The notes beneath the pieces are model-generated. The model saw nothing but the letters and a program-made list of their open reading frames with translations. It was not told where the DNA came from and ran no database searches. A stretch of DNA of 41,032 nucleotides from a virus. Position numbers and translations under genes: made by a program. Location of the stretch: positions 1 through 41,032 of IMG/VR virus record IMGVR_UViG_3300045988_116178. One strand, 5' to 3'. This document shows positions 1 to 41,032 of this stretch, piece after piece; the first letter of the stretch is position 1; the number at the start of each line of letters is the position of its first letter.

Positions 1-55
1 GCTTTCACACGCATGAAAGAAGGTGTCTACGATATTGAAGGTAACGCGGGGCGCG
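1..55. repeat. Terminal overlap identical to 40978-41032 (circular closure or assembly k-mer overlap)
   Basis: Base-by-base comparison: gctttcacacgcatgaaagaaggtgtctacgatattgaaggtaacgcggggcgcg occurs at both window ends. Confidence 0.95.
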
Positions 56-235
56 GAGGAATATGTTGTTCCAGCTTCCCTAGCCGACATGCTTTACGAG
101 TGGCCCAACCTTGTGAGTGTAATCCGGGACGACTATCGCGACGTTGAGCACGCTTGGTTCTTTCCTTACGGCCTTTACGGGCTGGGAGAAGATTCCGGCA
201 TGTTCATGTACGCCACTAACCGACCAAACCTATAA
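23..235 (+). CDS. C-terminal segment of AWFFPxG-family paralog 4, in the +1 frame relative to ORF 40633-41032 (which continues to 147)
   Basis: Carries the family C-terminal motif (HAWFFPYG). The upstream half of the paralog is in another frame across the circular junction. The GTG at 23 is only a formal start. Confidence 0.55.
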   Translation: MSTILKVTRGAEEYVVPASLADMLYEWPNLVSVIRDDYRDVEHAWFFPYGLYGLGEDSGMFMYATNRPNL

Positions 236-247
236 GGAGACCTAGCT

Positions 248-751
248 ATGGTGAACGAATCGCGCTTCCAAACAGTGATTCAGAGCATCCGGGACGATCC
301 CCAAAAGTTTATCTACGAGCAGTTCGCGCCGGGAGGAGTTTTTGAGAACTGCCCCGTAACGCGCGGCGACCTAGACTGTATCCCCATATTAATGCGATTA
401 CTGGTACATGAGCGCATCTTTCTCACAATTACAGTATGGAAAAGTGATGAATTTGGTTACAGTATGGAAGCGTACCGGGCATACATCAGTTGGGGGAAGC
501 CGGAAACATGGGAATGCAACTTTACCCCACAACCCATTTATACGGATGTGGACGATCAGCCAGAGTTTATGCCAGCATACGCGATGGAAGATGCGGGATG
601 GGCGTGGAGACATTACAAGACTACCATTCCCGCGCGTAACTATCTTCCTGAACATGCGTGGTTCTTCCCGGGTGGGCTTGCGGAAGCGCTTGACGGAACA
701 AGCTGGCTAGACTATGTTAGTAACGTGCCTAGCGAAACAAAGGAGGAATGA
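248..751 (+). CDS. Hypothetical early protein, AWFFPxG-family paralog 1
   Basis: 167-aa ORF with a GGAGA RBS 7 nt upstream of the ATG. Shares N-terminal IRDDPQKFIYEQFAPGG and C-terminal HAWFFPGG motifs with ORFs 1177, 1748 and 40633. Confidence 0.8.
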   Translation: MVNESRFQTVIQSIRDDPQKFIYEQFAPGGVFENCPVTRGDLDCIPILMRLLVHERIFLTITVWKSDEFGYSMEAYRAYISWGKPETWECNFTPQPIYTDVDDQPEFMPAYAMEDAGWAWRHYKTTIPARNYLPEHAWFFPGGLAEALDGTSWLDYVSNVPSETKEE

Positions 752-752
752 A

Positions 753-974
753 GTGGTAGAGAAACTTAAGCGTATCGAAATCGGGATTATCGGATCAAAC
801 AAGGTTGCACGCACCCTGCCGATGTCCGAAGAAGAGGCAGAAGTATGGTATCAGAGTTTTTGGGCAGTGGTGCAGCACAATGATAGTATCCGTCTCCCCG
901 AGATGAGACTTATGGTTCCGACTCACGCGGTTGCATGGATCGAAATCGTAGACTACAATGAGGGTGAAGAATGA
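753..974 (+). CDS. Hypothetical small protein
   Basis: GTG at 753 preceded by a GGAGG RBS (740-744). The longer ORF-track start at 714 lies inside the previous gene. Confidence 0.55.
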   Translation: MVEKLKRIEIGIIGSNKVARTLPMSEEEAEVWYQSFWAVVQHNDSIRLPEMRLMVPTHAVAWIEIVDYNEGEE

Positions 975-1207
975 TACCACGCTACTACGATACCGCGCCT
1001 TATCAAGACGTGGTAGAACACTGCAGGAAATACCTAGATGCAAGACTCAAAGCAGTAGAAGCAAAGCTAAAAACAATACGCGAAGAAAGCGAACAGCCTA
1101 CACGGGTTGTTATTCTTAAAGACTCTGCTATGATTAAAGAGTGGGAAGTAATAGTAGTAAGAAAGGGGAACAGTGTATGGGAATCGCCAATTGGCCGCGC
1201 GAAGTAG
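971..1207 (+). CDS. Hypothetical small protein
   Basis: 78-aa ORF. ATGA start/stop overlap with the upstream gene suggests translational coupling. Confidence 0.6.
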   Translation: MIPRYYDTAPYQDVVEHCRKYLDARLKAVEAKLKTIREESEQPTRVVILKDSAMIKEWEVIVVRKGNSVWESPIGRAK

Positions 1208-1674
1208 CCCAAGAAGTACGCGAAAATCCCGCAGAATTCCTACGCAAAGCCTTCGCCACAGGAGGTTTTCTAGCAGACACGGAATTCAAACTATATGCGG
1301 AAGCCGGGAAACCGTTCGTCATGCGGCTAGAAGAAGCATGGCTCCCCTATTTGCAGATCGACTACTGGCGGCCCATGACAGCGGGCGGCGTCATGCTCAA
1401 CCAGCTAGTAGCATCACCCCACAGGCCCTACGGTGAGACAGAACCAAGGTGGACGCTGAACGCGCACTATCAAACGATCTACCGTGCAGGGCTCCCGTGG
1501 AGCGTGGTCACAGAAGGAGAGGTCAGCGACATGGCCGAGTCTGTTTGGGAAGAAGATGCTGCCAGCATCCTAACGCGGCGTGGGACGCGGAAAGACGCTT
1601 GGCTATTCCCCTACGGGACCAGCAAACTAACAGAGGGCGGGGACGAGACCGTTCTTCACTCGCGCAACTATTAG
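1177..1674 (+). CDS. Hypothetical early protein, AWFFPxG-family paralog 2
   Basis: Internal ATG at 1177 with a GGGGA RBS 8 nt upstream. Motifs VRENPAEFLRKAFATGG and DAWLFPYG. Confidence 0.75.
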   Translation: MGIANWPREVAQEVRENPAEFLRKAFATGGFLADTEFKLYAEAGKPFVMRLEEAWLPYLQIDYWRPMTAGGVMLNQLVASPHRPYGETEPRWTLNAHYQTIYRAGLPWSVVTEGEVSDMAESVWEEDAASILTRRGTRKDAWLFPYGTSKLTEGGDETVLHSRNY

Positions 1675-1688
1675 GAAAACCCGAACAG

Positions 1689-1718
1689 TTGACACTGCTT
1701 GAAGGATTATGATACGAT
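1689..1718 (+). promoter_or_regulatory. Putative sigma-70/sigma-A type promoter (TTGACA-18-TACGAT with TG extension)
   Basis: TTGACA at 1689-1694 and tgaTACGAT at 1710-1718, in the gap upstream of the gene starting at 1748. Confidence 0.45.
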
Positions 1719-1747
1719 AGCGGCAAGCGACAGTAAGGAGAGAAAAG

Positions 1748-2263
1748 ATGTATACTCAGCAAGGACGGGAAGAGTTCGACAGAATCGTAAAAAACCCGCT
1801 AGAGTTCCTTCGGGAAGAACTGGATGAAGGCGGCGCGCTATGCACATCAATCTTCAGCTACAATGACATAGAAGATGCGCCGATACTTCTCAGATTCAGC
1901 GGCGGGTTCGCACCTTGCGTCCATGTAGACATTTTAGGGCGGTACGGCGGTGTTGTTTCGCTTGCTTCCTACCTAACATTCTGGAAACCTTGGCAAACGG
2001 GAGTAACCAAGTGGCGGATTTCACAGTTCAACCTGGGGGAAATCTACGTCCCCCGCGACTACGCTGGAACAGCGGAGGACATCGGCACTCAAGAGATGGA
2101 AGAAAAGTGGGGAAGGGCAGTAATGCAAGCAGAGGCGGAACCGCGTTGCGCATCGGTATGGTACTTTCCGCGCGGGACACGGGCCGCACGAACCTACTCG
2201 GACGCGGCACTATTCCACGCTAACAGCAAAGCGCAAACAGGTGAACACTATGCCGCATGGTAA
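1748..2263 (+). CDS. Hypothetical early protein, AWFFPxG-family paralog 3
   Basis: 171-aa ORF with an AGGAGA RBS. Motifs VKNPLEFLREELDEGG and SVWYFPRG. Confidence 0.8.
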   Translation: MYTQQGREEFDRIVKNPLEFLREELDEGGALCTSIFSYNDIEDAPILLRFSGGFAPCVHVDILGRYGGVVSLASYLTFWKPWQTGVTKWRISQFNLGEIYVPRDYAGTAEDIGTQEMEEKWGRAVMQAEAEPRCASVWYFPRGTRAARTYSDAALFHANSKAQTGEHYAAW

Positions 2264-2325
2264 AGCAAAAGAAAACATTATCAAACAGATTCAAGACGAT
2301 CCAGCGAGACGAGAAAGGAAAAACT

Positions 2326-3084
2326 ATGAAGCTAATCGACCTTAACAGCCGCGTACACGACGCTTGCACCAACGTCATACGCAGGATGGAAACAGCCGAC
2401 CTAGCGCGCCCAGCGGGGCTTACCAGCGCAGCGTCCCTAGCCTACCGGATGCTCTTCAACTGGCTAATGTCAGAACACGGTTACGGGCCAGACGATCCAG
2501 TGGAGTGGGCGACACGCAGCACGCGGGCTGTAATCACCATCCGGGAACTCGCCACGGAATATCGTATGCTCGCTGAGACGAGTGAAGATTACGACACGCG
2601 GAGCGTGTTGCAGGATGTTGCTGTTGCGTTGAATACTCTTGCGCATGAAATTCAACACGCGCGTGTGGAGCCAGAGCCTGAGCCTAAACTGGAGCCGGGA
2701 GTACTCAAATGCGCAACGCACTCTACTATGATCGACTGGGACGACGACATTAAGGATCTGTATGAAGCCTCTGTCAAACACCTTCGAAAGGTCGCTGATA
2801 TCGTAACAGAAAAGCTAGGCGAGAAATATGTAGAGGTGTTCTCTACTCTATTGTGGAAGGCTTGCGCGTGCCAAGAGTTTATTAACACGATCACTAGGGA
2901 TAAAAAACTTCAGCTCATCGAAGCCGCAGTGATCGTCAGAGGGCTGGTAGCGCAAATTAACGACCTGTGGTTTGACACCCACATACCTGAAAAGGAAGAG
3001 ATTCTTGAGGACGCGCGGGACGTGTTGCGCGAGCTTGAGCGCACTATTCTAGCCGCTATGCCAAGCGACGACACGGAACAGTGA
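2326..3084 (+). CDS. Hypothetical acidic protein
   Basis: ATG at 2326 has an AAGGA RBS 8 nt upstream. The alternative ATG at 2257 overlaps the previous stop (ATGGTAA). Start uncertain. Confidence 0.65.
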   Translation: MKLIDLNSRVHDACTNVIRRMETADLARPAGLTSAASLAYRMLFNWLMSEHGYGPDDPVEWATRSTRAVITIRELATEYRMLAETSEDYDTRSVLQDVAVALNTLAHEIQHARVEPEPEPKLEPGVLKCATHSTMIDWDDDIKDLYEASVKHLRKVADIVTEKLGEKYVEVFSTLLWKACACQEFINTITRDKKLQLIEAAVIVRGLVAQINDLWFDTHIPEKEEILEDARDVLRELERTILAAMPSDDTEQ

Positions 3085-3110
3085 CGCATGGCACTATAAT
3101 AGAATATTGT

Positions 3111-3177
3111 GGGGACGCTAGACGCAAACCAACACGCTATGATACAATCATGGCAGCGGGGCACGCCTAGCGTCCCC
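3111..3177 (+). promoter_or_regulatory. Perfect 11-bp inverted repeat enclosing an extended -10 element
   Basis: ggggacgctag (3111-3121) pairs with ctagcgtcccc (3167-3177). TGATACAAT lies at 3140-3148 inside the loop and TATAAT at 3095-3100 just upstream. Confidence 0.35.
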
Positions 3178-3216
3178 GTATGTTTTACGCACCAAACAGG
3201 AAGGACACAGAAAGCC

Positions 3217-4047
3217 ATGACAAAACAAACCAGCACTCCGGGATACTACACGATCCCAGAACTAACAGACAAAGACCTAACCAGCCTCAAGTACCCCGTA
3301 CACGTCGCCAAGGTAACATCCCCTCACATCGTAACGCTTTACGCCGAAGGTAGTCACCTTGCCATGTCAAGCATGGTGCCGGATAGTGTGGACTTCGACC
3401 TGATTAAACAGTTCTGTTTGTTGTCCCGGCAAGAAGAACAACTCCTATACGACTTTTGCAAGAAGCATAATGTTAGCGTGTTGTGTGAAGTACGCGCACC
3501 AGAATATAATCTCATGCGCTGGCAGAAATCTGCTATCAAGCCGCTTCTCGTATGCCACAACTACGACGGCAGGACCGCTGATCCTAGACTAATGGTCACA
3601 CTTCACTCAGCATACTCACTAAGATTCAACAGATGGGCAACCATCAGCAGCGATACCCGTACCGTAACAGAGAACGTTAGCCTTAGTCTTGCTATCGACC
3701 TAGCCAAGCAAGAGACGGACACCCCCGGTATCCTTATCAAAGACAAAACGGGGAAAACGTATCGCGTGGACAGTGAAGAATGGCAGTGTCGCAACAAGCT
3801 CCTATGGGACTTGTCTGAGGACTTGCGGGAAGGCCGCTTACGTAGGCTCACTTACCCGCGCCTAGACGAAAGGGAAGAATACTACCGGGATCGCATGCGG
3901 AAAACGCTAGAGGAACGCCCGCAAGTATGGCAAGACCTGCAAGAAGGTCGCACTCCACTATGGGCAGTATTCCACGCCTTGCGGGAAGGTCACGGTACGT
4001 ATGATACGCATAAGCTGATGGAGAAAATGTACCCCGACCTAGAATAA
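3217..4047 (+). CDS. Hypothetical protein (last gene of the rightward arm)
   Basis: ATG at 3217 with a GGAAGGA RBS about 12 nt upstream. The ORF-track start at 3109 lies in the regulatory gap. Confidence 0.7.
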   Translation: MTKQTSTPGYYTIPELTDKDLTSLKYPVHVAKVTSPHIVTLYAEGSHLAMSSMVPDSVDFDLIKQFCLLSRQEEQLLYDFCKKHNVSVLCEVRAPEYNLMRWQKSAIKPLLVCHNYDGRTADPRLMVTLHSAYSLRFNRWATISSDTRTVTENVSLSLAIDLAKQETDTPGILIKDKTGKTYRVDSEEWQCRNKLLWDLSEDLREGRLRRLTYPRLDEREEYYRDRMRKTLEERPQVWQDLQEGRTPLWAVFHALREGHGTYDTHKLMEKMYPDLE

Positions 4048-4051
4048 CAGA

Positions 4052-4090
4052 GAGCGCTCCCGCCACAACAGGCAGGGGCGCTCTTCTATA
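4052..4090 (+). terminator. Rho-independent terminator of the rightward arm
   Basis: gagcgctcccgcc (4052-4064), loop acaaca, ggcaggggcgctc (4071-4083): 13-position stem with one G-T and one mismatch, followed by ttctata. Confidence 0.6.
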
Positions 4091-4199
4091 CCCGCTTTAA
4101 AACACCTAGAACCCCCATAGAAGCCCCTAACAGGCCACGACAGCACCCAGTACACAGGGAGCATGGTGAAAGGCCGTCAGAACGGCTTACAATAAGCGC

Positions 4200-4247
4200 A
4201 AAAAGAAAAGCGTGAGAGCACAACCACACACAGCCGTACTCTCACGC
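4200..4247 (-). terminator. Rho-independent terminator of the leftward arm
   Basis: Perfect 9-bp stem gcgtgagag (4210-4218) with ctctcacgc (4239-4247). On the minus strand it is followed by TTTTCTTTTT (4200-4209), 18 nt after the stop at 4265. Confidence 0.65.
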
Positions 4248-4264
4248 CGTATTCTCTTACCGCT

Positions 4265-4615
4265 TTAAGCATCCCCGTTCAACACATCACACATCAACTG
4301 AGGAGCCTTCAACAACACCCTGTCAACCACGCTCACATCACACTGGAACCGGGCGGCAAGCTCAGTACGAGTCCAACCACACACATACTTCAACACAAGC
4401 ATCTGCCTCCACACCGGCAACAACGCTCTCAGTCCGGCCTCAACGTCAACAACCACACAACACAGCTTACCCACATGCCCCGGATCACGCCGAGCACGCG
4501 GCATACCCGGCTCCACGCGCGGCACATCCTCCCCGATAGGACCATCAAAACCATGCTGGCAGAAAACAAGTGGCAGCGCGGCACACACCACGCCCGGCGT
4601 ATAATAGTCACCCAT
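4265..4615 (-). CDS. Sigma-70 region-4-like HTH protein (C-terminal half of a bipartite sigma-like pair)
   Basis: LRALLPVWRQMLVLKYVCGWTRTELAARFQCDVSVVDRVLLKA resembles the sigma r4 consensus L..LP...R.v..L.y..G.s..EiA...g.s..tV...l..A. The ATG at 4615 overlaps the upstream stop (ATGGGTGA). Confidence 0.6.
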   Translation of the reverse strand: MGDYYTPGVVCAALPLVFCQHGFDGPIGEDVPRVEPGMPRARRDPGHVGKLCCVVVDVEAGLRALLPVWRQMLVLKYVCGWTRTELAARFQCDVSVVDRVLLKAPQLMCDVLNGDA

Positions 4616-5024
4616 TAAACAAACCATCCTCCCCAACATATAGCCCAGACGGAACCTCACGCTGAGACAACGCCATATCAGGACGCCCCTTCCCCTTAGC
4701 ACGCTTATAGCCAGCCAAGCAAGCCCAGCGGAAATGATTCACCAAACCCGCCACGCCAGCACGCTCCCAACTCTTAACAAGCAGACGCGGATCACGCATA
4801 GTATCAAGCCAAGCCCAACCCAAGAGCTCAAGAAAATCACAACGCAAACGCCTAGACGCAACCCAACAGCCACGACACAAGCCATAACCAACAGCATCCT
4901 CAAACGATGCGAAACCATCACGACGCTTCTCCCCAGCACTATAAGGCATAATACGCAAAGCTTCCTTCACGCGCTGCTCATCCACAGGCCCGAAACCATG
5001 CTCAACCCCAGCAACACTCTTCAT
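4608..5024 (-). CDS. Hypothetical protein, possibly sigma region-2-like (N-terminal half of the pair)
   Basis: 138-aa ORF. FEDAVGYGL ... GWAWLDTMRDPRL weakly resembles the sigma r2 core-binding and -10 recognition segments. Translationally coupled to 4265-4615. Confidence 0.45.
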   Translation of the reverse strand: MKSVAGVEHGFGPVDEQRVKEALRIMPYSAGEKRRDGFASFEDAVGYGLCRGCWVASRRLRCDFLELLGWAWLDTMRDPRLLVKSWERAGVAGLVNHFRWACLAGYKRAKGKGRPDMALSQREVPSGLYVGEDGLFNG

Positions 5025-5029
5025 AATTC

Positions 5030-5773
5030 TTATTCCTTTCCACCGTTAACGAGACCAAGCAGAAACTTCCTGCCCTTCTCAACCAACACGCTATTAACAT
5101 CCATTCCCCGTGGGACCGGAACGCGAACACAATCAATAATATTCTCAGAAACAGACTCGTACAACCCGTCTCCAGCCGTGTCGCCATCACCCCAAACATA
5201 CACGCGGCAACCATCAAACAACGCCGCGTACCGCTGCTTCCAGTTATTCACCCCCGGCACGCCCACAGCGTTAAGGCCACACGCCACGAGACTCATCGTA
5301 TCAATCTCACCCTCACACACATGCATATCACCAAACCCCTGAGTAGCCCTAAGGTTAAACAACGTCGTATGATCCCCACCACGCATAGAATACCGGGGAT
5401 CAGCATCAGGCCGCAAGCTACGAAACCGCATACCAACAACATTCCCAGCACAATTAAAATAGGGGATAGACAGCCAGCCCTCAAATCTCTCGTCGCCGGG
5501 TAGTGGTTCACCAACCAGCCCTATTTCCATGCTGTCCACGACGCTTTCCGGGATACCCCGAGTCCCCAAATATTCTATTGCCGCTGCTTTCCCAGCCGGG
5601 CCGCTGTACGCCTTCATGCGCGCCGCGTTTTCCGTCAACACCGTATCCCCAATTGGACGCAACAAGTCTAGCATTCTTCCAATCACAACCTTCCATAAGC
5701 TCAATAAAACGCCACCCGGCACCCTGCTCCCCACAGCCAAAACACTTCCACACGCCCTTCTCCAAGTCCACAC
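5030..5773 (-). CDS. DNA primase, TOPRIM part (DnaG-type), in the +1 frame relative to the zinc-finger ORF
   Basis: VCEGEIDTMS and VWGDGDTAGD are TOPRIM E and DxD motifs. The first plausible ATG is at 5674. Overlaps ORF 5508-5915 by 266 nt. Confidence 0.75.
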   Translation of the reverse strand: MWTWRRACGSVLAVGSRVPGGVLLSLWKVVIGRMLDLLRPIGDTVLTENAARMKAYSGPAGKAAAIEYLGTRGIPESVVDSMEIGLVGEPLPGDERFEGWLSIPYFNCAGNVVGMRFRSLRPDADPRYSMRGGDHTTLFNLRATQGFGDMHVCEGEIDTMSLVACGLNAVGVPGVNNWKQRYAALFDGCRVYVWGDGDTAGDGLYESVSENIIDCVRVPVPRGMDVNSVLVEKGRKFLLGLVNGGKE

Positions 5774-5915
5774 TCAAAGACGACTGACTGTCAGCATGAA
5801 AAGGGCACGGCATGAGAAAGCGGCGACGCGCAGTGTCAAAACCATAATGCCTGAAACAAAACTCTAACAAGTCCTTATGTTTCACTGTCTTACTGTTTGA
5901 CATTAGCCGCGTCAC
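5508..5915 (-). CDS. DNA primase, CHC2 zinc-finger part
   Basis: CPFHADSQSSLSVDLEKGVWKCFGCG matches the DnaG CHC2 zinc-ribbon pattern. The sequence after about residue 93 looks non-genic. Confidence 0.8.
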   Translation of the reverse strand: MTRLMSNSKTVKHKDLLEFCFRHYGFDTARRRFLMPCPFHADSQSSLSVDLEKGVWKCFGCGEQGAGWRFIELMEGCDWKNARLVASNWGYGVDGKRGAHEGVQRPGWESSGNRIFGDSGYPGKRRGQHGNRAGW

Positions 5916-5980
5916 CGCCCCTCATTTTCTATTACCGCCAAAGTTTTACCGCCACAGGCGGCAATCTCTAGCGTACCATG

Positions 5981-6352
5981 CTACTTCCGGTTAAGCAACT
6001 CAGCGAAATCCTCCAACCGGAAGATCACCCACCCTTCCTCAACTCCCTTACCGCGCGCCTTAACCACCGCAATAGGAAACACGCTATCATTCTCCAAACC
6101 ACGGTTAGCCGCATACAAAGCACACTCTGTACTAGCCTCATTCAAGTAGCGCGGAATCTCAAGACGCTTAGTGTTCTTAGCTTCGATCACGAAACGCACG
6201 CCGTCCCGACTCCGCACAACCATGTCACCTTCATCCAAAGAGCCTAGCTGTCTGAGTGCTTCCACGTCGCAGCCGCGTTCACGTAGGTAGGTCCTTACGT
6301 CTGTTTCCCATGATGTACCTTTGCGTTTGTTAGGATTAGCCACACGCACCAC
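5981..6352 (-). CDS. PD-(D/E)XK nuclease, Holliday-junction-resolvase-like
   Basis: 123 aa. GTSWETDV ... LDEGDMVV ... FVIEAKN resembles the D...ExK core of archaeal-type resolvases. GTG start is ambiguous (6352 or 6343). Confidence 0.65.
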   Translation of the reverse strand: MVRVANPNKRKGTSWETDVRTYLRERGCDVEALRQLGSLDEGDMVVRSRDGVRFVIEAKNTKRLEIPRYLNEASTECALYAANRGLENDSVFPIAVVKARGKGVEEGWVIFRLEDFAELLNRK

Positions 6353-6358
6353 CCCTTC

Positions 6359-6742
6359 TTAGTCTAGTTCTGGGTTGCAGCAGTCGCAACCGGGAGAAAA
6401 CGGCGGGTGATTGTTTGTAATATCCACGGTAGACGTGTCAGCTTCAATCGTGTAGTCCTCAATGAAGTTCAAGAACGCACGATGGTCAGCAACCTCACCT
6501 TCCAAATCGTCAATACGCAACTCCAACTCGCGAATACGTGCTTCCAGTTTACGCTCAGCGCCCCATGACATGCGAAGAAGATTGTTCGCCTCATCAGCAG
6601 CACGCCTAGCGGCCCGAGAACGCCAATCCGACAACCCTAGTTTACATTCAACGCTGCGCCCCCAAAACATAACCGCAAAACATAGGGCGAGAAAACACAC
6701 ACAGAATACGCCGAACGCGACCAGTCCAACAATACCATTCAT
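6359..6742 (-). CDS. Membrane-anchored coiled-coil protein
   Basis: 127 aa with an N-terminal hydrophobic helix (IVGLVAFGVFCVCFLALCFAVMFW), then a charged heptad-like segment. GAGGG RBS. Confidence 0.6.
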   Translation of the reverse strand: MNGIVGLVAFGVFCVCFLALCFAVMFWGRSVECKLGLSDWRSRAARRAADEANNLLRMSWGAERKLEARIRELELRIDDLEGEVADHRAFLNFIEDYTIEADTSTVDITNNHPPFSPGCDCCNPELD

Positions 6743-6766
6743 AAAATAACCCTCTTCCTTCCGCGC

Positions 6767-6901
6767 CTACCGTGAAACATGGTTCTCAATAGCGTCAGCC
6801 ATCGCTCCTAGAAAAATACCTGCAAGCTGGACAAGGCCCCAAGCCGCCAAGCCACCCAGTGTAACGAAGAATCCTGCCACAAAAAACGTTCCAATAGTCA
6901 T
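6767..6901 (-). CDS. 44-aa single-pass membrane peptide (below the ORF-track cutoff)
   Basis: GGAGG RBS 8 nt upstream of the ATG at 6901. Translation MTIGTFFVAGFFVTLGGLAAWGLVQLAGIFLGAMADAIENHVSR. Fills the gap between flanking genes. Confidence 0.45.
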   Translation of the reverse strand: MTIGTFFVAGFFVTLGGLAAWGLVQLAGIFLGAMADAIENHVSR

Positions 6902-6935
6902 AACATTAACCTCCAAAAATATAGAATTTTATTGT

Positions 6936-7079
6936 TTATTTCCGCGAGAACTTCTCGGTCAACCAATCCGACAAGATGCAACCGAGAGTGTCGCACGGCT
7001 CCCTAAAAAGCATCACCGAAAACACTAGGCCGCCAACAATCAGGGCGGCTATGAAGATCGTTAAAAGTGTTTGCAACAT
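6936..7079 (-). CDS. 47-aa membrane peptide
   Basis: The ATG at 7079 is preceded by GGAGGAGGAG (RBS within the end of the upstream gene). Hydrophobic core LLTIFIAALIVGGLVFSVMLF. Confidence 0.55.
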   Translation of the reverse strand: MLQTLLTIFIAALIVGGLVFSVMLFREPCDTLGCILSDWLTEKFSRK

Positions 7080-7080
7080 T

Positions 7081-7269
7081 TTAACGCTCCTCCTCCATAG
7101 TAAAAAGCTTGACAATATCATCAGTCAACTTAGCCAGCTTTTTATCTAGTTCTTCTCGTTCTTTCTGATTGCGCTTAATAGCCCGCATCATTTTCACAGT
7201 GTCAACCACAACAGCAGCAAACAATCCCACTGTCAGTCCGACAGCAATCCACATAAGAAAAGTACCCAA
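7081..7269 (-). CDS. 62-aa membrane protein
   Basis: N-terminal TM helix FLMWIAVGLTVGLFAAVVV followed by a charged tail. Confidence 0.6.
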   Translation of the reverse strand: MGTFLMWIAVGLTVGLFAAVVVDTVKMMRAIKRNQKEREELDKKLAKLTDDIVKLFTMEEER

Positions 7270-7281
7270 AGCGCCTTCCTT

Positions 7282-8115
7282 TCAACTATTGTTGCGGGCG
7301 TCAAACCCGCCAAACCAAGTACGAGACGGATCACACGACAACACAGCAAACCGCTGAGCAGAAGGATCACACGTCCCCTCACGCTGCTTAACCACAGCAA
7401 CACGCATCTCACCACGCATACCCTCATAAGCAGGCGGCTTCAAACCAACAGTCAACACAAGCTCAGGCTTCTCAGCAACACCATTCTTAATCTCACTACG
7501 AGCAGGCGGGCGAGAAGGATCACTCACAGCCGCCGTACTCTTATCCGTAGCATGATGCAAAACAATACTCACACACCCAATCTGCCGAGTAAACGACGTA
7601 ATATCATTCATCACAGCCATCTGAGCTTGATAGTCAGACTCGCTCCCACTAAAATCCATAAGATTATCAAACACAACAACCTTAGGATACTCGTTGAAAC
7701 AAGTCACGAAATTGTTAACCTGATCCTCCACAATATGCCAAGTAATAGGATTACCATGACAAAACGTAATGTTGTTACGTGACAAGGCAGACAGTAGGAA
7801 GTCAGCGCCTTCATGTGTTTCCATTAGCGCGTCAATCTCACGAGTGTTCTTGCCTGTCACGATAGACGCGACGCGACTAGCCGCCGTAGACGCGCTCATG
7901 TCAGCACTAAAATAGAGCGTGGGAAGATTCCACTTAGACACCATATACAACGCTAGGCCGCTCTTCTGGCTACCGCTACGGCCAGCAATCATAATCTCCT
8001 GACCGTAATGGAACCTGCAACCCAAGCCGTACACGTCATCAAAACCGGGAATGCGTGGAAGCTCGCGAGCGAGATTCTTACGAGCAAGCAGCCCCCTGAA
8101 AGCGTTACCAGCCAT
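7282..8115 (-). CDS. RecA-fold ATPase, DnaB-like helicase C-terminal domain type
   Basis: Walker A-like GRSGSQKSG, Walker B-like VVVFDNLMD, and SIVLHHATDK. Strong AGGAGGAA RBS. Confidence 0.7.
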   Translation of the reverse strand: MAGNAFRGLLARKNLARELPRIPGFDDVYGLGCRFHYGQEIMIAGRSGSQKSGLALYMVSKWNLPTLYFSADMSASTAASRVASIVTGKNTREIDALMETHEGADFLLSALSRNNITFCHGNPITWHIVEDQVNNFVTCFNEYPKVVVFDNLMDFSGSESDYQAQMAVMNDITSFTRQIGCVSIVLHHATDKSTAAVSDPSRPPARSEIKNGVAEKPELVLTVGLKPPAYEGMRGEMRVAVVKQREGTCDPSAQRFAVLSCDPSRTWFGGFDARNNS

Positions 8116-8232
8116 AACCCTTCCTCCTAAACTATGTCTCGCCGCTTAACGCTCCCACAACCACAACAGTAGCAGTATCATGACTGTGGGAGCACGGCAG
8201 AGAAGATTCGAAAACACGGAAACGGTTACGGG

Positions 8233-8676
8233 TTAGTAGGCGGGCATATCATCCTCACCAGCCTCAGCCTTCTCCAAAGTCGAAGCAAGACTATCAGCCA
8301 ACTCAATACACTCCTTCACACCCTTATTCCCCTCAGGCAACTCGTGAAGCACCCACGCGGGATTACCATTCTTTGTCGTAATCTTCTCAGCGCGGAACGG
8401 GCCAATAACCTTACCCATATAATCGCGAGCAATACGAGTAATCGCCGTATCCGTACAAGTAACATTCATCAACTCTTCGGGATTCATAGCGACCATACTA
8501 GCCGTGTCGGGGAACACGAAGAAGTCCCCCTCAATCGCATCACGCTCACCCCACCTAGAAGAGACAGGCCCCTTCCAAGTGCGGGGGACAAAGATCAGGG
8601 CCTCACTGTTACCATACTTGGACAGAGAGAAGAAACCGCCAGCGGGAGCAGCTTCGCTAATCGAAATACGAGACAT
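8233..8676 (-). CDS. Hypothetical protein with an acidic C-terminal tip (possible SSB-like role)
   Basis: Start taken at the ATG at 8676. C-terminus ...KAEAGEDDMPAY is an acidic tail ending in an aromatic residue. Lies in the replication block. Confidence 0.6.
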   Translation of the reverse strand: MSRISISEAAPAGGFFSLSKYGNSEALIFVPRTWKGPVSSRWGERDAIEGDFFVFPDTASMVAMNPEELMNVTCTDTAITRIARDYMGKVIGPFRAEKITTKNGNPAWVLHELPEGNKGVKECIELADSLASTLEKAEAGEDDMPAY

Positions 8677-8738
8677 AAATATCACACAACCTTTCCAAGT
8701 GTGAGGGGTAAAGAACCTTTCCAACCCCAACAATAATC

Positions 8739-8767
8739 ATTGTAACACGCTTCCTATAGCGTGTCAA
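8739..8767 (-). promoter_or_regulatory. Putative promoter TTGACA-17-TACAAT (minus strand)
   Basis: Plus-strand tgtcaa at 8762-8767 and attgta at 8739-8744, exactly 17 nt apart. The spacer contains a 7-bp inverted repeat acacgct/agcgtgt. Confidence 0.55.
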
Positions 8768-8777
8768 CTGTTAAATG

Positions 8778-9353
8778 TCAGTTGCCAAACAAGCCAGTAG
8801 GCTTACCAGACTCCTTAATAGCCTTAGCACGCTCCTGCCACAACGGGACAAGCTCGGGTGTGTTCTGGAACGTCAAACGACGATCCTTCCACAACTGCTT
8901 CATCTGCTCTTCCGTAGTAGCAGACTGGATAGCTTGCCACACGGTAATAGCAGCATCATTACCCACAATCTCAGCCGGGACACCGGCCTCAGCCTGAACG
9001 TCCTCCACGCGGCTACCGTAATCCACAGGCTTATCAGAACTCTCTGCCAGGAACCGTCCTCCTAGCTGGTCTGAGACGTTTGCTTGCGCGTGCCACGTGT
9101 CGGACGCGGCAATCACAGTAGAAGCCAAAGGAAGCTCATCAACCTTACTAGCATCCCAACCCATAAGCTCCAACAGGCGCTCATGAACCTCCCGGACAGT
9201 ACCCTTGACAACAATCCAAGGATCATCATACCCCTTACCAGCCTTCAACGTCACAGTAACGGGACTATCTTCCCCCGCCCAGGGGGATTGTGTTTCAGTT
9301 TTCTTTCCAGCCACGCTTTCTCCTTTCCAAGAACGTTTAACGAACGATGTCAA
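8778..9353 (-). CDS. Hypothetical protein (replication/recombination block)
   Basis: 191-aa ORF directly downstream of the Cas4-type nuclease. No motif I can name. Confidence 0.7.
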   Translation of the reverse strand: MTSFVKRSWKGESVAGKKTETQSPWAGEDSPVTVTLKAGKGYDDPWIVVKGTVREVHERLLELMGWDASKVDELPLASTVIAASDTWHAQANVSDQLGGRFLAESSDKPVDYGSRVEDVQAEAGVPAEIVGNDAAITVWQAIQSATTEEQMKQLWKDRRLTFQNTPELVPLWQERAKAIKESGKPTGLFGN

Positions 9354-9356
9354 GTC

Positions 9357-10244
9357 TTATAGTAGCGTACCAGCCATGGCCCGCGCAACCCGAACAGTGG
9401 GAGCAGGGCCAAGTTCACCAGCACGCTTACCGCCAACAGTAGCACAATACTCCCGCACGGGGCAACTAGCGCAAAAACCAGAACCGGGGTTAGGGACAAA
9501 CACGCCAGCTTCCATGCCGCGCATAGCCTGACCAAACCAATCCCCAACCATCAAAGCAGGAACACGGTCACGGTAATCATGCCACGCCTTAATGTCGCCA
9601 TCGGCAGCAGACCAGAAGCCAGCACGGTCAACAGTAAAACCACACTGCCCCAACAAAGCAGCATACACGTCCAACTGTCCCACGCTAGACGGAACATTAC
9701 CAGTTTTCAAGTCAACAATACAAATGTTACCAAGGTTGTCTACCAGTACGCGGTCAACGTAGGCAACTGTGTTAGCCCCGCCAAGGTTGCCAGTCAGCTT
9801 AACTTCGATACCCGGCGCGCCATTAGCATCAACAAACACTTCAAGCGAGCGCTCATCAAGCCACTTGTCCCAAGCCTCAACCATCAAAGGCCCGAAATGC
9901 TCACACCACTCCCTGTCCTTCTTGTTAGGACCGCCGCCCTTGCCCAACGTTTTCAACACGCGGCCAGATGCTTTAATCTCCATGTTAAACCGCTCAGCCT
10001 TTGCCACCTCACGGTCGAACGCTTCTTGGAAGGTCACGTCCTCAAAGGGTAGGCCGCAGCGCTTCAAGTCATGCTGCTCAGTCACATAGTGGACAGCCGT
10101 CCCCATGAGAGTCACCCACCACGTAGACTTATCCAACCCAAACAAGCGAGACAACTCCCAACGCTTACCACACTCGCTATACGCGCTCACCGCACTATAC
10201 GACAACGCGGCAATATCTTTAACGTTCTCATTCTTTTCAGTCAC
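9357..10244 (-). CDS. Cas4/RecB-family PD-(D/E)XK exonuclease with a Cys cluster
   Basis: IVDLKTG (D/ExK core), an N-terminal Cys (SECGKRW) plus C-terminal CASCPVREYC, as in 4Fe-4S Cas4/AddB nucleases. GTG at 10244 lies 6 nt after AGGAGG. Confidence 0.8.
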   Translation of the reverse strand: MTEKNENVKDIAALSYSAVSAYSECGKRWELSRLFGLDKSTWWVTLMGTAVHYVTEQHDLKRCGLPFEDVTFQEAFDREVAKAERFNMEIKASGRVLKTLGKGGGPNKKDREWCEHFGPLMVEAWDKWLDERSLEVFVDANGAPGIEVKLTGNLGGANTVAYVDRVLVDNLGNICIVDLKTGNVPSSVGQLDVYAALLGQCGFTVDRAGFWSAADGDIKAWHDYRDRVPALMVGDWFGQAMRGMEAGVFVPNPGSGFCASCPVREYCATVGGKRAGELGPAPTVRVARAMAGTLL

Positions 10245-10286
10245 AATAAGCCTCCTAAAAGACGATAACAAAACCTAACAACACTC

Positions 10287-10315
10287 AGCATACTAGCCCG
10301 CGAGCGCAAAGTCAA
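10287..10315 (-). promoter_or_regulatory. Putative promoter TTGACT-17-TATGCT (minus strand)
   Basis: Plus-strand agtcaa at 10310-10315 and agcata at 10287-10292 with a 17-nt spacer, between a terminator and the Cas4-type gene. Confidence 0.55.
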
Positions 10316-10325
10316 CACGTAGATA

Positions 10326-10376
10326 CAAAAAAGAAAGGGGTGGCATAACCTCCCCAAAGGGAAATCATACCACCCC
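10326..10376 (-). terminator. Rho-independent terminator after the exonuclease gene
   Basis: ggggtgg (10337-10343) pairs with ccacccc (10370-10376). On the minus strand it is followed by TTTCTTTTTTG. Confidence 0.6.
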
Positions 10377-10390
10377 AAAAACAAGCCCTG

Positions 10391-11197
10391 TTAAGACACA
10401 GGACGCGCCGCGCTCACGTCGCCCACGCGAGTCCTAGACCTATACACGCAACCACACGACGAACACCTGTAGCCGCGGAAACGGGACACGCCCACAACAA
10501 CAGGCTCAGTCTCCACGCGCTCAATACTGCCACAAGCTGGGCAAGACAACACGTCGCCATCATACACGGCCAAAGACACTCCCATGCCAACGCCGCACCA
10601 CGGGCGCAAACGGTCATACAAGCGCTCAGTCAACGTCACGTCACCACGGTTATAAGCCTCCATGCGTTGCCACGCCTCAACGTCACCCTCCATACAGGCA
10701 ACCCACAGGCCATGCCCTTCATGAACAACCTTATGGCCGATACCAAGGCGCTGAGCCACGTAATCAAGCTTGTTAGACGGGAACTTGAAATGCTTCTTAA
10801 CCACACGCAACAAGTCAACATGCTTAAACCTTTCCACAGGCGGAAGGCCAAGCATAACAAACTCCCTGTTCAAGTGCTTCACGTCATAGTTAATACCGTT
10901 ATACGTGACAATAATATCAGCCGCGTTCAACAGTTCCCACGCGGCACGAACCATACCAGCATGACCACCCTTACCCCGGTCGCTATAGAACAACGTCTGC
11001 TCATCACCATACCACTTAGCAGCAAAACAAATCATCCGGCCATCTTCCACAATCTGGTTGATAGCAACGTTCTGATCCCACAAGCCCCACACGTGAGCAA
11101 CAGACGGTGAACACTCAATATCAATAGTCAAAATCTTCAAATCATGAGCAGACTCAACCTGCCCGCCAATCTTATCCCAAGTATCACTGAATCCCAC
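10391..11197 (-). CDS. DEDDy-type 3'-5' exonuclease (DnaQ/PolB-exo-like) with a C-terminal zinc ribbon
   Basis: LTIDIE (Exo I), VTYNGINYD (Exo II), YNRGD (Exo III), CPACGS...CSSCGC. GTG at 11197 after GGAGGGGGG. No polymerase domain. Confidence 0.7.
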   Translation of the reverse strand: MGFSDTWDKIGGQVESAHDLKILTIDIECSPSVAHVWGLWDQNVAINQIVEDGRMICFAAKWYGDEQTLFYSDRGKGGHAGMVRAAWELLNAADIIVTYNGINYDVKHLNREFVMLGLPPVERFKHVDLLRVVKKHFKFPSNKLDYVAQRLGIGHKVVHEGHGLWVACMEGDVEAWQRMEAYNRGDVTLTERLYDRLRPWCGVGMGVSLAVYDGDVLSCPACGSIERVETEPVVVGVSRFRGYRCSSCGCVYRSRTRVGDVSAARPVS

Positions 11198-11432
11198 AGG
11201 AACATGCCCCCCTCCGATGTAGCCCGACAGTACTAGCCGAAACCTTAATACCTTCAACCGCGAGCGCCCGCACAATCAGGCTATGCGGCACAGTAGGATC
11301 AGCCAGAATCTTCTCAAACTGGGCGCGATCAGCACCATCAAAACCACGCCTGATCACCTCCACGCGGCACGGCCTATTCTGAGGCTGTTCCTGACACTTC
11401 TTAAAACTCTCACTAAACCCCAAAAACCCCAC
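11184..11432 (-). CDS. Helix-turn-helix DNA-binding protein
   Basis: ILADPTVPHSLIVRALAVEGIKVSASTVGLHRRGACSC resembles small actinophage HTH proteins as I recall them. GTG at 11432 after GGAAAGGAAGG. Confidence 0.65.
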   Translation of the reverse strand: MGFLGFSESFKKCQEQPQNRPCRVEVIRRGFDGADRAQFEKILADPTVPHSLIVRALAVEGIKVSASTVGLHRRGACSCGIQ

Positions 11433-11489
11433 CTTCCTTTCCTCACTTGATACAAGTAGAGTCCCGCATGACGCGGCACCAACACGCAC

Positions 11490-11518
11490 ATAATACCACA
11501 AAACAATACTATACGCAA
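11490..11518 (-). promoter_or_regulatory. Putative promoter TTGCGT-17-TATTAT with TG extension (minus strand)
   Basis: Plus-strand acgcaa at 11513-11518 and ataata at 11490-11495 with a 17-nt spacer. Minus-strand reading is tggTATTAT. Confidence 0.5.
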
Positions 11519-11556
11519 ACAAGGCACCGCGCCACGCGGGAAACAAGCCCGAAGCC

Positions 11557-11955
11557 CTAGCGCTTCTCTTTACGACGATTGTCCACGCCGTCATAAATGA
11601 AGCTATTCAGACGGCGATTAATCTCGTTCATCTGAGTCATCAAACAGTTCGCACGCTCATCAGCCAAAGCATCACGCTTAGCAGCTTCACGGCGAATCTC
11701 CTCAATACTAGCCTTCAAGCTCTCATTCATCTCCGTCATCTCTTCACGGAAATTAACAGTATGATTATTCGTCACCTGTTCGCGAGTCTGTTCAACGTGT
11801 TCCCCAATACGCTCAACCTTCTTGTTGATACGCGCGCTGAAATAAGTGAAACCCGCAATCATCAAAGCAAACAAAGAATCATACAATCTCGCGTCCCCCA
11901 GCCAAGCCGAAAGGGACTGAACCATTAAAATACTAAGGGGAACGTGAAGAAACAT
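11557..11955 (-). CDS. Membrane-anchored coiled-coil protein (lysis-cassette accessory?)
   Basis: 132 aa with an N-terminal hydrophobic segment then a charged helical region. Directly downstream of the holin-like gene. Confidence 0.6.
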   Translation of the reverse strand: MFLHVPLSILMVQSLSAWLGDARLYDSLFALMIAGFTYFSARINKKVERIGEHVEQTREQVTNNHTVNFREEMTEMNESLKASIEEIRREAAKRDALADERANCLMTQMNEINRRLNSFIYDGVDNRRKEKR

Positions 11956-11964
11956 CCTACGATA

Positions 11965-12330
11965 TCACTCCCCGCCAGTCTTAGTCGCCGTAGGCGCGTG
12001 CTTAGCCACATAGTCAAACACGCCGTCAACCGTAGCAACATCACCGGGATCGGCCTTAGCCCAATCCAACACGCCAGCAGCCTTCAAAACCGCATACACA
12101 GCCTGACCAGCGCCAAACACCACAAGGAACTGAGCAGTAAACAGCTCCCAAGACGCAGGATAAGCCCCGGCAAACCAGACCAGCACGGACGCTACGACAG
12201 CAAACCCCAAGGCGATAAAGCGCTTAGTCTTGCTCGTCCATGACGCGCGCTGAGCAACATGCTGAACCACAGGCCAGATCACGCCCACAAGGATAGATAC
12301 AACAAAAGGATCAATATGATAACCCAACAT
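11965..12330 (-). CDS. Holin-like membrane protein
   Basis: 121 aa with several hydrophobic helices (VVSILVGVIWPVV, FIALGFAVVASVLVWFAGA, FLVVFGAGQAVYAVL). Adjacent to the endolysin. Confidence 0.55.
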   Translation of the reverse strand: MLGYHIDPFVVSILVGVIWPVVQHVAQRASWTSKTKRFIALGFAVVASVLVWFAGAYPASWELFTAQFLVVFGAGQAVYAVLKAAGVLDWAKADPGDVATVDGVFDYVAKHAPTATKTGGE

Positions 12331-12384
12331 TAAGCAACCCCTCCTAAAATATTGTTAAACAAACAGTAAAGGCAGTGGGGCATG

Positions 12385-13155
12385 TCACGGCTTCTCAGCG
12401 CCAGCCTCCACCGCACGGACAAGACGCTCAGTCTCAGGCCCCCAAATACCATCCACATTAGCGCCCACAGCCTCCTGAATGAGCTGAACACAATTATCAT
12501 GAGCCGACATGCTATTATCACCCCAGATACCGTCCACTTCAGTACCAACAACAGACTGAGTGAACTCAACACCATACGGGAACTGGACACCACCCCAGTT
12601 AGAAGCCTTGCGAACAGCGTCTACACGCTTCTCAGTGTCAGGCCCCCACACGTTATCAACATCCGCACGAACAGCGGCCTGAACAGCGCGGCAATCAGTA
12701 TAACCGCCCTCATGAGACGTTGCGCCTTCATAGCGAAGGTAGCAGTCCCACGGGTAATCATAATAAGGCTTCACAACAGTCTCGCGGTCAGTCTGATCCC
12801 CAGACTCGCCCCCAGCGATATCCCCATTCTCATCAATCGACGCTTGAGCCAGAATACCCCAGTCAACCAACAGCGCAACATGATTACGGTGATTCAACAG
12901 GATGTCTCCCGGCTGCGGGTAGCCATTATTAGGCAGCTCACGCCAGCCATGCTTACACAGTTCGGAAGCCATGTTCCCCGTGTAAGTAGCGCCACCAGTG
13001 TCAAAACCGCACTCGCGCAACACTACAATAATCAGGCTAGAACAGTCAGCTTCGCCGCCCTCACGAACATCCCAACGATTCCACTGATCGTAACCAAGGT
13101 TGCCATACGCGCACAGCCAGCGAACGCGGTCAATAAACTTTTGCAAATCTGCCAT
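12385..13155 (-). CDS. Endolysin: Cys-His peptidase (NlpC/P60 or CHAP-like) plus three peptidoglycan-binding repeats
   Basis: ADCSSL ... NHRNHVALL catalytic-type pair. Three repeats of the ..VDG/NVWGP.TE..V type. ATG at 13155 lies 8 nt after GGAGAA. Confidence 0.85.
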   Translation of the reverse strand: MADLQKFIDRVRWLCAYGNLGYDQWNRWDVREGGEADCSSLIIVVLRECGFDTGGATYTGNMASELCKHGWRELPNNGYPQPGDILLNHRNHVALLVDWGILAQASIDENGDIAGGESGDQTDRETVVKPYYDYPWDCYLRYEGATSHEGGYTDCRAVQAAVRADVDNVWGPDTEKRVDAVRKASNWGGVQFPYGVEFTQSVVGTEVDGIWGDNSMSAHDNCVQLIQEAVGANVDGIWGPETERLVRAVEAGAEKP

Positions 13156-13251
13156 ACTATTTTCTCCATTCATCTTCTTCTTACAAAGGACACGGCACAG
13201 CGGGCCAACCCCCGAAAAGGGCCAGCCCGCCACACCCCACAAACCCCGCTA

Positions 13252-13923
13252 CTATTGTTCGGTAGCTGGGAAAGCCTGAACCATAATACGATTCAACTCG
13301 CTAGACTGAACAAACTGAACAGTGCCACCATTAGACTGAGTATCACGAGCACGATACCCCTGAACCAAAGCCTCAATCTTCGGCGTAACATTAGCATCAA
13401 CATAACCAAAACACGTAACCGACTGAGACTGAGAATCCTCATGGTCCCACGCTGAGGACGACTTAGGGCCACCCTCACCGCCAATACGCAACACAAGGTT
13501 CACGTCGCCAACAACGCGCCCCCATCCGATAACCGTCGCATACACCAACCGGCGATACGGCCTTGCAGGGAGACTGCCAGAACCAATCCACCTGTATTCC
13601 CCGTTGTTCACGTGAATCTCATTCGTTAGACCGAATACTGAGACGCTGGTTTCAACCTCATTCACAGGCCGCAACACCCACCGGCCATCACCAGACTTAG
13701 AGCCGTCTGCAATGTATAGCAAGTGTTCGATGCTGAAGTACCAAGGTTGTGCCGTGGTTGCGCCCATGCCAGCATCCTGAGCCTGAGTCAGAATCTCACG
13801 AGCCTGACTAATGCTAGTAGCACGAGTAACCGTGCCCGCTGTTTCAAACGCCCGACGGAACGATCCTAGAAGGTCATCTGTACCGTCTGGCAGCACCATG
13901 CCTCTCAACGCTTTACTTCCCAA
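13252..13923 (-). CDS. Minor tail protein
   Basis: 223-aa ORF, last of the post-tape-measure tail genes. TTG start 6 nt after GGGGG. Confidence 0.6.
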   Translation of the reverse strand: MGSKALRGMVLPDGTDDLLGSFRRAFETAGTVTRATSISQAREILTQAQDAGMGATTAQPWYFSIEHLLYIADGSKSGDGRWVLRPVNEVETSVSVFGLTNEIHVNNGEYRWIGSGSLPARPYRRLVYATVIGWGRVVGDVNLVLRIGGEGGPKSSSAWDHEDSQSQSVTCFGYVDANVTPKIEALVQGYRARDTQSNGGTVQFVQSSELNRIMVQAFPATEQ

Positions 13924-13941
13924 AACAAACCCCCTCTAAGG

Positions 13942-15288
13942 TCACAGGTGCCAGCGAACAGGCGGAATCATAATACGAGACACGTTAGGCTTAACGCGGA
14001 TACCCTTATCCACCTTCAATGCGAACGTTCCGTCCGGGCGAATCTGGCCCTGAGCGAAGTGCGGGAAATTATCTTCCGTAATAACCACAGTAAAATGCAC
14101 CCACTGCTTAGGACGATACCCCTCAGGAACAATGCCCCACTGATACCAAGTATTCCCAGTGTAATTCCACTCACTATTCTGGCGTACCCATTCGCCGCCA
14201 AACAGGTCAACAATCTGACCAGTCTTAACCAGCTCAAACTCTCGTGGCTCACGTCGCCAGTCACGGTCAAGATCACCGAACGAGCGCTTCTCTTCAACAG
14301 GCTTGGACTTGGAATCAGCATAAGCGTTAGCCGCGCCAACAATATCTTCCCAGAAGGCTTGAATCCACTTAGTCCCGCGACGGCGTGTCACCCCTTGAGT
14401 GGTAAAGTCTAGGGTAGAAACTTCCGCACCTCCCGGGAGCGGCCTCCCATCAGGAGTTCTCGTATCCAGCGACCCTACTCGAAGTGTCGTGTGGTAGCCG
14501 GTGCCAAAACCTCCCTCATTCGTGGCCTCCACTAGGAAAGCGTGCGAATCTTGTGACTCGCCGCCCACATTTTCGGCGCGCTTCAGCGCAATACTTGGAA
14601 CATCATTATGCTCATCCGCTTCAATATGAAGCTCCAACTTAGGCGTATTCTCAGGGCGCAGCACCATAGAACCGCCCTCAATACGGGAACCGCGCAAAGT
14701 CTTACCCTCAAGCGTATCAGCAATCAAACTGCCACTAATCTTCGCCTTACCTGCAACAATTTCATCAGTAGTAATCTGACGGATAGTAGCCAATTTAGCC
14801 TCCAACTCTCCAGTAACAGCAATATGCTTAGCGCCAATCGTGTTACCGGCAATCAAATCTCCCTTAATTAAAACCTCACCAGCCCTCAGTCGGCCAGTGT
14901 CAACAGGCCCCTCAGCAGCAGCCTTAACCTTAGCGCCCATCTCATCAAGACTCTTACCCAGCTTATCACCCTGAGCGGCAATAGCCTCACCAGTAGCACC
15001 CAAAGCCACAGTCTCACCGCCAGCCGCACTACCGCCAGCCAGCAGCCCAGTAGGAACAAGATCATCATTCACCTGAACAAGAACCTCACCCCCAACAGGG
15101 AAAACGCCGCCACCATGCGGGACACTCACAATGTTCCCCTCCACGCCAATCTCCACAAGCGCACGCCCGTCAGCTTCAGGATCAGGCCCCTTAAACACGC
15201 CGGGAACAACGCCGCCACCCATACCAGTACGCAACGCGCGAACCTGACTGTCACGGAACTTCTTAAAATCCAAAACAGGAATAGCCAC
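13942..15288 (-). CDS. Minor tail protein, fibre or receptor-binding candidate
   Basis: 448 aa with a Gly/Ala-rich N-terminal part and a coiled segment. The GTG start shares one base with the upstream TAG. Confidence 0.7.
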   Translation of the reverse strand: MAIPVLDFKKFRDSQVRALRTGMGGGVVPGVFKGPDPEADGRALVEIGVEGNIVSVPHGGGVFPVGGEVLVQVNDDLVPTGLLAGGSAAGGETVALGATGEAIAAQGDKLGKSLDEMGAKVKAAAEGPVDTGRLRAGEVLIKGDLIAGNTIGAKHIAVTGELEAKLATIRQITTDEIVAGKAKISGSLIADTLEGKTLRGSRIEGGSMVLRPENTPKLELHIEADEHNDVPSIALKRAENVGGESQDSHAFLVEATNEGGFGTGYHTTLRVGSLDTRTPDGRPLPGGAEVSTLDFTTQGVTRRRGTKWIQAFWEDIVGAANAYADSKSKPVEEKRSFGDLDRDWRREPREFELVKTGQIVDLFGGEWVRQNSEWNYTGNTWYQWGIVPEGYRPKQWVHFTVVITEDNFPHFAQGQIRPDGTFALKVDKGIRVKPNVSRIMIPPVRWHL

Positions 15289-16361
15289 TATATGACCCCC
15301 TCAATATCAATACGCATCGTCTCCACGCTACCATCCAAAGGCATACTGTAGCCCGACACGCTACCAATAACATTGCCAAGATCAGAGTCTACACTAACCA
15401 CATCCCCAATGTCAACACGATAATCAGGAACCATAGTAAAAGACTTCACACCACTAGGAGAAAACCGCCTGACCGCCAGACCAGCAGCCCTATCCACGTC
15501 ATACTGTCCATCAGCTGCCTTAGCCTCAACAACCTCAGTCACAACCCCGTATAGGGACTTGTCGAACGCGCCGTCAGCCCAAGCCTCACTCCACCAATCA
15601 TGCTTAACACTATGACTATGCTTACCATCAGTCTTAACACTCTCAGTCTTACTACCGACAGCAAGCCAATGGTTAGGGTGAGTGTGCGTCCACTTTGCGT
15701 TAGCTTCCAACACGAGACTACCGTCCGTATAACGAGCATCAACCTTAGAAGAATCAGGCCGCACCACATGCAACGCGCCATCCTCCATAACCCTACCAAC
15801 AAGACCATAAGACGACAACAAGGATTCTACCGCATCAGTACGAGACCGCCCCCAAGCAAGGCCACCCGGCAACCCCCGGTCAGACACCCCATCCAGCACG
15901 ACACTCAAATACGGGTAACACAACCGCTCCAACTCAGTACGAAGCGTAGAACCAGCGGGCGGGCTAGACGGGAACGGGAAAGGATCATCCGCAAGACGCT
16001 GCATAAGGCCCTTACACGTAACATTAACCCCGCCCTCACGCGACGGGGAAACCTCCTGAATCAGAAACCAACCCCGGTCAACCGTGAACCTAGTGCCGTC
16101 CGACAAGTCCACGTCAACAAGCACGTGCAAAGTCTGGCCCATAGCCGCAAGAGGACTCCACTCATCCACAGGGATAAGCGTGCTATCAAACTGTAAGGTC
16201 AGCGTCTCACTACGTGACACGCCCGCAGACACGTCTAGACGGGCTTTTAACGGGCTTAAACCCGTTGCCAGTACGTGAGGGCCGCGAGCGCTATCAACGC
16301 GCGCAGAAACCCTTCCCGGTGTCGCAAACACGCGACTATCAACATTCGCAGGCGCTCTCAC
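15288..16361 (-). CDS. Minor tail protein (in the Tal/baseplate-hub position)
   Basis: 357 aa, second gene after the tape measure, with a 4-nt overlap with the upstream gene. Confidence 0.65.
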   Translation of the reverse strand: MRAPANVDSRVFATPGRVSARVDSARGPHVLATGLSPLKARLDVSAGVSRSETLTLQFDSTLIPVDEWSPLAAMGQTLHVLVDVDLSDGTRFTVDRGWFLIQEVSPSREGGVNVTCKGLMQRLADDPFPFPSSPPAGSTLRTELERLCYPYLSVVLDGVSDRGLPGGLAWGRSRTDAVESLLSSYGLVGRVMEDGALHVVRPDSSKVDARYTDGSLVLEANAKWTHTHPNHWLAVGSKTESVKTDGKHSHSVKHDWWSEAWADGAFDKSLYGVVTEVVEAKAADGQYDVDRAAGLAVRRFSPSGVKSFTMVPDYRVDIGDVVSVDSDLGNVIGSVSGYSMPLDGSVETMRIDIEGVI

Positions 16362-17080
16362 AACGCACCACCCAACCTGTTCACCAAAGTCTCATACGAC
16401 CAGCCAGCCGTCCACTTGTAGCCCAAGCGCTTAGCTTCATTCCACGTAGCAGCCCCGCCAGCAAAACCGCCAGAAAACGCAGACAACTGCAACACTGGAA
16501 AAGGCTTCTCAACCCACTCGATGTCCACCCTGTGAACACCCTGAGTATCCACGCGCGACACAGTAACCTTAGACACAAGCACACAACGCACTTGAGGAAC
16601 CCCCAACGCGGGCCTGTCCAACGCCACACTCACCAAACCGCGAGACTCCAGCACCTGCATGAAAGACTTAATTAACTCGGGCGACGACTCAAGCCACACG
16701 CGGCAACCGCCCTCACGACGCGCAGTACCAAACCTAACGACACCATTAGAAAACTCGCTCACACCAGTGTCGCTAGTCCAATCATCCGCAGGCCCCTCAT
16801 AAAAGTCCACAGCAACCTGAACGCCGTCAACGCTAGTAAACAACGCGCCACCCTCACGACACTTAACCGTGCGAGTCAACGCAACCTGCTTACCAGCAAA
16901 CTTATATGTTACAGCTACGCCGGGCGGCGCGAAAATATCAGACACGTAAGCCACGCCACCATTATTGTTCTCGAACACGACACGGCCATCAGCCGTCTCC
17001 AGCTTCCCGCGCCCCTCAACCTTAAAACAAGGTAGGCCGGTCACACTATTAACCCAGCCAGACAACACAGCCATAAGCAC
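16358..17080 (-). CDS. Minor tail protein (in the distal tail protein position)
   Basis: 240 aa, immediately downstream of the tape measure. Confidence 0.6.
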   Translation of the reverse strand: MLMAVLSGWVNSVTGLPCFKVEGRGKLETADGRVVFENNNGGVAYVSDIFAPPGVAVTYKFAGKQVALTRTVKCREGGALFTSVDGVQVAVDFYEGPADDWTSDTGVSEFSNGVVRFGTARREGGCRVWLESSPELIKSFMQVLESRGLVSVALDRPALGVPQVRCVLVSKVTVSRVDTQGVHRVDIEWVEKPFPVLQLSAFSGGFAGGAATWNEAKRLGYKWTAGWSYETLVNRLGGAL

Positions 17081-17181
17081 TCACACTCCCTTCCACTACT
17101 ATCAAACAACACAAGGGCACCATGCTAGGCGCACACCCACAAGCATACCACAAACAGGCATGCGCCTAGCATGAAGGCATG

Positions 17182-20100
17182 TTAGCCGTAGACGGCCTCA
17201 AAGCCAGCCTCAACGCGACTATCCGCAACATCAGACACGTAAGCCGGGAAACTCTCGCCATCAACAGTCAAATTAATCTTCGCACCATTCAAAGACGAAG
17301 GATCAATCTTAGCCTGGACAGTCAGATTCTCCTTAAACTCAGCGTTAACACCACGGAACGCCCGGACATTAGCAGCCTTAGCCTCCAACGCTTCCACAGA
17401 GTCCTGCGCGATATTCTCAGCAGCCAAAACAGCCTGCTTACCCTCACGCTCAATACCCTGAGCGAACCCCTCAGAGAACGAATAACCGAAACGGCGAGTA
17501 GCCTTAGACGGCGAATTAATCTCCAAAGCGCTCTTTATAACAGCCAGCGCACTGTTAGCAACACTCTGAGCAGCAGAACGCACCTTACCCTGATTACCAT
17601 AAATACCATCAGAGAACCCAGACGCAAACGAACCACCAGCACTATATGAGGACACGCTATTCAAACCAGACACACCACTATTAGCAGCAGACTGACCAGC
17701 CAAATACACATCATGACCACGATCCGTACCAGCAATAAAACTGTTAATCGACGCAACACCAGCATCATTCCACCTAGGCTTACCGGCCTGTAGACCGTTA
17801 ACGCCCTGACCAGTCACAATACCAGCCGCATTACGAACAGCATCCATACCACTAGACACCCCGTTAGCAAACCCGAAAGCAGACTCAGAGCCAGCACCCT
17901 TGAAAGCGTCAACGCGAGTATTACCTTCCTTCTGCCACTGGCCCACAATATTACCAGTCAAAGGATCAACAGCATCCGGGATAGAATACAAAGCCCCATC
18001 ACGGAACTGGAGCATAATCTTCCCACCCTCATCACGCATCGTAATACCAAGATCAGACAACGCAGACTGCAACTGATCCGACGTAGTAGCCTTCAACACC
18101 TCGGAAGCGTCAACACCCTCCTGAGAAAGAACATTAGACAACGAGCCGCGCAAGCCCTCAAAGTTGCGACGAATCACGTCGCTACCCTCAAGAGCGCCCT
18201 GAGCGTTAATAGCCTTCAACCTGTCCATACCAGACTGAGCTTCAGCAGCCAAAGTGTCATTAGCCTTCCGCAACTCGTCCCGAGCAGCCTCGCCGCCCTG
18301 ACGATACTTATCCGCAAGCTGTTGCGCATAGTTAGCGCCAAACTCAGTATGCTGCAATGTCTCAATAGCCTTAGTATCAAAACCAGCCTGCATAAGAGTC
18401 TTTAGGTTGTTAGCGAAGTCAGCCTGAGCCTTCTGCTGCTCCCGCAACTTCTCCAAATAGGTATCAACACTCTTCACAGCCTCACCAGAAGCATCACGAG
18501 AAGCCTTACCAACATTAGAGAAAGCATCACTAGTCTTACCCAGCACGTCAACGCCCTGAGAAGCCTGACTGAACGTCAAACCCCAACGAGACGCAGACTT
18601 ATCCAACAAGCCATTCAACGCGCCCAACGTCCTGTTACGCGCCTCCAAAGCATCCACGTTGTCACGAGCAATACTAGCAGTACCAGCCATCGCAATGTTC
18701 AACAAGGACGCTTGGTCAGTAGACTTGCCCATCTGAGCCGCATACAGTTCAAGCTCACCGCGCAAAGCGGGACTGTCCTGCAACATGCGGCCCAACGCCG
18801 CGCGAATATCATTAGCCGGAACGCCAGCAGCGCGCCAAGAATCAGCCAAAGCCTTCATGTTCCTGATAGCAGCCGGGCCATCCTTCTCAGCCAAGCTATT
18901 CAGACTGTTAGCGAACTCGCGAGTCTTATCCGCAAGGTGAGAAACCTCAGCAGAAGCAGCACTGCCATGCTTATCGATCCAACCAAAGATACCAGACTGG
19001 CTACCGCCGTTCTTAGAGTACTGTTCCAAGGACGCTTGTACAGCGTTAACCTTACCTTTTAACGCGGTAGGTAGTGAAGCTAGGTTAGCCAAGTTCCAGA
19101 AGCCACCCTGATAGGTAGGAGCAGTAGTAAGGTTAGCAGCCTCATCCCGAATCTTACGGAAATCAACACTCATGTTATAAGCAGCGACATGAACCTTCTC
19201 CTGAGCCGTGCTCAAAGTAGAAGCAATGCGCTCAGTCTGCTTACCAACATTCTCGCCAAACTTCTGACTATCACGCTCCAACAAAACAAACGCAGCAGTA
19301 ATAGCCCCCAAAGCCACGGTAATCGGGGTAGCCAAAGCAGCCAAACCAGTCAACCCAGTCCCGACAGCAGACAAGCCCTTACCAGCAATACCAGCAGCGC
19401 CGCCCATCTTAGACAAGTTGCCGCCCGTGAGAGAAGCCCAACGAGCAAAATCAGACAACCTCACGCCAGCCTTATCAACCACGCCCAGAAGCGCGGTAAC
19501 AGGCCCGCTAACAGCCTTCCAACCCTTAAACGCCAAGAACCCGCCAACCATAAGTTCAGCAGCCGAAGGAACCCGCGTGAACGCATCCACCAGCCGTAAA
19601 GCGGCCTCAGCCATGCGAGTCAACAACGGAGCAACCCGGTCAATCGCAGAAGCCATCCGGCCACCCAAAGACAAAGCAACACGCGACAGTACTGGCTCCA
19701 GCTTCACAACCGCCGTAGACAACGCGCCAAGCGTAGAAGCAATAACCGGCCCGAAGCCGCGAGCAAACGAACCCGCCACACGCAACAACGAACCCAAACC
19801 ATCACCAAGACGCGGCCAAACCTTATCCAAACTCCTAACGCCCACAGCCAAATCAGCAAAGAACTGACGCAAGCCAGTCTGGAACGACGTAGACGACAAG
19901 GACTTAAACAAGCCAGCAGTCAAACCACCAGCCGCCGCGCCCATATCACCAGCAGCAACCTTAAAAGTCTCACTAGTCTTAACCCAGAAAGCATTCCACT
20001 CTCCACCAACCTGAGACTTAAACTTACCCCAAGCCAAGCGAGCACCCTCAAGCACATTCTTAAACCCAGTAATAAAACCCTGAGTACGAACAACGTCAGC

Positions 20101-21948
20101 AGCGTGCTTCAAACCGCCAGCCAAAGCATCAACCGTAGCACCCCCAGCCTCACGAGCAACAGCCGTCAAACCACTAAACAGGCGGCCAGTCTGGTACAAA
20201 ACCTTACCGAGTGCCTGAAATTCTCGCATACCATTATCAAGAATCTCCTGCAAACGCCCGGTACGCTCAGCCTGCTCAAGCCAGTCAGCCCACTTATCAG
20301 TAGCACGACCAAGCCAACCAAGCAAATCTTCAAAAGCGTTAGTGCCAACATCACCAAGAACGCGAAGAACCTTAGCGAAACCGTCACTGTGCTTAGCAAG
20401 CTCCTCCATAGCGCGGCCAGTGTGCTCAAACTGGCGTTCCATAGCCGGACCAACAATCTTCTCCAACGATACAAGGACACTCGCGAAATGCTCGCCAGCA
20501 GCCTGAGACGTACGCTTCAAACCATCACGCAAACGCGGGAACAACCCCGCATAAGCCTCCTCAAAACGCCCCTTAGCCTCACGCCAGAACGAAGAACCCA
20601 TCTCCTTAGACAAATTCTTAAAATCGTCCTTAATATGCGTAATATGGTCGCCAATGTTCTTCAACGGGACAACAAACGAAGCCGCAAGAATACCAGCCGC
20701 AACAGCCATACCCGGAACCATAAGCCCCACAGCCTCAGCAGCCCGCACCACGCCAGCACCAATAGTCAACGTATGCATAGCCAACACACTAGCGGCAGAC
20801 GCGGCCACAGCCAAACCAGAAGCCATAAGACCAATCAATGGAACAGCCTTATCCATGTTCTTAACCATATCCCACAAGCGCGTAGACAGGTCACGAGCAA
20901 GACGGAAACCACTCAAAGCATCCAAAGCAGTCTTAGCCGCAATAAACGCCTTACTATCAACAATCGGCTTAAACGACACCCAACGGTCACGAGCCAACAA
21001 CGCAAGACGCGCACCAGTAATATACCGGGCAGAATGATCCAACCCAAGCTTAAACTCTAGCTCAGTCTTATCCCACTGGCGCTTAAAGTGACGCAACTCG
21101 CGGCCAATCCTACGCAAATCTCCACGATCCATATTAGGCTTAATGTCAAACTCGAAATTATCGTGAGCGCCGAAAGCCTTCTCACGAATACGGCGACGAA
21201 TCCCGTCCAACACAGAATCCAAACGGCCAGACTTAACCTCACTATCAAGGTCAACAACATACTTCCAATTCTGACGGCGGCCAAACTCTTCACGAATCCG
21301 GCCATCAGCCTCAAGAAGCTTATCAACAGAAGACCCAGCAACCTCAAACTCAACCTGCCCACGATACTCCTTCTTAAAGAAGCCGTCCAGCTCTCCACGA
21401 ATCTGACTCTTCCAATCGTCAGCCGGGTAAATCTGAATCTGAGCCTTCTTGCTCTCCAAAGCCTTCAAGAACCGGGGCAGCTCATGTTCCCAAGGGAAAT
21501 AGTTACCACTCTTAGACGCAATCGGGTGAGCCTCAAAAGCCTTACCCTCAAAAATAGCGCGATGCTTACGACGCAACGCATCAAGACTCTTATCCAAATC
21601 ACTGAAAGAATGCTTCAACCGGCCAGCGCGCTCAGCCTCAACCTGAATCCTCTCGCGCTCCAACTCAGCCAGACTCTTAGCCACATTCTGCTGATCCAAC
21701 TCCAAGCGCACCTCTTGAGTGACAGGACGCAAACGGCGCTCAATCTCACGATGCAACTCGGTAGCACGTTGCGCGGCCCGCTCCTCCTCAAGCTCAACCT
21801 CAACATTTATAGGATCAAGCGACTTCTCTAACAGTTTAACCTGACGGCGCGTCTCATGCCACATCTCAGCCGTAGCCGGAAGAATCTTAACAGCAAGCCA
21901 CGCAATCTCAGGAACGCTCTCTCCACCAATATCAATAACATCAGGCAC
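17182..21948 (-). CDS. Tape measure protein
   Basis: 1588 aa with a coiled-coil N-terminus and a central Gly/Ala-rich hydrophobic region. Follows the chaperone pair. GTG start after GGGGTGGTGA. Confidence 0.95.
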   Translation of the reverse strand: MPDVIDIGGESVPEIAWLAVKILPATAEMWHETRRQVKLLEKSLDPINVEVELEEERAAQRATELHREIERRLRPVTQEVRLELDQQNVAKSLAELERERIQVEAERAGRLKHSFSDLDKSLDALRRKHRAIFEGKAFEAHPIASKSGNYFPWEHELPRFLKALESKKAQIQIYPADDWKSQIRGELDGFFKKEYRGQVEFEVAGSSVDKLLEADGRIREEFGRRQNWKYVVDLDSEVKSGRLDSVLDGIRRRIREKAFGAHDNFEFDIKPNMDRGDLRRIGRELRHFKRQWDKTELEFKLGLDHSARYITGARLALLARDRWVSFKPIVDSKAFIAAKTALDALSGFRLARDLSTRLWDMVKNMDKAVPLIGLMASGLAVAASAASVLAMHTLTIGAGVVRAAEAVGLMVPGMAVAAGILAASFVVPLKNIGDHITHIKDDFKNLSKEMGSSFWREAKGRFEEAYAGLFPRLRDGLKRTSQAAGEHFASVLVSLEKIVGPAMERQFEHTGRAMEELAKHSDGFAKVLRVLGDVGTNAFEDLLGWLGRATDKWADWLEQAERTGRLQEILDNGMREFQALGKVLYQTGRLFSGLTAVAREAGGATVDALAGGLKHAADVVRTQGFITGFKNVLEGARLAWGKFKSQVGGEWNAFWVKTSETFKVAAGDMGAAAGGLTAGLFKSLSSTSFQTGLRQFFADLAVGVRSLDKVWPRLGDGLGSLLRVAGSFARGFGPVIASTLGALSTAVVKLEPVLSRVALSLGGRMASAIDRVAPLLTRMAEAALRLVDAFTRVPSAAELMVGGFLAFKGWKAVSGPVTALLGVVDKAGVRLSDFARWASLTGGNLSKMGGAAGIAGKGLSAVGTGLTGLAALATPITVALGAITAAFVLLERDSQKFGENVGKQTERIASTLSTAQEKVHVAAYNMSVDFRKIRDEAANLTTAPTYQGGFWNLANLASLPTALKGKVNAVQASLEQYSKNGGSQSGIFGWIDKHGSAASAEVSHLADKTREFANSLNSLAEKDGPAAIRNMKALADSWRAAGVPANDIRAALGRMLQDSPALRGELELYAAQMGKSTDQASLLNIAMAGTASIARDNVDALEARNRTLGALNGLLDKSASRWGLTFSQASQGVDVLGKTSDAFSNVGKASRDASGEAVKSVDTYLEKLREQQKAQADFANNLKTLMQAGFDTKAIETLQHTEFGANYAQQLADKYRQGGEAARDELRKANDTLAAEAQSGMDRLKAINAQGALEGSDVIRRNFEGLRGSLSNVLSQEGVDASEVLKATTSDQLQSALSDLGITMRDEGGKIMLQFRDGALYSIPDAVDPLTGNIVGQWQKEGNTRVDAFKGAGSESAFGFANGVSSGMDAVRNAAGIVTGQGVNGLQAGKPRWNDAGVASINSFIAGTDRGHDVYLAGQSAANSGVSGLNSVSSYSAGGSFASGFSDGIYGNQGKVRSAAQSVANSALAVIKSALEINSPSKATRRFGYSFSEGFAQGIEREGKQAVLAAENIAQDSVEALEAKAANVRAFRGVNAEFKENLTVQAKIDPSSLNGAKINLTVDGESFPAYVSDVADSRVEAGFEAVYG

Positions 21949-21971
21949 TAACTATCACCACCCCACGCAAC

Positions 21972-22009
21972 AAAAAAAGGGGAAGGCCACCACACCGGCA
22001 ACCTTCCCC
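21972..22009 (-). terminator. Intrinsic terminator-like hairpin between the tail chaperone and tape measure genes
   Basis: ggggaagg (21979-21986) pairs with ccttcccc (22002-22009). On the minus strand it is followed by TTTTTTT (21972-21978). Confidence 0.55.
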
Positions 22010-22024
22010 AAAACATAATGACAA

Positions 22025-22788
22025 CTATTCGTCGTCGAAATCAACTTCTTCCCACTCAACAAGCCCCAAAGACTCGCCCCATGAGACCAACTCGCGCAAA
22101 GACAAGCCCTCAGACTCTTTCCTAACGTCCTCAGCAGTCTTAGCCTTCGGACGCGGATACGGCTCAATAGGAACCTTCCCACCGGCAAGCCCCTTCATCA
22201 ACGCCTGAATCAGATCATACGTGTCCTCCAAGACCACGGTATCCCTAGTCCTACCCAAGAACCTATTGTCACCCAGCTTCTTAGCAACATAACGCGATCC
22301 AACAGGCAGCTCGTCAATCAACTTGACAAGCATCGCGGGCGGCGGGTAGGTGCCGACAGTCAGAGTCTTAACAATATCAATATTGTAATGCTCTAACATG
22401 TCAGCACACACTTCCCACAAGCAGCCGTCAAGAGCCTTCTTAAGGGCTAGGCTTCCCCCACCTGAGTAACCTTAAAGTACTTAGCGATCAACGTCACCAA
22501 GCCGCCCGGAACCTTAGTAACAGACTCCAAAACCTTACGAACCTTCGGCGTATCCCCGCCCGCAAGAAGAATAAACAACTCAGTATAACGCTCAAGAAGC
22601 TCACCCATGTTAAACCCGCGCTCTGAATCGTCCTCATACTTGCCGATACGCAGCAGCTTCTCATAACGATCAAACTCGTCTGCATCAAGCAACGCGATAT
22701 TACGCAAACGCACGCCGCCCACAACAAGCGACGGGCTATTCTCTTCTACGAGTTCCTGCAAATCTTCAATGTTAATTTCAATCGACAT
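22025..22788 (-). CDS. Tail assembly chaperone fusion (GT-like) via -1 frameshift near 22455-22459
   Basis: The downstream ORF is in the -1 frame and is open only from 22471. A G5 run followed by AA (gtGGGGGAAgcc) lies in the 25-nt window before the G stop. Confidence 0.65.
22447..22788 (-). CDS. Tail assembly chaperone (G-like)
   Basis: 113 aa between the major tail and tape measure genes, ending ...KVTQVGEA. Confidence 0.75.
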   Translation of the reverse strand: MSIEINIEDLQELVEENSPSLVVGGVRLRNIALLDADEFDRYEKLLRIGKYEDDSERGFNMGELLERYTELFILLAGGDTPKVRKVLESVTKVPGGLVTLIAKYFKVTQVGEA

Positions 22789-22807
22789 AAAATGTCCCCT
22801 TTCCTAG

Positions 22808-22852
22808 AAACAACAAACGTGTGCAACATGCCCAGCGCGGGGCATGCCTGCA
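22808..22852 (-). terminator. Terminator-like hairpin after the major tail protein gene
   Basis: catgccc (22827-22833) pairs with gggcatg (22840-22846), plus outer tgca/tgca pairs. A T-rich tail acgTTTGTTGTTTCT follows on the minus strand. Confidence 0.45.
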
Positions 22853-22886
22853 ACACTAGCAAACATACCCCACGCTCAGGCTAATG

Positions 22887-23471
22887 TCAAGCCACAGTCT
22901 TAGTGGCAGCAGACATCTTAAACGAATTACCCTCAGAATCCTGCAAGAACGTAAACTTCAAAGGCATCTCAATGAAACCATCCTTGTTAGTAGGAGTAAA
23001 ATCACCGTTACCCACGACAGCAACCTTACGGCCACCCATCACAAGCGCCATATCAGCATCGCGAGCAATCATCAACAGGGCCAGTTCCTCAGGCTTAGGA
23101 GCCGTAGGAGCATTAATGTAACCATTCGCGTCAACAGTCGCGTTAATACCAAAGAACCGCTTAATCGAATCCTCATCGAACTGAACCAAAGCGCCTTCCG
23201 CACTCCACTCGATAGACGTGGACTTCACGCGGAACTTCTCAACCTGCAAAGTAGACTTAGTAGAAAGCTCTCCACCAGTCTTCGCAATCTTAAGGCCAGT
23301 CTCACTAGACATGTGGCCGATAGGCTTCCACGCCGTCAAAGCCGCAGTTTTCTTAGACGCGGAAACAAGATCACCAACCTTCGGCAAAGCCGTATTCGCG
23401 TCAGCAATGTACACGTCGAAAACCTCACGCGACATCACCTTATCATCAACCAAAGCACCATTAACTGCCAT
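22887..23471 (-). CDS. Major tail protein
   Basis: 194 aa, immediately upstream of the chaperone pair and followed by a terminator-like hairpin. Confidence 0.8.
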   Translation of the reverse strand: MAVNGALVDDKVMSREVFDVYIADANTALPKVGDLVSASKKTAALTAWKPIGHMSSETGLKIAKTGGELSTKSTLQVEKFRVKSTSIEWSAEGALVQFDEDSIKRFFGINATVDANGYINAPTAPKPEELALLMIARDADMALVMGGRKVAVVGNGDFTPTNKDGFIEMPLKFTFLQDSEGNSFKMSAATKTVA

Positions 23472-23497
23472 AAACTATCACACTCCAAACAAATATA

Positions 23498-23971
23498 TTA
23501 CTTACGATGAATAACCCGTACTCGCATCCACGCTTCATAGCGTTCAACGAACTGAGGCAAATCCTGATACTGAACGGGACCACTAGCGTCCTGCCAGTCA
23601 GACCTACGCAAAGGCTCCATAACCAGCTTAGACCAGACAATAACCTGACCATCACCCACGCTATCCCCACGCAGCGCAGCATCCTTCACAGCGTTAACCG
23701 CCGCCCAACACAAGTTAGCAGCGTCAATATCAGCATCAATACCCCGACAAAACGAGTGAATATTAAAACTAAGAATATCCGACTGGTCACTCGTAGGCGA
23801 CTGACCTTCGCTCACACGCGCGCTAGACACCAACACGAAAGGAAACTGAGGATTCTCCTCCACGCGAGACAACACGCGAACATAACCCGGCAACACCTTC
23901 CTGAGAATACCGGGAATAACGTCCTCAGCCAGAAGCCTCCGCCCAGCTAAATGTTTAAAAGTCTCATCCAA
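23498..23971 (-). CDS. Tail terminator / tail completion candidate
   Basis: Position only. Start taken at the TTG at 23971, 8 nt after the upstream stop. The ORF-track start at 24034 overlaps the previous gene. Confidence 0.5.
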   Translation of the reverse strand: MDETFKHLAGRRLLAEDVIPGILRKVLPGYVRVLSRVEENPQFPFVLVSSARVSEGQSPTSDQSDILSFNIHSFCRGIDADIDAANLCWAAVNAVKDAALRGDSVGDGQVIVWSKLVMEPLRRSDWQDASGPVQYQDLPQFVERYEAWMRVRVIHRK

Positions 23972-23978
23972 ACACCTG

Positions 23979-24341
23979 TCACCCCCGATACTCAATACCA
24001 GCACGCAACGCCCCCACAGGGCGACGCGCAGCAACCCACTTCACAACCATCTTCCCAGTCTTACGATCACGCCTGTAACGGTAGCCAGCCGGATACCCAT
24101 ACTCGATAGCAGCAGCAGCATGACGACCACGATCATCAGACAAACCAAAATAGCCATCCGTCGCGCCAAACGCGACAACGATCCGGCTATGCCCCTCACG
24201 CTTATGAGACGCCAAAACGCCCTCAGCGACCTGAGCGCGCTTAACAGTCTCATCACGCACAGCAGCCTTCACAATAGGCATGTGAGAAACAACCTTATTC
24301 AACCGCTTAGGTGTCATCAACATTCCAGCCACAAGCACCAC
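23979..24341 (-). CDS. Head-tail joining protein (in the HK97 gp10-like position)
   Basis: 120 aa, position in the connector module. Confidence 0.5.
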   Translation of the reverse strand: MVLVAGMLMTPKRLNKVVSHMPIVKAAVRDETVKRAQVAEGVLASHKREGHSRIVVAFGATDGYFGLSDDRGRHAAAAIEYGYPAGYRYRRDRKTGKMVVKWVAARRPVGALRAGIEYRG

Positions 24342-24350
24342 TCCCCTCTT

Positions 24351-24896
24351 CTACAGGTGATCCCAGTCCTCATAACTCCCGCTAGGCGCGATAGCCTCTG
24401 CCTCAACAGCATCATGCACGCGCGCAATATCGCCGCCATGAGACGGGTGAGCCGTCATCTCCCAATGAGACGTGCGCCTAGTGCCACGCTTAAACACGGG
24501 CGGAGCGCTAATATCCCACATGCGGCCATCGAAGCTGATCTGAGTCCAAGGCCCAACAGGAACGTCCTGCCCCGACTCGTGCCCCGTATAACGCCGCATC
24601 AAGTCAGCCAACACTCTACCATCCTCAGCTATGGGGGACACGTAGAACTTGACTTCCTCATTAGTCAACTGGCCGGGAATCTCGCCCCTAGAAGTAGCCA
24701 AAGACTGGTAGCTCATGCGCACCGCCACCGCCCCATCAGTCTTATAAGTCTTCCCGCCCATCGGGATAGTAGCGTCTTGCGGGACAACAACACGATTGCC
24801 CCGCGAATCCGTAACAATAAACCTTGGATACAAGAAACCCAGCTGAAACGGAATCAACCCGTCAAGCCTGCCGCGCCTTTTACGTCCAACAGCCAT
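24351..24896 (-). CDS. Head-tail joining protein (in the head closure/stopper position)
   Basis: 181 aa, position in the connector module. Confidence 0.5.
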   Translation of the reverse strand: MAVGRKRRGRLDGLIPFQLGFLYPRFIVTDSRGNRVVVPQDATIPMGGKTYKTDGAVAVRMSYQSLATSRGEIPGQLTNEEVKFYVSPIAEDGRVLADLMRRYTGHESGQDVPVGPWTQISFDGRMWDISAPPVFKRGTRRTSHWEMTAHPSHGGDIARVHDAVEAEAIAPSGSYEDWDHL

Positions 24897-24902
24897 AACA
24901 CA

Positions 24903-25394
24903 TCACAACCGTTCTTCAAAGAACGCGGAAGCTAACGCCGTAGCCGGGGCAGGCGTGGGAGCAACCGTAGCCTCAGGCGCAACAGACTGCTCAGGCTGAG
25001 TAGGCGGCGTGTACAAGAACGTAGACACCGCGAACATAGAAGAACGACCACGCCCCGCACAACGACGCACAGTCTCCTTCTCATCCTCAGTCAAAAACAC
25101 CGTACCAGTCTTCTCCTGCAAGTCCGTATAATGCTCAGTCTCATCACCCGCGCGACTAACAGTCACCCCGTCCAAGAGGTTCATGAAACGGGACACGCTG
25201 TTACGGACCACTGTCTTAACGACAGGCGGCACATTCATAGGATTCCAATTAGGATTCCCCTCATGCCGAACTAGGTTAGACGCATCAACAATCGCAGCCT
25301 TAGCAACCTCCCGGTCCCGGCTAGACAGTGGGAAGGGAGACCGCGCCTCCAAATCCTCCAACGTAACCAAACTAGTTTCATTAAAAGAAGCCAA
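24903..25394 (-). CDS. Head-tail adaptor candidate
   Basis: 163 aa, first gene after the major capsid gene. TTG start 6 nt after GGGAGG. Confidence 0.55.
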   Translation of the reverse strand: MASFNETSLVTLEDLEARSPFPLSSRDREVAKAAIVDASNLVRHEGNPNWNPMNVPPVVKTVVRNSVSRFMNLLDGVTVSRAGDETEHYTDLQEKTGTVFLTEDEKETVRRCAGRGRSSMFAVSTFLYTPPTQPEQSVAPEATVAPTPAPATALASAFFEERL

Positions 25395-25433
25395 ACCCAG
25401 CCTCCCTTCCTACAATGTCAAACACCGCTACCG

Positions 25434-26495
25434 TCAGGCGTTAGCCTTCTCGACCAGGCTCTTAGGACGCGCCTTCAAGCCCAAGCCTGTAGCAACAGCA
25501 TCCTTATCCGTGCCAGTTGCGAAGAATGAGTCAGCAGCAGTATCGCCCATCGTAAGCTTAACAGCGCGGATAGCGTACTTGTCAGTAGACTGAGTCCACT
25601 GTCCGTTCTTCTCAAAGTACACAGGGTCCTTAACCTGAGTCCAACCAGCCCAAGCGTCAACGACGCTCTCATCGTACAGTCGGGACGGGTTGTACTGGCG
25701 CATCCAGCGAAGCGCGAAACCATCCAACGCGGCAGTGCCAGCAGCACCCACGTCATCGGGGCGACGGGGAGCGGCCTGAGCCATAACAAACGCGCCATCC
25801 GACAAGGCGTAAGCTTCACCGGGCTTAATGTCCTGAGAAACAACAACATCAAAGCCCTTAATACGGCCAATGGTTGCTTCACGGATAGCAGACGAAGCAC
25901 CATTCTCACCAATACCAGTAGAACGGTTGAAAGTCTCATCCATCTGCAACGCAGCATCAAAGTCAGTACCGACCAGAAGGATACGGTTCTTCATCGGGGC
26001 GCGAGTCTTGTTCAAGACGTGGCGCGCCATAGCGATAGAACGCAGAATATCGTTAGGATTCTTAACGCCCAGAGTGACAGCGTATTCGCCAGCAGAAAGC
26101 TGTGCCGCGCACTTAGCGTCAAGATAGTTAGCGATACCAGTCATCTGAGTCTGCAACAGGGACTGCCAGCCGGGACTATTCAAGTCGAACTCGAACTGCT
26201 CGTCGGTCAGCTGGACGCGCGAGTAGACGTGTGTTCCCAGAGTGACGGGAATCTTCGTTTCGCGGTAGGTGTCGATTTCCAGTTCAGCCGCACGGTTGTT
26301 ACGGAAAGCGTACTCGTGTGCGGGCAGGATACCGGGAACAACAATGTTAGCAGTGTCATTCACTGAACCCTTGAAGTCATCAAAGCCGATACGAGTAAAA
26401 GCCTTCGACGTGACCATTTCGCGTTCCATAAGGCGAACAGACAGGTCAGCGGCCTTCTTACTAAACTTTACAAATTCATTTTCTGTAATAGGCAT
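25434..26495 (-). CDS. Major capsid protein
   Basis: 353 aa with a GGAGG RBS, directly after the scaffold gene. Size and position are typical. Confidence 0.9.
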   Translation of the reverse strand: MPITENEFVKFSKKAADLSVRLMEREMVTSKAFTRIGFDDFKGSVNDTANIVVPGILPAHEYAFRNNRAAELEIDTYRETKIPVTLGTHVYSRVQLTDEQFEFDLNSPGWQSLLQTQMTGIANYLDAKCAAQLSAGEYAVTLGVKNPNDILRSIAMARHVLNKTRAPMKNRILLVGTDFDAALQMDETFNRSTGIGENGASSAIREATIGRIKGFDVVVSQDIKPGEAYALSDGAFVMAQAAPRRPDDVGAAGTAALDGFALRWMRQYNPSRLYDESVVDAWAGWTQVKDPVYFEKNGQWTQSTDKYAIRAVKLTMGDTAADSFFATGTDKDAVATGLGLKARPKSLVEKANA

Positions 26496-26547
26496 AAAAG
26501 TTTACCTCCAAAACATTAAACTTGAACCAAACAGACGCAGGCAACGT

Positions 26548-27096
26548 TTACCAGCGTCGGCGAGACATGCTCTCCAAAATCGCGTCAACATCAACCTCAT
26601 CAGCCACGTCCTCAGCCGGGGCAAGCCCCCCGCCCGAAGCGCGAACACCACTATTAGCCGCCCCGGTGATCTTAGCGATAGCCGCAAGCTGAGACTTCAA
26701 CTCGTCAACAGTCACGCCGGACAACGACTCAACGACCTCCATAGGCACAGACGGGAACAAAGACTGTGCTTCACGTTGAGCCGCACGCAACTCCTCGCGA
26801 GCCTCATACTCAGCGATACGAGCCTTCATTGCTTCCAAATCTTCAGTGGACGCGGCTTCAGCAAGCTCCTCACGGAGCCGCTTGTTGCTCTGACGGTGAC
26901 GCGCGTTCTCTTCACGCAATCCCTTAACAAGGTTGACAATCTCCTCAGAAGCCCCGTCTAGGATACTATGCTGAGGCTCCTGGCCTCCGGCATCCTTTCC
27001 CTGATCCGCAGCCTCCACAGGCGCTTCAGTAGCGCTTTCTGTGGACTGTGTATCCTTAGCGGCCTCTGTAGATTCTACTTGATTTTCTTCATGCAT
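26548..27096 (-). CDS. Scaffolding protein
   Basis: ATG at 27096 lies 8 nt after AGGAG. Acidic, helical and Ala/Glu-rich, between the MuF-like and capsid genes. Confidence 0.7.
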   Translation of the reverse strand: MHEENQVESTEAAKDTQSTESATEAPVEAADQGKDAGGQEPQHSILDGASEEIVNLVKGLREENARHRQSNKRLREELAEAASTEDLEAMKARIAEYEAREELRAAQREAQSLFPSVPMEVVESLSGVTVDELKSQLAAIAKITGAANSGVRASGGGLAPAEDVADEVDVDAILESMSRRRW

Positions 27097-27186
27097 ACGA
27101 GCACTCTCCTTAACAATTTTCCCCACCCGGGGGCCACCGGCAACGCCCGGTTGCCTGACCAAAAAAGAAACGAGAAACAAGCCCGA

Positions 27187-28092
27187 CTATGCGAGCTTAT
27201 CCCTCCACTGTTTAGCGCGAATCTGGTAGTACTGTTTACGCCAATCCTTCAAGCTCATACCCTTCACCCACTCGGACTGAAACTGTCTACCCTGACTAAA
27301 CAAATCCCCAACAAGCCACTCCGCGCGCGACTTAACTGGAACGACATAACACTGACAGTGGGGGTGCCCATTGTCAGCCTCACTCAACGCGGCACCATCT
27401 TTACCGATACCACGCGAACGCCTTGTTGTAGCGGTAGCCTCATTATGATAAACAGGCCCGCGAGAAATCAACATTGCACACCAAGCACAAGGCTTGCCCG
27501 TGCGGGACACTCGCGCCCAACCAGAATACTGGCCAGAACGCGGCACAACATCCGTAATCAACTGCCTATAGCCAGCAGCCGCAAGATGCTCCATCGTCCC
27601 CGCAAACAAGCTACGCACCTTATCCTCATCACCAGCCTCAACAGAAGCTAGAGAATCCTCAAAACGGTCAGTAATCAACTGCACATCCCTAGCACGCTTA
27701 TCACGCAACGACACCGCCCCGGCCTTCAACAGGCTAACGCCAATACGCCTAGCCCCGACGATAGTAACGCCAGCCGGAACCCTAGCCACAGACTCAAACT
27801 CTGCCACAAGATCACCCAACTGATACCACTTCGGCTGATTGCTAGGAGCAATAAACACACTAGGAACCGTATAGCCAAACTCTAAAGCCATACGAAGGCG
27901 GAAATAGGCCATAGCCAGTTCAGCACCACGCGACCACACGTTACTACCCGTAGACAACAAGCGGCCCGCTAGGACACGTTTATCTTTCGCGTTGTCCCAT
28001 GCGGCGGCGGCCTGTGCGGAAACCTCACCAGACAGGCGGGCAACCGCATCACCGAAAGCCTTATTCAAAGCATCTATATTCCGGTCCCCCAT
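27187..28092 (-). CDS. MuF-like minor capsid (head morphogenesis) protein
   Basis: GWARVSRTGKPCAWCAMLISRGPVY ... HPHCQCYVVPV resembles the conserved C-terminal Cys/His core of MuF/SPP1 gp7 family proteins. The ATG shares a base with the portal stop (TGATG). Confidence 0.8.
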   Translation of the reverse strand: MGDRNIDALNKAFGDAVARLSGEVSAQAAAAWDNAKDKRVLAGRLLSTGSNVWSRGAELAMAYFRLRMALEFGYTVPSVFIAPSNQPKWYQLGDLVAEFESVARVPAGVTIVGARRIGVSLLKAGAVSLRDKRARDVQLITDRFEDSLASVEAGDEDKVRSLFAGTMEHLAAAGYRQLITDVVPRSGQYSGWARVSRTGKPCAWCAMLISRGPVYHNEATATTRRSRGIGKDGAALSEADNGHPHCQCYVVPVKSRAEWLVGDLFSQGRQFQSEWVKGMSLKDWRKQYYQIRAKQWRDKLA

Positions 28093-29585
28093 CAAAGCTC
28101 GCTCTCAGCAGAACCGTTAGGAGCAACAGTGGAAGGAGAATCCAACTCCCCACCGCTAGAAGAACCAGCGTTAGTGAAAAACTCATTATACGACCTAAGC
28201 GCGCCATTCAACAGATCATCCTCCCGCTCTTCCTTATACATCTCATACCACTGATCCAACTGAGTAGGAGACACGCCCGGAATCAACGTCCACAACGCGC
28301 GCTTAGGAACATCCAAGTCAACCGCAATCTTCGCCAAGCCATCAGCAACCTTCGACAACGCACGGCGATCCAAATCGCGCCACAGTATCTCGTTACGCTC
28401 CCAGCCGTCACGCGGCTCACGGCCCTCCAACAACATAGCAATACGAATCACTCGCTCCCACGCTTCACCAAAGTTACGAGCATACAAGTCAACGCGACGA
28501 CGGAACGTCCGTTCAGAAGCCTCCAACGCCTCAGCAGACAAGTTAGCCATCTGCCCAAGGAAGAAATCGGGCGGAGTCTGAGACAGCGCGCCGAAGTCCT
28601 TAATCAGCATGTCCAGTGTATGCACGAAACCAGACTGGTCAGAACCAGTCAACTGGCCGAACTTAGCATCAGGGTTCATGTCGCCAATAATGTCACCCGC
28701 GTTAATCTTAAACGGGGCATACAATGGATTGCCCTGCTTGTCCGTCAACACGTTACCATCAGCATCCTTCTGATAAGGCGGGGTAACACCCGTAGCCCAC
28801 AAGACGCGCTGAGCGTTAAACGTCTGATCCAACAGCATGTTAAACAATGCTTGGTTGAACGAATCCTGCCACGGGATAATAGGCTCCACAGCGCCCATAG
28901 CCCGCCCAGTAGCATCCATGTCAGACACAAACCGCGTAACAGGGCACAAACCGTTACCACCATGCGGGACGCTAGACACGTGACGGAAATCGCCAGACTC
29001 CATCGAAAACTCATAACGGTTATAACGATCCCAGCCGACAGCCCATCCAGCAATCTTCTTCCCCTTCGGAGTCTCCTTCTCAGGGCGAATAACAGTCAAC
29101 ACAAACACAGGATTATCGTCCGACACAGGATCATCATACAACGCCGTAGTATTCAAAGGGTTAAGAATCTGAGCAACCGCACCACCATCAGGCCCGTTAG
29201 ACGCAACAACGAAAGAATGACCATAAGCGATAGCCGCACTATGAACAATCCCCTGCTTAGCATCCAAACCGCAACGCTGCCAGAAATCCCACTCAGGAAT
29301 ATCCGTCAACGACTCAGCCGTACCCTCAGCATCACCCGGACGAAAACCGTCAACCTGCAACGCCTGATTAGCAGCCTTCACCGGGATAGCACACCACGGC
29401 TGTTTCGCCTTCCGCATCAAAGACTGATGTTCCGGCTCCATGTTCTTAGCCGAATAAGGATCATCAAACTTACCATGCAAATAACGATCAACCTTATCCA
29501 GCACTTCCGTTCGATCACGAGTAATAATCGAATAACATTCCTCAGCTAGTTCGCCAGCCGTCATAGAATCATAAACACTAAACAA
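28092..29585 (-). CDS. Portal protein
   Basis: 497 aa, directly downstream of the large terminase gene. SPP1 gp6-type size and position. Confidence 0.9.
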   Translation of the reverse strand: MFSVYDSMTAGELAEECYSIITRDRTEVLDKVDRYLHGKFDDPYSAKNMEPEHQSLMRKAKQPWCAIPVKAANQALQVDGFRPGDAEGTAESLTDIPEWDFWQRCGLDAKQGIVHSAAIAYGHSFVVASNGPDGGAVAQILNPLNTTALYDDPVSDDNPVFVLTVIRPEKETPKGKKIAGWAVGWDRYNRYEFSMESGDFRHVSSVPHGGNGLCPVTRFVSDMDATGRAMGAVEPIIPWQDSFNQALFNMLLDQTFNAQRVLWATGVTPPYQKDADGNVLTDKQGNPLYAPFKINAGDIIGDMNPDAKFGQLTGSDQSGFVHTLDMLIKDFGALSQTPPDFFLGQMANLSAEALEASERTFRRRVDLYARNFGEAWERVIRIAMLLEGREPRDGWERNEILWRDLDRRALSKVADGLAKIAVDLDVPKRALWTLIPGVSPTQLDQWYEMYKEEREDDLLNGALRSYNEFFTNAGSSSGGELDSPSTVAPNGSAESEL

Positions 29586-29608
29586 AAACCATCACACTCC
29601 TAGCGAAT

Positions 29609-31324
29609 CTAGCCACGGAAGAAACCGCCACGAACAGGCTCAACCTTAGCCGCCCTGAACGACTCTTCCTCACGGTAATCCATCAACGCCCCATACGCGA
29701 GCATCCAAGCCGCATACAAGTCAACCTTCAACTTATGGTCACGATTATCCTTAGTAAACGACACGCCATACGACGTGTCCTTACGCGCAACATTCATAAA
29801 ATGACGACGCAACGAAGCCTGAGACGCGCGAGAACCACCCGCCAGCAGGCGGCCATTCAAAATCGCAGACATAAACTGTTCATGCAACTTCACCACACGA
29901 CGCTGAGAACCACGCATATCAAAAGCAATAGGACCATTAGGAGCATGAACCACCATCGACGGCCCATAAGCCAAACCCCACTCATAAATATACGACTCCC
30001 ACAACGCCACGTCAGCATAAAACGCGACCACATTATAATCACGAAAAGCCCTATGAACAGCAGACTCAACCACTTCACGGTTAACTTCCCAGTGGCCCTC
30101 CCAGTCAGCAGGCCGCTCCTCCAACAACAAGGGAACCGACAAGCCGTCAGACACGCGAATAGCCATCAAAGCGGTAGCGTCATCACTCTTACCACCATCA
30201 AAGCCCAAGCAGATCGTATCGCCCGGCTCCAAATCGCCCTTAGACTCAATACGCTTCCAATCGTCAGGAGAATACAACCGGCCTTCAGCCATCCACACTT
30301 GATTATAAAACATGCGCCGCGACTCACTCACAGAACGAGAAGGATCACAAACCTCATTCCAAGCAGACTCCCAATCACACCACACACTATCACCACGAAC
30401 CATATCATAAACGAGATGAAACACTCGCTCGTTCACAGGCGCGTGCGCGGGAGCCTCCAAACTATCATACAAGATGCTGTTAGCCTTAGCGCGGCCCTCC
30501 AACGCATCCATAGCAGCAGCATGATCCGCTTCAGCCACGCTATTCTCACCCGGACTATAAGCGTTAGTAATCGCCAAATACCGGCCACGAGTCTTAGACA
30601 AGTTACCACCCAAAACCGTTTTTAACCGCTCACCACCATTAGAAGGCAGCCAGTGTTGCGTCTCATTATACAAGAGGAACGTAGGGCGATTACCTTCCTT
30701 ACCGCGCGGAGCACTAGAAATACGCTGAATACGACACGTCCTCAAAAAGCCCCAAACGTCATTCATCATAACCTCAAGACCACAATCACGCGACAACTCC
30801 TCACTCACCAAAAGACGAATCATCTCAAACGTGTTATCCGTCTGACTATACTCAACAGCCGCAAGCTGCACACGAGCATTACGACGGCGAATAGCCAAAG
30901 GCTCACCATTCTTATCCCAACCATTAAACACGCTAGGACCAAACGCCTCAACCAAACACAACACGGCAAGCAAAGGATCCTTGCCCCAGCCTTTAATCCG
31001 CTGCAACATGCCACGCGACGGATACAAAAACTTACCATTCTCATCAATCGCATACCACCACAACACGAACCGCAACTGCTCCAACGTGAACGTGAACGCT
31101 TCCTGATCGGGAGCGATAGGATTCAAATACCACGTGCACCATTCCGCGATACGCCAGCCCAAAGTATGCTCAGGTAGGACGAAGCGCCCGTCCTCATCAC
31201 GTTCCCACACGGGTCCGTAATGGACAGGCGCATACTTTATTCTCAGCTCGTCATCTGTCAACTCATTATCATCAGCGTCCATGAGCTGTTGTATTGTTTT
31301 CCTTTCCCCCACAGACACCCCCAA
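29609..31324 (-). CDS. terL: Terminase large subunit
   Basis: 571 aa with P-loop-like GWGKD and Walker-B-like FLLYNE. Lies upstream of the portal gene. The formal start is TTG at 31324; an ATG at 31282 is an alternative. Confidence 0.95.
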   Translation of the reverse strand: MGVSVGERKTIQQLMDADDNELTDDELRIKYAPVHYGPVWERDEDGRFVLPEHTLGWRIAEWCTWYLNPIAPDQEAFTFTLEQLRFVLWWYAIDENGKFLYPSRGMLQRIKGWGKDPLLAVLCLVEAFGPSVFNGWDKNGEPLAIRRRNARVQLAAVEYSQTDNTFEMIRLLVSEELSRDCGLEVMMNDVWGFLRTCRIQRISSAPRGKEGNRPTFLLYNETQHWLPSNGGERLKTVLGGNLSKTRGRYLAITNAYSPGENSVAEADHAAAMDALEGRAKANSILYDSLEAPAHAPVNERVFHLVYDMVRGDSVWCDWESAWNEVCDPSRSVSESRRMFYNQVWMAEGRLYSPDDWKRIESKGDLEPGDTICLGFDGGKSDDATALMAIRVSDGLSVPLLLEERPADWEGHWEVNREVVESAVHRAFRDYNVVAFYADVALWESYIYEWGLAYGPSMVVHAPNGPIAFDMRGSQRRVVKLHEQFMSAILNGRLLAGGSRASQASLRRHFMNVARKDTSYGVSFTKDNRDHKLKVDLYAAWMLAYGALMDYREEESFRAAKVEPVRGGFFRG

Positions 31325-31975
31325 TCAGTAAGAAGTTGCGGCGGGGCGGAGCACCGGCACCCCGGGCCCCCGCCGCTGTGTGGGAGCCGCAAACCGGACG
31401 GGCTATCTGTGGCTAGTTCCCATCCGTAAACACCGGCACCACAAGCCGCTCCCACTGGACGTGTTTCCTCTCAACAGGGGACTCTCAATCCCCAAACCTT
31501 AAAAGACAAGTAAAGCATAAATAAAGCAAGGTAAAAGAAACGGTAACGCGATACCCTATTCCAGATACCGCGCTACCGCGTGTGAGAATCCAAACCAGAC
31601 GAACCTCACTAAAAACAGTCCATCCCTAAACGCCAACCACATAGGGCGTTCTCACAGAGAGCGTTTGCTATCCTGCTTGCCAGAACCACAACACAGTCCT
31701 TTACCATCAAGACAGGCAACAGTTCTAGCCGATATTAAATTATCACACTAGCCACACCCAGAAAGGCGTAGCCCCCACAAAATGACGGCACCAACCACAC
31801 ACATGAAACAACACGTGCCGCCCTTCCCCAAAGAACCAAAGAACCTTGGGGGACTTGGCAACAGCCACCCAAACAGGCGCGTTCACCACACTTAAACCCA
31901 GTCCACTCTCTCGCCGCCGGAAGCAGCGAGAGGCGGTCTGGTGAGGCCCCCTAAACCCGGGCGGGGAACCCCCTG

Positions 31976-32059
31976 TACTCACAGAGGGAGTCGAACCCTC
32001 ACAGCCACAAGGCCAGCAGATTTTGAGTCTGCCATGTCTACCAATTCCATCATGTGAGC
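31976..32059 (-). tRNA. tRNA-Leu (anticodon CAA), class II with a long variable arm
   Basis: Hand-folded cloverleaf. Acceptor GCTCACA/TGTGAGT (one G-U pair). D arm ATG-GAATTGGTAGA-CAT. Anticodon arm GCAGA-CTCAAAA-TCTGC. 15-nt variable arm. T arm GAGGG-TTCGACT-CCCTC. Discriminator A. No encoded CCA. Confidence 0.85.
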
Positions 32060-32076
32060 CAACACCCACCAGTATA

Positions 32077-32322
32077 CTACTTAAAGAACACTTTAAGCAA
32101 ATCCGGGCGGAAACCAGACCAACGCTCCTGACCAGCAGGCTCATCAACCTCAACCACAGGAGCCGAAGTAAAACCCAAACCAGTCAAGCGCTCGCGGGAC
32201 ACAGTATCCTCACTCAAGTCAACAGTCTCATACCCAACACCACGCTTATCCAACCACCGCTTAGTCGCAGTACAACCAGTGCAATTAGGAATAGTATAAA
32301 CAGTTACAGCCACAATACGCAA
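32077..32322 (-). CDS. nrdH: NrdH/glutaredoxin-like redoxin
   Basis: 81 aa. VTVYTIPNCTGCTATKRWLDKRGVGYETVDL shows the CxxC thioredoxin-fold N-terminus typical of NrdH. Confidence 0.85.
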   Translation of the reverse strand: MRIVAVTVYTIPNCTGCTATKRWLDKRGVGYETVDLSEDTVSRERLTGLGFTSAPVVEVDEPAGQERWSGFRPDLLKVFFK

Positions 32323-32351
32323 CCCCTCTCAAAAAAGTCAACAATGAAGTT

Positions 32352-32888
32352 TCAGCCAGTCGCCAAACGCTTCCGGTAATCGTCCAACACTCTAATCTTA
32401 GCATCAAACTCTTCCCCATTGTCAACCTCAGAATCCAACTCAATATGAACACGCCTACGATCAGCCTCAGACACCAAAAGCCGAGCCAAAATATCATGAG
32501 CCAACTGAAGCTTCATAGCCCCAACGTCACGAGTCACAGGAGGCTCCACCATCGGCAACCCCTGCTCCCGACGCTCCTCAGGCTTAAGCCATGACGCATC
32601 TCGTATCCACGCTTCTTGCAGCTTACGGGAGCGTATGTGTTCTTCGTGTTGCTTCTTGTAGTCGCTTAGGTCGTCGCAGACTAGGTAGGCGATTGCCCAG
32701 TCTGATTCCTGCCAGAAGTCAACCTGCCCGCTCTCAGCGAACGAGTTGAACAAGTCTTTAACAGCCTTATGCCACTGTTTGCGTGGGAGGTGTGTTTTGG
32801 TCGGTCGGGCTACGCCATGAGACGCGCGGTCTACGCGGCTCGGCCTGTCGTCTACGAGCTGGCTTGTTCGCATCGGAATTTTCGACAT
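32352..32888 (-). CDS. terS: Terminase small subunit
   Basis: 178 aa. SDWAIAYLVCDDL and LLVSEADRRRVHIEL resemble motifs I recall from actinophage small terminases. The ATG at 32888 is preceded by GAGGGGGG. Confidence 0.75.
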   Translation of the reverse strand: MSKIPMRTSQLVDDRPSRVDRASHGVARPTKTHLPRKQWHKAVKDLFNSFAESGQVDFWQESDWAIAYLVCDDLSDYKKQHEEHIRSRKLQEAWIRDASWLKPEERREQGLPMVEPPVTRDVGAMKLQLAHDILARLLVSEADRRRVHIELDSEVDNGEEFDAKIRVLDDYRKRLATG

Positions 32889-33231
32889 TCAACATCCCCC
32901 CTCTCATGGTGCCATCGGCGTTTAAATATGCAGGATGCGTTTCCTGCTTACGAAACTTCTGCTTACTCTCTTCAATCAGACGCTTACGCGCCCACCAGCC
33001 CTCACTAGAACTCTTCCGCGCGTGATGCTTACTACACAACCCGCGTAGGTTGCGGAACGAATGATCGTCCCCCGGCTTAATATGATCAACATCCGTCGCC
33101 TTCTCTGGGCAACGTTCTTCTCTGGTTATCATCCACTCGCAGCGATACCCGCAGCGTTCTAAGACTCGTTTACGGCGGGCCTGCCAGTCAGCAGGAAGCC
33201 GCTCACGGCGGCGACTAGTCTCCCAAGGCAT
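32767..33231 (-). CDS. HNH endonuclease (terminase-associated)
   Basis: CEW...CPEKATDVDHIKPGDDHSFRNLRGLCSKHHARK carries the H-N-H core. ATG at 33231 lies 9 nt after GGAG. The formal GTG at 33291 is less likely. Confidence 0.85.
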   Translation of the reverse strand: MPWETSRRRERLPADWQARRKRVLERCGYRCEWMITREERCPEKATDVDHIKPGDDHSFRNLRGLCSKHHARKSSSEGWWARKRLIEESKQKFRKQETHPAYLNADGTMRGGMLNVENSDANKPARRRQAEPRRPRVSWRSPTDQNTPPTQTVA

Positions 33232-33840
33232 AAACACGCGCTCCTGTCGTTTGAGTCCCGTAGGAGGGCCAGCAGCGTTGCTGACAGCCACATCCTGACA
33301 TTGCGCGCCCCAGCAAGAAAAAACGCGCTAAGCGGCCGGAGAGAACCGAGAAAACAGGGAAAGGAATAAGCCGTTCCCCCGCGCAACCCCACACCAACGG
33401 TTGCGAGTCTCAATCAACCCCCCTACGGGCCATCTTATGCGCCCGGTAAAGTCCACACGCTCTAGCAGCAGTGTGATCGAACAACCCATACCACACAGGC
33501 AATGGGAGCATATTATTTAACCCGAACGCAAGAATCATTAAAACCAATTTTCTAACACCATAAAGTTCGCGAATATGGTTCGCGCACCCGCGAAGCGGAA
33601 CCGTACAATCGCGAAAGGAAAAAAGATAGCGAAAGAAAAAAGAACAAAAACAATAATTAAAAACATATAAGTTCGCGCAGATGAATTATGCACGGCGAAG
33701 CCGAAGCATACACATCTCGCGCGCTATCGCGCACTCAAAAATTCCTAAGGAGAAAAGGGTTGTGAGCTTAGAAACGGACACCGAAGGTGTCTGTTTCGCT
33801 TGCGAACAACCTAAAGCCGGACTTTAAAAGAAAGTAACAA

Positions 33841-34020
33841 AGAAAATAATAATAATATTTAATATAATATATTCTAAATGTTTACTTTAAGTAAAACACT
33901 CATGTTAATGTTAATGTTTTACTTTTAGTAATTATTATTAGAAATAATACTGTTATATTCTAACATTAATTCCTAATGTTTAATGTTAATAATAATTATT
34001 TATTTATATTTAGTTTTAGT
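33841..34020. other. Extreme AT-rich block (candidate DNA unwinding element)
   Basis: Hand count gives 24 G/C in 180 nt (about 13% GC). No ORF on any frame. Contains AT palindromes such as aataattatt. Confidence 0.8.
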
Positions 34021-34099
34021 GTTAGAACTTAATGTTTAACATTAGGTTCTAAGTTTTTATCCCTCTACTAATAAGTTTGGATTTGAGTAAGTACCTAAA

Positions 34100-34420
34100 A
34101 TGGGGTTTTGTGACTAAGGTCACTAAACTAGTATTAGAACTAACCTCTAAGCACTAACGTTAGGGACTTTAGTCCCTAGACTAACTACTAAAAGCATGTT
34201 AATAACACTAGCGCTAACACTAGTGTTTAACACTAGATAGTAAACTAAGAGTAAAGTATATTTATAACACTTAGAGTATAAATATATATAACACTAAACA
34301 CTAACACTTAGTGTTAACACTTAACATTAAGTTAACATTAGTACTTAAATATAAAAGTTAGAATATAAATATATATAACACTAACACTAAAGATAACATT
34401 AAGTATTAACACTTAGAGAG
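34100..34420. repeat. Array of TAACA(C/T)T(A/T)AG-type short repeats and palindromes (iteron-like)
   Basis: TAACACTAG at 34203, 34215 and 34228. At least a dozen related copies. 27-nt direct repeat at 34271-34297 and 34358-34384 (26/27 identical). Palindrome aacactagtgtt at 34216-34227. Confidence 0.75.
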
Positions 34421-34536
34421 AAGCTAAGGCTTCTCTCTTCTCTTCTCTCTTTGCTCTCTCTTCTCTCTTTCTTTCTTTATGTTACTTTCTTTCTTTCTCT
34501 CTTCTCTCTCATTTCTCTCTTCTCTTCTCTCTTCTT
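34415..34536 (+). repeat. 10-bp hairpin leading into a 107-nt polypyrimidine (CT) tract
   Basis: agagagaagc (34415-34424) pairs with gcttctctct (34429-34438). Positions 34430-34536 contain only 5 purines (34453, 34479, 34481, 34484, 34511). Confidence 0.9.
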
Positions 34537-35309
34537 AGCCCGGTTAGCCCGGCCCCCGCCGGGCGCAAAACCTGCACCCCACACAAGCCCACAAACCCTC
34601 ACGCAGCCGTTAAGGGGTCTAGAAGGCGATCTGAGCCACTTTCGGCCCGAACCTGCCCACACATGCCACCCCACCCCTGAAAGGCCGTTAGAGACGCTTA
34701 CAGAGCGTTCTACGCCCACGGCCCGCGCAGGCAGGCAGCGAGCATCCGCGAGCGCCACCCAAACCAACCCCACACCCACGCGACCATAGGATCACGCCGT
34801 GCGCCCTATGCTCCTAACAGCTAACACCAAAACTAACACGAGTTAGTAGCCCCTCTAACAGCCTTTCACACCCAGCCTAGACATGGACACACAAACATAC
34901 ATAAAAGCCCGCCAGAACACCATACAGACAATCCAGCACCAGAACCAACAACCCGGCACCCCCACGCGCCCGCGAGCGCCCCCTGCCCACAACGCACACA
35001 CAACGCAACACACCCTTAGCCGACACGAGCACCCCACACCCAGCGCCCACACCAGCACCGAACACGCATAAACTCTCACCCAAAAAAGTCTGGAAATGCC
35101 GGCGAGTTTTTTTGCTAAGACGTTGCGGCGAAGGGGGTTTTGGGTGGTTTTGGGTGTATGCCCCGGTGTTTTTGTCAAGTGGGTTGTGTGTGTTTTGGGT
35201 GTGGGGTTGGTCTCTTTTTTGTGGTTTGTGCTTGGCTTGGTTTGTGTATTTTTATTCGTGTTTGTTTATGGTTATGTTGGTAGTGGTTTGGTATTGTGTT
35301 GGTAAACGT

Positions 35310-35469
35310 TTTGTGTTTGTCAAGTTGTTTCATTATGTGAGGTGGCTTTGCTTTGTTTGGTTGGTTGTGGTATTGTCGCGCGCTTTGTTGCTCATGGTTT
35401 TTTGTGTTTGTCAAGTGTGTTCATATTCTGAGACGGGCTTGCTAGATCACTTTGGTTTGTGTTTGTCAA
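35310..35469 (+). repeat. Three copies of the 14-mer TTTGTGTTTGTCAA, each with a conserved downstream CAYTAT box
   Basis: Exact copies at 35310-35323, 35401-35414 and 35456-35469, plus a degenerate copy at 35167-35179. Downstream boxes are CATTAT, CATATT and CACTAT, 8-9 nt after each copy. Confidence 0.85.
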
Positions 35470-35570
35470 TAGCATCTCACTATGTGAACGTGGTTTGCGT
35501 TTTTGGGTTTGTTGTGTTATGATGCGCTCTTTTTGTTTTTGTGATGTTGGTTACATTTGCTTTGCGTGTG

Positions 35571-35599
35571 TTGACATTCGTTTTTGGTTGTGGTATTCA
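35571..35599 (+). promoter_or_regulatory. Putative early promoter TTGACA-17-TATTCA with TG extension
   Basis: TTGACA at 35571-35576, a 17-nt spacer, and tggTATTCA ending at 35599. Confidence 0.6.
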
Positions 35600-35632
35600 C
35601 GCGCGCGCGCGTTTAATAATAAGGTATAGGCG

Positions 35633-35648
35633 TGTGACCTAGTTCACA
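35633..35648. promoter_or_regulatory. Perfect TGTGA-N6-TCACA palindrome (CRP/GlxR-type site); also a hairpin plus T5
   Basis: TGTGACCTAGTTCACA. The flanking cg/cg extend the stem to 7 bp, followed by TTTTT at 35651-35655. Confidence 0.5.
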
Positions 35649-35653
35649 CGTTT

Positions 35654-35685
35654 TTGACTTGACTAGGCGAGCAGACTGATATACT
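35654..35685 (+). promoter_or_regulatory. Possible promoter: overlapping TTGACT boxes plus TATACT
   Basis: TTGACT at 35654-35659 and 35659-35664, and TATACT at 35680-35685. Spacers of 20 or 15 nt are both non-optimal. Confidence 0.4.
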
Positions 35686-35739
35686 CTATATATGTCAGCA
35701 AGGGACGGGCCCTACTGACCGGATAGAGAGAGTGTGAAA

Positions 35740-36090
35740 ATGGAAATCGTCCTATCGCTCAGCACTAAAGGCGCACTGGCTACCAGCGCGGCCGATATTA
35801 GGATGCTTGCGGAGGGATGCGAATCGCTTCCCTACACTAGCTATCGCGGTTGCGCTGAGCGCGCAACCTATGTCCTGCTTTTGAAGCACGCGAAAAATGC
35901 TGCTGTCTGTCTTGACGCGCTGTCTCGCTTCCGTAGCGACGTCTCGCTTTTGCTTCCTGCTCTCAAATTTGAGATTATGCGTGCGCTAACGCTGTACAAC
36001 TGCATGCAGGATGGTGGGCTTGCGAATCAACTCAGGTCACGTCTCTTGTGTGCTCAGGAATGCGTGGAAGCTATCGGCAAGGGAGAGTGA
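35740..36090 (+). CDS. Hypothetical early protein
   Basis: First ORF of the rightward arm. ATG at 35740 (the formal GTG at 35734 is an alternative). Weak GAGAGAG RBS. Confidence 0.7.
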   Translation: MEIVLSLSTKGALATSAADIRMLAEGCESLPYTSYRGCAERATYVLLLKHAKNAAVCLDALSRFRSDVSLLLPALKFEIMRALTLYNCMQDGGLANQLRSRLLCAQECVEAIGKGE

Positions 36091-36110
36091 TAGTTTTAAT
36101 TCTTGAAAGC

Positions 36111-36162
36111 TTCCCCGCCTTAATGGCAAGTTTTGATGTTGGTTCGATCCCATCGCGGGGAA
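36111..36162 (+). other. tRNA-like minihelix element E1 (acceptor stem plus canonical T arm, no anticodon arm)
   Basis: ttccccgc (36111-36118) pairs with gcggggaa (36155-36162). The T arm gttgg-TTCGATC-ccatc (36138-36154) abuts the 3' acceptor strand. A mini arm ctt-aatggc-aag is also present. Confidence 0.4.
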
Positions 36163-36203
36163 CGATGGCTCAGAGAATGTGAGCTAACACACAATAGAAT
36201 AAC

Positions 36204-36232
36204 TTGACAAGTCGAAACTGTTGAGTTATTCT
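36204..36232 (+). promoter_or_regulatory. Putative promoter TTGACA-17-TATTCT
   Basis: TTGACA at 36204-36209, exact 17-nt spacer, TATTCT at 36227-36232. Embedded in the 9-bp inverted repeat agaataact/agttattct. Confidence 0.65.
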
Positions 36233-36284
36233 TAATACATGAGCTAATCAGTGTGGTTAGCTACTGGATATCTCAGTTAGGGAG

Positions 36285-36722
36285 ATGTTGAAATTGGCAC
36301 GACAGAGTGACATTATGGACAAGGCCGTTTGCGACTTCGTACGACGTTTTGAGAATGAGGGAATTATTCAAGGCGTGAAGCGATGCGGAATGAATTTGGA
36401 CGTTTACGCACCTACCCCTTGCGCAGCGCTTGAGTGTGGCGTTTTGGTTATGGACAGTTACGAGACGCCTATTGCCCGCGTGAACCTTGGTGAGCGTGAT
36501 GAAAACGGATACTGCAAGGTCGAACTGTCTGCATACTATTACAATTACAGCGTTACGACTTCTCGCCACTTGACCTACTTCCTTAGTGCGTTGCGTAAGG
36601 CGGGCGTTATCGGGATGAATGTTTTTGAGCGTCGCGCCAAGCGTTACGATGTTGAGCAGCGCGCTATTGAAGCGCTGCGCGCCAACGGTGACAACCGCTA
36701 TACTACGTGGTTCACACTCTGA
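36285..36722 (+). CDS. Hypothetical early protein
   Basis: 145-aa ORF. Start uncertain: the ATG at 36285 abuts GGGAG, and the ATG at 36315 is an alternative. Confidence 0.7.
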   Translation: MLKLARQSDIMDKAVCDFVRRFENEGIIQGVKRCGMNLDVYAPTPCAALECGVLVMDSYETPIARVNLGERDENGYCKVELSAYYYNYSVTTSRHLTYFLSALRKAGVIGMNVFERRAKRYDVEQRAIEALRANGDNRYTTWFTL

Positions 36723-36734
36723 TCTTATTGGTTA

Positions 36735-36793
36735 TCCCGCGTTTGATAACCTACCTGAAAAATGGTGGCTTGGGTTTAATTCCCAAGGCGGGA
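36735..36793 (+). other. tRNA-like element E2 (related to E1)
   Basis: tcccgc (36735-36740) pairs with gcggga (36788-36793). The hairpin cttggg-tttaatt-cccaag (36769-36787) abuts the 3' strand. Shares GCGGG(G)AACGAT and the downstream CTTGACAA with E1. Confidence 0.3.
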
Positions 36794-36812
36794 ACGATCA
36801 CACAAAAAAGAC

Positions 36813-36841
36813 TTGACAACCTACAGTAGACACAGTAAACT
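36813..36841 (+). promoter_or_regulatory. Putative promoter TTGACA-17-TAAACT
   Basis: TTGACA at 36813-36818, exact 17-nt spacer, TAAACT at 36836-36841. Confidence 0.65.
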
Positions 36842-36913
36842 TATAGGCATAAGGGAACAGCGAATTAAGGCAAACGGCCTTATCCCTTACATTCACAGAA
36901 AGACGAAAGACAA

Positions 36914-37402
36914 ATGAGCTTCAAGACATTCACCGAAGAACAAACCAAGGAAGCCCAAACATTCATTGACGAATACAAGGCGACACTCTATAAAGCGTTT
37001 GAGTACATTCTTGAAAATTGGTACGATTACGACGCGGGAGACCTGAAGCCATTCCTAACCGACTACGCAGCGGAGGACGTGGCAGATGTGATCTATGAAG
37101 AAGCGGAACAATTTACCCAAGAGTGGCACATTCCCGAAACGGTAGCCGACTACCTAGCTCACACGAATTTTGGGCTCTGCGGCTCAACGCCTTTCGACTG
37201 GCTAGTTGAGGCAGCATTAGACTCAGAGAATGAAGAAGAGATGAACGACGCGGTGGCGCGCTGCATCCTGTGGGGATGCATGGCAACACAGGTTATTGAG
37301 GACTTTCTAACGAATGTTACCGTGACCATCTACGACATGAACGCTGAAATTGGCCGTGAATATGCAGAAGGATGGGGGGTAGCTGTAAAGCTGTTCGCAT
37401 GA
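36914..37402 (+). CDS. Hypothetical acidic early protein
   Basis: 162-aa ORF, visibly Asp/Glu-rich. Confidence 0.8.
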   Translation: MSFKTFTEEQTKEAQTFIDEYKATLYKAFEYILENWYDYDAGDLKPFLTDYAAEDVADVIYEEAEQFTQEWHIPETVADYLAHTNFGLCGSTPFDWLVEAALDSENEEEMNDAVARCILWGCMATQVIEDFLTNVTVTIYDMNAEIGREYAEGWGVAVKLFA

Positions 37403-37411
37403 CATAGACGC

Positions 37412-37450
37412 GGTTAGCCCGTGCAGATCAGTTTCTCACACGGGCTAACC
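37412..37450 (+). promoter_or_regulatory. Perfect 12-bp stem, 15-nt loop intergenic hairpin
   Basis: ggttagcccgtg (37412-37423) pairs with cacgggctaacc (37439-37450). No U-tract follows. Confidence 0.45.
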
Positions 37451-37500
37451 AAACCAAGACAAAAAACAATTCCCATAAACCAAGAATTGAGGAACACAAA

Positions 37501-37995
37501 ATGGGAACTAACAGCAAGACATATGCAGACTACATTGAAGAACGCGATAAGCTGATTGATCTAGCGTTAGGCGCATTGGACACCGACAGCCTACCTGAGA
37601 TTAACGATCAGTTAATTGAGCTCGCTAACCAAGCTATCGCAGCTGGGTATGGTGATCGTATTGAAGCAGACCGAGACTACATCCCAACACAGATCACAAT
37701 ACACGCATCTGTTGAAGATGCAGTAAGGGCCTATGTGAAAGCGGGAGAGACCGGCAACATTTACCACGATAAGACTCTGGACATCTACATATTGGACTTG
37801 TCAGACCGGGACTTGCAGGGGTGGCTAGCCTACTTTGGACTCACGCTATGGGGAGACGCGGAACAGCCTAACGATGTCGTAGTTAACATGATTAACGCTA
37901 TTGGCAGCCTTGGGACCATCCCCGAAGCTGAAGACTATCTAGACCTGTCCCGTATTGACGTGGTTAACGCTAAGCGCTTGACAATTGAGGACTGA
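37501..37995 (+). CDS. Hypothetical acidic early protein
   Basis: 164-aa ORF with a GAGGA RBS inside a 19-nt leader shared with gene 38268. Confidence 0.8.
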   Translation: MGTNSKTYADYIEERDKLIDLALGALDTDSLPEINDQLIELANQAIAAGYGDRIEADRDYIPTQITIHASVEDAVRAYVKAGETGNIYHDKTLDIYILDLSDRDLQGWLAYFGLTLWGDAEQPNDVVVNMINAIGSLGTIPEAEDYLDLSRIDVVNAKRLTIED

Positions 37996-38001
37996 GCTAT
38001 T

Positions 38002-38178
38002 ATGGCAACATTCATGCAACTATTGGAAATACTGTTAGCTTTCATCTTCTGGCTATTGAACTTCCTGAGAATCGGACTCATTGGAATTCTGTTCGCTATG
38101 CCAATTAGCCTAGCAACAGCCTGGTTCCTAGCGAAACACCCGAACGCTAACCCGTTTGACAACCATAAGCAATACTGA
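38002..38178 (+). CDS. 58-aa two-helix membrane protein (below the ORF-track cutoff)
   Basis: ATG at 38002 lies about 11 nt after GAGGA. Translation MATFMQLLEILLAFIFWLLNFLRIGLIGILFAMPISLATAWFLAKHPNANPFDNHKQY. Confidence 0.5.
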   Translation: MATFMQLLEILLAFIFWLLNFLRIGLIGILFAMPISLATAWFLAKHPNANPFDNHKQY

Positions 38179-38184
38179 TAAGCT
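38156..38184 (+). promoter_or_regulatory. Putative promoter TTGACA-17-TAAGCT
   Basis: TTGACA at 38156-38161, exact 17-nt spacer, TAAGCT at 38179-38184. Overlaps the end of the small ORF. Confidence 0.5.
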
Positions 38185-38186
38185 AA

Positions 38187-38240
38187 GACCATAGGCGACA
38201 TTGAAGAATAGGAAACATTGAAATACTGTCGCCTATGGTC
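38187..38240 (+). promoter_or_regulatory. Perfect 14-bp stem, 26-nt loop hairpin at the predicted 5' end of the transcript
   Basis: gaccataggcgaca (38187-38200) pairs with tgtcgcctatggtc (38227-38240). Confidence 0.5.
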
Positions 38241-38267
38241 ACTCACAAAGAATTGAGGAACACAAAA

Positions 38268-38873
38268 ATGGAAACCCCCGAAACCACTGACTACCTGATC
38301 ATTGCACACATGCAAGTCCCCATCAACACGCGATACAACCTTAAACCCATGTCAATGTTCATCCCCAAGGATATGCACGTTAGCGAGTTTATCCAGTACG
38401 TTTGTGAGGATTCATACACGTTTGACGAGTTGGAAGATCTGGCTATGCCTGATGCTGCTGAGAAGCGACGCGACTACGGGCTCTCATACGATCGTATCAT
38501 GTTTGTGCTGACAGCTGGACGGTTTATTGAACAACTCGCACAAACGTTGCCAGAAGTCCCCGCATTGACAGAGTACGCTTTGAAGGAAATGGGGATCACC
38601 TTGGAGCGCGTTCCGTTCCTGATTACCAAGGATACAGAATTTATCTTTGAGGAAGACGGAGTAATGACCACTGAAGTGTATGCTAACTTCATTTTCGGTT
38701 GGTATACTGAGTGCCTGTCATGCCTGATGCAGGATTACAGTATTGCGACTTCCTATCTTCCTACTGGCGACTATGGCCTGTTGGAAATGATGAATCTGTT
38801 CCTGTGGGAGCGTGGAATGTGGGAGATGGGCGAGAAATTGCAGCTTCCCAAGTTCAATATTCGATTCAACTGA
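38268..38873 (+). CDS. Hypothetical acidic early protein
   Basis: The ATG at 38268 is preceded by the same 19-nt leader (aagaattgaggaacacaaa) as gene 37501. The ORF-track start at 38235 lies inside the hairpin. Confidence 0.8.
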   Translation: METPETTDYLIIAHMQVPINTRYNLKPMSMFIPKDMHVSEFIQYVCEDSYTFDELEDLAMPDAAEKRRDYGLSYDRIMFVLTAGRFIEQLAQTLPEVPALTEYALKEMGITLERVPFLITKDTEFIFEEDGVMTTEVYANFIFGWYTECLSCLMQDYSIATSYLPTGDYGLLEMMNLFLWERGMWEMGEKLQLPKFNIRFN

Positions 38874-38900
38874 CCTGACATTCTGAGAGGGCGACTTACA

Positions 38901-39155
38901 GTGCGGAATTTTGATCTGATTATTGAGACCGACCGTCCCGACGTTATCGAGACCATTGTAAACGCGGTATTGGCCTTGGACAACACTGTCTGGCAGGATC
39001 AGACACTGAAGGCAACTGCAGTGGTTCCTGACAGTACGGGAGAGCCTGTGTTCAGGCAGCTTGCGGGAGATGTTGACACTGTGGACTTTGAGCCTGTATA
39101 TTCTACTCATAGTGATGGTTGGTCGTCGTTCAACACTGTTGAAGATGAATACTAA
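38901..39155 (+). CDS. Hypothetical small protein
   Basis: GTG at 38901 lies about 10 nt after GAGAGGG. 84 aa. Confidence 0.6.
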   Translation: MRNFDLIIETDRPDVIETIVNAVLALDNTVWQDQTLKATAVVPDSTGEPVFRQLAGDVDTVDFEPVYSTHSDGWSSFNTVEDEY

Positions 39156-39549
39156 TCTTATTGAAAGAATGGACATGAAAATGAGTGACAACGGTTACAC
39201 TATTGAAACCAGGGAGCGACTGAATGAGGCGACACGCAAGCTGAAAGTAAAAGTTGACCACTATCGAGACGTGGTTCCGCTTACGCAGGCGGGGATCGAA
39301 AAGTGTTTGAATCTCCCCGACGACTGGGACGCTCAGGCAGTGGAAGAAAACTGGACTACAGCAACAGAAGTACTGCTGGCAGTTCCGCTGGCATGTCAAC
39401 TGGGGAAACAGACTCTCTACAGGCGCCGGGGTATTGAAGCTGTTACGCTTATCATCCAGTTGGATGACACGGTGGAAGCAGTAAACAACTTTGAGGACGC
39501 GCTAAGGGATGCAGTCAACGAAAACGAACAGGAGAAAACCGATGACTGA
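39145..39549 (+). CDS. Hypothetical protein
   Basis: ORF frame is clear but the start is ambiguous (ATG at 39145, 39169, 39175 or 39181). The ORF-track start at 39061 overlaps the previous gene. Confidence 0.6.
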   Translation: MNTNLIERMDMKMSDNGYTIETRERLNEATRKLKVKVDHYRDVVPLTQAGIEKCLNLPDDWDAQAVEENWTTATEVLLAVPLACQLGKQTLYRRRGIEAVTLIIQLDDTVEAVNNFEDALRDAVNENEQEKTDD

Positions 39550-39910
39550 ATTTCAGAGTATTGACTTCCAGACCTACACGGCAGTCCAAGAAGCAATCGC
39601 CGTATTGACCGAAGTGGACAAACTACCTTTCAGAGTGTCGAAAATGGGGAGCGGCCTAGCGGCGGCATACGCGGCACGGTTGCGTGAGCTGGCCGAAACG
39701 CCGGTGAGCGACGAAGATAACACGCCTTCTATTGACAGTATTAGGGCGGTGTGTGGTAAGATTACTGACATGCTACAGGTCCTTAAGTGGATGTGGGAAA
39801 CGCTGCTAGTTGTAGCAGATGCTTACGATTACACGATACGCGAAGCAATTGACGTGCTGGAAACAGTGAACCGCGTAGCACTTGACCCCAACCCCGACAA
39901 CAAGAACTAG
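39542..39910 (+). CDS. Hypothetical protein
   Basis: ATG at 39542 lies 8 nt after GGAG and overlaps the upstream stop (ATGACTGA). Confidence 0.75.
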   Translation: MTEFQSIDFQTYTAVQEAIAVLTEVDKLPFRVSKMGSGLAAAYAARLRELAETPVSDEDNTPSIDSIRAVCGKITDMLQVLKWMWETLLVVADAYDYTIREAIDVLETVNRVALDPNPDNKN

Positions 39911-39932
39911 CTGAATTCTGGAGGAACATGTT

Positions 39933-40286
39933 ATGACACAAACTGAACAGCTGGACAAGCTGAACATGCTGGCAGAAGCGCTATCTGCCCTATTGAACGT
40001 GTACCGAGAGGACATTAAGGGTATTCTGTTTATGGAGATCGTTGACGACGGTATGCCAGACTGTTGGACGTTCCATAATGTTGGTACCCGTGGCGATACG
40101 TGGCTTAGCGTAGTACGGGAAGCGCGGGCGCGCGTCGATATTGACGAAGGACTGGAAAAGGGTGACACGGCGTGTAGCCGGGCGCGTAAGCGGCACTTAC
40201 AGGCCATTTCAGTGGTCGCAGACGAGCTTGCTTGGGTTTTGGATAGGCTTACATGCGACATTGAGGCGACAGGGGAAGAAGAATGA
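39933..40286 (+). CDS. Hypothetical protein
   Basis: 117 aa with a GGAGG RBS. Confidence 0.8.
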   Translation: MTQTEQLDKLNMLAEALSALLNVYREDIKGILFMEIVDDGMPDCWTFHNVGTRGDTWLSVVREARARVDIDEGLEKGDTACSRARKRHLQAISVVADELAWVLDRLTCDIEATGEEE

Positions 40287-40630
40287 CCGAAACAAAAAGC
40301 ACACTACAAAACGAACTAACCGCACTAAACAGGACACTACAGGATGCACTCAAAGCGTACCATAAGGAAACGGCGGATATCGGCTTTATTGAAGTGTTGA
40401 CATTCCTGCTCCCCTTTGACTGGAATAAGGAATCAATTGAGAAGCGCGGCAAGACTGTTATCTTCGTAGCCCAACACGCTCACCGCGCGGTGTTGAATAA
40501 AGCTGTTGCGGAGAGAGAGGCCCGCAGGCAGGAGCAGCGTTACCGTTTGGACGCTATTGCAACAATCATTTATGATCTGAAAGCTAAGCTTGATGAAGCA
40601 GTTGAACTAGCAGAGAAAGGAGTGCTGTAG
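40283..40630 (+). CDS. Hypothetical protein
   Basis: 115 aa with an ATGA overlap with the upstream gene. Confidence 0.8.
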   Translation: MTETKSTLQNELTALNRTLQDALKAYHKETADIGFIEVLTFLLPFDWNKESIEKRGKTVIFVAQHAHRAVLNKAVAEREARRQEQRYRLDAIATIIYDLKAKLDEAVELAEKGVL

Positions 40631-40632
40631 GA

Positions 40633-41032
40633 ATGCACCGGATTGACCCCTACGAATTGAAGTACGGAAACCCCGACTGGTGCCACGACGCGCAACCAGA
40701 CGGACAGAAAGTGGTTACGAGCCTTCTTGAAGATTTCAGGGCCAACCCCGACCAGTATCTCAACACATTCTGGTTTCCTGACAAACAAACAGGACAGATC
40801 TACAGTATTGACGACGCGATGGAAAACGGGTACCCGTTCGCCGCCACACTACACGACCATGCAGACCACACTAACCTACATGTGCGCTGGTGGATTGGTG
40901 GCAAGGAATACGTGTGCGAGTATAAACTCACTACTTGCTTCGTGCCGGGGGAAGAAGATGAGACTATTCCTGAAGTGGCTTTCACACGCATGAAAGAAGG
41001 TGTCTACGATATTGAAGGTAACGCGGGGCGCG
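40633..41032 (+). CDS. N-terminal portion of AWFFPxG-family paralog 4 (runs off the window end; this frame continues to the TGA at 145-147)
   Basis: ATG at 40633 after GGAG. Contains the family N-terminal motif (FRANPDQYLNTFWF). The conserved C-terminal half lies in the +1 frame (23-235). Confidence 0.7.
   Translation, partial: MHRIDPYELKYGNPDWCHDAQPDGQKVVTSLLEDFRANPDQYLNTFWFPDKQTGQIYSIDDAMENGYPFAATLHDHADHTNLHVRWWIGGKEYVCEYKLTTCFVPGEEDETIPEVAFTRMKEGVYDIEGNAGR
40978..41032. repeat. Terminal overlap identical to 1-55
   Basis: See the feature at 1-55. Confidence 0.95.

Follow-up and report, generated by a model that had tools for sequence, protein, structure and literature searches.

The window analysed here, the whole stretch of 41,032 nt, is a complete, circularly assembled siphovirus genome of ~41 kb. 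The leftward late operon consists of HNH, terS, tRNA-Leu, terL and portal, and the early operon runs rightward. This gene layout is the same as in the Streptomyces Likavirus phages, in which the early genes are followed by non-coding DNA and then by HNH, terS and terL. Likavirus is also the nearest cultured layout, the nearest named terL homologue is found in a Schaalia genome, and the host of the phage is probably an actinobacterium, with oral Actinomycetaceae, Rothia and Corynebacterium as candidates. Cultured phages showed no DNA similarity to the gene-free region described below or to the structural arm, and in a prophage and host search with one genome per species neither terL nor the 31-mer of the mirror repeat gave a match. 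The replication-type products recognised in the genome are a helicase, a primase, an exonuclease, a polymerase-exonuclease-like protein and RusA; many ORFs are without a family. The replication genes lie at 5–11 kb. Between both operons lies the subject of this study:

33232–35739, no strand: gene-free hub, from the HNH start (33231, minus) to the ATG of the first early gene (35740, plus), as delimited by the ORF list, Pfam, Rfam and relatives

This hub is a genuine control region that is conserved and separates the early from the late genes. Since it is collinear at 80–88% identity in at least eight independent assemblies (IMG/VR, ENA, Logan, WGS), an assembly chimera, which the initial annotation had named as a possible pitfall, is excluded. 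A gene-free gap of 2.1–3 kb is kept in relatives with a terL identity of 73–74%, public gene callers place no genes in the hub of relatives, and invariant islands of 18–28 nt are present throughout all its parts. The Rfam 15 covariance models gave no match on either strand of 32500–36500 at E-values up to 1.

The initial annotation described 33232–35733 as a succession of restricted-alphabet blocks, and all of these were found again at or near their proposed places. The GC content of 33850–33949 is 13%, the C+T content of 34430–34536 is 96%, and the G+T content of 35100–35560 is 80%, reaching up to 91%. For 34570–35090 the enrichment in A and C is real (73%, up to 82% in 100-nt windows), but with 18% G and 10% T the block is not A/C-only. 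In 100-nt windows from outside the hub, the best two-letter fraction has a median of 0.62, a 99th percentile of 0.74 and a maximum of 0.80, which is surpassed by 22% of the windows within the hub. Similarly, the statement that the region has no credible ORF holds in the sense that none is coding, although four ORFs of 100–136 aa do occur in the skewed blocks. These are by-products of alphabets without stop codons: Pfam gave no match to them, not even with E-values of up to 0.1, and they are broken in relatives by indels of 1, 2, 7, 11 and 59 nt, which rules out a protein-coding gene in the hub.

One could argue that only the terminus and the promoters are functional and that the rest is unselected filler produced by slippage and strand-biased mutation, a view that we consider quite unlikely. 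It would fit the observation that the block order is not conserved in the wider family, where relatives with 73% terL identity carry the A/T-rich block at the strand-bias switch and not left of the repeat array. Nevertheless, every family member retains a gap of 2–3 kb in a compact genome, and filler would not be expected to contain invariant islands in every part.

The left end of the hub contains the following features:

33380–33406, no strand: candidate genome terminus (cos), hairpin CGCAACC-N10-GGTTGCG at which the ends of one contig meet
33565–33677, no strand: six TTCGCG/CGCGAA boxes, from a motif count, together with a purine run at 33613–33660
33772–33796, plus strand: conserved hairpin AAACGGACACC-GAA-GGTGTCTGTTT within a 94.5% conserved island (33746–33850)

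A single, low-coverage contig of 43,090 bp has two ends that abut at 33389/33390 with a 2-nt overlap, and this junction, which falls inside the first copy of AACCCCACACC, is our candidate terminus. A second contig end at a AACCCCACACC copy was judged not convincing. The surrounding DNA (33301–33545) is conserved at 93.5%, and the candidate cos lies in non-coding DNA adjoining HNH and terS/terL, as in HNH-assisted (HK97-like) packaging. The neighbouring HNH and terS, the Izzy-like layout (see below) and the ends of this one contig hint at a role in packaging. Of the 33 TTCGCG copies in the genome, six sit in 33566–33677; the boxes are poorly kept in relatives (76% identity, with indels), as filler would be. 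A long-range pairing of the purine box at 33827–33846 with the centre of the C/T tract was discarded, as it is present only in the subgroup of this phage.

If the terminus is indeed 33389/33390, the hub lies between the genome end and the early genes. It could then act as a leader, protective or mechanical, at the end that is the last to enter or to be packaged. The triplex motif or the G-rich strand would stall end-processing nucleases there, or hold up packaging or ejection for as long as the early genes are not yet expressed. The anti-restriction gene ArdA, which is among the first early genes in relatives, would suit such a leader, as would the C/T, A/C and G/T alphabets, which exclude palindromes, i.e., restriction sites, by construction. 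The A/T block, however, is rich in palindromes, and no over-represented, oriented Chi-like oligomer was detected, the best z-scores being about 2–3 for 6- to 8-mers on the late-arm sense strand, which led us to reject a Chi-like nuclease-control array. Taken together with the points on the mirror element and the skewed blocks below, we regard a leader as very improbable.

The central part of the hub starts with A/T-rich DNA and a repeat array:

33841–34020, no strand: A/T-only block with 13–18% GC, from composition and relatives
34022–34052, no strand: conserved 14-bp palindrome TTAGAACTTAATGT-TTA-ACATTAGGTTCTAA, followed by a T run
34203–34413, plus strand: TAACACT repeat array, 10 direct copies with a start-to-start spacing of 6–61 nt
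34415–34438, plus strand: 10-bp hairpin AGAGAGAAGC-TAAG-GCTTCTCTCT leading into the C/T tract, conserved in close relatives

The length of the A/T block differs about two-fold among close relatives, again in line with filler, and ~85–100 nt of it are extra in this phage and absent from all close relatives. TAACACT is clearly concentrated, with 10 direct copies in 34203–34413 versus 3 in the rest of the 41 kb, and distant relatives have TAACAY repeats at the same place. Origins built of iterons and A/T-rich DNA are known from phages and plasmids, e.g., lambda ori, P1 oriR and RK2 oriV. Like these, the hub has clustered short direct repeats beside an easily melted, A/T-rich non-coding block (33841–34020). 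In contrast to their repeats of about 17–22 bp, however, the TAACACT units measure only 7 nt, lie at irregular intervals and do not keep one orientation among relatives, some of which have inverted copies (AGTGTTA). No cognate initiator gene was recognised by family in this genome, where many ORFs have no family.

The C/T tract that follows is the most constrained element of the hub:

34430–34534, plus strand: homopyrimidine mirror repeat (H-DNA motif) of 105 nt, with 49-nt arms around the spacer ATGTTAC (34479–34485)
34454–34510, plus strand: ultra-conserved core of perfect 25-nt arms and the 7-nt spacer, from identity in the relatives L030 and L032
34547–34564, no strand: G/C hairpin GCCCGGC-CCCC-GCCGGGC (7-bp stem, CCCC loop), preceded by two copies of TTAGCCCGG

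Of the 49 arm positions 48 are mirrored, whereas 200,000 shuffles gave at most 39. The tract, which is 96–98% pyrimidine on the plus strand, holds the only perfect mirror repeats of the genome with arms of at least 11 nt. It is a homopurine-homopyrimidine mirror repeat with a short spacer, which is the definition of an H-DNA motif, and the triplex that had been predicted for the C/T tract is strongly reinforced at the level of the motif by the near-perfect symmetry and the extreme constraint. Over 57 nt in L030 and 41 nt in L032 the core shows 100% identity, while the coding DNA of these relatives is only 66–70% identical. Furthermore, the outer arms differ in L029–L032, including mirrored GGGGAGGGG purine blocks, yet the mirror symmetry is retained. 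Both the identity of the core and a symmetry that lies far beyond chance and is maintained by co-variation contradict the idea of unselected filler. The neighbouring G/C hairpin behaves differently and would itself pass as filler, having been lost in L007 and changed in L012.

H-DNA is known chiefly for blocking polymerases and not for opening origins, and almost no function of non-B DNA has been established in either phages or bacteria. The known H-DNA-forming mirror repeats are mostly eukaryotic and have been studied as polymerase blocks and sources of instability (PMC11667243). The tract in the hub is a perfect example at the sequence level (25-nt perfect arms, or 49 nt with one mismatch, and a 7-nt spacer). 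It differs from the known repeats in that the phage motif is under extreme purifying selection and that its fixed spacer and core are common to unrelated phages.

The 31-mer at 34467–34497 was found in about 60 unrelated phage lineages (61), with a GC content of 24–64%, which is again not expected of filler. A search in 185,579 bacterial and archaeal species, one genome each, gave no match to the ATGTTAC version, five other lineages with the mirror core showed no DNA similarity to cultured phages, and a literature search for the mirror motif or for phage H-DNA elements yielded nothing relevant among the papers covered. The search pattern fixed a 12-nt core, and mirror arms that extend well beyond it are seen in only about 20% of the elements from other phages. 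Most loci are gene-free gaps, usually of 0.2–1.5 kb. The core adjoins a cluster of five TTTTCCACA DnaA-box-like repeats in L041, GGTCTAA-type iterons in L035 and DnaB-like helicase genes in four lineages, and it was also seen beside a DnaC-like loader gene. Terminase genes are neighbours as often as replication genes, a proximity in several unrelated phages that would also suit a leader at the genome end, but no consistent tie of the element to genome ends was found across the loci. No protein family is common to all 61 lineages, the most widespread ones covering 4 of the 61, and the orientation of the element toward the neighbouring genes is inconsistent.

That dozens of unrelated phages carry an identical core suggests an element that acts at the level of DNA and has not been described before. 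Structure alone does not account for the fact that the spacer and the (CTTT)3 arms are conserved exactly across unrelated phages, which implies a sequence-specific partner. In its full form, our proposal is that (CTTT)3-RTNTYAC-(TTTC)3, with lineage-specific longer arms in some phages, is a phage cis element acting via an intramolecular triplex. It would flip open on supercoiled DNA and offer a fixed single-stranded loop and a purine strand to a helicase, primase or nickase, so that replication could start without a classical initiator. This is speculative, and we consider it rather doubtful. For the hub itself, the repeats, the A/T-rich DNA and the neighbours of the element in other phages hint at an origin, in which the mirror repeat may serve as the opening element.

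To the right of the mirror repeat, the hub consists of two oppositely skewed blocks:

34570–35090, minus strand: A+C-rich block, 72% G+T on the outward minus strand, with CCCACAC-type motifs
34952–34988, minus strand: one canonical G-quadruplex motif within the A+C block
35076–35135, no strand: conserved centre at the strand-bias switch, A6-N19-T7 followed by GCTAAGACGTTGCGGCG, 92.5% identity
35100–35560, plus strand: G+T-rich block, 80% G+T, with four copies of TGTTTGTCAAG at 35169, 35314, 35405 and 35460

The conserved centre contains an invariant island of 23 nt (35108–35130), and the minimum of the cumulative GC skew of the genome falls in it. For both blocks, the G+T content of the outward strand is 72–80%, the same excess as at the four-fold degenerate sites of the late genes (80%). 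The latter have 4% A, 16% C, 27% G and 53% T, and the outward strand of the G+T block has 10% A, 10% C, 32% G and 48% T. The four-fold sites of the early arm are without a G+T excess, and the G+T block therefore needs a local cause. Both blocks are the least conserved parts of the hub (72–84% identity) and full of indels. They look like the footprint of a strand bias around a switch at ~35090 rather than designed alphabets. The notion that each alphabet implies a distinct DNA behaviour thus went too far, as a strand-asymmetric bias is the simpler explanation. This composition and poor conservation speak for filler; likewise, a composition that is explained without selection weakens the case for a leader.

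The same skew is what would be expected of strands displaced by heavy transcription or R-loops, since to the left as well as to the right of 35090 the outward strand is rich in G+T. Here, the hub would work at the level of RNA or transcription: a leftward, G/U-rich and then pure-purine RNA would form a persistent hybrid with the C/T template and prime the leading strand toward the A/T block, or the G+T block would encode abundant early non-coding RNAs, as made from Pleft of cluster A. The purine RNA on its pyrimidine template would be oriented correctly for such priming, tandem promoters lie inside the G+T block, far 5' of the first gene, and in L5, D29 and StarStuff a non-coding RNA of ~500 nt is produced at very high levels from the corresponding position (PMC5712189). 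On the other hand, a search of the A+C block and the DNA to its right revealed no leftward promoter of the sigma-70 type, the Rfam search was negative and the fold z-scores are only -2.0 to -2.7. Moreover, a simple R-loop or RNA model has no use for a mirror symmetry that relatives keep although their arms differ, nor does it account for the inconsistent orientation of the element in other phages. We therefore judge an RNA-level function of the hub to be unlikely. T4 oriF/oriG and ColE1 are R-loop-primed origins. Together with the retroviral polypurine tract they share with the hub an outward strand that is G-rich and then purine-only, a pyrimidine template and an unwinding element downstream; mirror symmetry, however, is not their feature, and no promoter of the right orientation was found in the hub.

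The right end of the hub is formed by the early promoters:

35571–35611, plus strand: early promoter TTGACA-N17-TATTCA with a TG extension, hexamers at 35571–35599, (CG)6 directly after
35633–35648, no strand: CRP/GlxR-like palindrome TGTGA-CCTAGT-TCACA, just 5' of the last promoter-like site
35654–35685, strand not given: last promoter-like site, TTGACT ... TATACT, downstream of the palindrome

In a sigma-70-type cluster, TTGACA-like and TATAAT-like hexamers 16–18 bp apart would be expected upstream of the first early gene, and such hexamers, 17 nt apart, are present in the hub and conserved in relatives. The equivalents in L030 are TTGACA-N17-TATAAT, -TATTTG and -TAATCT, and in L032 TTGACA-N17-TAATCT is found at the place of the last promoter. 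(CG)6 is the longest CG run of the genome and part of an invariant island (35600–35619), and distant relatives have (CG)4 or longer at the same place. The CRP-like palindrome is retained in L030 and L032 with compensatory changes in both arms. Sigma-70-type promoters, the operator-like TGTCAAG module, (CG)n and the palindrome are all conserved in relatives, and they would form an early-control module. With at most one mismatch, TGTTTGTCAAG occurs four times in the hub and twice elsewhere, a total not above chance. L5-like stoperators were rejected, since the TGTCAAG motif is local to the hub and not scattered genome-wide. Leftward promoters formed by CTTGACA, the reverse complement of TGTCAAG, lack a -10 element at proper spacing, and an intrinsic terminator at 35631–35655 is not conserved in L011 or L012.

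In summary of these features, the initial annotation's reading of a composite origin, packaging and early-control region stands best for early control, through the conserved promoter and operator evidence; packaging and origin are hinted at. We favour a hub that combines cos, origin and early control in a small siphovirus of the cos type, a tentative reading that falls a little short of probable. Such a hub would extend across the junction of the genome ends, flanked by the leftward late operon on one side and the rightward early operon on the other. A first module (33232–33560) would contain the terminus and the terminase recognition region adjoining HNH and terS. The second, origin-like module (33840–34540) would combine the easily unwound A/T block, the TAACAY array for a putative binding protein and the 105-bp mirror repeat. 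On the supercoiled circle the latter may flip into an intramolecular triplex (H-DNA), which would expose the ATGTTAC spacer and part of the purine strand as single-stranded DNA, an entry or priming site for the DnaB-like helicase and the primase of the phage. In the third module (34570–35560), two outward G+T-rich stretches meet at the conserved centre near 35090. Because it has the same composition as the late genes at their four-fold degenerate sites, it may be seen as poorly constrained DNA that records a bias, the outward strand being presumably more often single-stranded in divergent transcription and/or replication. The fourth module (35160–35740) would drive the early genes with tandem sigma-70-type promoters, the repeated TGTCAAG, (CG)n at the start site and the CRP-like palindrome.

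The view that no phage element with such an architecture has been described was too strong. The cluster A mycobacteriophages L5, D29 and StarStuff have a non-coding right end of ~2 kb with the early promoter Pleft and an abundant early non-coding RNA (PMC5712189). This right end, too, is gene-free between cos and the first early gene, contains an early promoter and operator, has many indels and SNPs and gives rise to non-coding RNA. In contrast to the hub, that of L5 has neither restricted-alphabet blocks nor a mirror repeat and shows no sequence homology to it, and the TGTCAAG-containing repressor sites of L5 are scattered genome-wide, whereas here the motif is confined to the hub. The Likavirus Izzy (cluster BD), whose terL is 47% identical to that of this phage, has the same order of leftward early genes, a mostly gene-free gap of ~1.75 kb with the genome ends, HNH, a thioredoxin-fold gene, terS and terL. 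Its gap has an ordinary composition in all 100-nt windows (G+T 37–55%), and neither the C/T mirror repeat nor the A/T block nor the strand-bias switch has an evident equivalent there.

Gene-free regions at phage ends are usually dismissed as "regulatory" and never dissected. The hub separates into mutational footprints and parts under extreme selection, and the selected part is a textbook triplex-forming sequence. Its 31-nt core does not vary between phages that differ widely in host and base composition, and it tends to be found beside origin-like repeats, which makes a positive, selected role of H-DNA, e.g., in the start of replication, directly testable. Annotation and engineering of uncultured phage genomes would benefit from a sequence signature for their origins or other important cis sites.

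Some minor observations concern the mirror element. A G in the 5' arm against an A in the 3' arm, the signature of a G-TA triplex, occurs in the three longest elements and is not general (8 against 9). As leads only, we take the ATGTTAC spacer to resemble the XerD arm of dif, of which the XerC arm is absent, and the mirror spacer to resemble the HUH Rep nick site (A/G)TATTAC, here without its stem-loop; the TGCTT spacer class presumably recalls T4 MotA boxes, without a -10 element. The spacers fall into the classes RTNTYAC and TGSTTCT.

The gene-free hub of this phage (window 33232-35739) is situated between the start of the HNH gene on the minus strand and the first early gene on the plus strand. 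It is tentatively read as a composite of terminus, origin-like module, strand-bias switch zone and early promoters, a reading that we place slightly below an even chance. What the data establish is the anatomy, conservation and symmetry of its elements, their distribution and the match in composition; the triplex, the origin function, the terminus and the source of the bias are inferred from these. The 55-nt terminal direct repeat at the ends of the 41,032-base window (window 1-247 and 41032 junction) identifies it as a circularly assembled complete genome, and an ENA contig matches it with 100% identity. At this junction relatives carry 0.6-1.4 kb of different DNA instead, so that it represents a variable slot of the early arm. 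The genes are distributed as follows:

33231 down to about 4265, minus strand: long arm, with HNH endonuclease, terS (Pfam Terminase_7), tRNA-Leu(CAA), terL, SPP1-type portal and a 1,588-aa tape measure
Farther on in the long arm, minus strand: polymerase-exonuclease-like protein, exonuclease, DnaB-like helicase, RusA, Toprim primase and a small sigma-70-region-4-like protein
35740 through the junction to about 4047, plus strand: short arm, proteins without known families

The terL homologues found all come from phages and prophages of actinobacteria. Among cultured phages, Streptomyces Likavirus matches best (47% identity), the nearest named homologue is a terminase in a Schaalia genome (60%), and no DNA-level match to any cultured phage was found. 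In relatives (L021 and the distant relatives L029-L032), the first few early genes include ArdA anti-restriction genes, and no Pfam ArdA match was obtained among the early-arm ORFs of the window that were scanned. The tRNA-Leu(CAA) gene (31975-32059, minus) lies within the packaging module between terS and terL, where relatives also carry a glutaredoxin gene. The small protein at the distal end of the late arm (4265-4702, minus) matches sigma-70 region 4 weakly and might serve as a late-transcription factor; late promoters were not identified.

Every block listed in the initial annotation was recovered at its place. Outside the hub, no 100-nt segment is covered to more than 80% by its best two-letter alphabet (median 62%), and inside it the coverage rises up to 88% for A+T, 95% for C+T, 82% for A+C and 91% for G+T. 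TAACACT is present in 10 direct copies inside a 211-nt stretch of the hub versus 3 in the rest of the genome, and six of the 33 genomic TTCGCG copies fall inside 112 nt. The claim that the hub lacks a credible ORF also holds: four ORFs of 100-136 aa exist in its skewed blocks because their alphabets are unable to spell stop codons, and these artefacts have no family match and are cut in relatives by indels of 1, 2, 7, 11 and 59 nt. An assembly chimera is excluded, since assemblies made from different samples (IMG/VR, ENA, Logan and WGS) show the hub in collinear form.

In seven close relatives (80-88% identity over the hub, 92-96% in HNH/terS), the hub is a patchwork of strong and weak conservation.

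Conservation of hub parts in seven close relatives
33301-33545: conserved, 93.5% identity
33746-33850: conserved, 94.5% identity
34021-34200: conserved, 90-94% identity
C/T tract (34430-34534): conserved, mean 91%, reduced solely by a 59-nt deletion common to L001 and L002
Centre (35076-35135): conserved, 92.5% identity
A/T block (33841-34020): weakly conserved, extra 85-100 nt in the window
TAACACT array: weakly conserved, 76%, some copies flipped to AGTGTTA
A+C block (34570-35090): weakly conserved, 72-84% identity
G+T block (35100-35560): weakly conserved, 75% identity

The extra 85-100 nt of the A/T block (33852-33952) are pure A/T DNA and absent from every close relative; the length of this block is rapidly changing. 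Within 34203-34413, TAACACT units are swapped for the reverse complement in relatives (L002, L011, L021 and L007), which keeps the motif and not its orientation. Block composition is preserved in every close relative, and substitutions tend to respect the alphabet. Of the 164 variable columns of the G+T block, 54 show G/T differences, and of the 227 of the A+C block, 51 show A/C differences; normal-composition DNA has 11 and 15, respectively, among 130 variable columns. These counts are possibly inflated by misaligned low-complexity DNA. That the hub is mostly non-functional filler is considered quite improbable.

The distant relatives L029-L032 (terL identity 73-74%) share the gene order of the window and likewise possess a gene-free gap, 2.1-3 kb long. 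In coding DNA they are 66-70% identical to the window, and their hubs can hardly be aligned with it, the C/T tract being the sole exception (57 nt in L030 and 41 nt in L032, both 100% identical). Throughout the family, read in the orientation of the window, TAACAY-type repeats are followed by the mirror core of this tract, an A+C-rich stretch with CCCACAC motifs, an abrupt switch to G+T-rich DNA with one GTGTGGG, a TGTCAAG module, (CG)4 or longer and the early genes. The A/T-rich block is found at the switch in L029-L032 and not left of the repeats; therefore, block order is not fixed.

At four-fold sites of ten late-arm genes, the sense (minus) strand contains 4% A, 16% C, 27% G and 53% T, hence 80% G+T. 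The A+C block read on the minus strand has 72% G+T and the G+T block on the plus strand 80%, the latter with nearly the same base order. Accordingly, both blocks carry the bias that acts on the late arm where constraint is lowest, outward from about 35090, where the cumulative GC-skew minimum is also located. The four-fold sites of the early genes are unbiased (50% G+T), so the G+T block is subject to something that the early genes escape; this could be transcription from its tandem promoters, either much heavier or abortive, or else R-loops or selection. The third-position bias of the late arm is extreme, for example in the minus-strand genes 17182-21948 and 29609-31324, and replication mode, transcription or codon selection may cause such one-sidedness in a 41-kb phage. 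One canonical G-quadruplex motif is present (34952-34988, minus strand), and no Chi-like oriented oligomer was found. In all family members, CCCACAC and GTGTGGG are paired on either side of the switch.

In the early-control region, a promoter-like TTGACA-N17-TATTCA with TG extension (35571-35599) is directly followed by (CG)6, a second TGGTATTGT-CGCGCGC copy lies at 35368, and four TGTTTGTCAAG modules are present. Between two early promoters, a perfect CRP/GlxR-type palindrome, TGTGA-CCTAGT-TCACA (35633-35648), suggests that the early genes may be under a host cAMP-receptor-type or a phage dimeric regulator. The TGTCAAG module, the (CG)n run and AATAATAAGGTATAG are retained in distant relatives, and so is the palindrome, which has changed in both of its arms. 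Canonical promoters of the TTGACA-N17-TATAAT type are additionally present in L030, and TTGACA-N17-TAATCT is preserved in L032. Both (CG)6 (35600-35611) and (CG)3.5 (35377-35383) begin directly after the -10 hexamer of a promoter-like site, and (CG)4 or longer stands at the equivalent place in all family members. Conceivably, the run serves as a start site prone to Z-DNA or forms a GC hairpin at the 5' end of the early RNA. Since TGTCAAG is not scattered over the genome, an L5-type stoperator system was rejected.

In the Streptomyces Likavirus phage Izzy, the equivalent gap contains the genome ends, which lie 793 bp upstream of HNH. In window coordinates, the two ends of a single SPAdes contig (43,090 bp, 3.3-fold coverage) meet at 33389/33390 with a 2-nt overlap, in the loop of a CGCAACC/GGTTGCG hairpin within a AACCCCACACC copy, which is suggestive of a candidate terminus there. 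A hub serving as protective or mechanical leader is considered very unlikely. The 11-mer AACCCCACACC occurs three times and solely in the hub; besides the copy at 33385 (plus), those at 34766 (plus) and 35198 (minus) bracket the strand-bias switch in opposite orientations. Gene-free hubs at phage genome ends are already known from cluster A mycobacteriophages (PMC5712189), and Likavirus has such a layout as well. The initial view that no described phage element has this architecture is therefore too broad, but neither of these hubs contains alphabet blocks.

The C/T tract has the form of a mirror repeat: on either side of ATGTTAC, 34454-34478 and 34486-34510 mirror each other exactly, and the symmetry extends to 49-nt arms with a single G/A mismatch and includes two nested sub-mirrors. 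The observed score of 48/49 compares to a best of 39/49 in 200,000 composition-preserving shuffles, and elsewhere the genome has no perfect mirror repeat whose arms reach 11 nt. PMC11667243 names a homopurine-homopyrimidine mirror repeat as the sequence requirement of H-DNA. In L029-L032 the outer arms have different sequences, even purine blocks (TA-GGGGAGGGG-AGAGAGA), and left and right are still mirrored; the changes are co-variation for mirror symmetry. Neither a dimeric DNA-binding protein nor an RNA hairpin would give such co-variation a meaning, which argues for a same-polarity fold-back structure of the tract. An RNA or R-loop mechanism is regarded as unlikely, and no Rfam match was found in the hub region. 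In the composite reading, the mirror repeat would operate on the DNA itself, driven by supercoiling and serving to open or prime it; the step from triplex to origin is rather doubtful.

Exact matches to the 31-mer CTTTCTTTCTTT-ATGTTAC-TTTCTTTCTTTC (34467-34497) are found in viral contigs whose GC content spans 32-57% and whose flanks are unrelated. A free-spacer search yielded 69 viral contigs dominated by few spacers (TGCTTCT 18, TGGTTCT 16, ATGTTAC 11), and an RTNTYAC-spacer scan of metagenomes gave 54 matches in 46 flank contexts; all matches combined form 61 lineages by megablast linkage. The ATGTTAC version had no match among 185,579 bacterial and archaeal species, one genome each. Short-core symmetry alone is trivial, because both arms are pieces of a (CTTT)n repeat; the non-trivial features are the interruption, which recurs exactly, and the long arms with their irregular sequence. 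Outside the 12-nt arms that the search pattern prescribed, mirror identity is 14.5/30 within elements versus 10.3/30 between them. About 19% of elements exceed the 99th percentile of the control, so long mirror arms are a minority feature, shared by the family of this phage. No description of a phage-wide, sequence-invariant mirror element was found in the literature searched; H-DNA motifs as such are already known, and this element could be the new part of the hub.

The elements mostly lie within gene-free gaps, and frequently A/T-rich DNA is found 5' of them and repeats nearby. In L041, an unrelated phage, five TTTTCCACA DnaA-box-like repeats adjoin the core, and in the L035 group GGTCTAA iterons neighbour it immediately upstream of terS. 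DnaB-like helicase genes are neighbours in four lineages; a DnaC-like loader, exonucleases and terminases also occur next to the core, and no protein family is common to all 61. The unrelated phages L110, L138, L107, L134 and L139 have their own tandem repeats beside the core, for example GAAACGTTTCT four times in L138, and represent a ready set for testing the origin hypothesis.

Follow-up and report, generated by a model that had tools for sequence, protein, structure and literature searches.

The window analysed here, a stretch of 41,032 nucleotides, is a circular assembly whose first 55 nt recur at the window end, and it represents a phage genome of ~41 kb with a G+C content of 52%. The phage is an uncultured actinobacterial siphophage, probably with Schaalia, Actinomyces or a relative as its host. 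Its TerL is no more than 47% identical to that of any sequenced phage, with Streptomyces phages as the top matches; the nearest named TerL relative is encoded in a Schaalia sp. genome (60% identity), and close relatives were found in human-associated metagenomes. A gene-free block of 2.4 kb (33300-35733) separates the HNH-TerS-TerL late arm from the early arm, and every gene is transcribed outward from this control block (Table 1). It is the only large gene-free block of the genome, and nearly all of the sizeable repeats that were found are concentrated there. Two ORFs within it, 34451-34789 (+) and 34477-34779 (-), were rejected as genes, as their products would be low-complexity, implausible proteins and frame-breaking indels occur in relatives. 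The + strand arm of relatives, in which ArdA is present, is hypervariable, which fits early genes. The primase and helicase genes are encoded at 5-8 kb, more than 20 kb from the repeat array described below and on the same strand. The sigma-region-4-like protein has only three close homologues, none of them informatively named, so it could not be tied to the repeat motif. No integrase was recognised among the window ORFs scanned.

Table 1. Genes and sequence features of the phage genome and of its gene-free block, with positions numbered from the first letter of the window.
Feature	Position	Strand	Remarks
HNH gene	33291-32767	-	first gene of the late arm
TerS	32888-32352	-	PF25673
Glutaredoxin gene	between TerS and tRNA-Leu	-	
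tRNA-Leu	31975-32059	-	sole tRNA found by tRNA scan
TerL	31324-29609	-	
Structural and lysis genes	beyond TerL, before the replication genes	-	
Replication genes		-	polymerase-exonuclease-like protein, exonuclease, DnaB-like helicase, RusA, primase
Sigma-region-4-like protein	4702-4265	-	weak match, below the Pfam cut-off; end of the replication module
Early arm	35734 through the window end to 4047	+	ORFs without family matches
Hairpin module GTGAGCTTAGAAAC-[GGACACC GAAG GGTGTCT]-GTTTCGCTTGCGAAC	33762-33807		between the array and HNH
Left AT-rich arm	33830-34052		motif mostly reversed (ATGTTA / AGTGTTA)
Conserved core, 147 nt	34053-34199		-10-like TAAAAT at 34096-34101
Right array	34200-34416	+	13 direct TAACAYT, ~12.4-bp phasing, two TA-rich 27-mers
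Closing hairpin GAGAGAAGC-TAAG-GCTTCTCTC	34416-34437		right border of the array
Polypyrimidine tract (- strand polypurine)	34430-34535	+	core CTTTCTTTATGTTACTTTCTTTC, 34471-34493
CTAACA box in GC-rich DNA	34814-34862	+	four CTAACA copies; two TAACAC 12 nt apart
Strand-composition flip and inferred DNA ends	35088-35150		conserved motif TTTTTGCTAAGACG, 35109-35122

The repeat array occupies an AT-rich (25% G+C) block of ~600 bases, from 33830 to ~34440, flanked by HNH and TerS on one side and by unknown early ORFs on the other. An initial annotation of this DNA had placed the repeats at 34100-34420; they are present there, but this interval covers only the right half of the block. The individual elements it described were all recovered where they had been quoted: TAACACTAG at 34203, 34215 and 34228, a 27-nt repeat at 34271-34297 and 34358-34384 (26/27 identical), palindromes at 34110-34123, 34161-34178 and 34216-34227, and the variants TAACACTTAG, TAACATTAAG, TAACATTAG and TAAACTAAG. 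The region also proved to be non-coding as proposed, with no ORF of at least 40 aa between 33827 and 34451. The motif and periodicity analysis that the annotation had recommended yielded the consensus (T/A/C)TAACAYT(A/T)(A/G) and a period of ~12.4 bp. There are 15 copies of TAACAYT in 33830-34430 compared with 10 in the other 40 kb, and dinucleotide-preserving shuffles of the region (n = 1000) contained a mean of 0.51 ± 0.71 copies and a maximum of four, with none of the 1000 reaching 15. This confirmed that the enrichment is real and far above chance.

About twenty phased copies of the motif are present (more than 20 over 600 bp), and the distances between them are multiples of ~12.4 bp (12/13, 25, 37, 50, 62, 74 and 87). 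As 12.4 bp corresponds to ~1.18 turns, neighbouring sites are rotated by ~65 degrees, and the earlier description of their spacing as about one helical turn is hence inexact. A higher-order repeat of 87 nt covers 34202-34390. The basic unit is a 6-7-nt element, TTARYAC / CACTTAG, which forms runs with periods of 6-7 and 13 nt, such as 6.4 contiguous copies of period 7 at 34289-34330 and 4.8 copies of period 13 at 34289-34348. Motif orientation differs between the two arms, where the right arm carries 13 forward and 2 reverse copies and the left arm is mostly reverse.

To compare the array across related phages, we used 11 contigs that span it and five more that reach into it, and mean pairwise identities of each segment were calculated for the lineage in which TerL is 95-99% identical. 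The hairpin module, which is set in structured GC-rich DNA to the left of the array, has 94% identity with 1% gaps and shows compensatory stem changes in relatives L009 and L001. The left arm is much more variable (72% identity, 20% gaps) and is 223 nt long here compared with 128-139 nt in relatives, with ~90-100 nt within 33850-33950 lacking a counterpart in aligned relatives; it also contains an inverted repeat, TTAGAAC..GTTCTAA, at 34022-34052. The core is gap-free across the lineage, with 89% identity. Within it, the arms of a TGTGA-N6-TCAC palindrome (34109-34123) are invariant among 12 sequence variants and its 6-nt spacer varies, and the hairpin TAGGGAC-TTTA-GTCCCTA (34161-34178) features two-sided compensatory changes, again in L009 and L001. 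The proximal part of the right array (34200-34289) has 86% identity and 3% gaps, and the distal part (34290-34416) only 57% identity with 27% gaps, which indicates that it changes by unit gain and loss. The stem of the closing hairpin is constant in all aligned relatives except L403, where a single change leaves a G-T pair on the + strand.

To the right of the array, the core of the polypyrimidine tract includes one reverse copy of the motif, ATGTTAC, and the tract is followed by a C/A-rich stretch (34540-35090) that contains the CTAACA box. This box has 95% identity without gaps across the lineage while its flanks are divergent, and it features a palindrome, ACTAAC-ACGA-GTTAGT (34832-34847), and matches to the position weight matrix (PWM) at 34822 and 34834. 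To the right of the composition flip, (T)GTTTGTCAA is repeated four times in a G/T-rich stretch, and a TTGACA hexamer (35571) and an AT-rich stretch precede the first early gene. Clear sigma-70-like promoters are found in L011 and L014 in the stretch corresponding to this G/T-rich region before the early genes.

The position of the virion DNA ends was indicated by contig termini. One contig of 39.4 kb ends at the equivalent of 35088, where it is followed by Nextera adapter sequence, and starts at the equivalent of ~35150, and two further independent contigs end at 35112 and 35118. All four of these ends fall within 62 nt and coincide with the composition flip, at which GC skew changes from -0.50 to +0.58 across 35050-35150 (0.7 kb from the array), and with a motif, TTTT(T/C)TGCTA(A/T)GACG, that is conserved in all lineages. 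From this combination we infer that cos lies at ~35088-35150, which would place the array 0.7-1.3 kb inside the terminase-proximal end. In Streptomyces phage Izzy, whose ends are known, the HNH gene starts 793 nt from the left end, in agreement with the orientation proposed here. Other contig breaks, most of them scattered within the block at 33641-34436 in repeats or hairpins, were read as assembly breaks rather than physical ends, and scanning with a 14-mer of the end motif lacked the specificity to be of use.

The initial annotation had asked whether the array is freely lost or variable among close relatives. It is carried by all 11 spanning contigs and all five partial ones, although its units are gained and lost. 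Motif copy number stays similar despite this turnover, with 10-15 forward TAACAY copies in each genome of the lineage. Relatives also show contiguous CACTTAG-type runs, and L009 has 13 copies of a related unit, TAGAAC. At 73-74% TerL identity (L011 and L014), the order of the block is unchanged, short TAACAY runs and the polypyrimidine core are kept, and the hairpin module is duplicated. The TAACAY arrays of these two phages have 36-40% GC and are not AT-rich, and the TAACAY runs of L011 alternate with GAGAGA..TCTC hairpins, two of which are clear, flank these runs and belong to the type of the closing hairpin but have different inner stems.

Lineages at 58-61% TerL identity have unrelated repeats in the corresponding gene-free block. 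One of these, the Schaalia genome contig L015, carries ~42 copies of an 8/9-nt unit, CAGTAAAAC(C). L017 has 42-nt repeats, five 14-nt repeats and a TA tract, and in L404 a GC-rich array of 7.2 copies of a 12-nt unit lies beyond the conserved flip motif, toward the early genes. L016 has no more than a weak repeat in two copies, and a Cellulosimicrobium prophage (49% identity) has no such array. Contigs of 120 kb and 376 kb contain L014 and L015, respectively, which suggests that these two are integrated prophages. Izzy encodes three tandem ~56-nt units upstream of its HNH gene, each with a hairpin, that resemble the hairpin module of the present phage. Such lineage-specific repeats in a single gene-free block are the pattern expected of binding sites for a specific protein.

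Similar sequences were sought more widely. When the block was compared by megablast and blastn with 50,697 phage records and 72,556 plasmids, nothing meaningful was returned. A search for three phased TAACAYT copies in viral and genome collections gave only unrelated taxa among the matches listed, and an Rfam covariance-model scan of 33000-35600 gave no match at E <= 1. Nothing resembling the block is present in the phage, plasmid and Rfam collections, and we found nothing relevant in the literature on Schaalia phages. Type III toxin-antitoxin and CRISPR arrays have tandem 28-40-nt units that are separated by spacers (CRISPR) or precede a toxin gene (ToxIN type), whereas the units here measure 6-13 nt, are not interrupted by spacers and are not followed by an ORF. 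The array is best classed as an iteron-like series of short repeat units within the control region of a phage, and is clearly unlike classical iteron origins, cosB sites and par centromeres.

In duplex stability calculations, the five 40-bp windows with the lowest stability genome-wide all fell within 33844-34376, three of them in the left arm, with values of -35 to -39 kcal/mol compared with a genome mean of -57 ± 4.3 kcal/mol; the core is the more stable part of the array. The initial annotation had described an AT-rich block next to the repeats, but the AT-rich DNA is the array itself. There is no G/C strand asymmetry in the array. The block folds better than shuffled sequence on both strands (z-scores of -7.4 and -10.4), which is due to the many inverted motif copies. 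Six promoter-like sites were detected in or beside the array compared with 3.4 ± 2.0 expected, and none is convincing and conserved.

Most likely, the array serves as a control element that binds a protein, with a repeat sequence that varies among related lineages. Its units turn over yet the array is retained, which argues for a sequence-specific binding platform rather than junk. The same is argued by the persistence of the motif in the lineages with 73-74% TerL identity, in the CTAACA box and in the polypyrimidine core, and by the presence of other repeats in the block of other lineages. A replication origin is the single most likely function of such a platform, with a platform for late or early transcription nearly as likely, and we tentatively regard the array as an origin-like binding and unwinding platform within a cis-acting, cos-proximal control region.

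Beyond these observed features, we infer protein binding, unwinding and origin function as follows. A small sequence-specific protein would bind the 6-7-bp units cooperatively, with approximately one bound site per 12.4 bp, to form two opposed groups that flank the conserved core. Binding would then cause local unwinding, at which the DnaB-like helicase and the primase of the phage could be loaded to give a replication origin. As the array is the most easily melted DNA and features TA-rich tracts, unwinding and helicase/primase loading would be the most likely result of binding. Transcription through the region might aid origin firing, and the neighbouring polypurine tract might serve as an R-loop or primer site. 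An origin is favoured by the ease of melting, by the opposed repeat groups around a conserved core, by the non-random phasing, by the location in the only large gene-free block, and by the retention of the array in relatives and its counterparts in other lineages. Since the genes all point away from the block, replication from an origin here would also run in the direction of transcription. The phage has genes for a primase, a DnaB-like helicase and exonucleases, yet the rest of its genome shows no apparent origin. An AT-rich spot at 6901, in the replication module and with one strong motif match, was rejected as a candidate, as it is a short gap between small membrane-protein ORFs and has no repeats.

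Several observations count against an origin. No initiator gene (Rep, O or DnaA-like) was recognised in the window ORFs scanned, and none is adjacent to the array. With more than 20 copies in 600 bp, the array is larger in copy number and span than typical origins. The skew flip at 35050-35150 lies outside the array, and the GC skew of 34540-35090 is wrong for a rightward fork from the array. In addition, the arrays of L011 and L014 are not AT-rich and that of L404 is GC-rich and on the early-gene side of the flip motif. The proposal of a classic iteron origin with an adjacent unwinding element, made in the initial annotation, therefore holds in part: the array is dense, non-random, non-coding, composed of the least stable DNA of the genome and kept in relatives, but its 6-9-bp units, 12.4-bp phasing, more than 20 copies, lack of a linked initiator and a skew switch 0.7 kb away do not fit the classic layout.

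The array could alternatively be a transcriptional control platform, a function that we consider nearly as likely as an origin. In this case a phage regulator, such as the small sigma-region-4-like protein (4265-4702), would use the repeats as operators or upstream-activator sites to turn on the late HNH-TerS-TerL operon, shut off early transcription, or both. The regulator might act in the manner of ribbon-helix-helix proteins that coat heptad arrays, a mode with a precedent in the contiguous, mixed-orientation 7-bp arrays of pSM19035 omega, which overlap promoters (PMC9499535), or like late activators on direct repeats upstream of a late promoter. The array immediately precedes the late-operon leader, which is structured and conserved, and the core features a -10-like TAAAAT followed by the operator-like TGTGA-N6-TCAC, with its invariant arms and variable spacer. 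The isolated, 95%-conserved CTAACA box places the motif at 12-nt spacing in GC-rich DNA, repeat arrays adjoin early promoters in L404, L011 and L014, and the weak sigma-70 region-4 match ends the replication module, which is a frequent place for late-activator genes. This match is below the Pfam cut-off, however, and no regulator was recognised; none of the promoter-like sites described above is convincing and conserved; and at least 20 sites over 600 bp far exceed known operators or activator sites.

A function at the RNA level appears improbable. The element would be either a long late-operon leader on the - strand or a ~330-nt + strand RNA, from ~34108 to the closing hairpin at 34416-34437. 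The repeats would then be single-stranded protein-binding motifs between hairpins, with a role in antitermination, as a sponge or in a primer RNA. Compensatory changes in several hairpins are consistent with this, as are the better-than-shuffled folding of both strands, the alternation of hairpins and TAACAY runs in L011, and the skew of 34540-35090, which is like that of - strand genes and suggests leftward transcription from ~35100. Low folding energy is trivial given a motif in both orientations, however, and the array has neither an Rfam match at E <= 1 nor G/C strand asymmetry, while wobble pairs indicate different strands for different hairpins.

It is similarly improbable that the block is a slippage-prone AT-rich spacer without sequence-specific function. 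Many assemblies break within the array, the ~42 near-perfect copies of L015 look recently expanded, and the distal array is poorly conserved (57%, 27% gaps) in phages whose TerL proteins are 95-99% identical. Against this, all lineages examined, down to 58% TerL identity, have a repeat array (weak only in L016) in genomes that are otherwise compact, and TAACAY persists at 73-74% TerL identity and recurs in the GC-rich box and the polypyrimidine core.

Still less probable is a packaging region in which TerS rings bind cosB- or pac-like sites and position the terminase for HNH-assisted cos cleavage. The inferred cos lies on one side of the array and the TerS gene (32888-32352) on the other, its 87-bp higher-order repeat is roughly one turn around a ring the size of TerS (a match by inference only), and TerS is 64-65% identical in lineages that share TAACAY but 36-45% identical where the repeats differ. 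This divergence of TerS merely follows overall divergence (TerL identities of 74% and 60%, respectively), and the array of L404 lies on the opposite side of the conserved end motif. The gene set, HNH-TerS-TerL, and the position of the array between the inferred cos and the terminase genes are shared with HK97, the archetype of HNH-cos phages, but TerS of HK97 recognises just one site of 15 bp, at a distance of 15-29 bp from the cut (PMC11331095), whereas the array spans 600 bp and begins ~0.7 kb from the inferred ends. A cosB site would be expected tens to ~200 bp from the cut on the terminase side, and with inferred ends at 35088-35150 and an array that stops at 34440, the cosB alternative of the initial annotation is less likely.

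The annotation had also suggested a centromere, here the partition site of a plasmid-like prophage, which is very improbable even though many unspaced short repeats typify ribbon-helix-helix-bound centromeres (PMC3074162, PMC9499535) and no integrase was recognised among the window ORFs scanned: among the ORFs scanned with Pfam, PHROGs and NCBIfam, which covered the structural arm in part, no match to ParA, TubZ or a ribbon-helix-helix protein was seen, although small divergent proteins may escape such scans, and the 120-kb and 376-kb contigs that contain L014 and L015 suggest integrated prophages.

Phages of oral Actinomycetaceae are not known to have a defined replication origin, late-control region or packaging site, and few such elements are known from actinobacteriophages in general. 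The array is a real and family-wide feature that provides a concrete handle on replication or regulation in oral actinobacterial phages, with its function predicted from sequence, and it offers a bounded, testable candidate element (33830-34440) together with an inferred cos position. As each lineage has a different repeat in the same block, full sister genomes could reveal the binding protein by co-variation. If the array is an origin, it could be cloned for use as a phage-dependent replicon or a titration tool that blocks infection, in hosts that are hard to manipulate; if it is a mere regulatory or slippage-prone spacer, the finding is an ordinary one. A wider proposal, which we regard as rather unlikely, is that Actinomycetaceae siphophages share an undescribed cos-proximal element in which fast-evolving, lineage-specific arrays of 6-14-bp units nucleate a phage-specific protein filament that acts as an origin and/or an early-late switch. 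Given that no initiator, ParA or ribbon-helix-helix partner is recognisable, such a filament would imply a new family of DNA-binding proteins, and in co-infections of oral phages, the pairing of repeat and protein could then determine the specificity of replication or regulation.

The non-coding origins of the lactococcal phages c2, sk1 and P335 ('Per' fragments) are AT-rich, repeat-rich and intergenic, lie between divergent early and late blocks near cos, and interfere with infection by titration when cloned. They have no sequence similarity to the array, belong to phages of Firmicutes hosts and contain fewer and longer repeats. Classical iterons, such as those of lambda ori, P1 oriR and iteron plasmids, are 17-22 bp long, present in 3-9 copies, phased by whole helical turns of 10.5 bp and located inside or beside the initiator gene. 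The array shares with these origins its direct repeats, its easily unwound AT-rich DNA and its lineage-specific repeat sequences, but differs in its 6-9-bp units and 12.4-bp spacing; an unwinding element is present, though within the array, and there is no adjacent initiator gene, to which known iteron origins are normally tightly linked (PMC7157519).

Both the 6-7-nt runs of the present phage and the array of 8/9-nt units in L015 resemble the ribbon-helix-helix arrays of pSM19035 and of the actinobacterial plasmid pCXC100. The omega sites of pSM19035 comprise 7-10 heptads (PMC9499535) and the ParB centromere of pCXC100 has nine 9-bp repeats (PMC3074162). In both, contiguous non-palindromic units of 7-9 bp in direct and inverted orientation overlap promoters, and each unit is bound cooperatively by one dimer (PMC9499535, PMC3074162). 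The present array likewise includes at least four contiguous repeats within the 7-11-bp range of such arrays, but those of pSM19035 and pCXC100 adjoin parA/parB operons, whereas the ORFs scanned in this phage included no recognisable gene for ParA, for a ribbon-helix-helix protein or for another partition NTPase or cognate small DNA-binding protein nearby. The origins of SaPIs (Staphylococcus pathogenicity islands) contain 6-12 short iterons of 5-6 nt, which form two groups of opposite orientation on either side of an AT-rich, easily melted centre; they are located directly downstream of the rep gene and bound by a winged-helix Rep helicase, and their repeat sequence is element-specific and matched to the binding protein of each element (PMC9371898). 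In the phage, no Rep was recognised, the neighbours are HNH and TerS, the motif is present in more than 20 copies, and the AT-rich DNA is the array itself with a more stable centre (34053-34199). With short repeats in two opposed groups, which it shares with the array, the SaPI origin is the closest known layout.

Strand composition changes very sharply within a non-coding segment at 35050-35150, where GC skew rises from -0.50 to +0.58 while AT skew falls from +0.64 to -0.63. Four independent contig ends coincide with this flip, as does the motif TTTTTGCTAAGACG, which every lineage keeps, and transcription of all genes is directed away from it; the cos site, the ends of the virion DNA, probably lies here. 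Coding-strand asymmetry is unusually strong genome-wide (GC skew ~0.3 and AT skew ~0.25 across 4000-33700 and 35100-41032), with G- and T-rich coding strands throughout.

Positions 1-55 are identical to 40978-41032, a 55-nt k-mer overlap left by assembly of a circle. The genome is therefore 40,977 bp in true length, and where the window starts is arbitrary. The related public contig IMGVR_UViG_3300009965_000021 is terminated (1-70) by a Nextera adapter whose index is AAGAGGCA (CTGTCTCTTAT..CCGAGCCCACGAGAC..ATCTCGTATGCCGTCTTC); this contaminating sequence also shows where a fragment ended, close to the genome terminus.

On the plus-strand side of the flip, the stretch preceding the first early gene (see table) is G/T-rich and carries (T)GTTTGTCAA repeats, three of which are each followed by a CATTAT, CATATT or CACTAT element, as well as a TTGACA hexamer at 35571. 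Promoters of the TTGACx-17-TATAAT type are clear at the equivalent position in L011 and L014, two relatives with 73-74% TerL identity, and the elements in the window are probably tandem early promoters. The plus-strand arm that follows (35734-41032 and 1-4047) is poorly conserved, even between close relatives: none of its ~20 ORFs has a Pfam match, and a single one weakly matches a PHROG of unknown function. The equivalent arm of the relatives encodes ArdA, SocA_Panacea and HTH_17. The arm probably holds early or anti-defence genes.

Coordinates of sequence features in the window and in related phages
Feature	Sequence	Coordinates	Remarks
tRNA-Leu (CAA)	Window	31975-32059	Between TerS/glutaredoxin and TerL
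Hairpin module, GTGAGC..stem-loop..CGCTTGCGAAC	Window	33762-33807	
Hairpin module	L011	7952-7905, 7795-7750	
Hairpin module	L393 (Izzy)	552-700	
Palindrome TGTGA-CTAAGG-TCAC	Window	34109-34123	Fits CRP/GlxR-type consensus TGTGA-N6-TCACA
Polypyrimidine tract	Window	34430-34535	~105 nt; polypurine on minus strand
G/T-rich stretch	Window	35160-35720	600 nt; precedes first early gene
(T)GTTTGTCAA repeats	Window	35171, 35316, 35407, 35462	n=4; within G/T-rich stretch
17-nt unit (8+9)	L015	7222-7585	21.8 copies
14-nt unit and 42-nt unit	L017	8066-8134, 8257-8353	14-nt unit, 4.9 copies; 42-nt unit with scaffold-gap interruptions
12-nt unit	L404	3541-3626	7.2 copies

A small protein encoded on the minus strand at 4265-4702 has a C-terminus that weakly resembles sigma-70 region 4 or ECF proteins, under curated cut-offs, and only three close homologues were found among 5.8 billion proteins. 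One of these derives from the GenBank entry 'Phage sp. ctesc4', and a near relative of this phage has therefore already been deposited, as an uncultured virus. The tRNA-Leu gene is overlapped by a mechanically called ORF (31743-32153).

Within the repeat array, the arms of the TGTGA/TCAC palindrome are invariant across the 12 sequence variants compared; both are kept in L011, and one is mismatched in L014. Because the arms are fixed while the spacer varies, the pattern of variation is, as judged from sequence, that of a protein-binding site and not of a hairpin. The core of the adjacent polypyrimidine tract, CTTTCTTTATGTTACTTTCTTTC, is kept even at 73-74% TerL identity, and triplex or stable R-loop formation by this tract is conceivable. 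Among the conserved blocks of the C-rich non-coding sequence at 34540-34880 are CGTTAAGGGGTCTAGAAGGCGATCTGAG and GAAAGGCCG..AGA.ACGCTTACAGA; L011 and L014 carry these blocks too, and the sister lineage L015 has a similar block across the flip motif, on its opposite side. Other arrays occupy the equivalent of the gene-free block in L015 and in two further sister lineages, L017 and L404.

Upstream of HNH-TerS, the hairpin module has constant flanks and compensatory changes in its stem. The window has one copy, L011 and L014 have two each, and Streptomyces phage Izzy carries three tandem units of ~56 nt; the module may be a conserved feature of the sequence that precedes HNH-TerS.

What the first reader, a model, noticed from the sequence alone, without database searches (positions are those of the whole stretch)
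36111..36793. Two related intergenic tRNA-like minihelix elements, each sitting just upstream of a consensus promoter
E1 (36111-36162) has an 8-bp acceptor-like stem (ttccccgc/gcggggaa). Its 3' strand is directly preceded by a T arm with a canonical loop (gttgg-TTCGATC-ccatc, with G53:C61-equivalent closure). It also has a mini D-like arm (ctt-aatGGc-aag) but no anticodon arm, for about 51 nt in total. E2 (36735-36793) repeats the plan with tcccgc/gcggga and cttggg-tttaatt-cccaag. It has an alternative competing hairpin, ggttatc/gataacc (36730-36751). Both elements end in GCGGG(G)AACGAT and are followed by CTTGACAA promoters at 36204 and 36813. Acceptor-T minihelices are known substrates for RNase P and the CCA-adding enzyme. 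These could therefore be mRNA processing or stabilising punctuation marks between early genes, or decayed tRNA genes. No integrase is present, so an attP role is unlikely.
Basis: partly seen in the sequence, partly recalled or inferred. Interest (0 to 1): 0.65.

Follow-up and report, generated by a model that had tools for sequence, protein, structure and literature searches.

The report
tRNA-like punctuation marks between phage genes
Two short RNA structures in this phage's early operon mimic a tRNA without a working anticodon; they belong to a conserved, apparently undescribed family that in related phages sits after almost every early gene, probably so that the host's tRNA-trimming enzymes cut the long transcript into separate capped messages.

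Summary
Both elements are real. E1 (36111-36162) has a 7-bp acceptor stem, a discriminator A, a 3-bp D arm with the GG loop and a 5-bp T arm with a canonical TTCGATC loop. It has no anticodon arm.

ARAGORN and Rfam call neither. In 57 distinct E1-type copies from about 40 metagenomic phage contigs, 97.6% of cells pair and 13 of 16 pairs show double-sided changes. G·U wobbles fall on the gene-sense strand, so the element is an RNA.

Related phages carry 5-8 copies in a row. Each starts 2-52 nt (median 13) after a stop codon. Each ends R73-C-G-R, and 65 of 66 are followed within 6 nt by a stable hairpin. Similarly stable hairpins sit at the predicted starts of the two promoter-driven transcripts in the window.

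Best explanation (about 0.58): tRNA-style punctuation, in which RNase P and RNase Z excise the mimic and hairpins cap the new ends. No RNA-end data exist. Decayed tRNA, attP and terminator readings are rejected. The closest analogues are plant-mitochondrial t-elements and mitochondrial tRNA punctuation. I found no phage precedent.

The parts
36111..36162 (+). E1, an anticodon-less tRNA-like structure (TLS). U-1 is 36111. Acceptor 5' strand 36112-36118. D-like arm 36119-36130, with GG at 36125-36126. Linker 36131-36137. T arm 36138-36154, with loop TTCGATC at 36143-36149. Acceptor 3' strand 36155-36161. Discriminator A36162.
   Evidence: Sequence. Model R1 scores 73.8 bits on + and 18 bits on -. 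Covariation.
36163..36186 (+). CGA(U) spacer plus hairpin UGGCUCA-GAGAAUG-UGAGCUA (36166-36186), immediately 3' of E1. This is the family-wide 'downstream hairpin'.
   Evidence: Fold. The structure is conserved, and L010 and L004 show compensatory changes. 65 of 66 family members have such a hairpin, against about 21 in shuffles.
36196..36232 (+). Promoter P2 (-35 TTGACA 36204-36209; -10 TATTCT 36227-36232), embedded in a 14-bp inverted repeat.
   Evidence: Conserved in all relatives of the 41-45 kb group.
36238..36266 (+). Hairpin at the predicted 5' end of the P2 transcript (core 36242-36262). It is a stable hairpin like those that follow each TLS; in relatives, though not in the window, it carries the same CC-AAGGY-GG loop.
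   Evidence: Fold. Compensatory variants in L008 and other relatives.
36735..36794 (+). E2, a compact cloverleaf TLS. Acceptor 36735-36740 with 36788-36793. D-like stem-loop 36741-36750. Variable central arm 36751-36768. T arm 36769-36787, with loop TTTAATT. Discriminator A36794.
   Evidence: MFE fold, z = -3.07. Alignment A4: 99% of cells paired and 12 of 21 pairs with double-sided changes. Model R2 scores 87.8 bits.
36730..36751 (+). Alternative hairpin GGTTATC/GATAACC, which overlaps E2's acceptor 5' strand and D arm.
   Evidence: It can form in all 10 relatives, but only through U-A to U.G changes, with no double-sided changes. Its status is undecided.
36813..36841 (+). Promoter P3 (TTGACA-N17-TAAACT) after E2. 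It is specific to the window; close relatives have a hairpin plus another gene here.
36850..36889 (+). Hairpin at the predicted 5' end of the P3 transcript.
   Evidence: Fold, z = -2.6.

Best explanation
E1 and E2 are transcribed, sense-strand tRNA-like structures (TLS) that act as punctuation in the phage's early transcripts.

Both present what tRNA-end-processing enzymes recognise:
- a 12-bp coaxial acceptor/T stack (7+5 bp in E1, 6+6 bp in E2);
- a T loop;
- in E1, the D-loop GG that makes the tRNA elbow;
- a purine discriminator that is not followed by CCA.

Proposed mechanism (inferred, not shown):
1. Host RNase P cuts at the 5' edge of the TLS, between 36111 and 36112 for E1 and between 36734 and 36735 for E2.
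2. RNase Z, or another 3' endonuclease, cuts after the discriminator, at 36162/36163 and 36794/36795.
3. The upstream message ends about 10-20 nt after its stop codon.
4. A 52-60-nt TLS is released, and may then receive CCA.
5. The downstream RNA starts 2-4 nt before a stable hairpin that shields its new 5' end. The same type of hairpin sits at the 5' end of the promoter-initiated transcripts.

In relatives with 5-8 TLS in a row and no intervening promoters, this would convert one polycistronic early RNA into monocistronic, hairpin-capped mRNAs.

Shown: the structure, the strand, the conservation, the copy arrays and the flanking hairpins. Inferred: the cleavages, the enzymes and the stabilising role.
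For: Structure:
- E1-type: 57 distinct sequences, 97.6% of cells paired, 13 of 16 pairs with double-sided changes, 0 of 500 shuffles as good, and slid controls at 30-56%.
- E2-type: 99% of cells paired, 12 of 21 pairs with double-sided changes.

Sense-strand RNA:
- About 25 G.U cells against 3 C.A cells.
- The model scores about 74 bits on + against 18-21 bits on -.
- All copies lie on the same strand as the genes.

tRNA-enzyme determinants:
- G53:C61 closing pair invariant in the close group and 56 of 57 in the wider set (GU in one), and T loop TTCRAYY.
- D-loop GG invariant in the 23 copies of the close group.
- E2 lacks both the GG and C56 together.
- The 12-bp stack is present in both types.
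- The -1:73 pair is not conserved.
- The phage's own tRNA-Leu also lacks an encoded CCA.

Punctuation layout:
- Arrays of 8, 8, 7, 6 and 5 TLS in L058, L070, L054, L052 and L062.
- All 66 distinct TLS start 2-52 nt (median 13) after an ORF's stop codon. The next ORF starts a median of 48 nt downstream.

Flanking hairpins:
- 65 of 66 have a hairpin starting within 6 nt downstream, against a mean of 21.4 (maximum 26) in shuffles.
- 43 of 66 have a hairpin ending within 6 nt upstream, against a mean of 29.8 (maximum 35) in shuffles.
- Equivalent hairpins sit at the predicted transcription starts of P2 and P3.

Precedent: tRNA-like t-elements direct RNase P and RNase Z cleavage of plant mitochondrial mRNAs (PMC1920247). 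RNase P is known to cleave tRNA-like non-tRNA substrates and polycistronic mRNAs (PMC11143913).
Against: - There are no RNA-end, Northern or in-vitro cleavage data of any kind. The host is unknown.
- In the window both TLS are followed by their own promoters. Processing is therefore not needed here to separate cistrons, and would act only on read-through RNA.
- The window's E1 and E2 lack a convincing upstream 3'-cap hairpin. Family-wide enrichment of that hairpin is only modest.
- The acceptor end is unusual for a good bacterial RNase P substrate: U1:A72 rather than G1:C72.
- The sequence UCCC...GGGA-R-C-G-R is more conserved than processing alone seems to require. This hints at another specific partner. 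Part of that conservation is ascertainment, because the scan patterns and the model were built from such sequences.
- E1 on its own does not fold better than shuffles (z = -0.3), and the window copy has a T.T mismatch.
Confidence: 0.58

Rival explanations
1. The released (or embedded) TLS is the functional product. It would be a tRNA mimic made in many copies early in infection. It would titrate or divert a host factor that recognises the acceptor/T-arm half of tRNA: a defence toxin that modifies or cleaves tRNA 3' ends, the CCA-adding enzyme, a synthetase, or EF-Tu. Processing would be only its maturation route. This is compatible with the best explanation rather than exclusive of it.
For: - The acceptor-end sequence and the following CGR are strongly conserved: C at +74 in 57 of 59 copies, G at +75 in 48 of 59.
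- There are up to 8 copies per operon.
- The elements lie in an early region whose relatives carry the anti-restriction gene ArdA.
- The tRNA elbow is retained.
Against: - No candidate target is known.
- The inner acceptor pairs, the T stem and the D stem vary freely. Two family members have entirely different acceptor ends, GGCGCGGG and AGCGCGGC.
- The strict placement between a stop codon and a hairpin followed by the next ribosome-binding site is not required for a decoy.
Confidence: 0.17
2. The repeats act at the DNA level as recombination or module-boundary sequences that shuffle early gene cassettes, comparable to the promoter-stem-loop cassettes of T4-type phages.
For: - Homology between the window and its relative (96% identical in the DUF8033 protein) ends exactly after E2, at ...GGGAACGATCAC.
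- Different genes (a 75-aa gene, ArdA, a 208-aa gene) follow the same TLS in different relatives. Each inserted cassette brings its own TLS.
Against: - Recombination needs sequence identity, whereas what is conserved here is pairing.
- G.U wobbles on one strand only and compensatory changes indicate selection on an RNA.
- This is best seen as a side effect of having dispersed repeats.
Confidence: 0.1
3. The TLS plus the following hairpin act as a transcription terminator, pause or attenuator for host RNA polymerase.
For: - Each TLS lies at a gene's 3' end.
- A stable GC-containing hairpin follows each TLS.
- In the window a promoter follows both elements.
Against: - No U tract follows the TLS or the hairpin.
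- In the arrays the next gene follows about 48 nt later with no promoter, so efficient termination would silence it.
- A hairpin alone would suffice for termination. The conserved tRNA-specific T loop and D-loop GG would be unexplained.
Confidence: 0.06
4. The elements are decayed tRNA genes, or the attP core of an integrating phage.
For: - The T loop is canonical and the acceptor stem is tRNA-like.
- GC-rich viral contigs carry forms with a canonical D arm and a shrunken anticodon arm. This suggests descent from a tRNA gene.
Against: - All helices are maintained by compensatory substitutions across about 40 contigs, which is purifying selection, not decay.
- Absence of the anticodon arm is the conserved state.
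- No integrase or recombinase domain was found in 42 ORFs.
- The family's E1 3'-half consensus (N at its one variable T-stem position; the window's own T at 36139 departs from it by one base) has no exact match in 185,579 species genomes.
- No prophage relatives were found.
- There are several copies per genome.
Confidence: 0.03

Closest known systems
t-elements of plant mitochondria (tRNA-like processing signals; Forner et al. 2007, PMC1920247)
   Same: - Non-decoding tRNA-like structures embedded in mRNA precursors.
- They carry the GGTTCRANYCC T-arm motif.
- They lie next to mRNA 5' or 3' ends.
- They are proposed, and partly shown, to be cut by RNase P and RNase Z, releasing a small t-element RNA.
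   Different: - They occur in organelles, not phages.
- They are scattered single copies rather than arrays after successive genes.
- They have no obligatory flanking cap hairpin.
- There is no sequence relationship.
- Cleavage of the phage elements is untested.
tRNA punctuation of animal mitochondrial polycistronic transcripts (own knowledge: Ojala, Montoya and Attardi 1981; reviewed in PMC3790967)
   Same: Genes in one long transcript are separated by L-shaped RNAs. Excision of these by RNase P and RNase Z creates the mRNAs. The arrays in L058, L054 and L070 have the same layout.
   Different: In mitochondria the punctuation marks are functional tRNAs. Here they lack a usable anticodon arm and appear to be dedicated signals.
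MALAT1 mascRNA and the NEAT1 tRNA-like element (PMC8457004)
   Same: A tRNA-like element at the 3' end of a longer RNA is cleaved by RNase P to make the upstream RNA's 3' end, then by RNase Z, and receives CCA. The upstream end is protected by an adjacent structure.
   Different: These are eukaryotic nuclear lncRNAs with a single element each. The protecting structure is a triple helix rather than a hairpin.
RNase III sites between phage T7 early genes (own knowledge: Dunn and Studier)
   Same: Structured RNA elements between consecutive early genes of a lytic phage, used by a host endonuclease to cut a polycistronic early RNA into stable individual mRNAs.
   Different: They are simple long hairpins recognised by RNase III, with no resemblance to tRNA.
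Canonical tRNA (Rfam RF00005), the tmRNA tRNA-like domain, and YrlA/Y-RNA tRNA-like modules
   Same: A 7-bp acceptor stem, a 5-bp T stem, a T loop with T54-Psi55-C56-R57-A58 equivalents, and D-loop GG.
   Different: - E1 has no anticodon arm, and E2's is variable in length and sequence.
- No Rfam family matches at E <= 1 in the tested arrays or E <= 10 in the window. ARAGORN is silent on the window and the close relatives scanned, calling only one cloverleaf-type variant in L052 as tRNA-Ala.
- There is no G3.U70, no mRNA-like domain and no Ro-binding stem.

Membership tests
Canonical tRNA gene (Rfam RF00005 / ARAGORN) | Detected by tRNA covariance or heuristic models | tested here: not met
   In the window, ARAGORN finds only tRNA-Leu at 31975-32059. 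Rfam at gathering score and at E <= 10 gives no tRNA hit on E1 or E2. None of the array copies in L052, L054 or L058 hit at E <= 1.
Canonical tRNA gene (Rfam RF00005 / ARAGORN) | Anticodon arm: 5-bp stem with a 7-nt loop carrying a conserved anticodon context | tested here: not met
   E1-type copies have a 4-11-nt single-stranded linker instead. The central arm of E2-type copies has a 5-6-bp stem and loops of about 5-8 nt with no conserved sequence.
Canonical tRNA gene (Rfam RF00005 / ARAGORN) | Acceptor/T coaxial stack of 12 bp, T loop TTCRANY closed by G53:C61, and D-loop GG | tested here: met
   E1 has 7+5 bp, and GG and G:C are invariant. E2 has 6+6 bp but lacks both GG and C56.
Canonical tRNA gene (Rfam RF00005 / ARAGORN) | 3' CCA (encoded or added) and aminoacylation | not testable with these tools
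   The encoded tail is CGR, not CCA. Addition of CCA and charging need experiments.
tRNA-like processing signals (plant mitochondrial t-elements; tRNA punctuation) | Non-decoding tRNA-like fold embedded in an mRNA precursor, on the sense strand, between coding regions | tested here: met
tRNA-like processing signals (plant mitochondrial t-elements; tRNA punctuation) | mRNA 5' and 3' termini coincide with the ends of the element | not testable with these tools
   No transcript-end data are available. There is only indirect support: hairpins abut both edges.
tRNA-like processing signals (plant mitochondrial t-elements; tRNA punctuation) | Cleavage by RNase P and RNase Z | not testable with these tools
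   Needs in-vitro or in-vivo assays.
Phage attP core derived from a tRNA gene | Adjacent integrase, and identity to the 3' part of a host tRNA gene | tested here: not met
   No integrase or recombinase Pfam domain in 42 ORFs. No exact match to the family's E1 3'-half consensus (22 positions, one N; the window's own copy departs from it by one base) in 185,579 species genomes. No prophage relatives.
Intrinsic (factor-independent) terminator | GC-rich hairpin followed directly by a U tract | tested here: not met
   The terminator scan reports nothing at E1, E2 or their downstream hairpins. The downstream sequences have no T run.
tmRNA tRNA-like domain | G3.U70 alanine identity pair, and an mRNA-like reading frame with pseudoknots between the D-analogue and the T arm | tested here: not met
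   Positions 3:70 are C:G. Only 4-11 nt separate the D and T arms. ARAGORN finds no tmRNA.

The most novel reading that the evidence does not exclude
The excised elements are not just scrap from processing. They form a new class of phage-made 'half-tRNAs': an acceptor/T/elbow module with a conserved UCCC...GGGA-R end that is CCA-tailed and perhaps charged. They would be produced in up to eight copies per early transcript to saturate or misdirect a host system that reads the acceptor end of tRNA. An example target would be a defence toxin that modifies or cleaves tRNA 3' ends. On this reading they would be an RNA-based anti-defence device.
Probability: 0.15. Interest if true: 0.9.

Novelty: new variant of a known kind. 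Interest (0 to 1): 0.8.

Why it matters
If the mechanism holds, a group of lytic siphophages from human-associated metagenomes organises its early gene expression as mitochondria do. The host is probably an actinobacterium. These phages would insert dedicated, non-decoding tRNA mimics after each gene so that the host's tRNA-end-processing enzymes cut the transcript.

Such an arrangement would have four consequences:
- It would be the first tRNA-punctuation system in a phage or bacterial operon that I could find.
- It would be a third solution to the same problem, beside RNase III sites (T7) and gene-by-gene promoters.
- It would be a natural counterpart of the synthetic tRNA-spacer arrays used to express multiple guide RNAs.
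- It would provide a compact (about 52 nt) RNA module that keeps the tRNA elbow without the anticodon limb, useful for studying what RNase P, RNase Z, the CCA-adding enzyme and T-loop modification enzymes minimally need.

Gene callers and tRNA finders miss these elements entirely, so similar signals may be widespread in uncultured phages.

Tried and rejected
- **Chance.** A loose acceptor+T scan gives about 5 hits per shuffled genome, and E1's fold is no better than shuffles. Single-sequence statistics were therefore dropped in favour of comparative tests.
- **Known RNA family.** Rfam at gathering score and at permissive E-values, on the window and on three array loci, found nothing but the genuine tRNA-Leu genes and sub-threshold noise.
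- **Cultured relatives.** blastn of the E1/E2 region and of an array against 50,697 phage records gave no match. Only TerL shows distant (47%) similarity, to Streptomyces and Mycobacterium phages.
- **Host or prophage.** No relative of the neighbouring DUF8033 gene exists in 185,579 species genomes. The host therefore remains inferred.
- **attP or a copy of a host tRNA.** No exact match to the family's E1 3'-half consensus.
- **The motif CCAWGGYGG as a window-wide hairpin marker.** Not enriched.
- **A second pattern scan.** I set the gap too long (N{28,42}), so it missed typical 52-nt copies. It returned mostly other things, although it did uncover L070 and some GC-rich TLS variants.
- **Neighbouring proteins.** Pfam and PHROGs scans gave no function.
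- **Literature.** Searches for phage tRNA-like punctuation found nothing relevant. The library is incomplete, so absence is not proof.
Full report
**Setting**

The window looks like a complete genome, about 41 kb, of a tailed phage. The minus strand between 4.2 and 33.3 kb carries an SPP1-type portal, TerS, TerL, a tail tube protein, an endolysin-like domain, and primase/helicase and exonuclease domains. Small ORFs of unknown function run on the plus strand from 35.7 kb through the end of the window and on to 4.0 kb.

A 2.4-kb non-coding block at 33.3-35.7 kb precedes the plus-strand genes. No integrase or recombinase domain was found in 42 ORFs.

TerL is most similar (47%) to that of Streptomyces and Mycobacterium phages. 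Several Pfam hits are actinophage families: L5/D29 gp49, VG15 and DUF5403. Related contigs come from human metagenomes. I therefore infer an actinobacterial host in the human microbiome. This is not shown.

**The observation**

E1 (36111-36162) consists of:
- U-1;
- a 7-bp acceptor stem, TCCCCGC/GCGGGGA;
- a D-like arm, CTT-AATGGC-AAG, that follows directly;
- a 7-nt linker;
- a T arm, GTTGG-TTCGATC-CCATC, with one T.T mismatch;
- discriminator A, followed by CGAT.

RNAfold gives a four-way junction with z = -3.07:
- a 6-bp acceptor stem, TCCCGC/GCGGGA;
- a 3-bp stem with a 4-nt loop, GTT-TGAT-AAC;
- a central arm, CTACC-UGAAAAAU-GGUGG;
- a 6-bp T stem with loop TTTAATT;
- discriminator A, followed by CGAT.

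ARAGORN and Rfam do not call either element, even at E <= 10. Taken alone, E1 is not statistically remarkable: its fold gives z = -0.3, and a loose scan gives about 5 hits per shuffled genome.

**Comparative evidence**

The gene between the two elements (36285-36722, a DUF8033-like protein) has 60 homologues, many on 40-45 kb metagenomic contigs. I fetched their loci.

Every relative has an E1-type element upstream of that gene's promoter, and most have an E2-type element right after its stop codon. The helices change by compensation:
- Acceptor stem: TCCCCGC/GCGGGGA, TCCCTAC/GTAGGGA, TCCCGGT/ACCGGGA and TCCCAGT/ACTGGGA.
- D stem: CTT/AAG and GGT/GCC.
- T stem: GTTGG/CCAAC, GCAAG/CTTGC and TCTAG/CTAGG.
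- E2's central arm: CTACC/GGTGG, CCACAC/GTGTGG, CTGCAC/GTGCAG and CTAGC/GCTAG, with loops of about 5-8 nt.

Pair counts on the alignments:

| Set | Distinct sequences | Cells paired | Pairs with double-sided changes | Slid controls |
|---|---|---|---|---|
| E2-type (A4) | 10 | 99.0% | 12 of 21 | 32-52% |
| E1-type, close group (A5) | 22 | 98.0% | 12 of 16 | 31-63% |
| E1-type, all (A6) | 57 | 97.6% | 13 of 16 | 30-56% |

No shuffle out of 500 reached the observed values in any set. A5 and A6 were aligned to the model, which leans towards the structure. However, RNAalifold predicts the same pairs on its own, and the raw sequences show the compensations directly.

**Strand and molecule**

Non-Watson-Crick cells are almost all G.U on the plus strand: about 25, against 3 C.A. 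The covariance model scores 74-78 bits on the gene strand and 18-21 bits on the opposite strand. Every copy lies on the coding strand of its neighbours. The selected object is therefore an RNA read in the sense of the early genes.

**tRNA-specific features**

- The closing pair equivalent to G53:C61 is invariant in the close group and GC in 56 of 57 distinct copies of the wider set, GU in one.
- The T loop is TTCRAYY.
- The D loop has GG in all 23 copies of the close group.
- E2-type elements lack both the GG and the C56 equivalent (their loop is TTTAATT). That is what one expects if the two interact as in the tRNA elbow. This point is inference.
The geometry is therefore a 7-bp stem plus a discriminator.
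- E1 stacks 7+5 bp and E2 stacks 6+6 bp. Both give the 12-bp acceptor/T helix that RNase P, RNase Z and the CCA-adding enzyme measure (established knowledge).
- After the discriminator (A in 40 copies, G in 18) come C (57 of 59), G (48 of 59) and a purine (59 of 59). This is CGR, never CCA.
- The phage's genuine tRNA-Leu(CAA) also lacks an encoded CCA; its 3' end reads ...A|CAG. A CCA-less 3' end is therefore normal in this system.

**A dispersed family arranged as punctuation**

Model R1 found a second E1-type copy at another intergenic site in many relatives. I then scanned IMG/VR with a pattern independent of the neighbouring gene. It returned 32 loci, and R1 confirmed 26 of them, including about 21 from a different group of phage contigs, many of them about 50 kb.

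Several loci carry arrays on one strand:

| Locus | E1-type copies |
|---|---|
| L058 | 8 |
| L070 | 8 |
| L054 | 7 |
| L052 | 6 |
| L062 | 5 |

At least one gap between E1-type copies (L052, 3222-3294) holds a cloverleaf-type variant.

Across 66 distinct copies:
- An ORF of at least 45 codons ends 2-52 nt upstream (median 13 nt).
- The next ORF starts a median of 48 nt downstream.
- Only 3 copies lie inside a long ORF call.

**Flanking hairpins**

- 65 of 66 copies are followed within 6 nt by a stable hairpin. Shuffles give a mean of 21.4 and a maximum of 26. The mean dG of the 40 nt downstream is -12.2 kcal/mol, against -6.3 for shuffles.
- 43 of 66 have a hairpin ending within 6 nt upstream. 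Shuffles give a mean of 29.8 and a maximum of 35, so this enrichment is modest.
- The downstream hairpins often share a ...CC-AAGGY-GG... top.
- In the window, stable hairpins also sit at the predicted 5' ends of the transcripts from P2 (36242-36262) and P3 (36850-36889). In close relatives the P2-proximal hairpin carries the CC-AAGGY-GG top.
- I read this as a common 5'-terminal cap for the early mRNAs, placed either just after a transcription start or just after a TLS. That placement is what one expects if the TLS 3' edge becomes an mRNA 5' end. This is inference.

**Mechanism proposed**

1. Host RNase P cleaves at the TLS 5' edge.
2. RNase Z, or another endonuclease, cleaves after the discriminator.
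3. The TLS is released.
4. The upstream mRNA ends shortly after its stop codon, in many relatives at a hairpin.
5. The downstream mRNA begins with a hairpin.

In the window itself each TLS is followed by a promoter. P2 is conserved in the whole 41-45 kb group. P3 is specific to the window: close relatives have a hairpin and another gene there, and homology breaks exactly after E2. Here the TLS would therefore mainly trim read-through transcripts.

Confidence in the structure and its conservation is about 0.97. Confidence in the processing mechanism is about 0.58.

**Rivals**

- **Functional free mimic or decoy.** Suggested by the unusually conserved UCCC...GGGA-R-CGR ends and the copy number. 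It is compatible with processing (0.17).
- **DNA-level recombination boundary.** The mosaic junctions at TLS are real, but G.U asymmetry and covariation show selection at the RNA level (0.10).
- **Terminator or pause.** There is no U tract, and in the arrays no promoters follow (0.06).
- **Decayed tRNA or attP.** Excluded by purifying selection on the helices, the absence of an integrase, and the absence of an exact match to the family's E1 3'-half consensus (one N) in 185,579 species genomes (0.03).

**Comparison with known systems**

The closest functional analogues are:
- plant-mitochondrial t-elements, which were themselves found by scanning for GGTTCRANYCC and are processed by RNase P and RNase Z (PMC1920247);
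- animal mitochondrial tRNA punctuation;
- the MALAT1/mascRNA module (PMC8457004);
- among phages, the RNase III sites between T7 early genes (own knowledge).

Known bacterial and phage non-tRNA substrates of RNase P are 4.5S RNA, tmRNA, C4 RNA, M3 RNA and some operon mRNAs (PMC11143913). None is a repeated anticodon-less tRNA mimic. The elements fail the membership tests for tRNA, tmRNA, attP and intrinsic terminators. Six literature searches found no description of such elements in phages. The library is incomplete, so this is not proof of novelty.

**Verdict**

This is a real, conserved and apparently undescribed family of tRNA-like RNA elements. Direct evidence for cleavage is still missing.

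Noticed in passing
window 33300-35700: A 2.4-kb non-coding block ahead of the early genes. It contains AT-rich TAACACT-type repeats (87-nt and 13-nt periods, 34202-34390) and a CT-rich tract (34430-34535). A C/A-rich stretch (34540-35090) flips abruptly to G/T-rich (35110-35600), and that stretch carries four GTTTGTCAAG motifs. It may be an origin, a terminus or a promoter bank.
   Followed up: partly
window 37412-37450: A very stable 12-bp hairpin (z = -6.0) between genes 36914-37402 and 37501-37995. There is no TLS here, so it may be a different kind of intercistronic signal.
   Followed up: partly
window 36196-36232: A 14-bp inverted repeat (AGAATAACTTGACA...TGTTGAGTTATTCT) spans both the -35 and -10 hexamers of promoter P2 and is conserved in relatives. 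It looks like an operator, or like an RNA hairpin in read-through transcripts.
   Followed up: no
window 36267-36289: The hairpin GGAUAUCUC...GGGAGAUGUU sequesters the Shine-Dalgarno AGGGAG of the DUF8033 gene. The gene's real start is probably TTG at 36294, since relatives begin MARQ.
   Followed up: no
window 31975-32059 (-): The phage tRNA-Leu(CAA) has a G1.U72 pair and no encoded CCA. The 9-mer TTCCCCGCC, identical to the 5' strand of E1, lies just downstream of it on the minus strand, probably by chance.
   Followed up: partly
window 38156-38184: A third promoter of the same extended form (TTGACAA-N16-TANNNT), upstream of gene 38235-38873. Only three such sites occur in the window, against 0.08 expected.
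   Followed up: no
L052 1247-1322 and 3222-3294: Further cloverleaf-type TLS variants lie inside an E1-type array. Each is followed by CGG or CUGG and a hairpin. ARAGORN calls the first one tRNA-Ala(agc), and Rfam gives only a sub-threshold tRNA-Sec hit.
   Followed up: partly
L065, L066, L078, L079 (also L072, L074): Unrelated GC-rich viral contigs carry TTCCC...GGGAACG elements with a canonical D arm (TAGCTCAACTTGGCAGAGC) and T arm, but with the anticodon arm shrunk to CCC-GGC-GGG. ARAGORN does not call them. They suggest the family descends from a tRNA gene and is wider than sampled here.
   Followed up: partly
window 36798 onward, compared with L001/L011 2117 onward: Homology with the relative that is 96% identical in the DUF8033 protein breaks exactly after E2. 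Relatives carry different cassettes (a 75-aa gene plus a 64-aa gene, ArdA, a 208-aa gene) bounded by TLS. In L004, L005, L016 and L031, E2 is absent, ArdA follows DUF8033 directly, and ArdA is followed by an E1-type TLS.
   Followed up: partly
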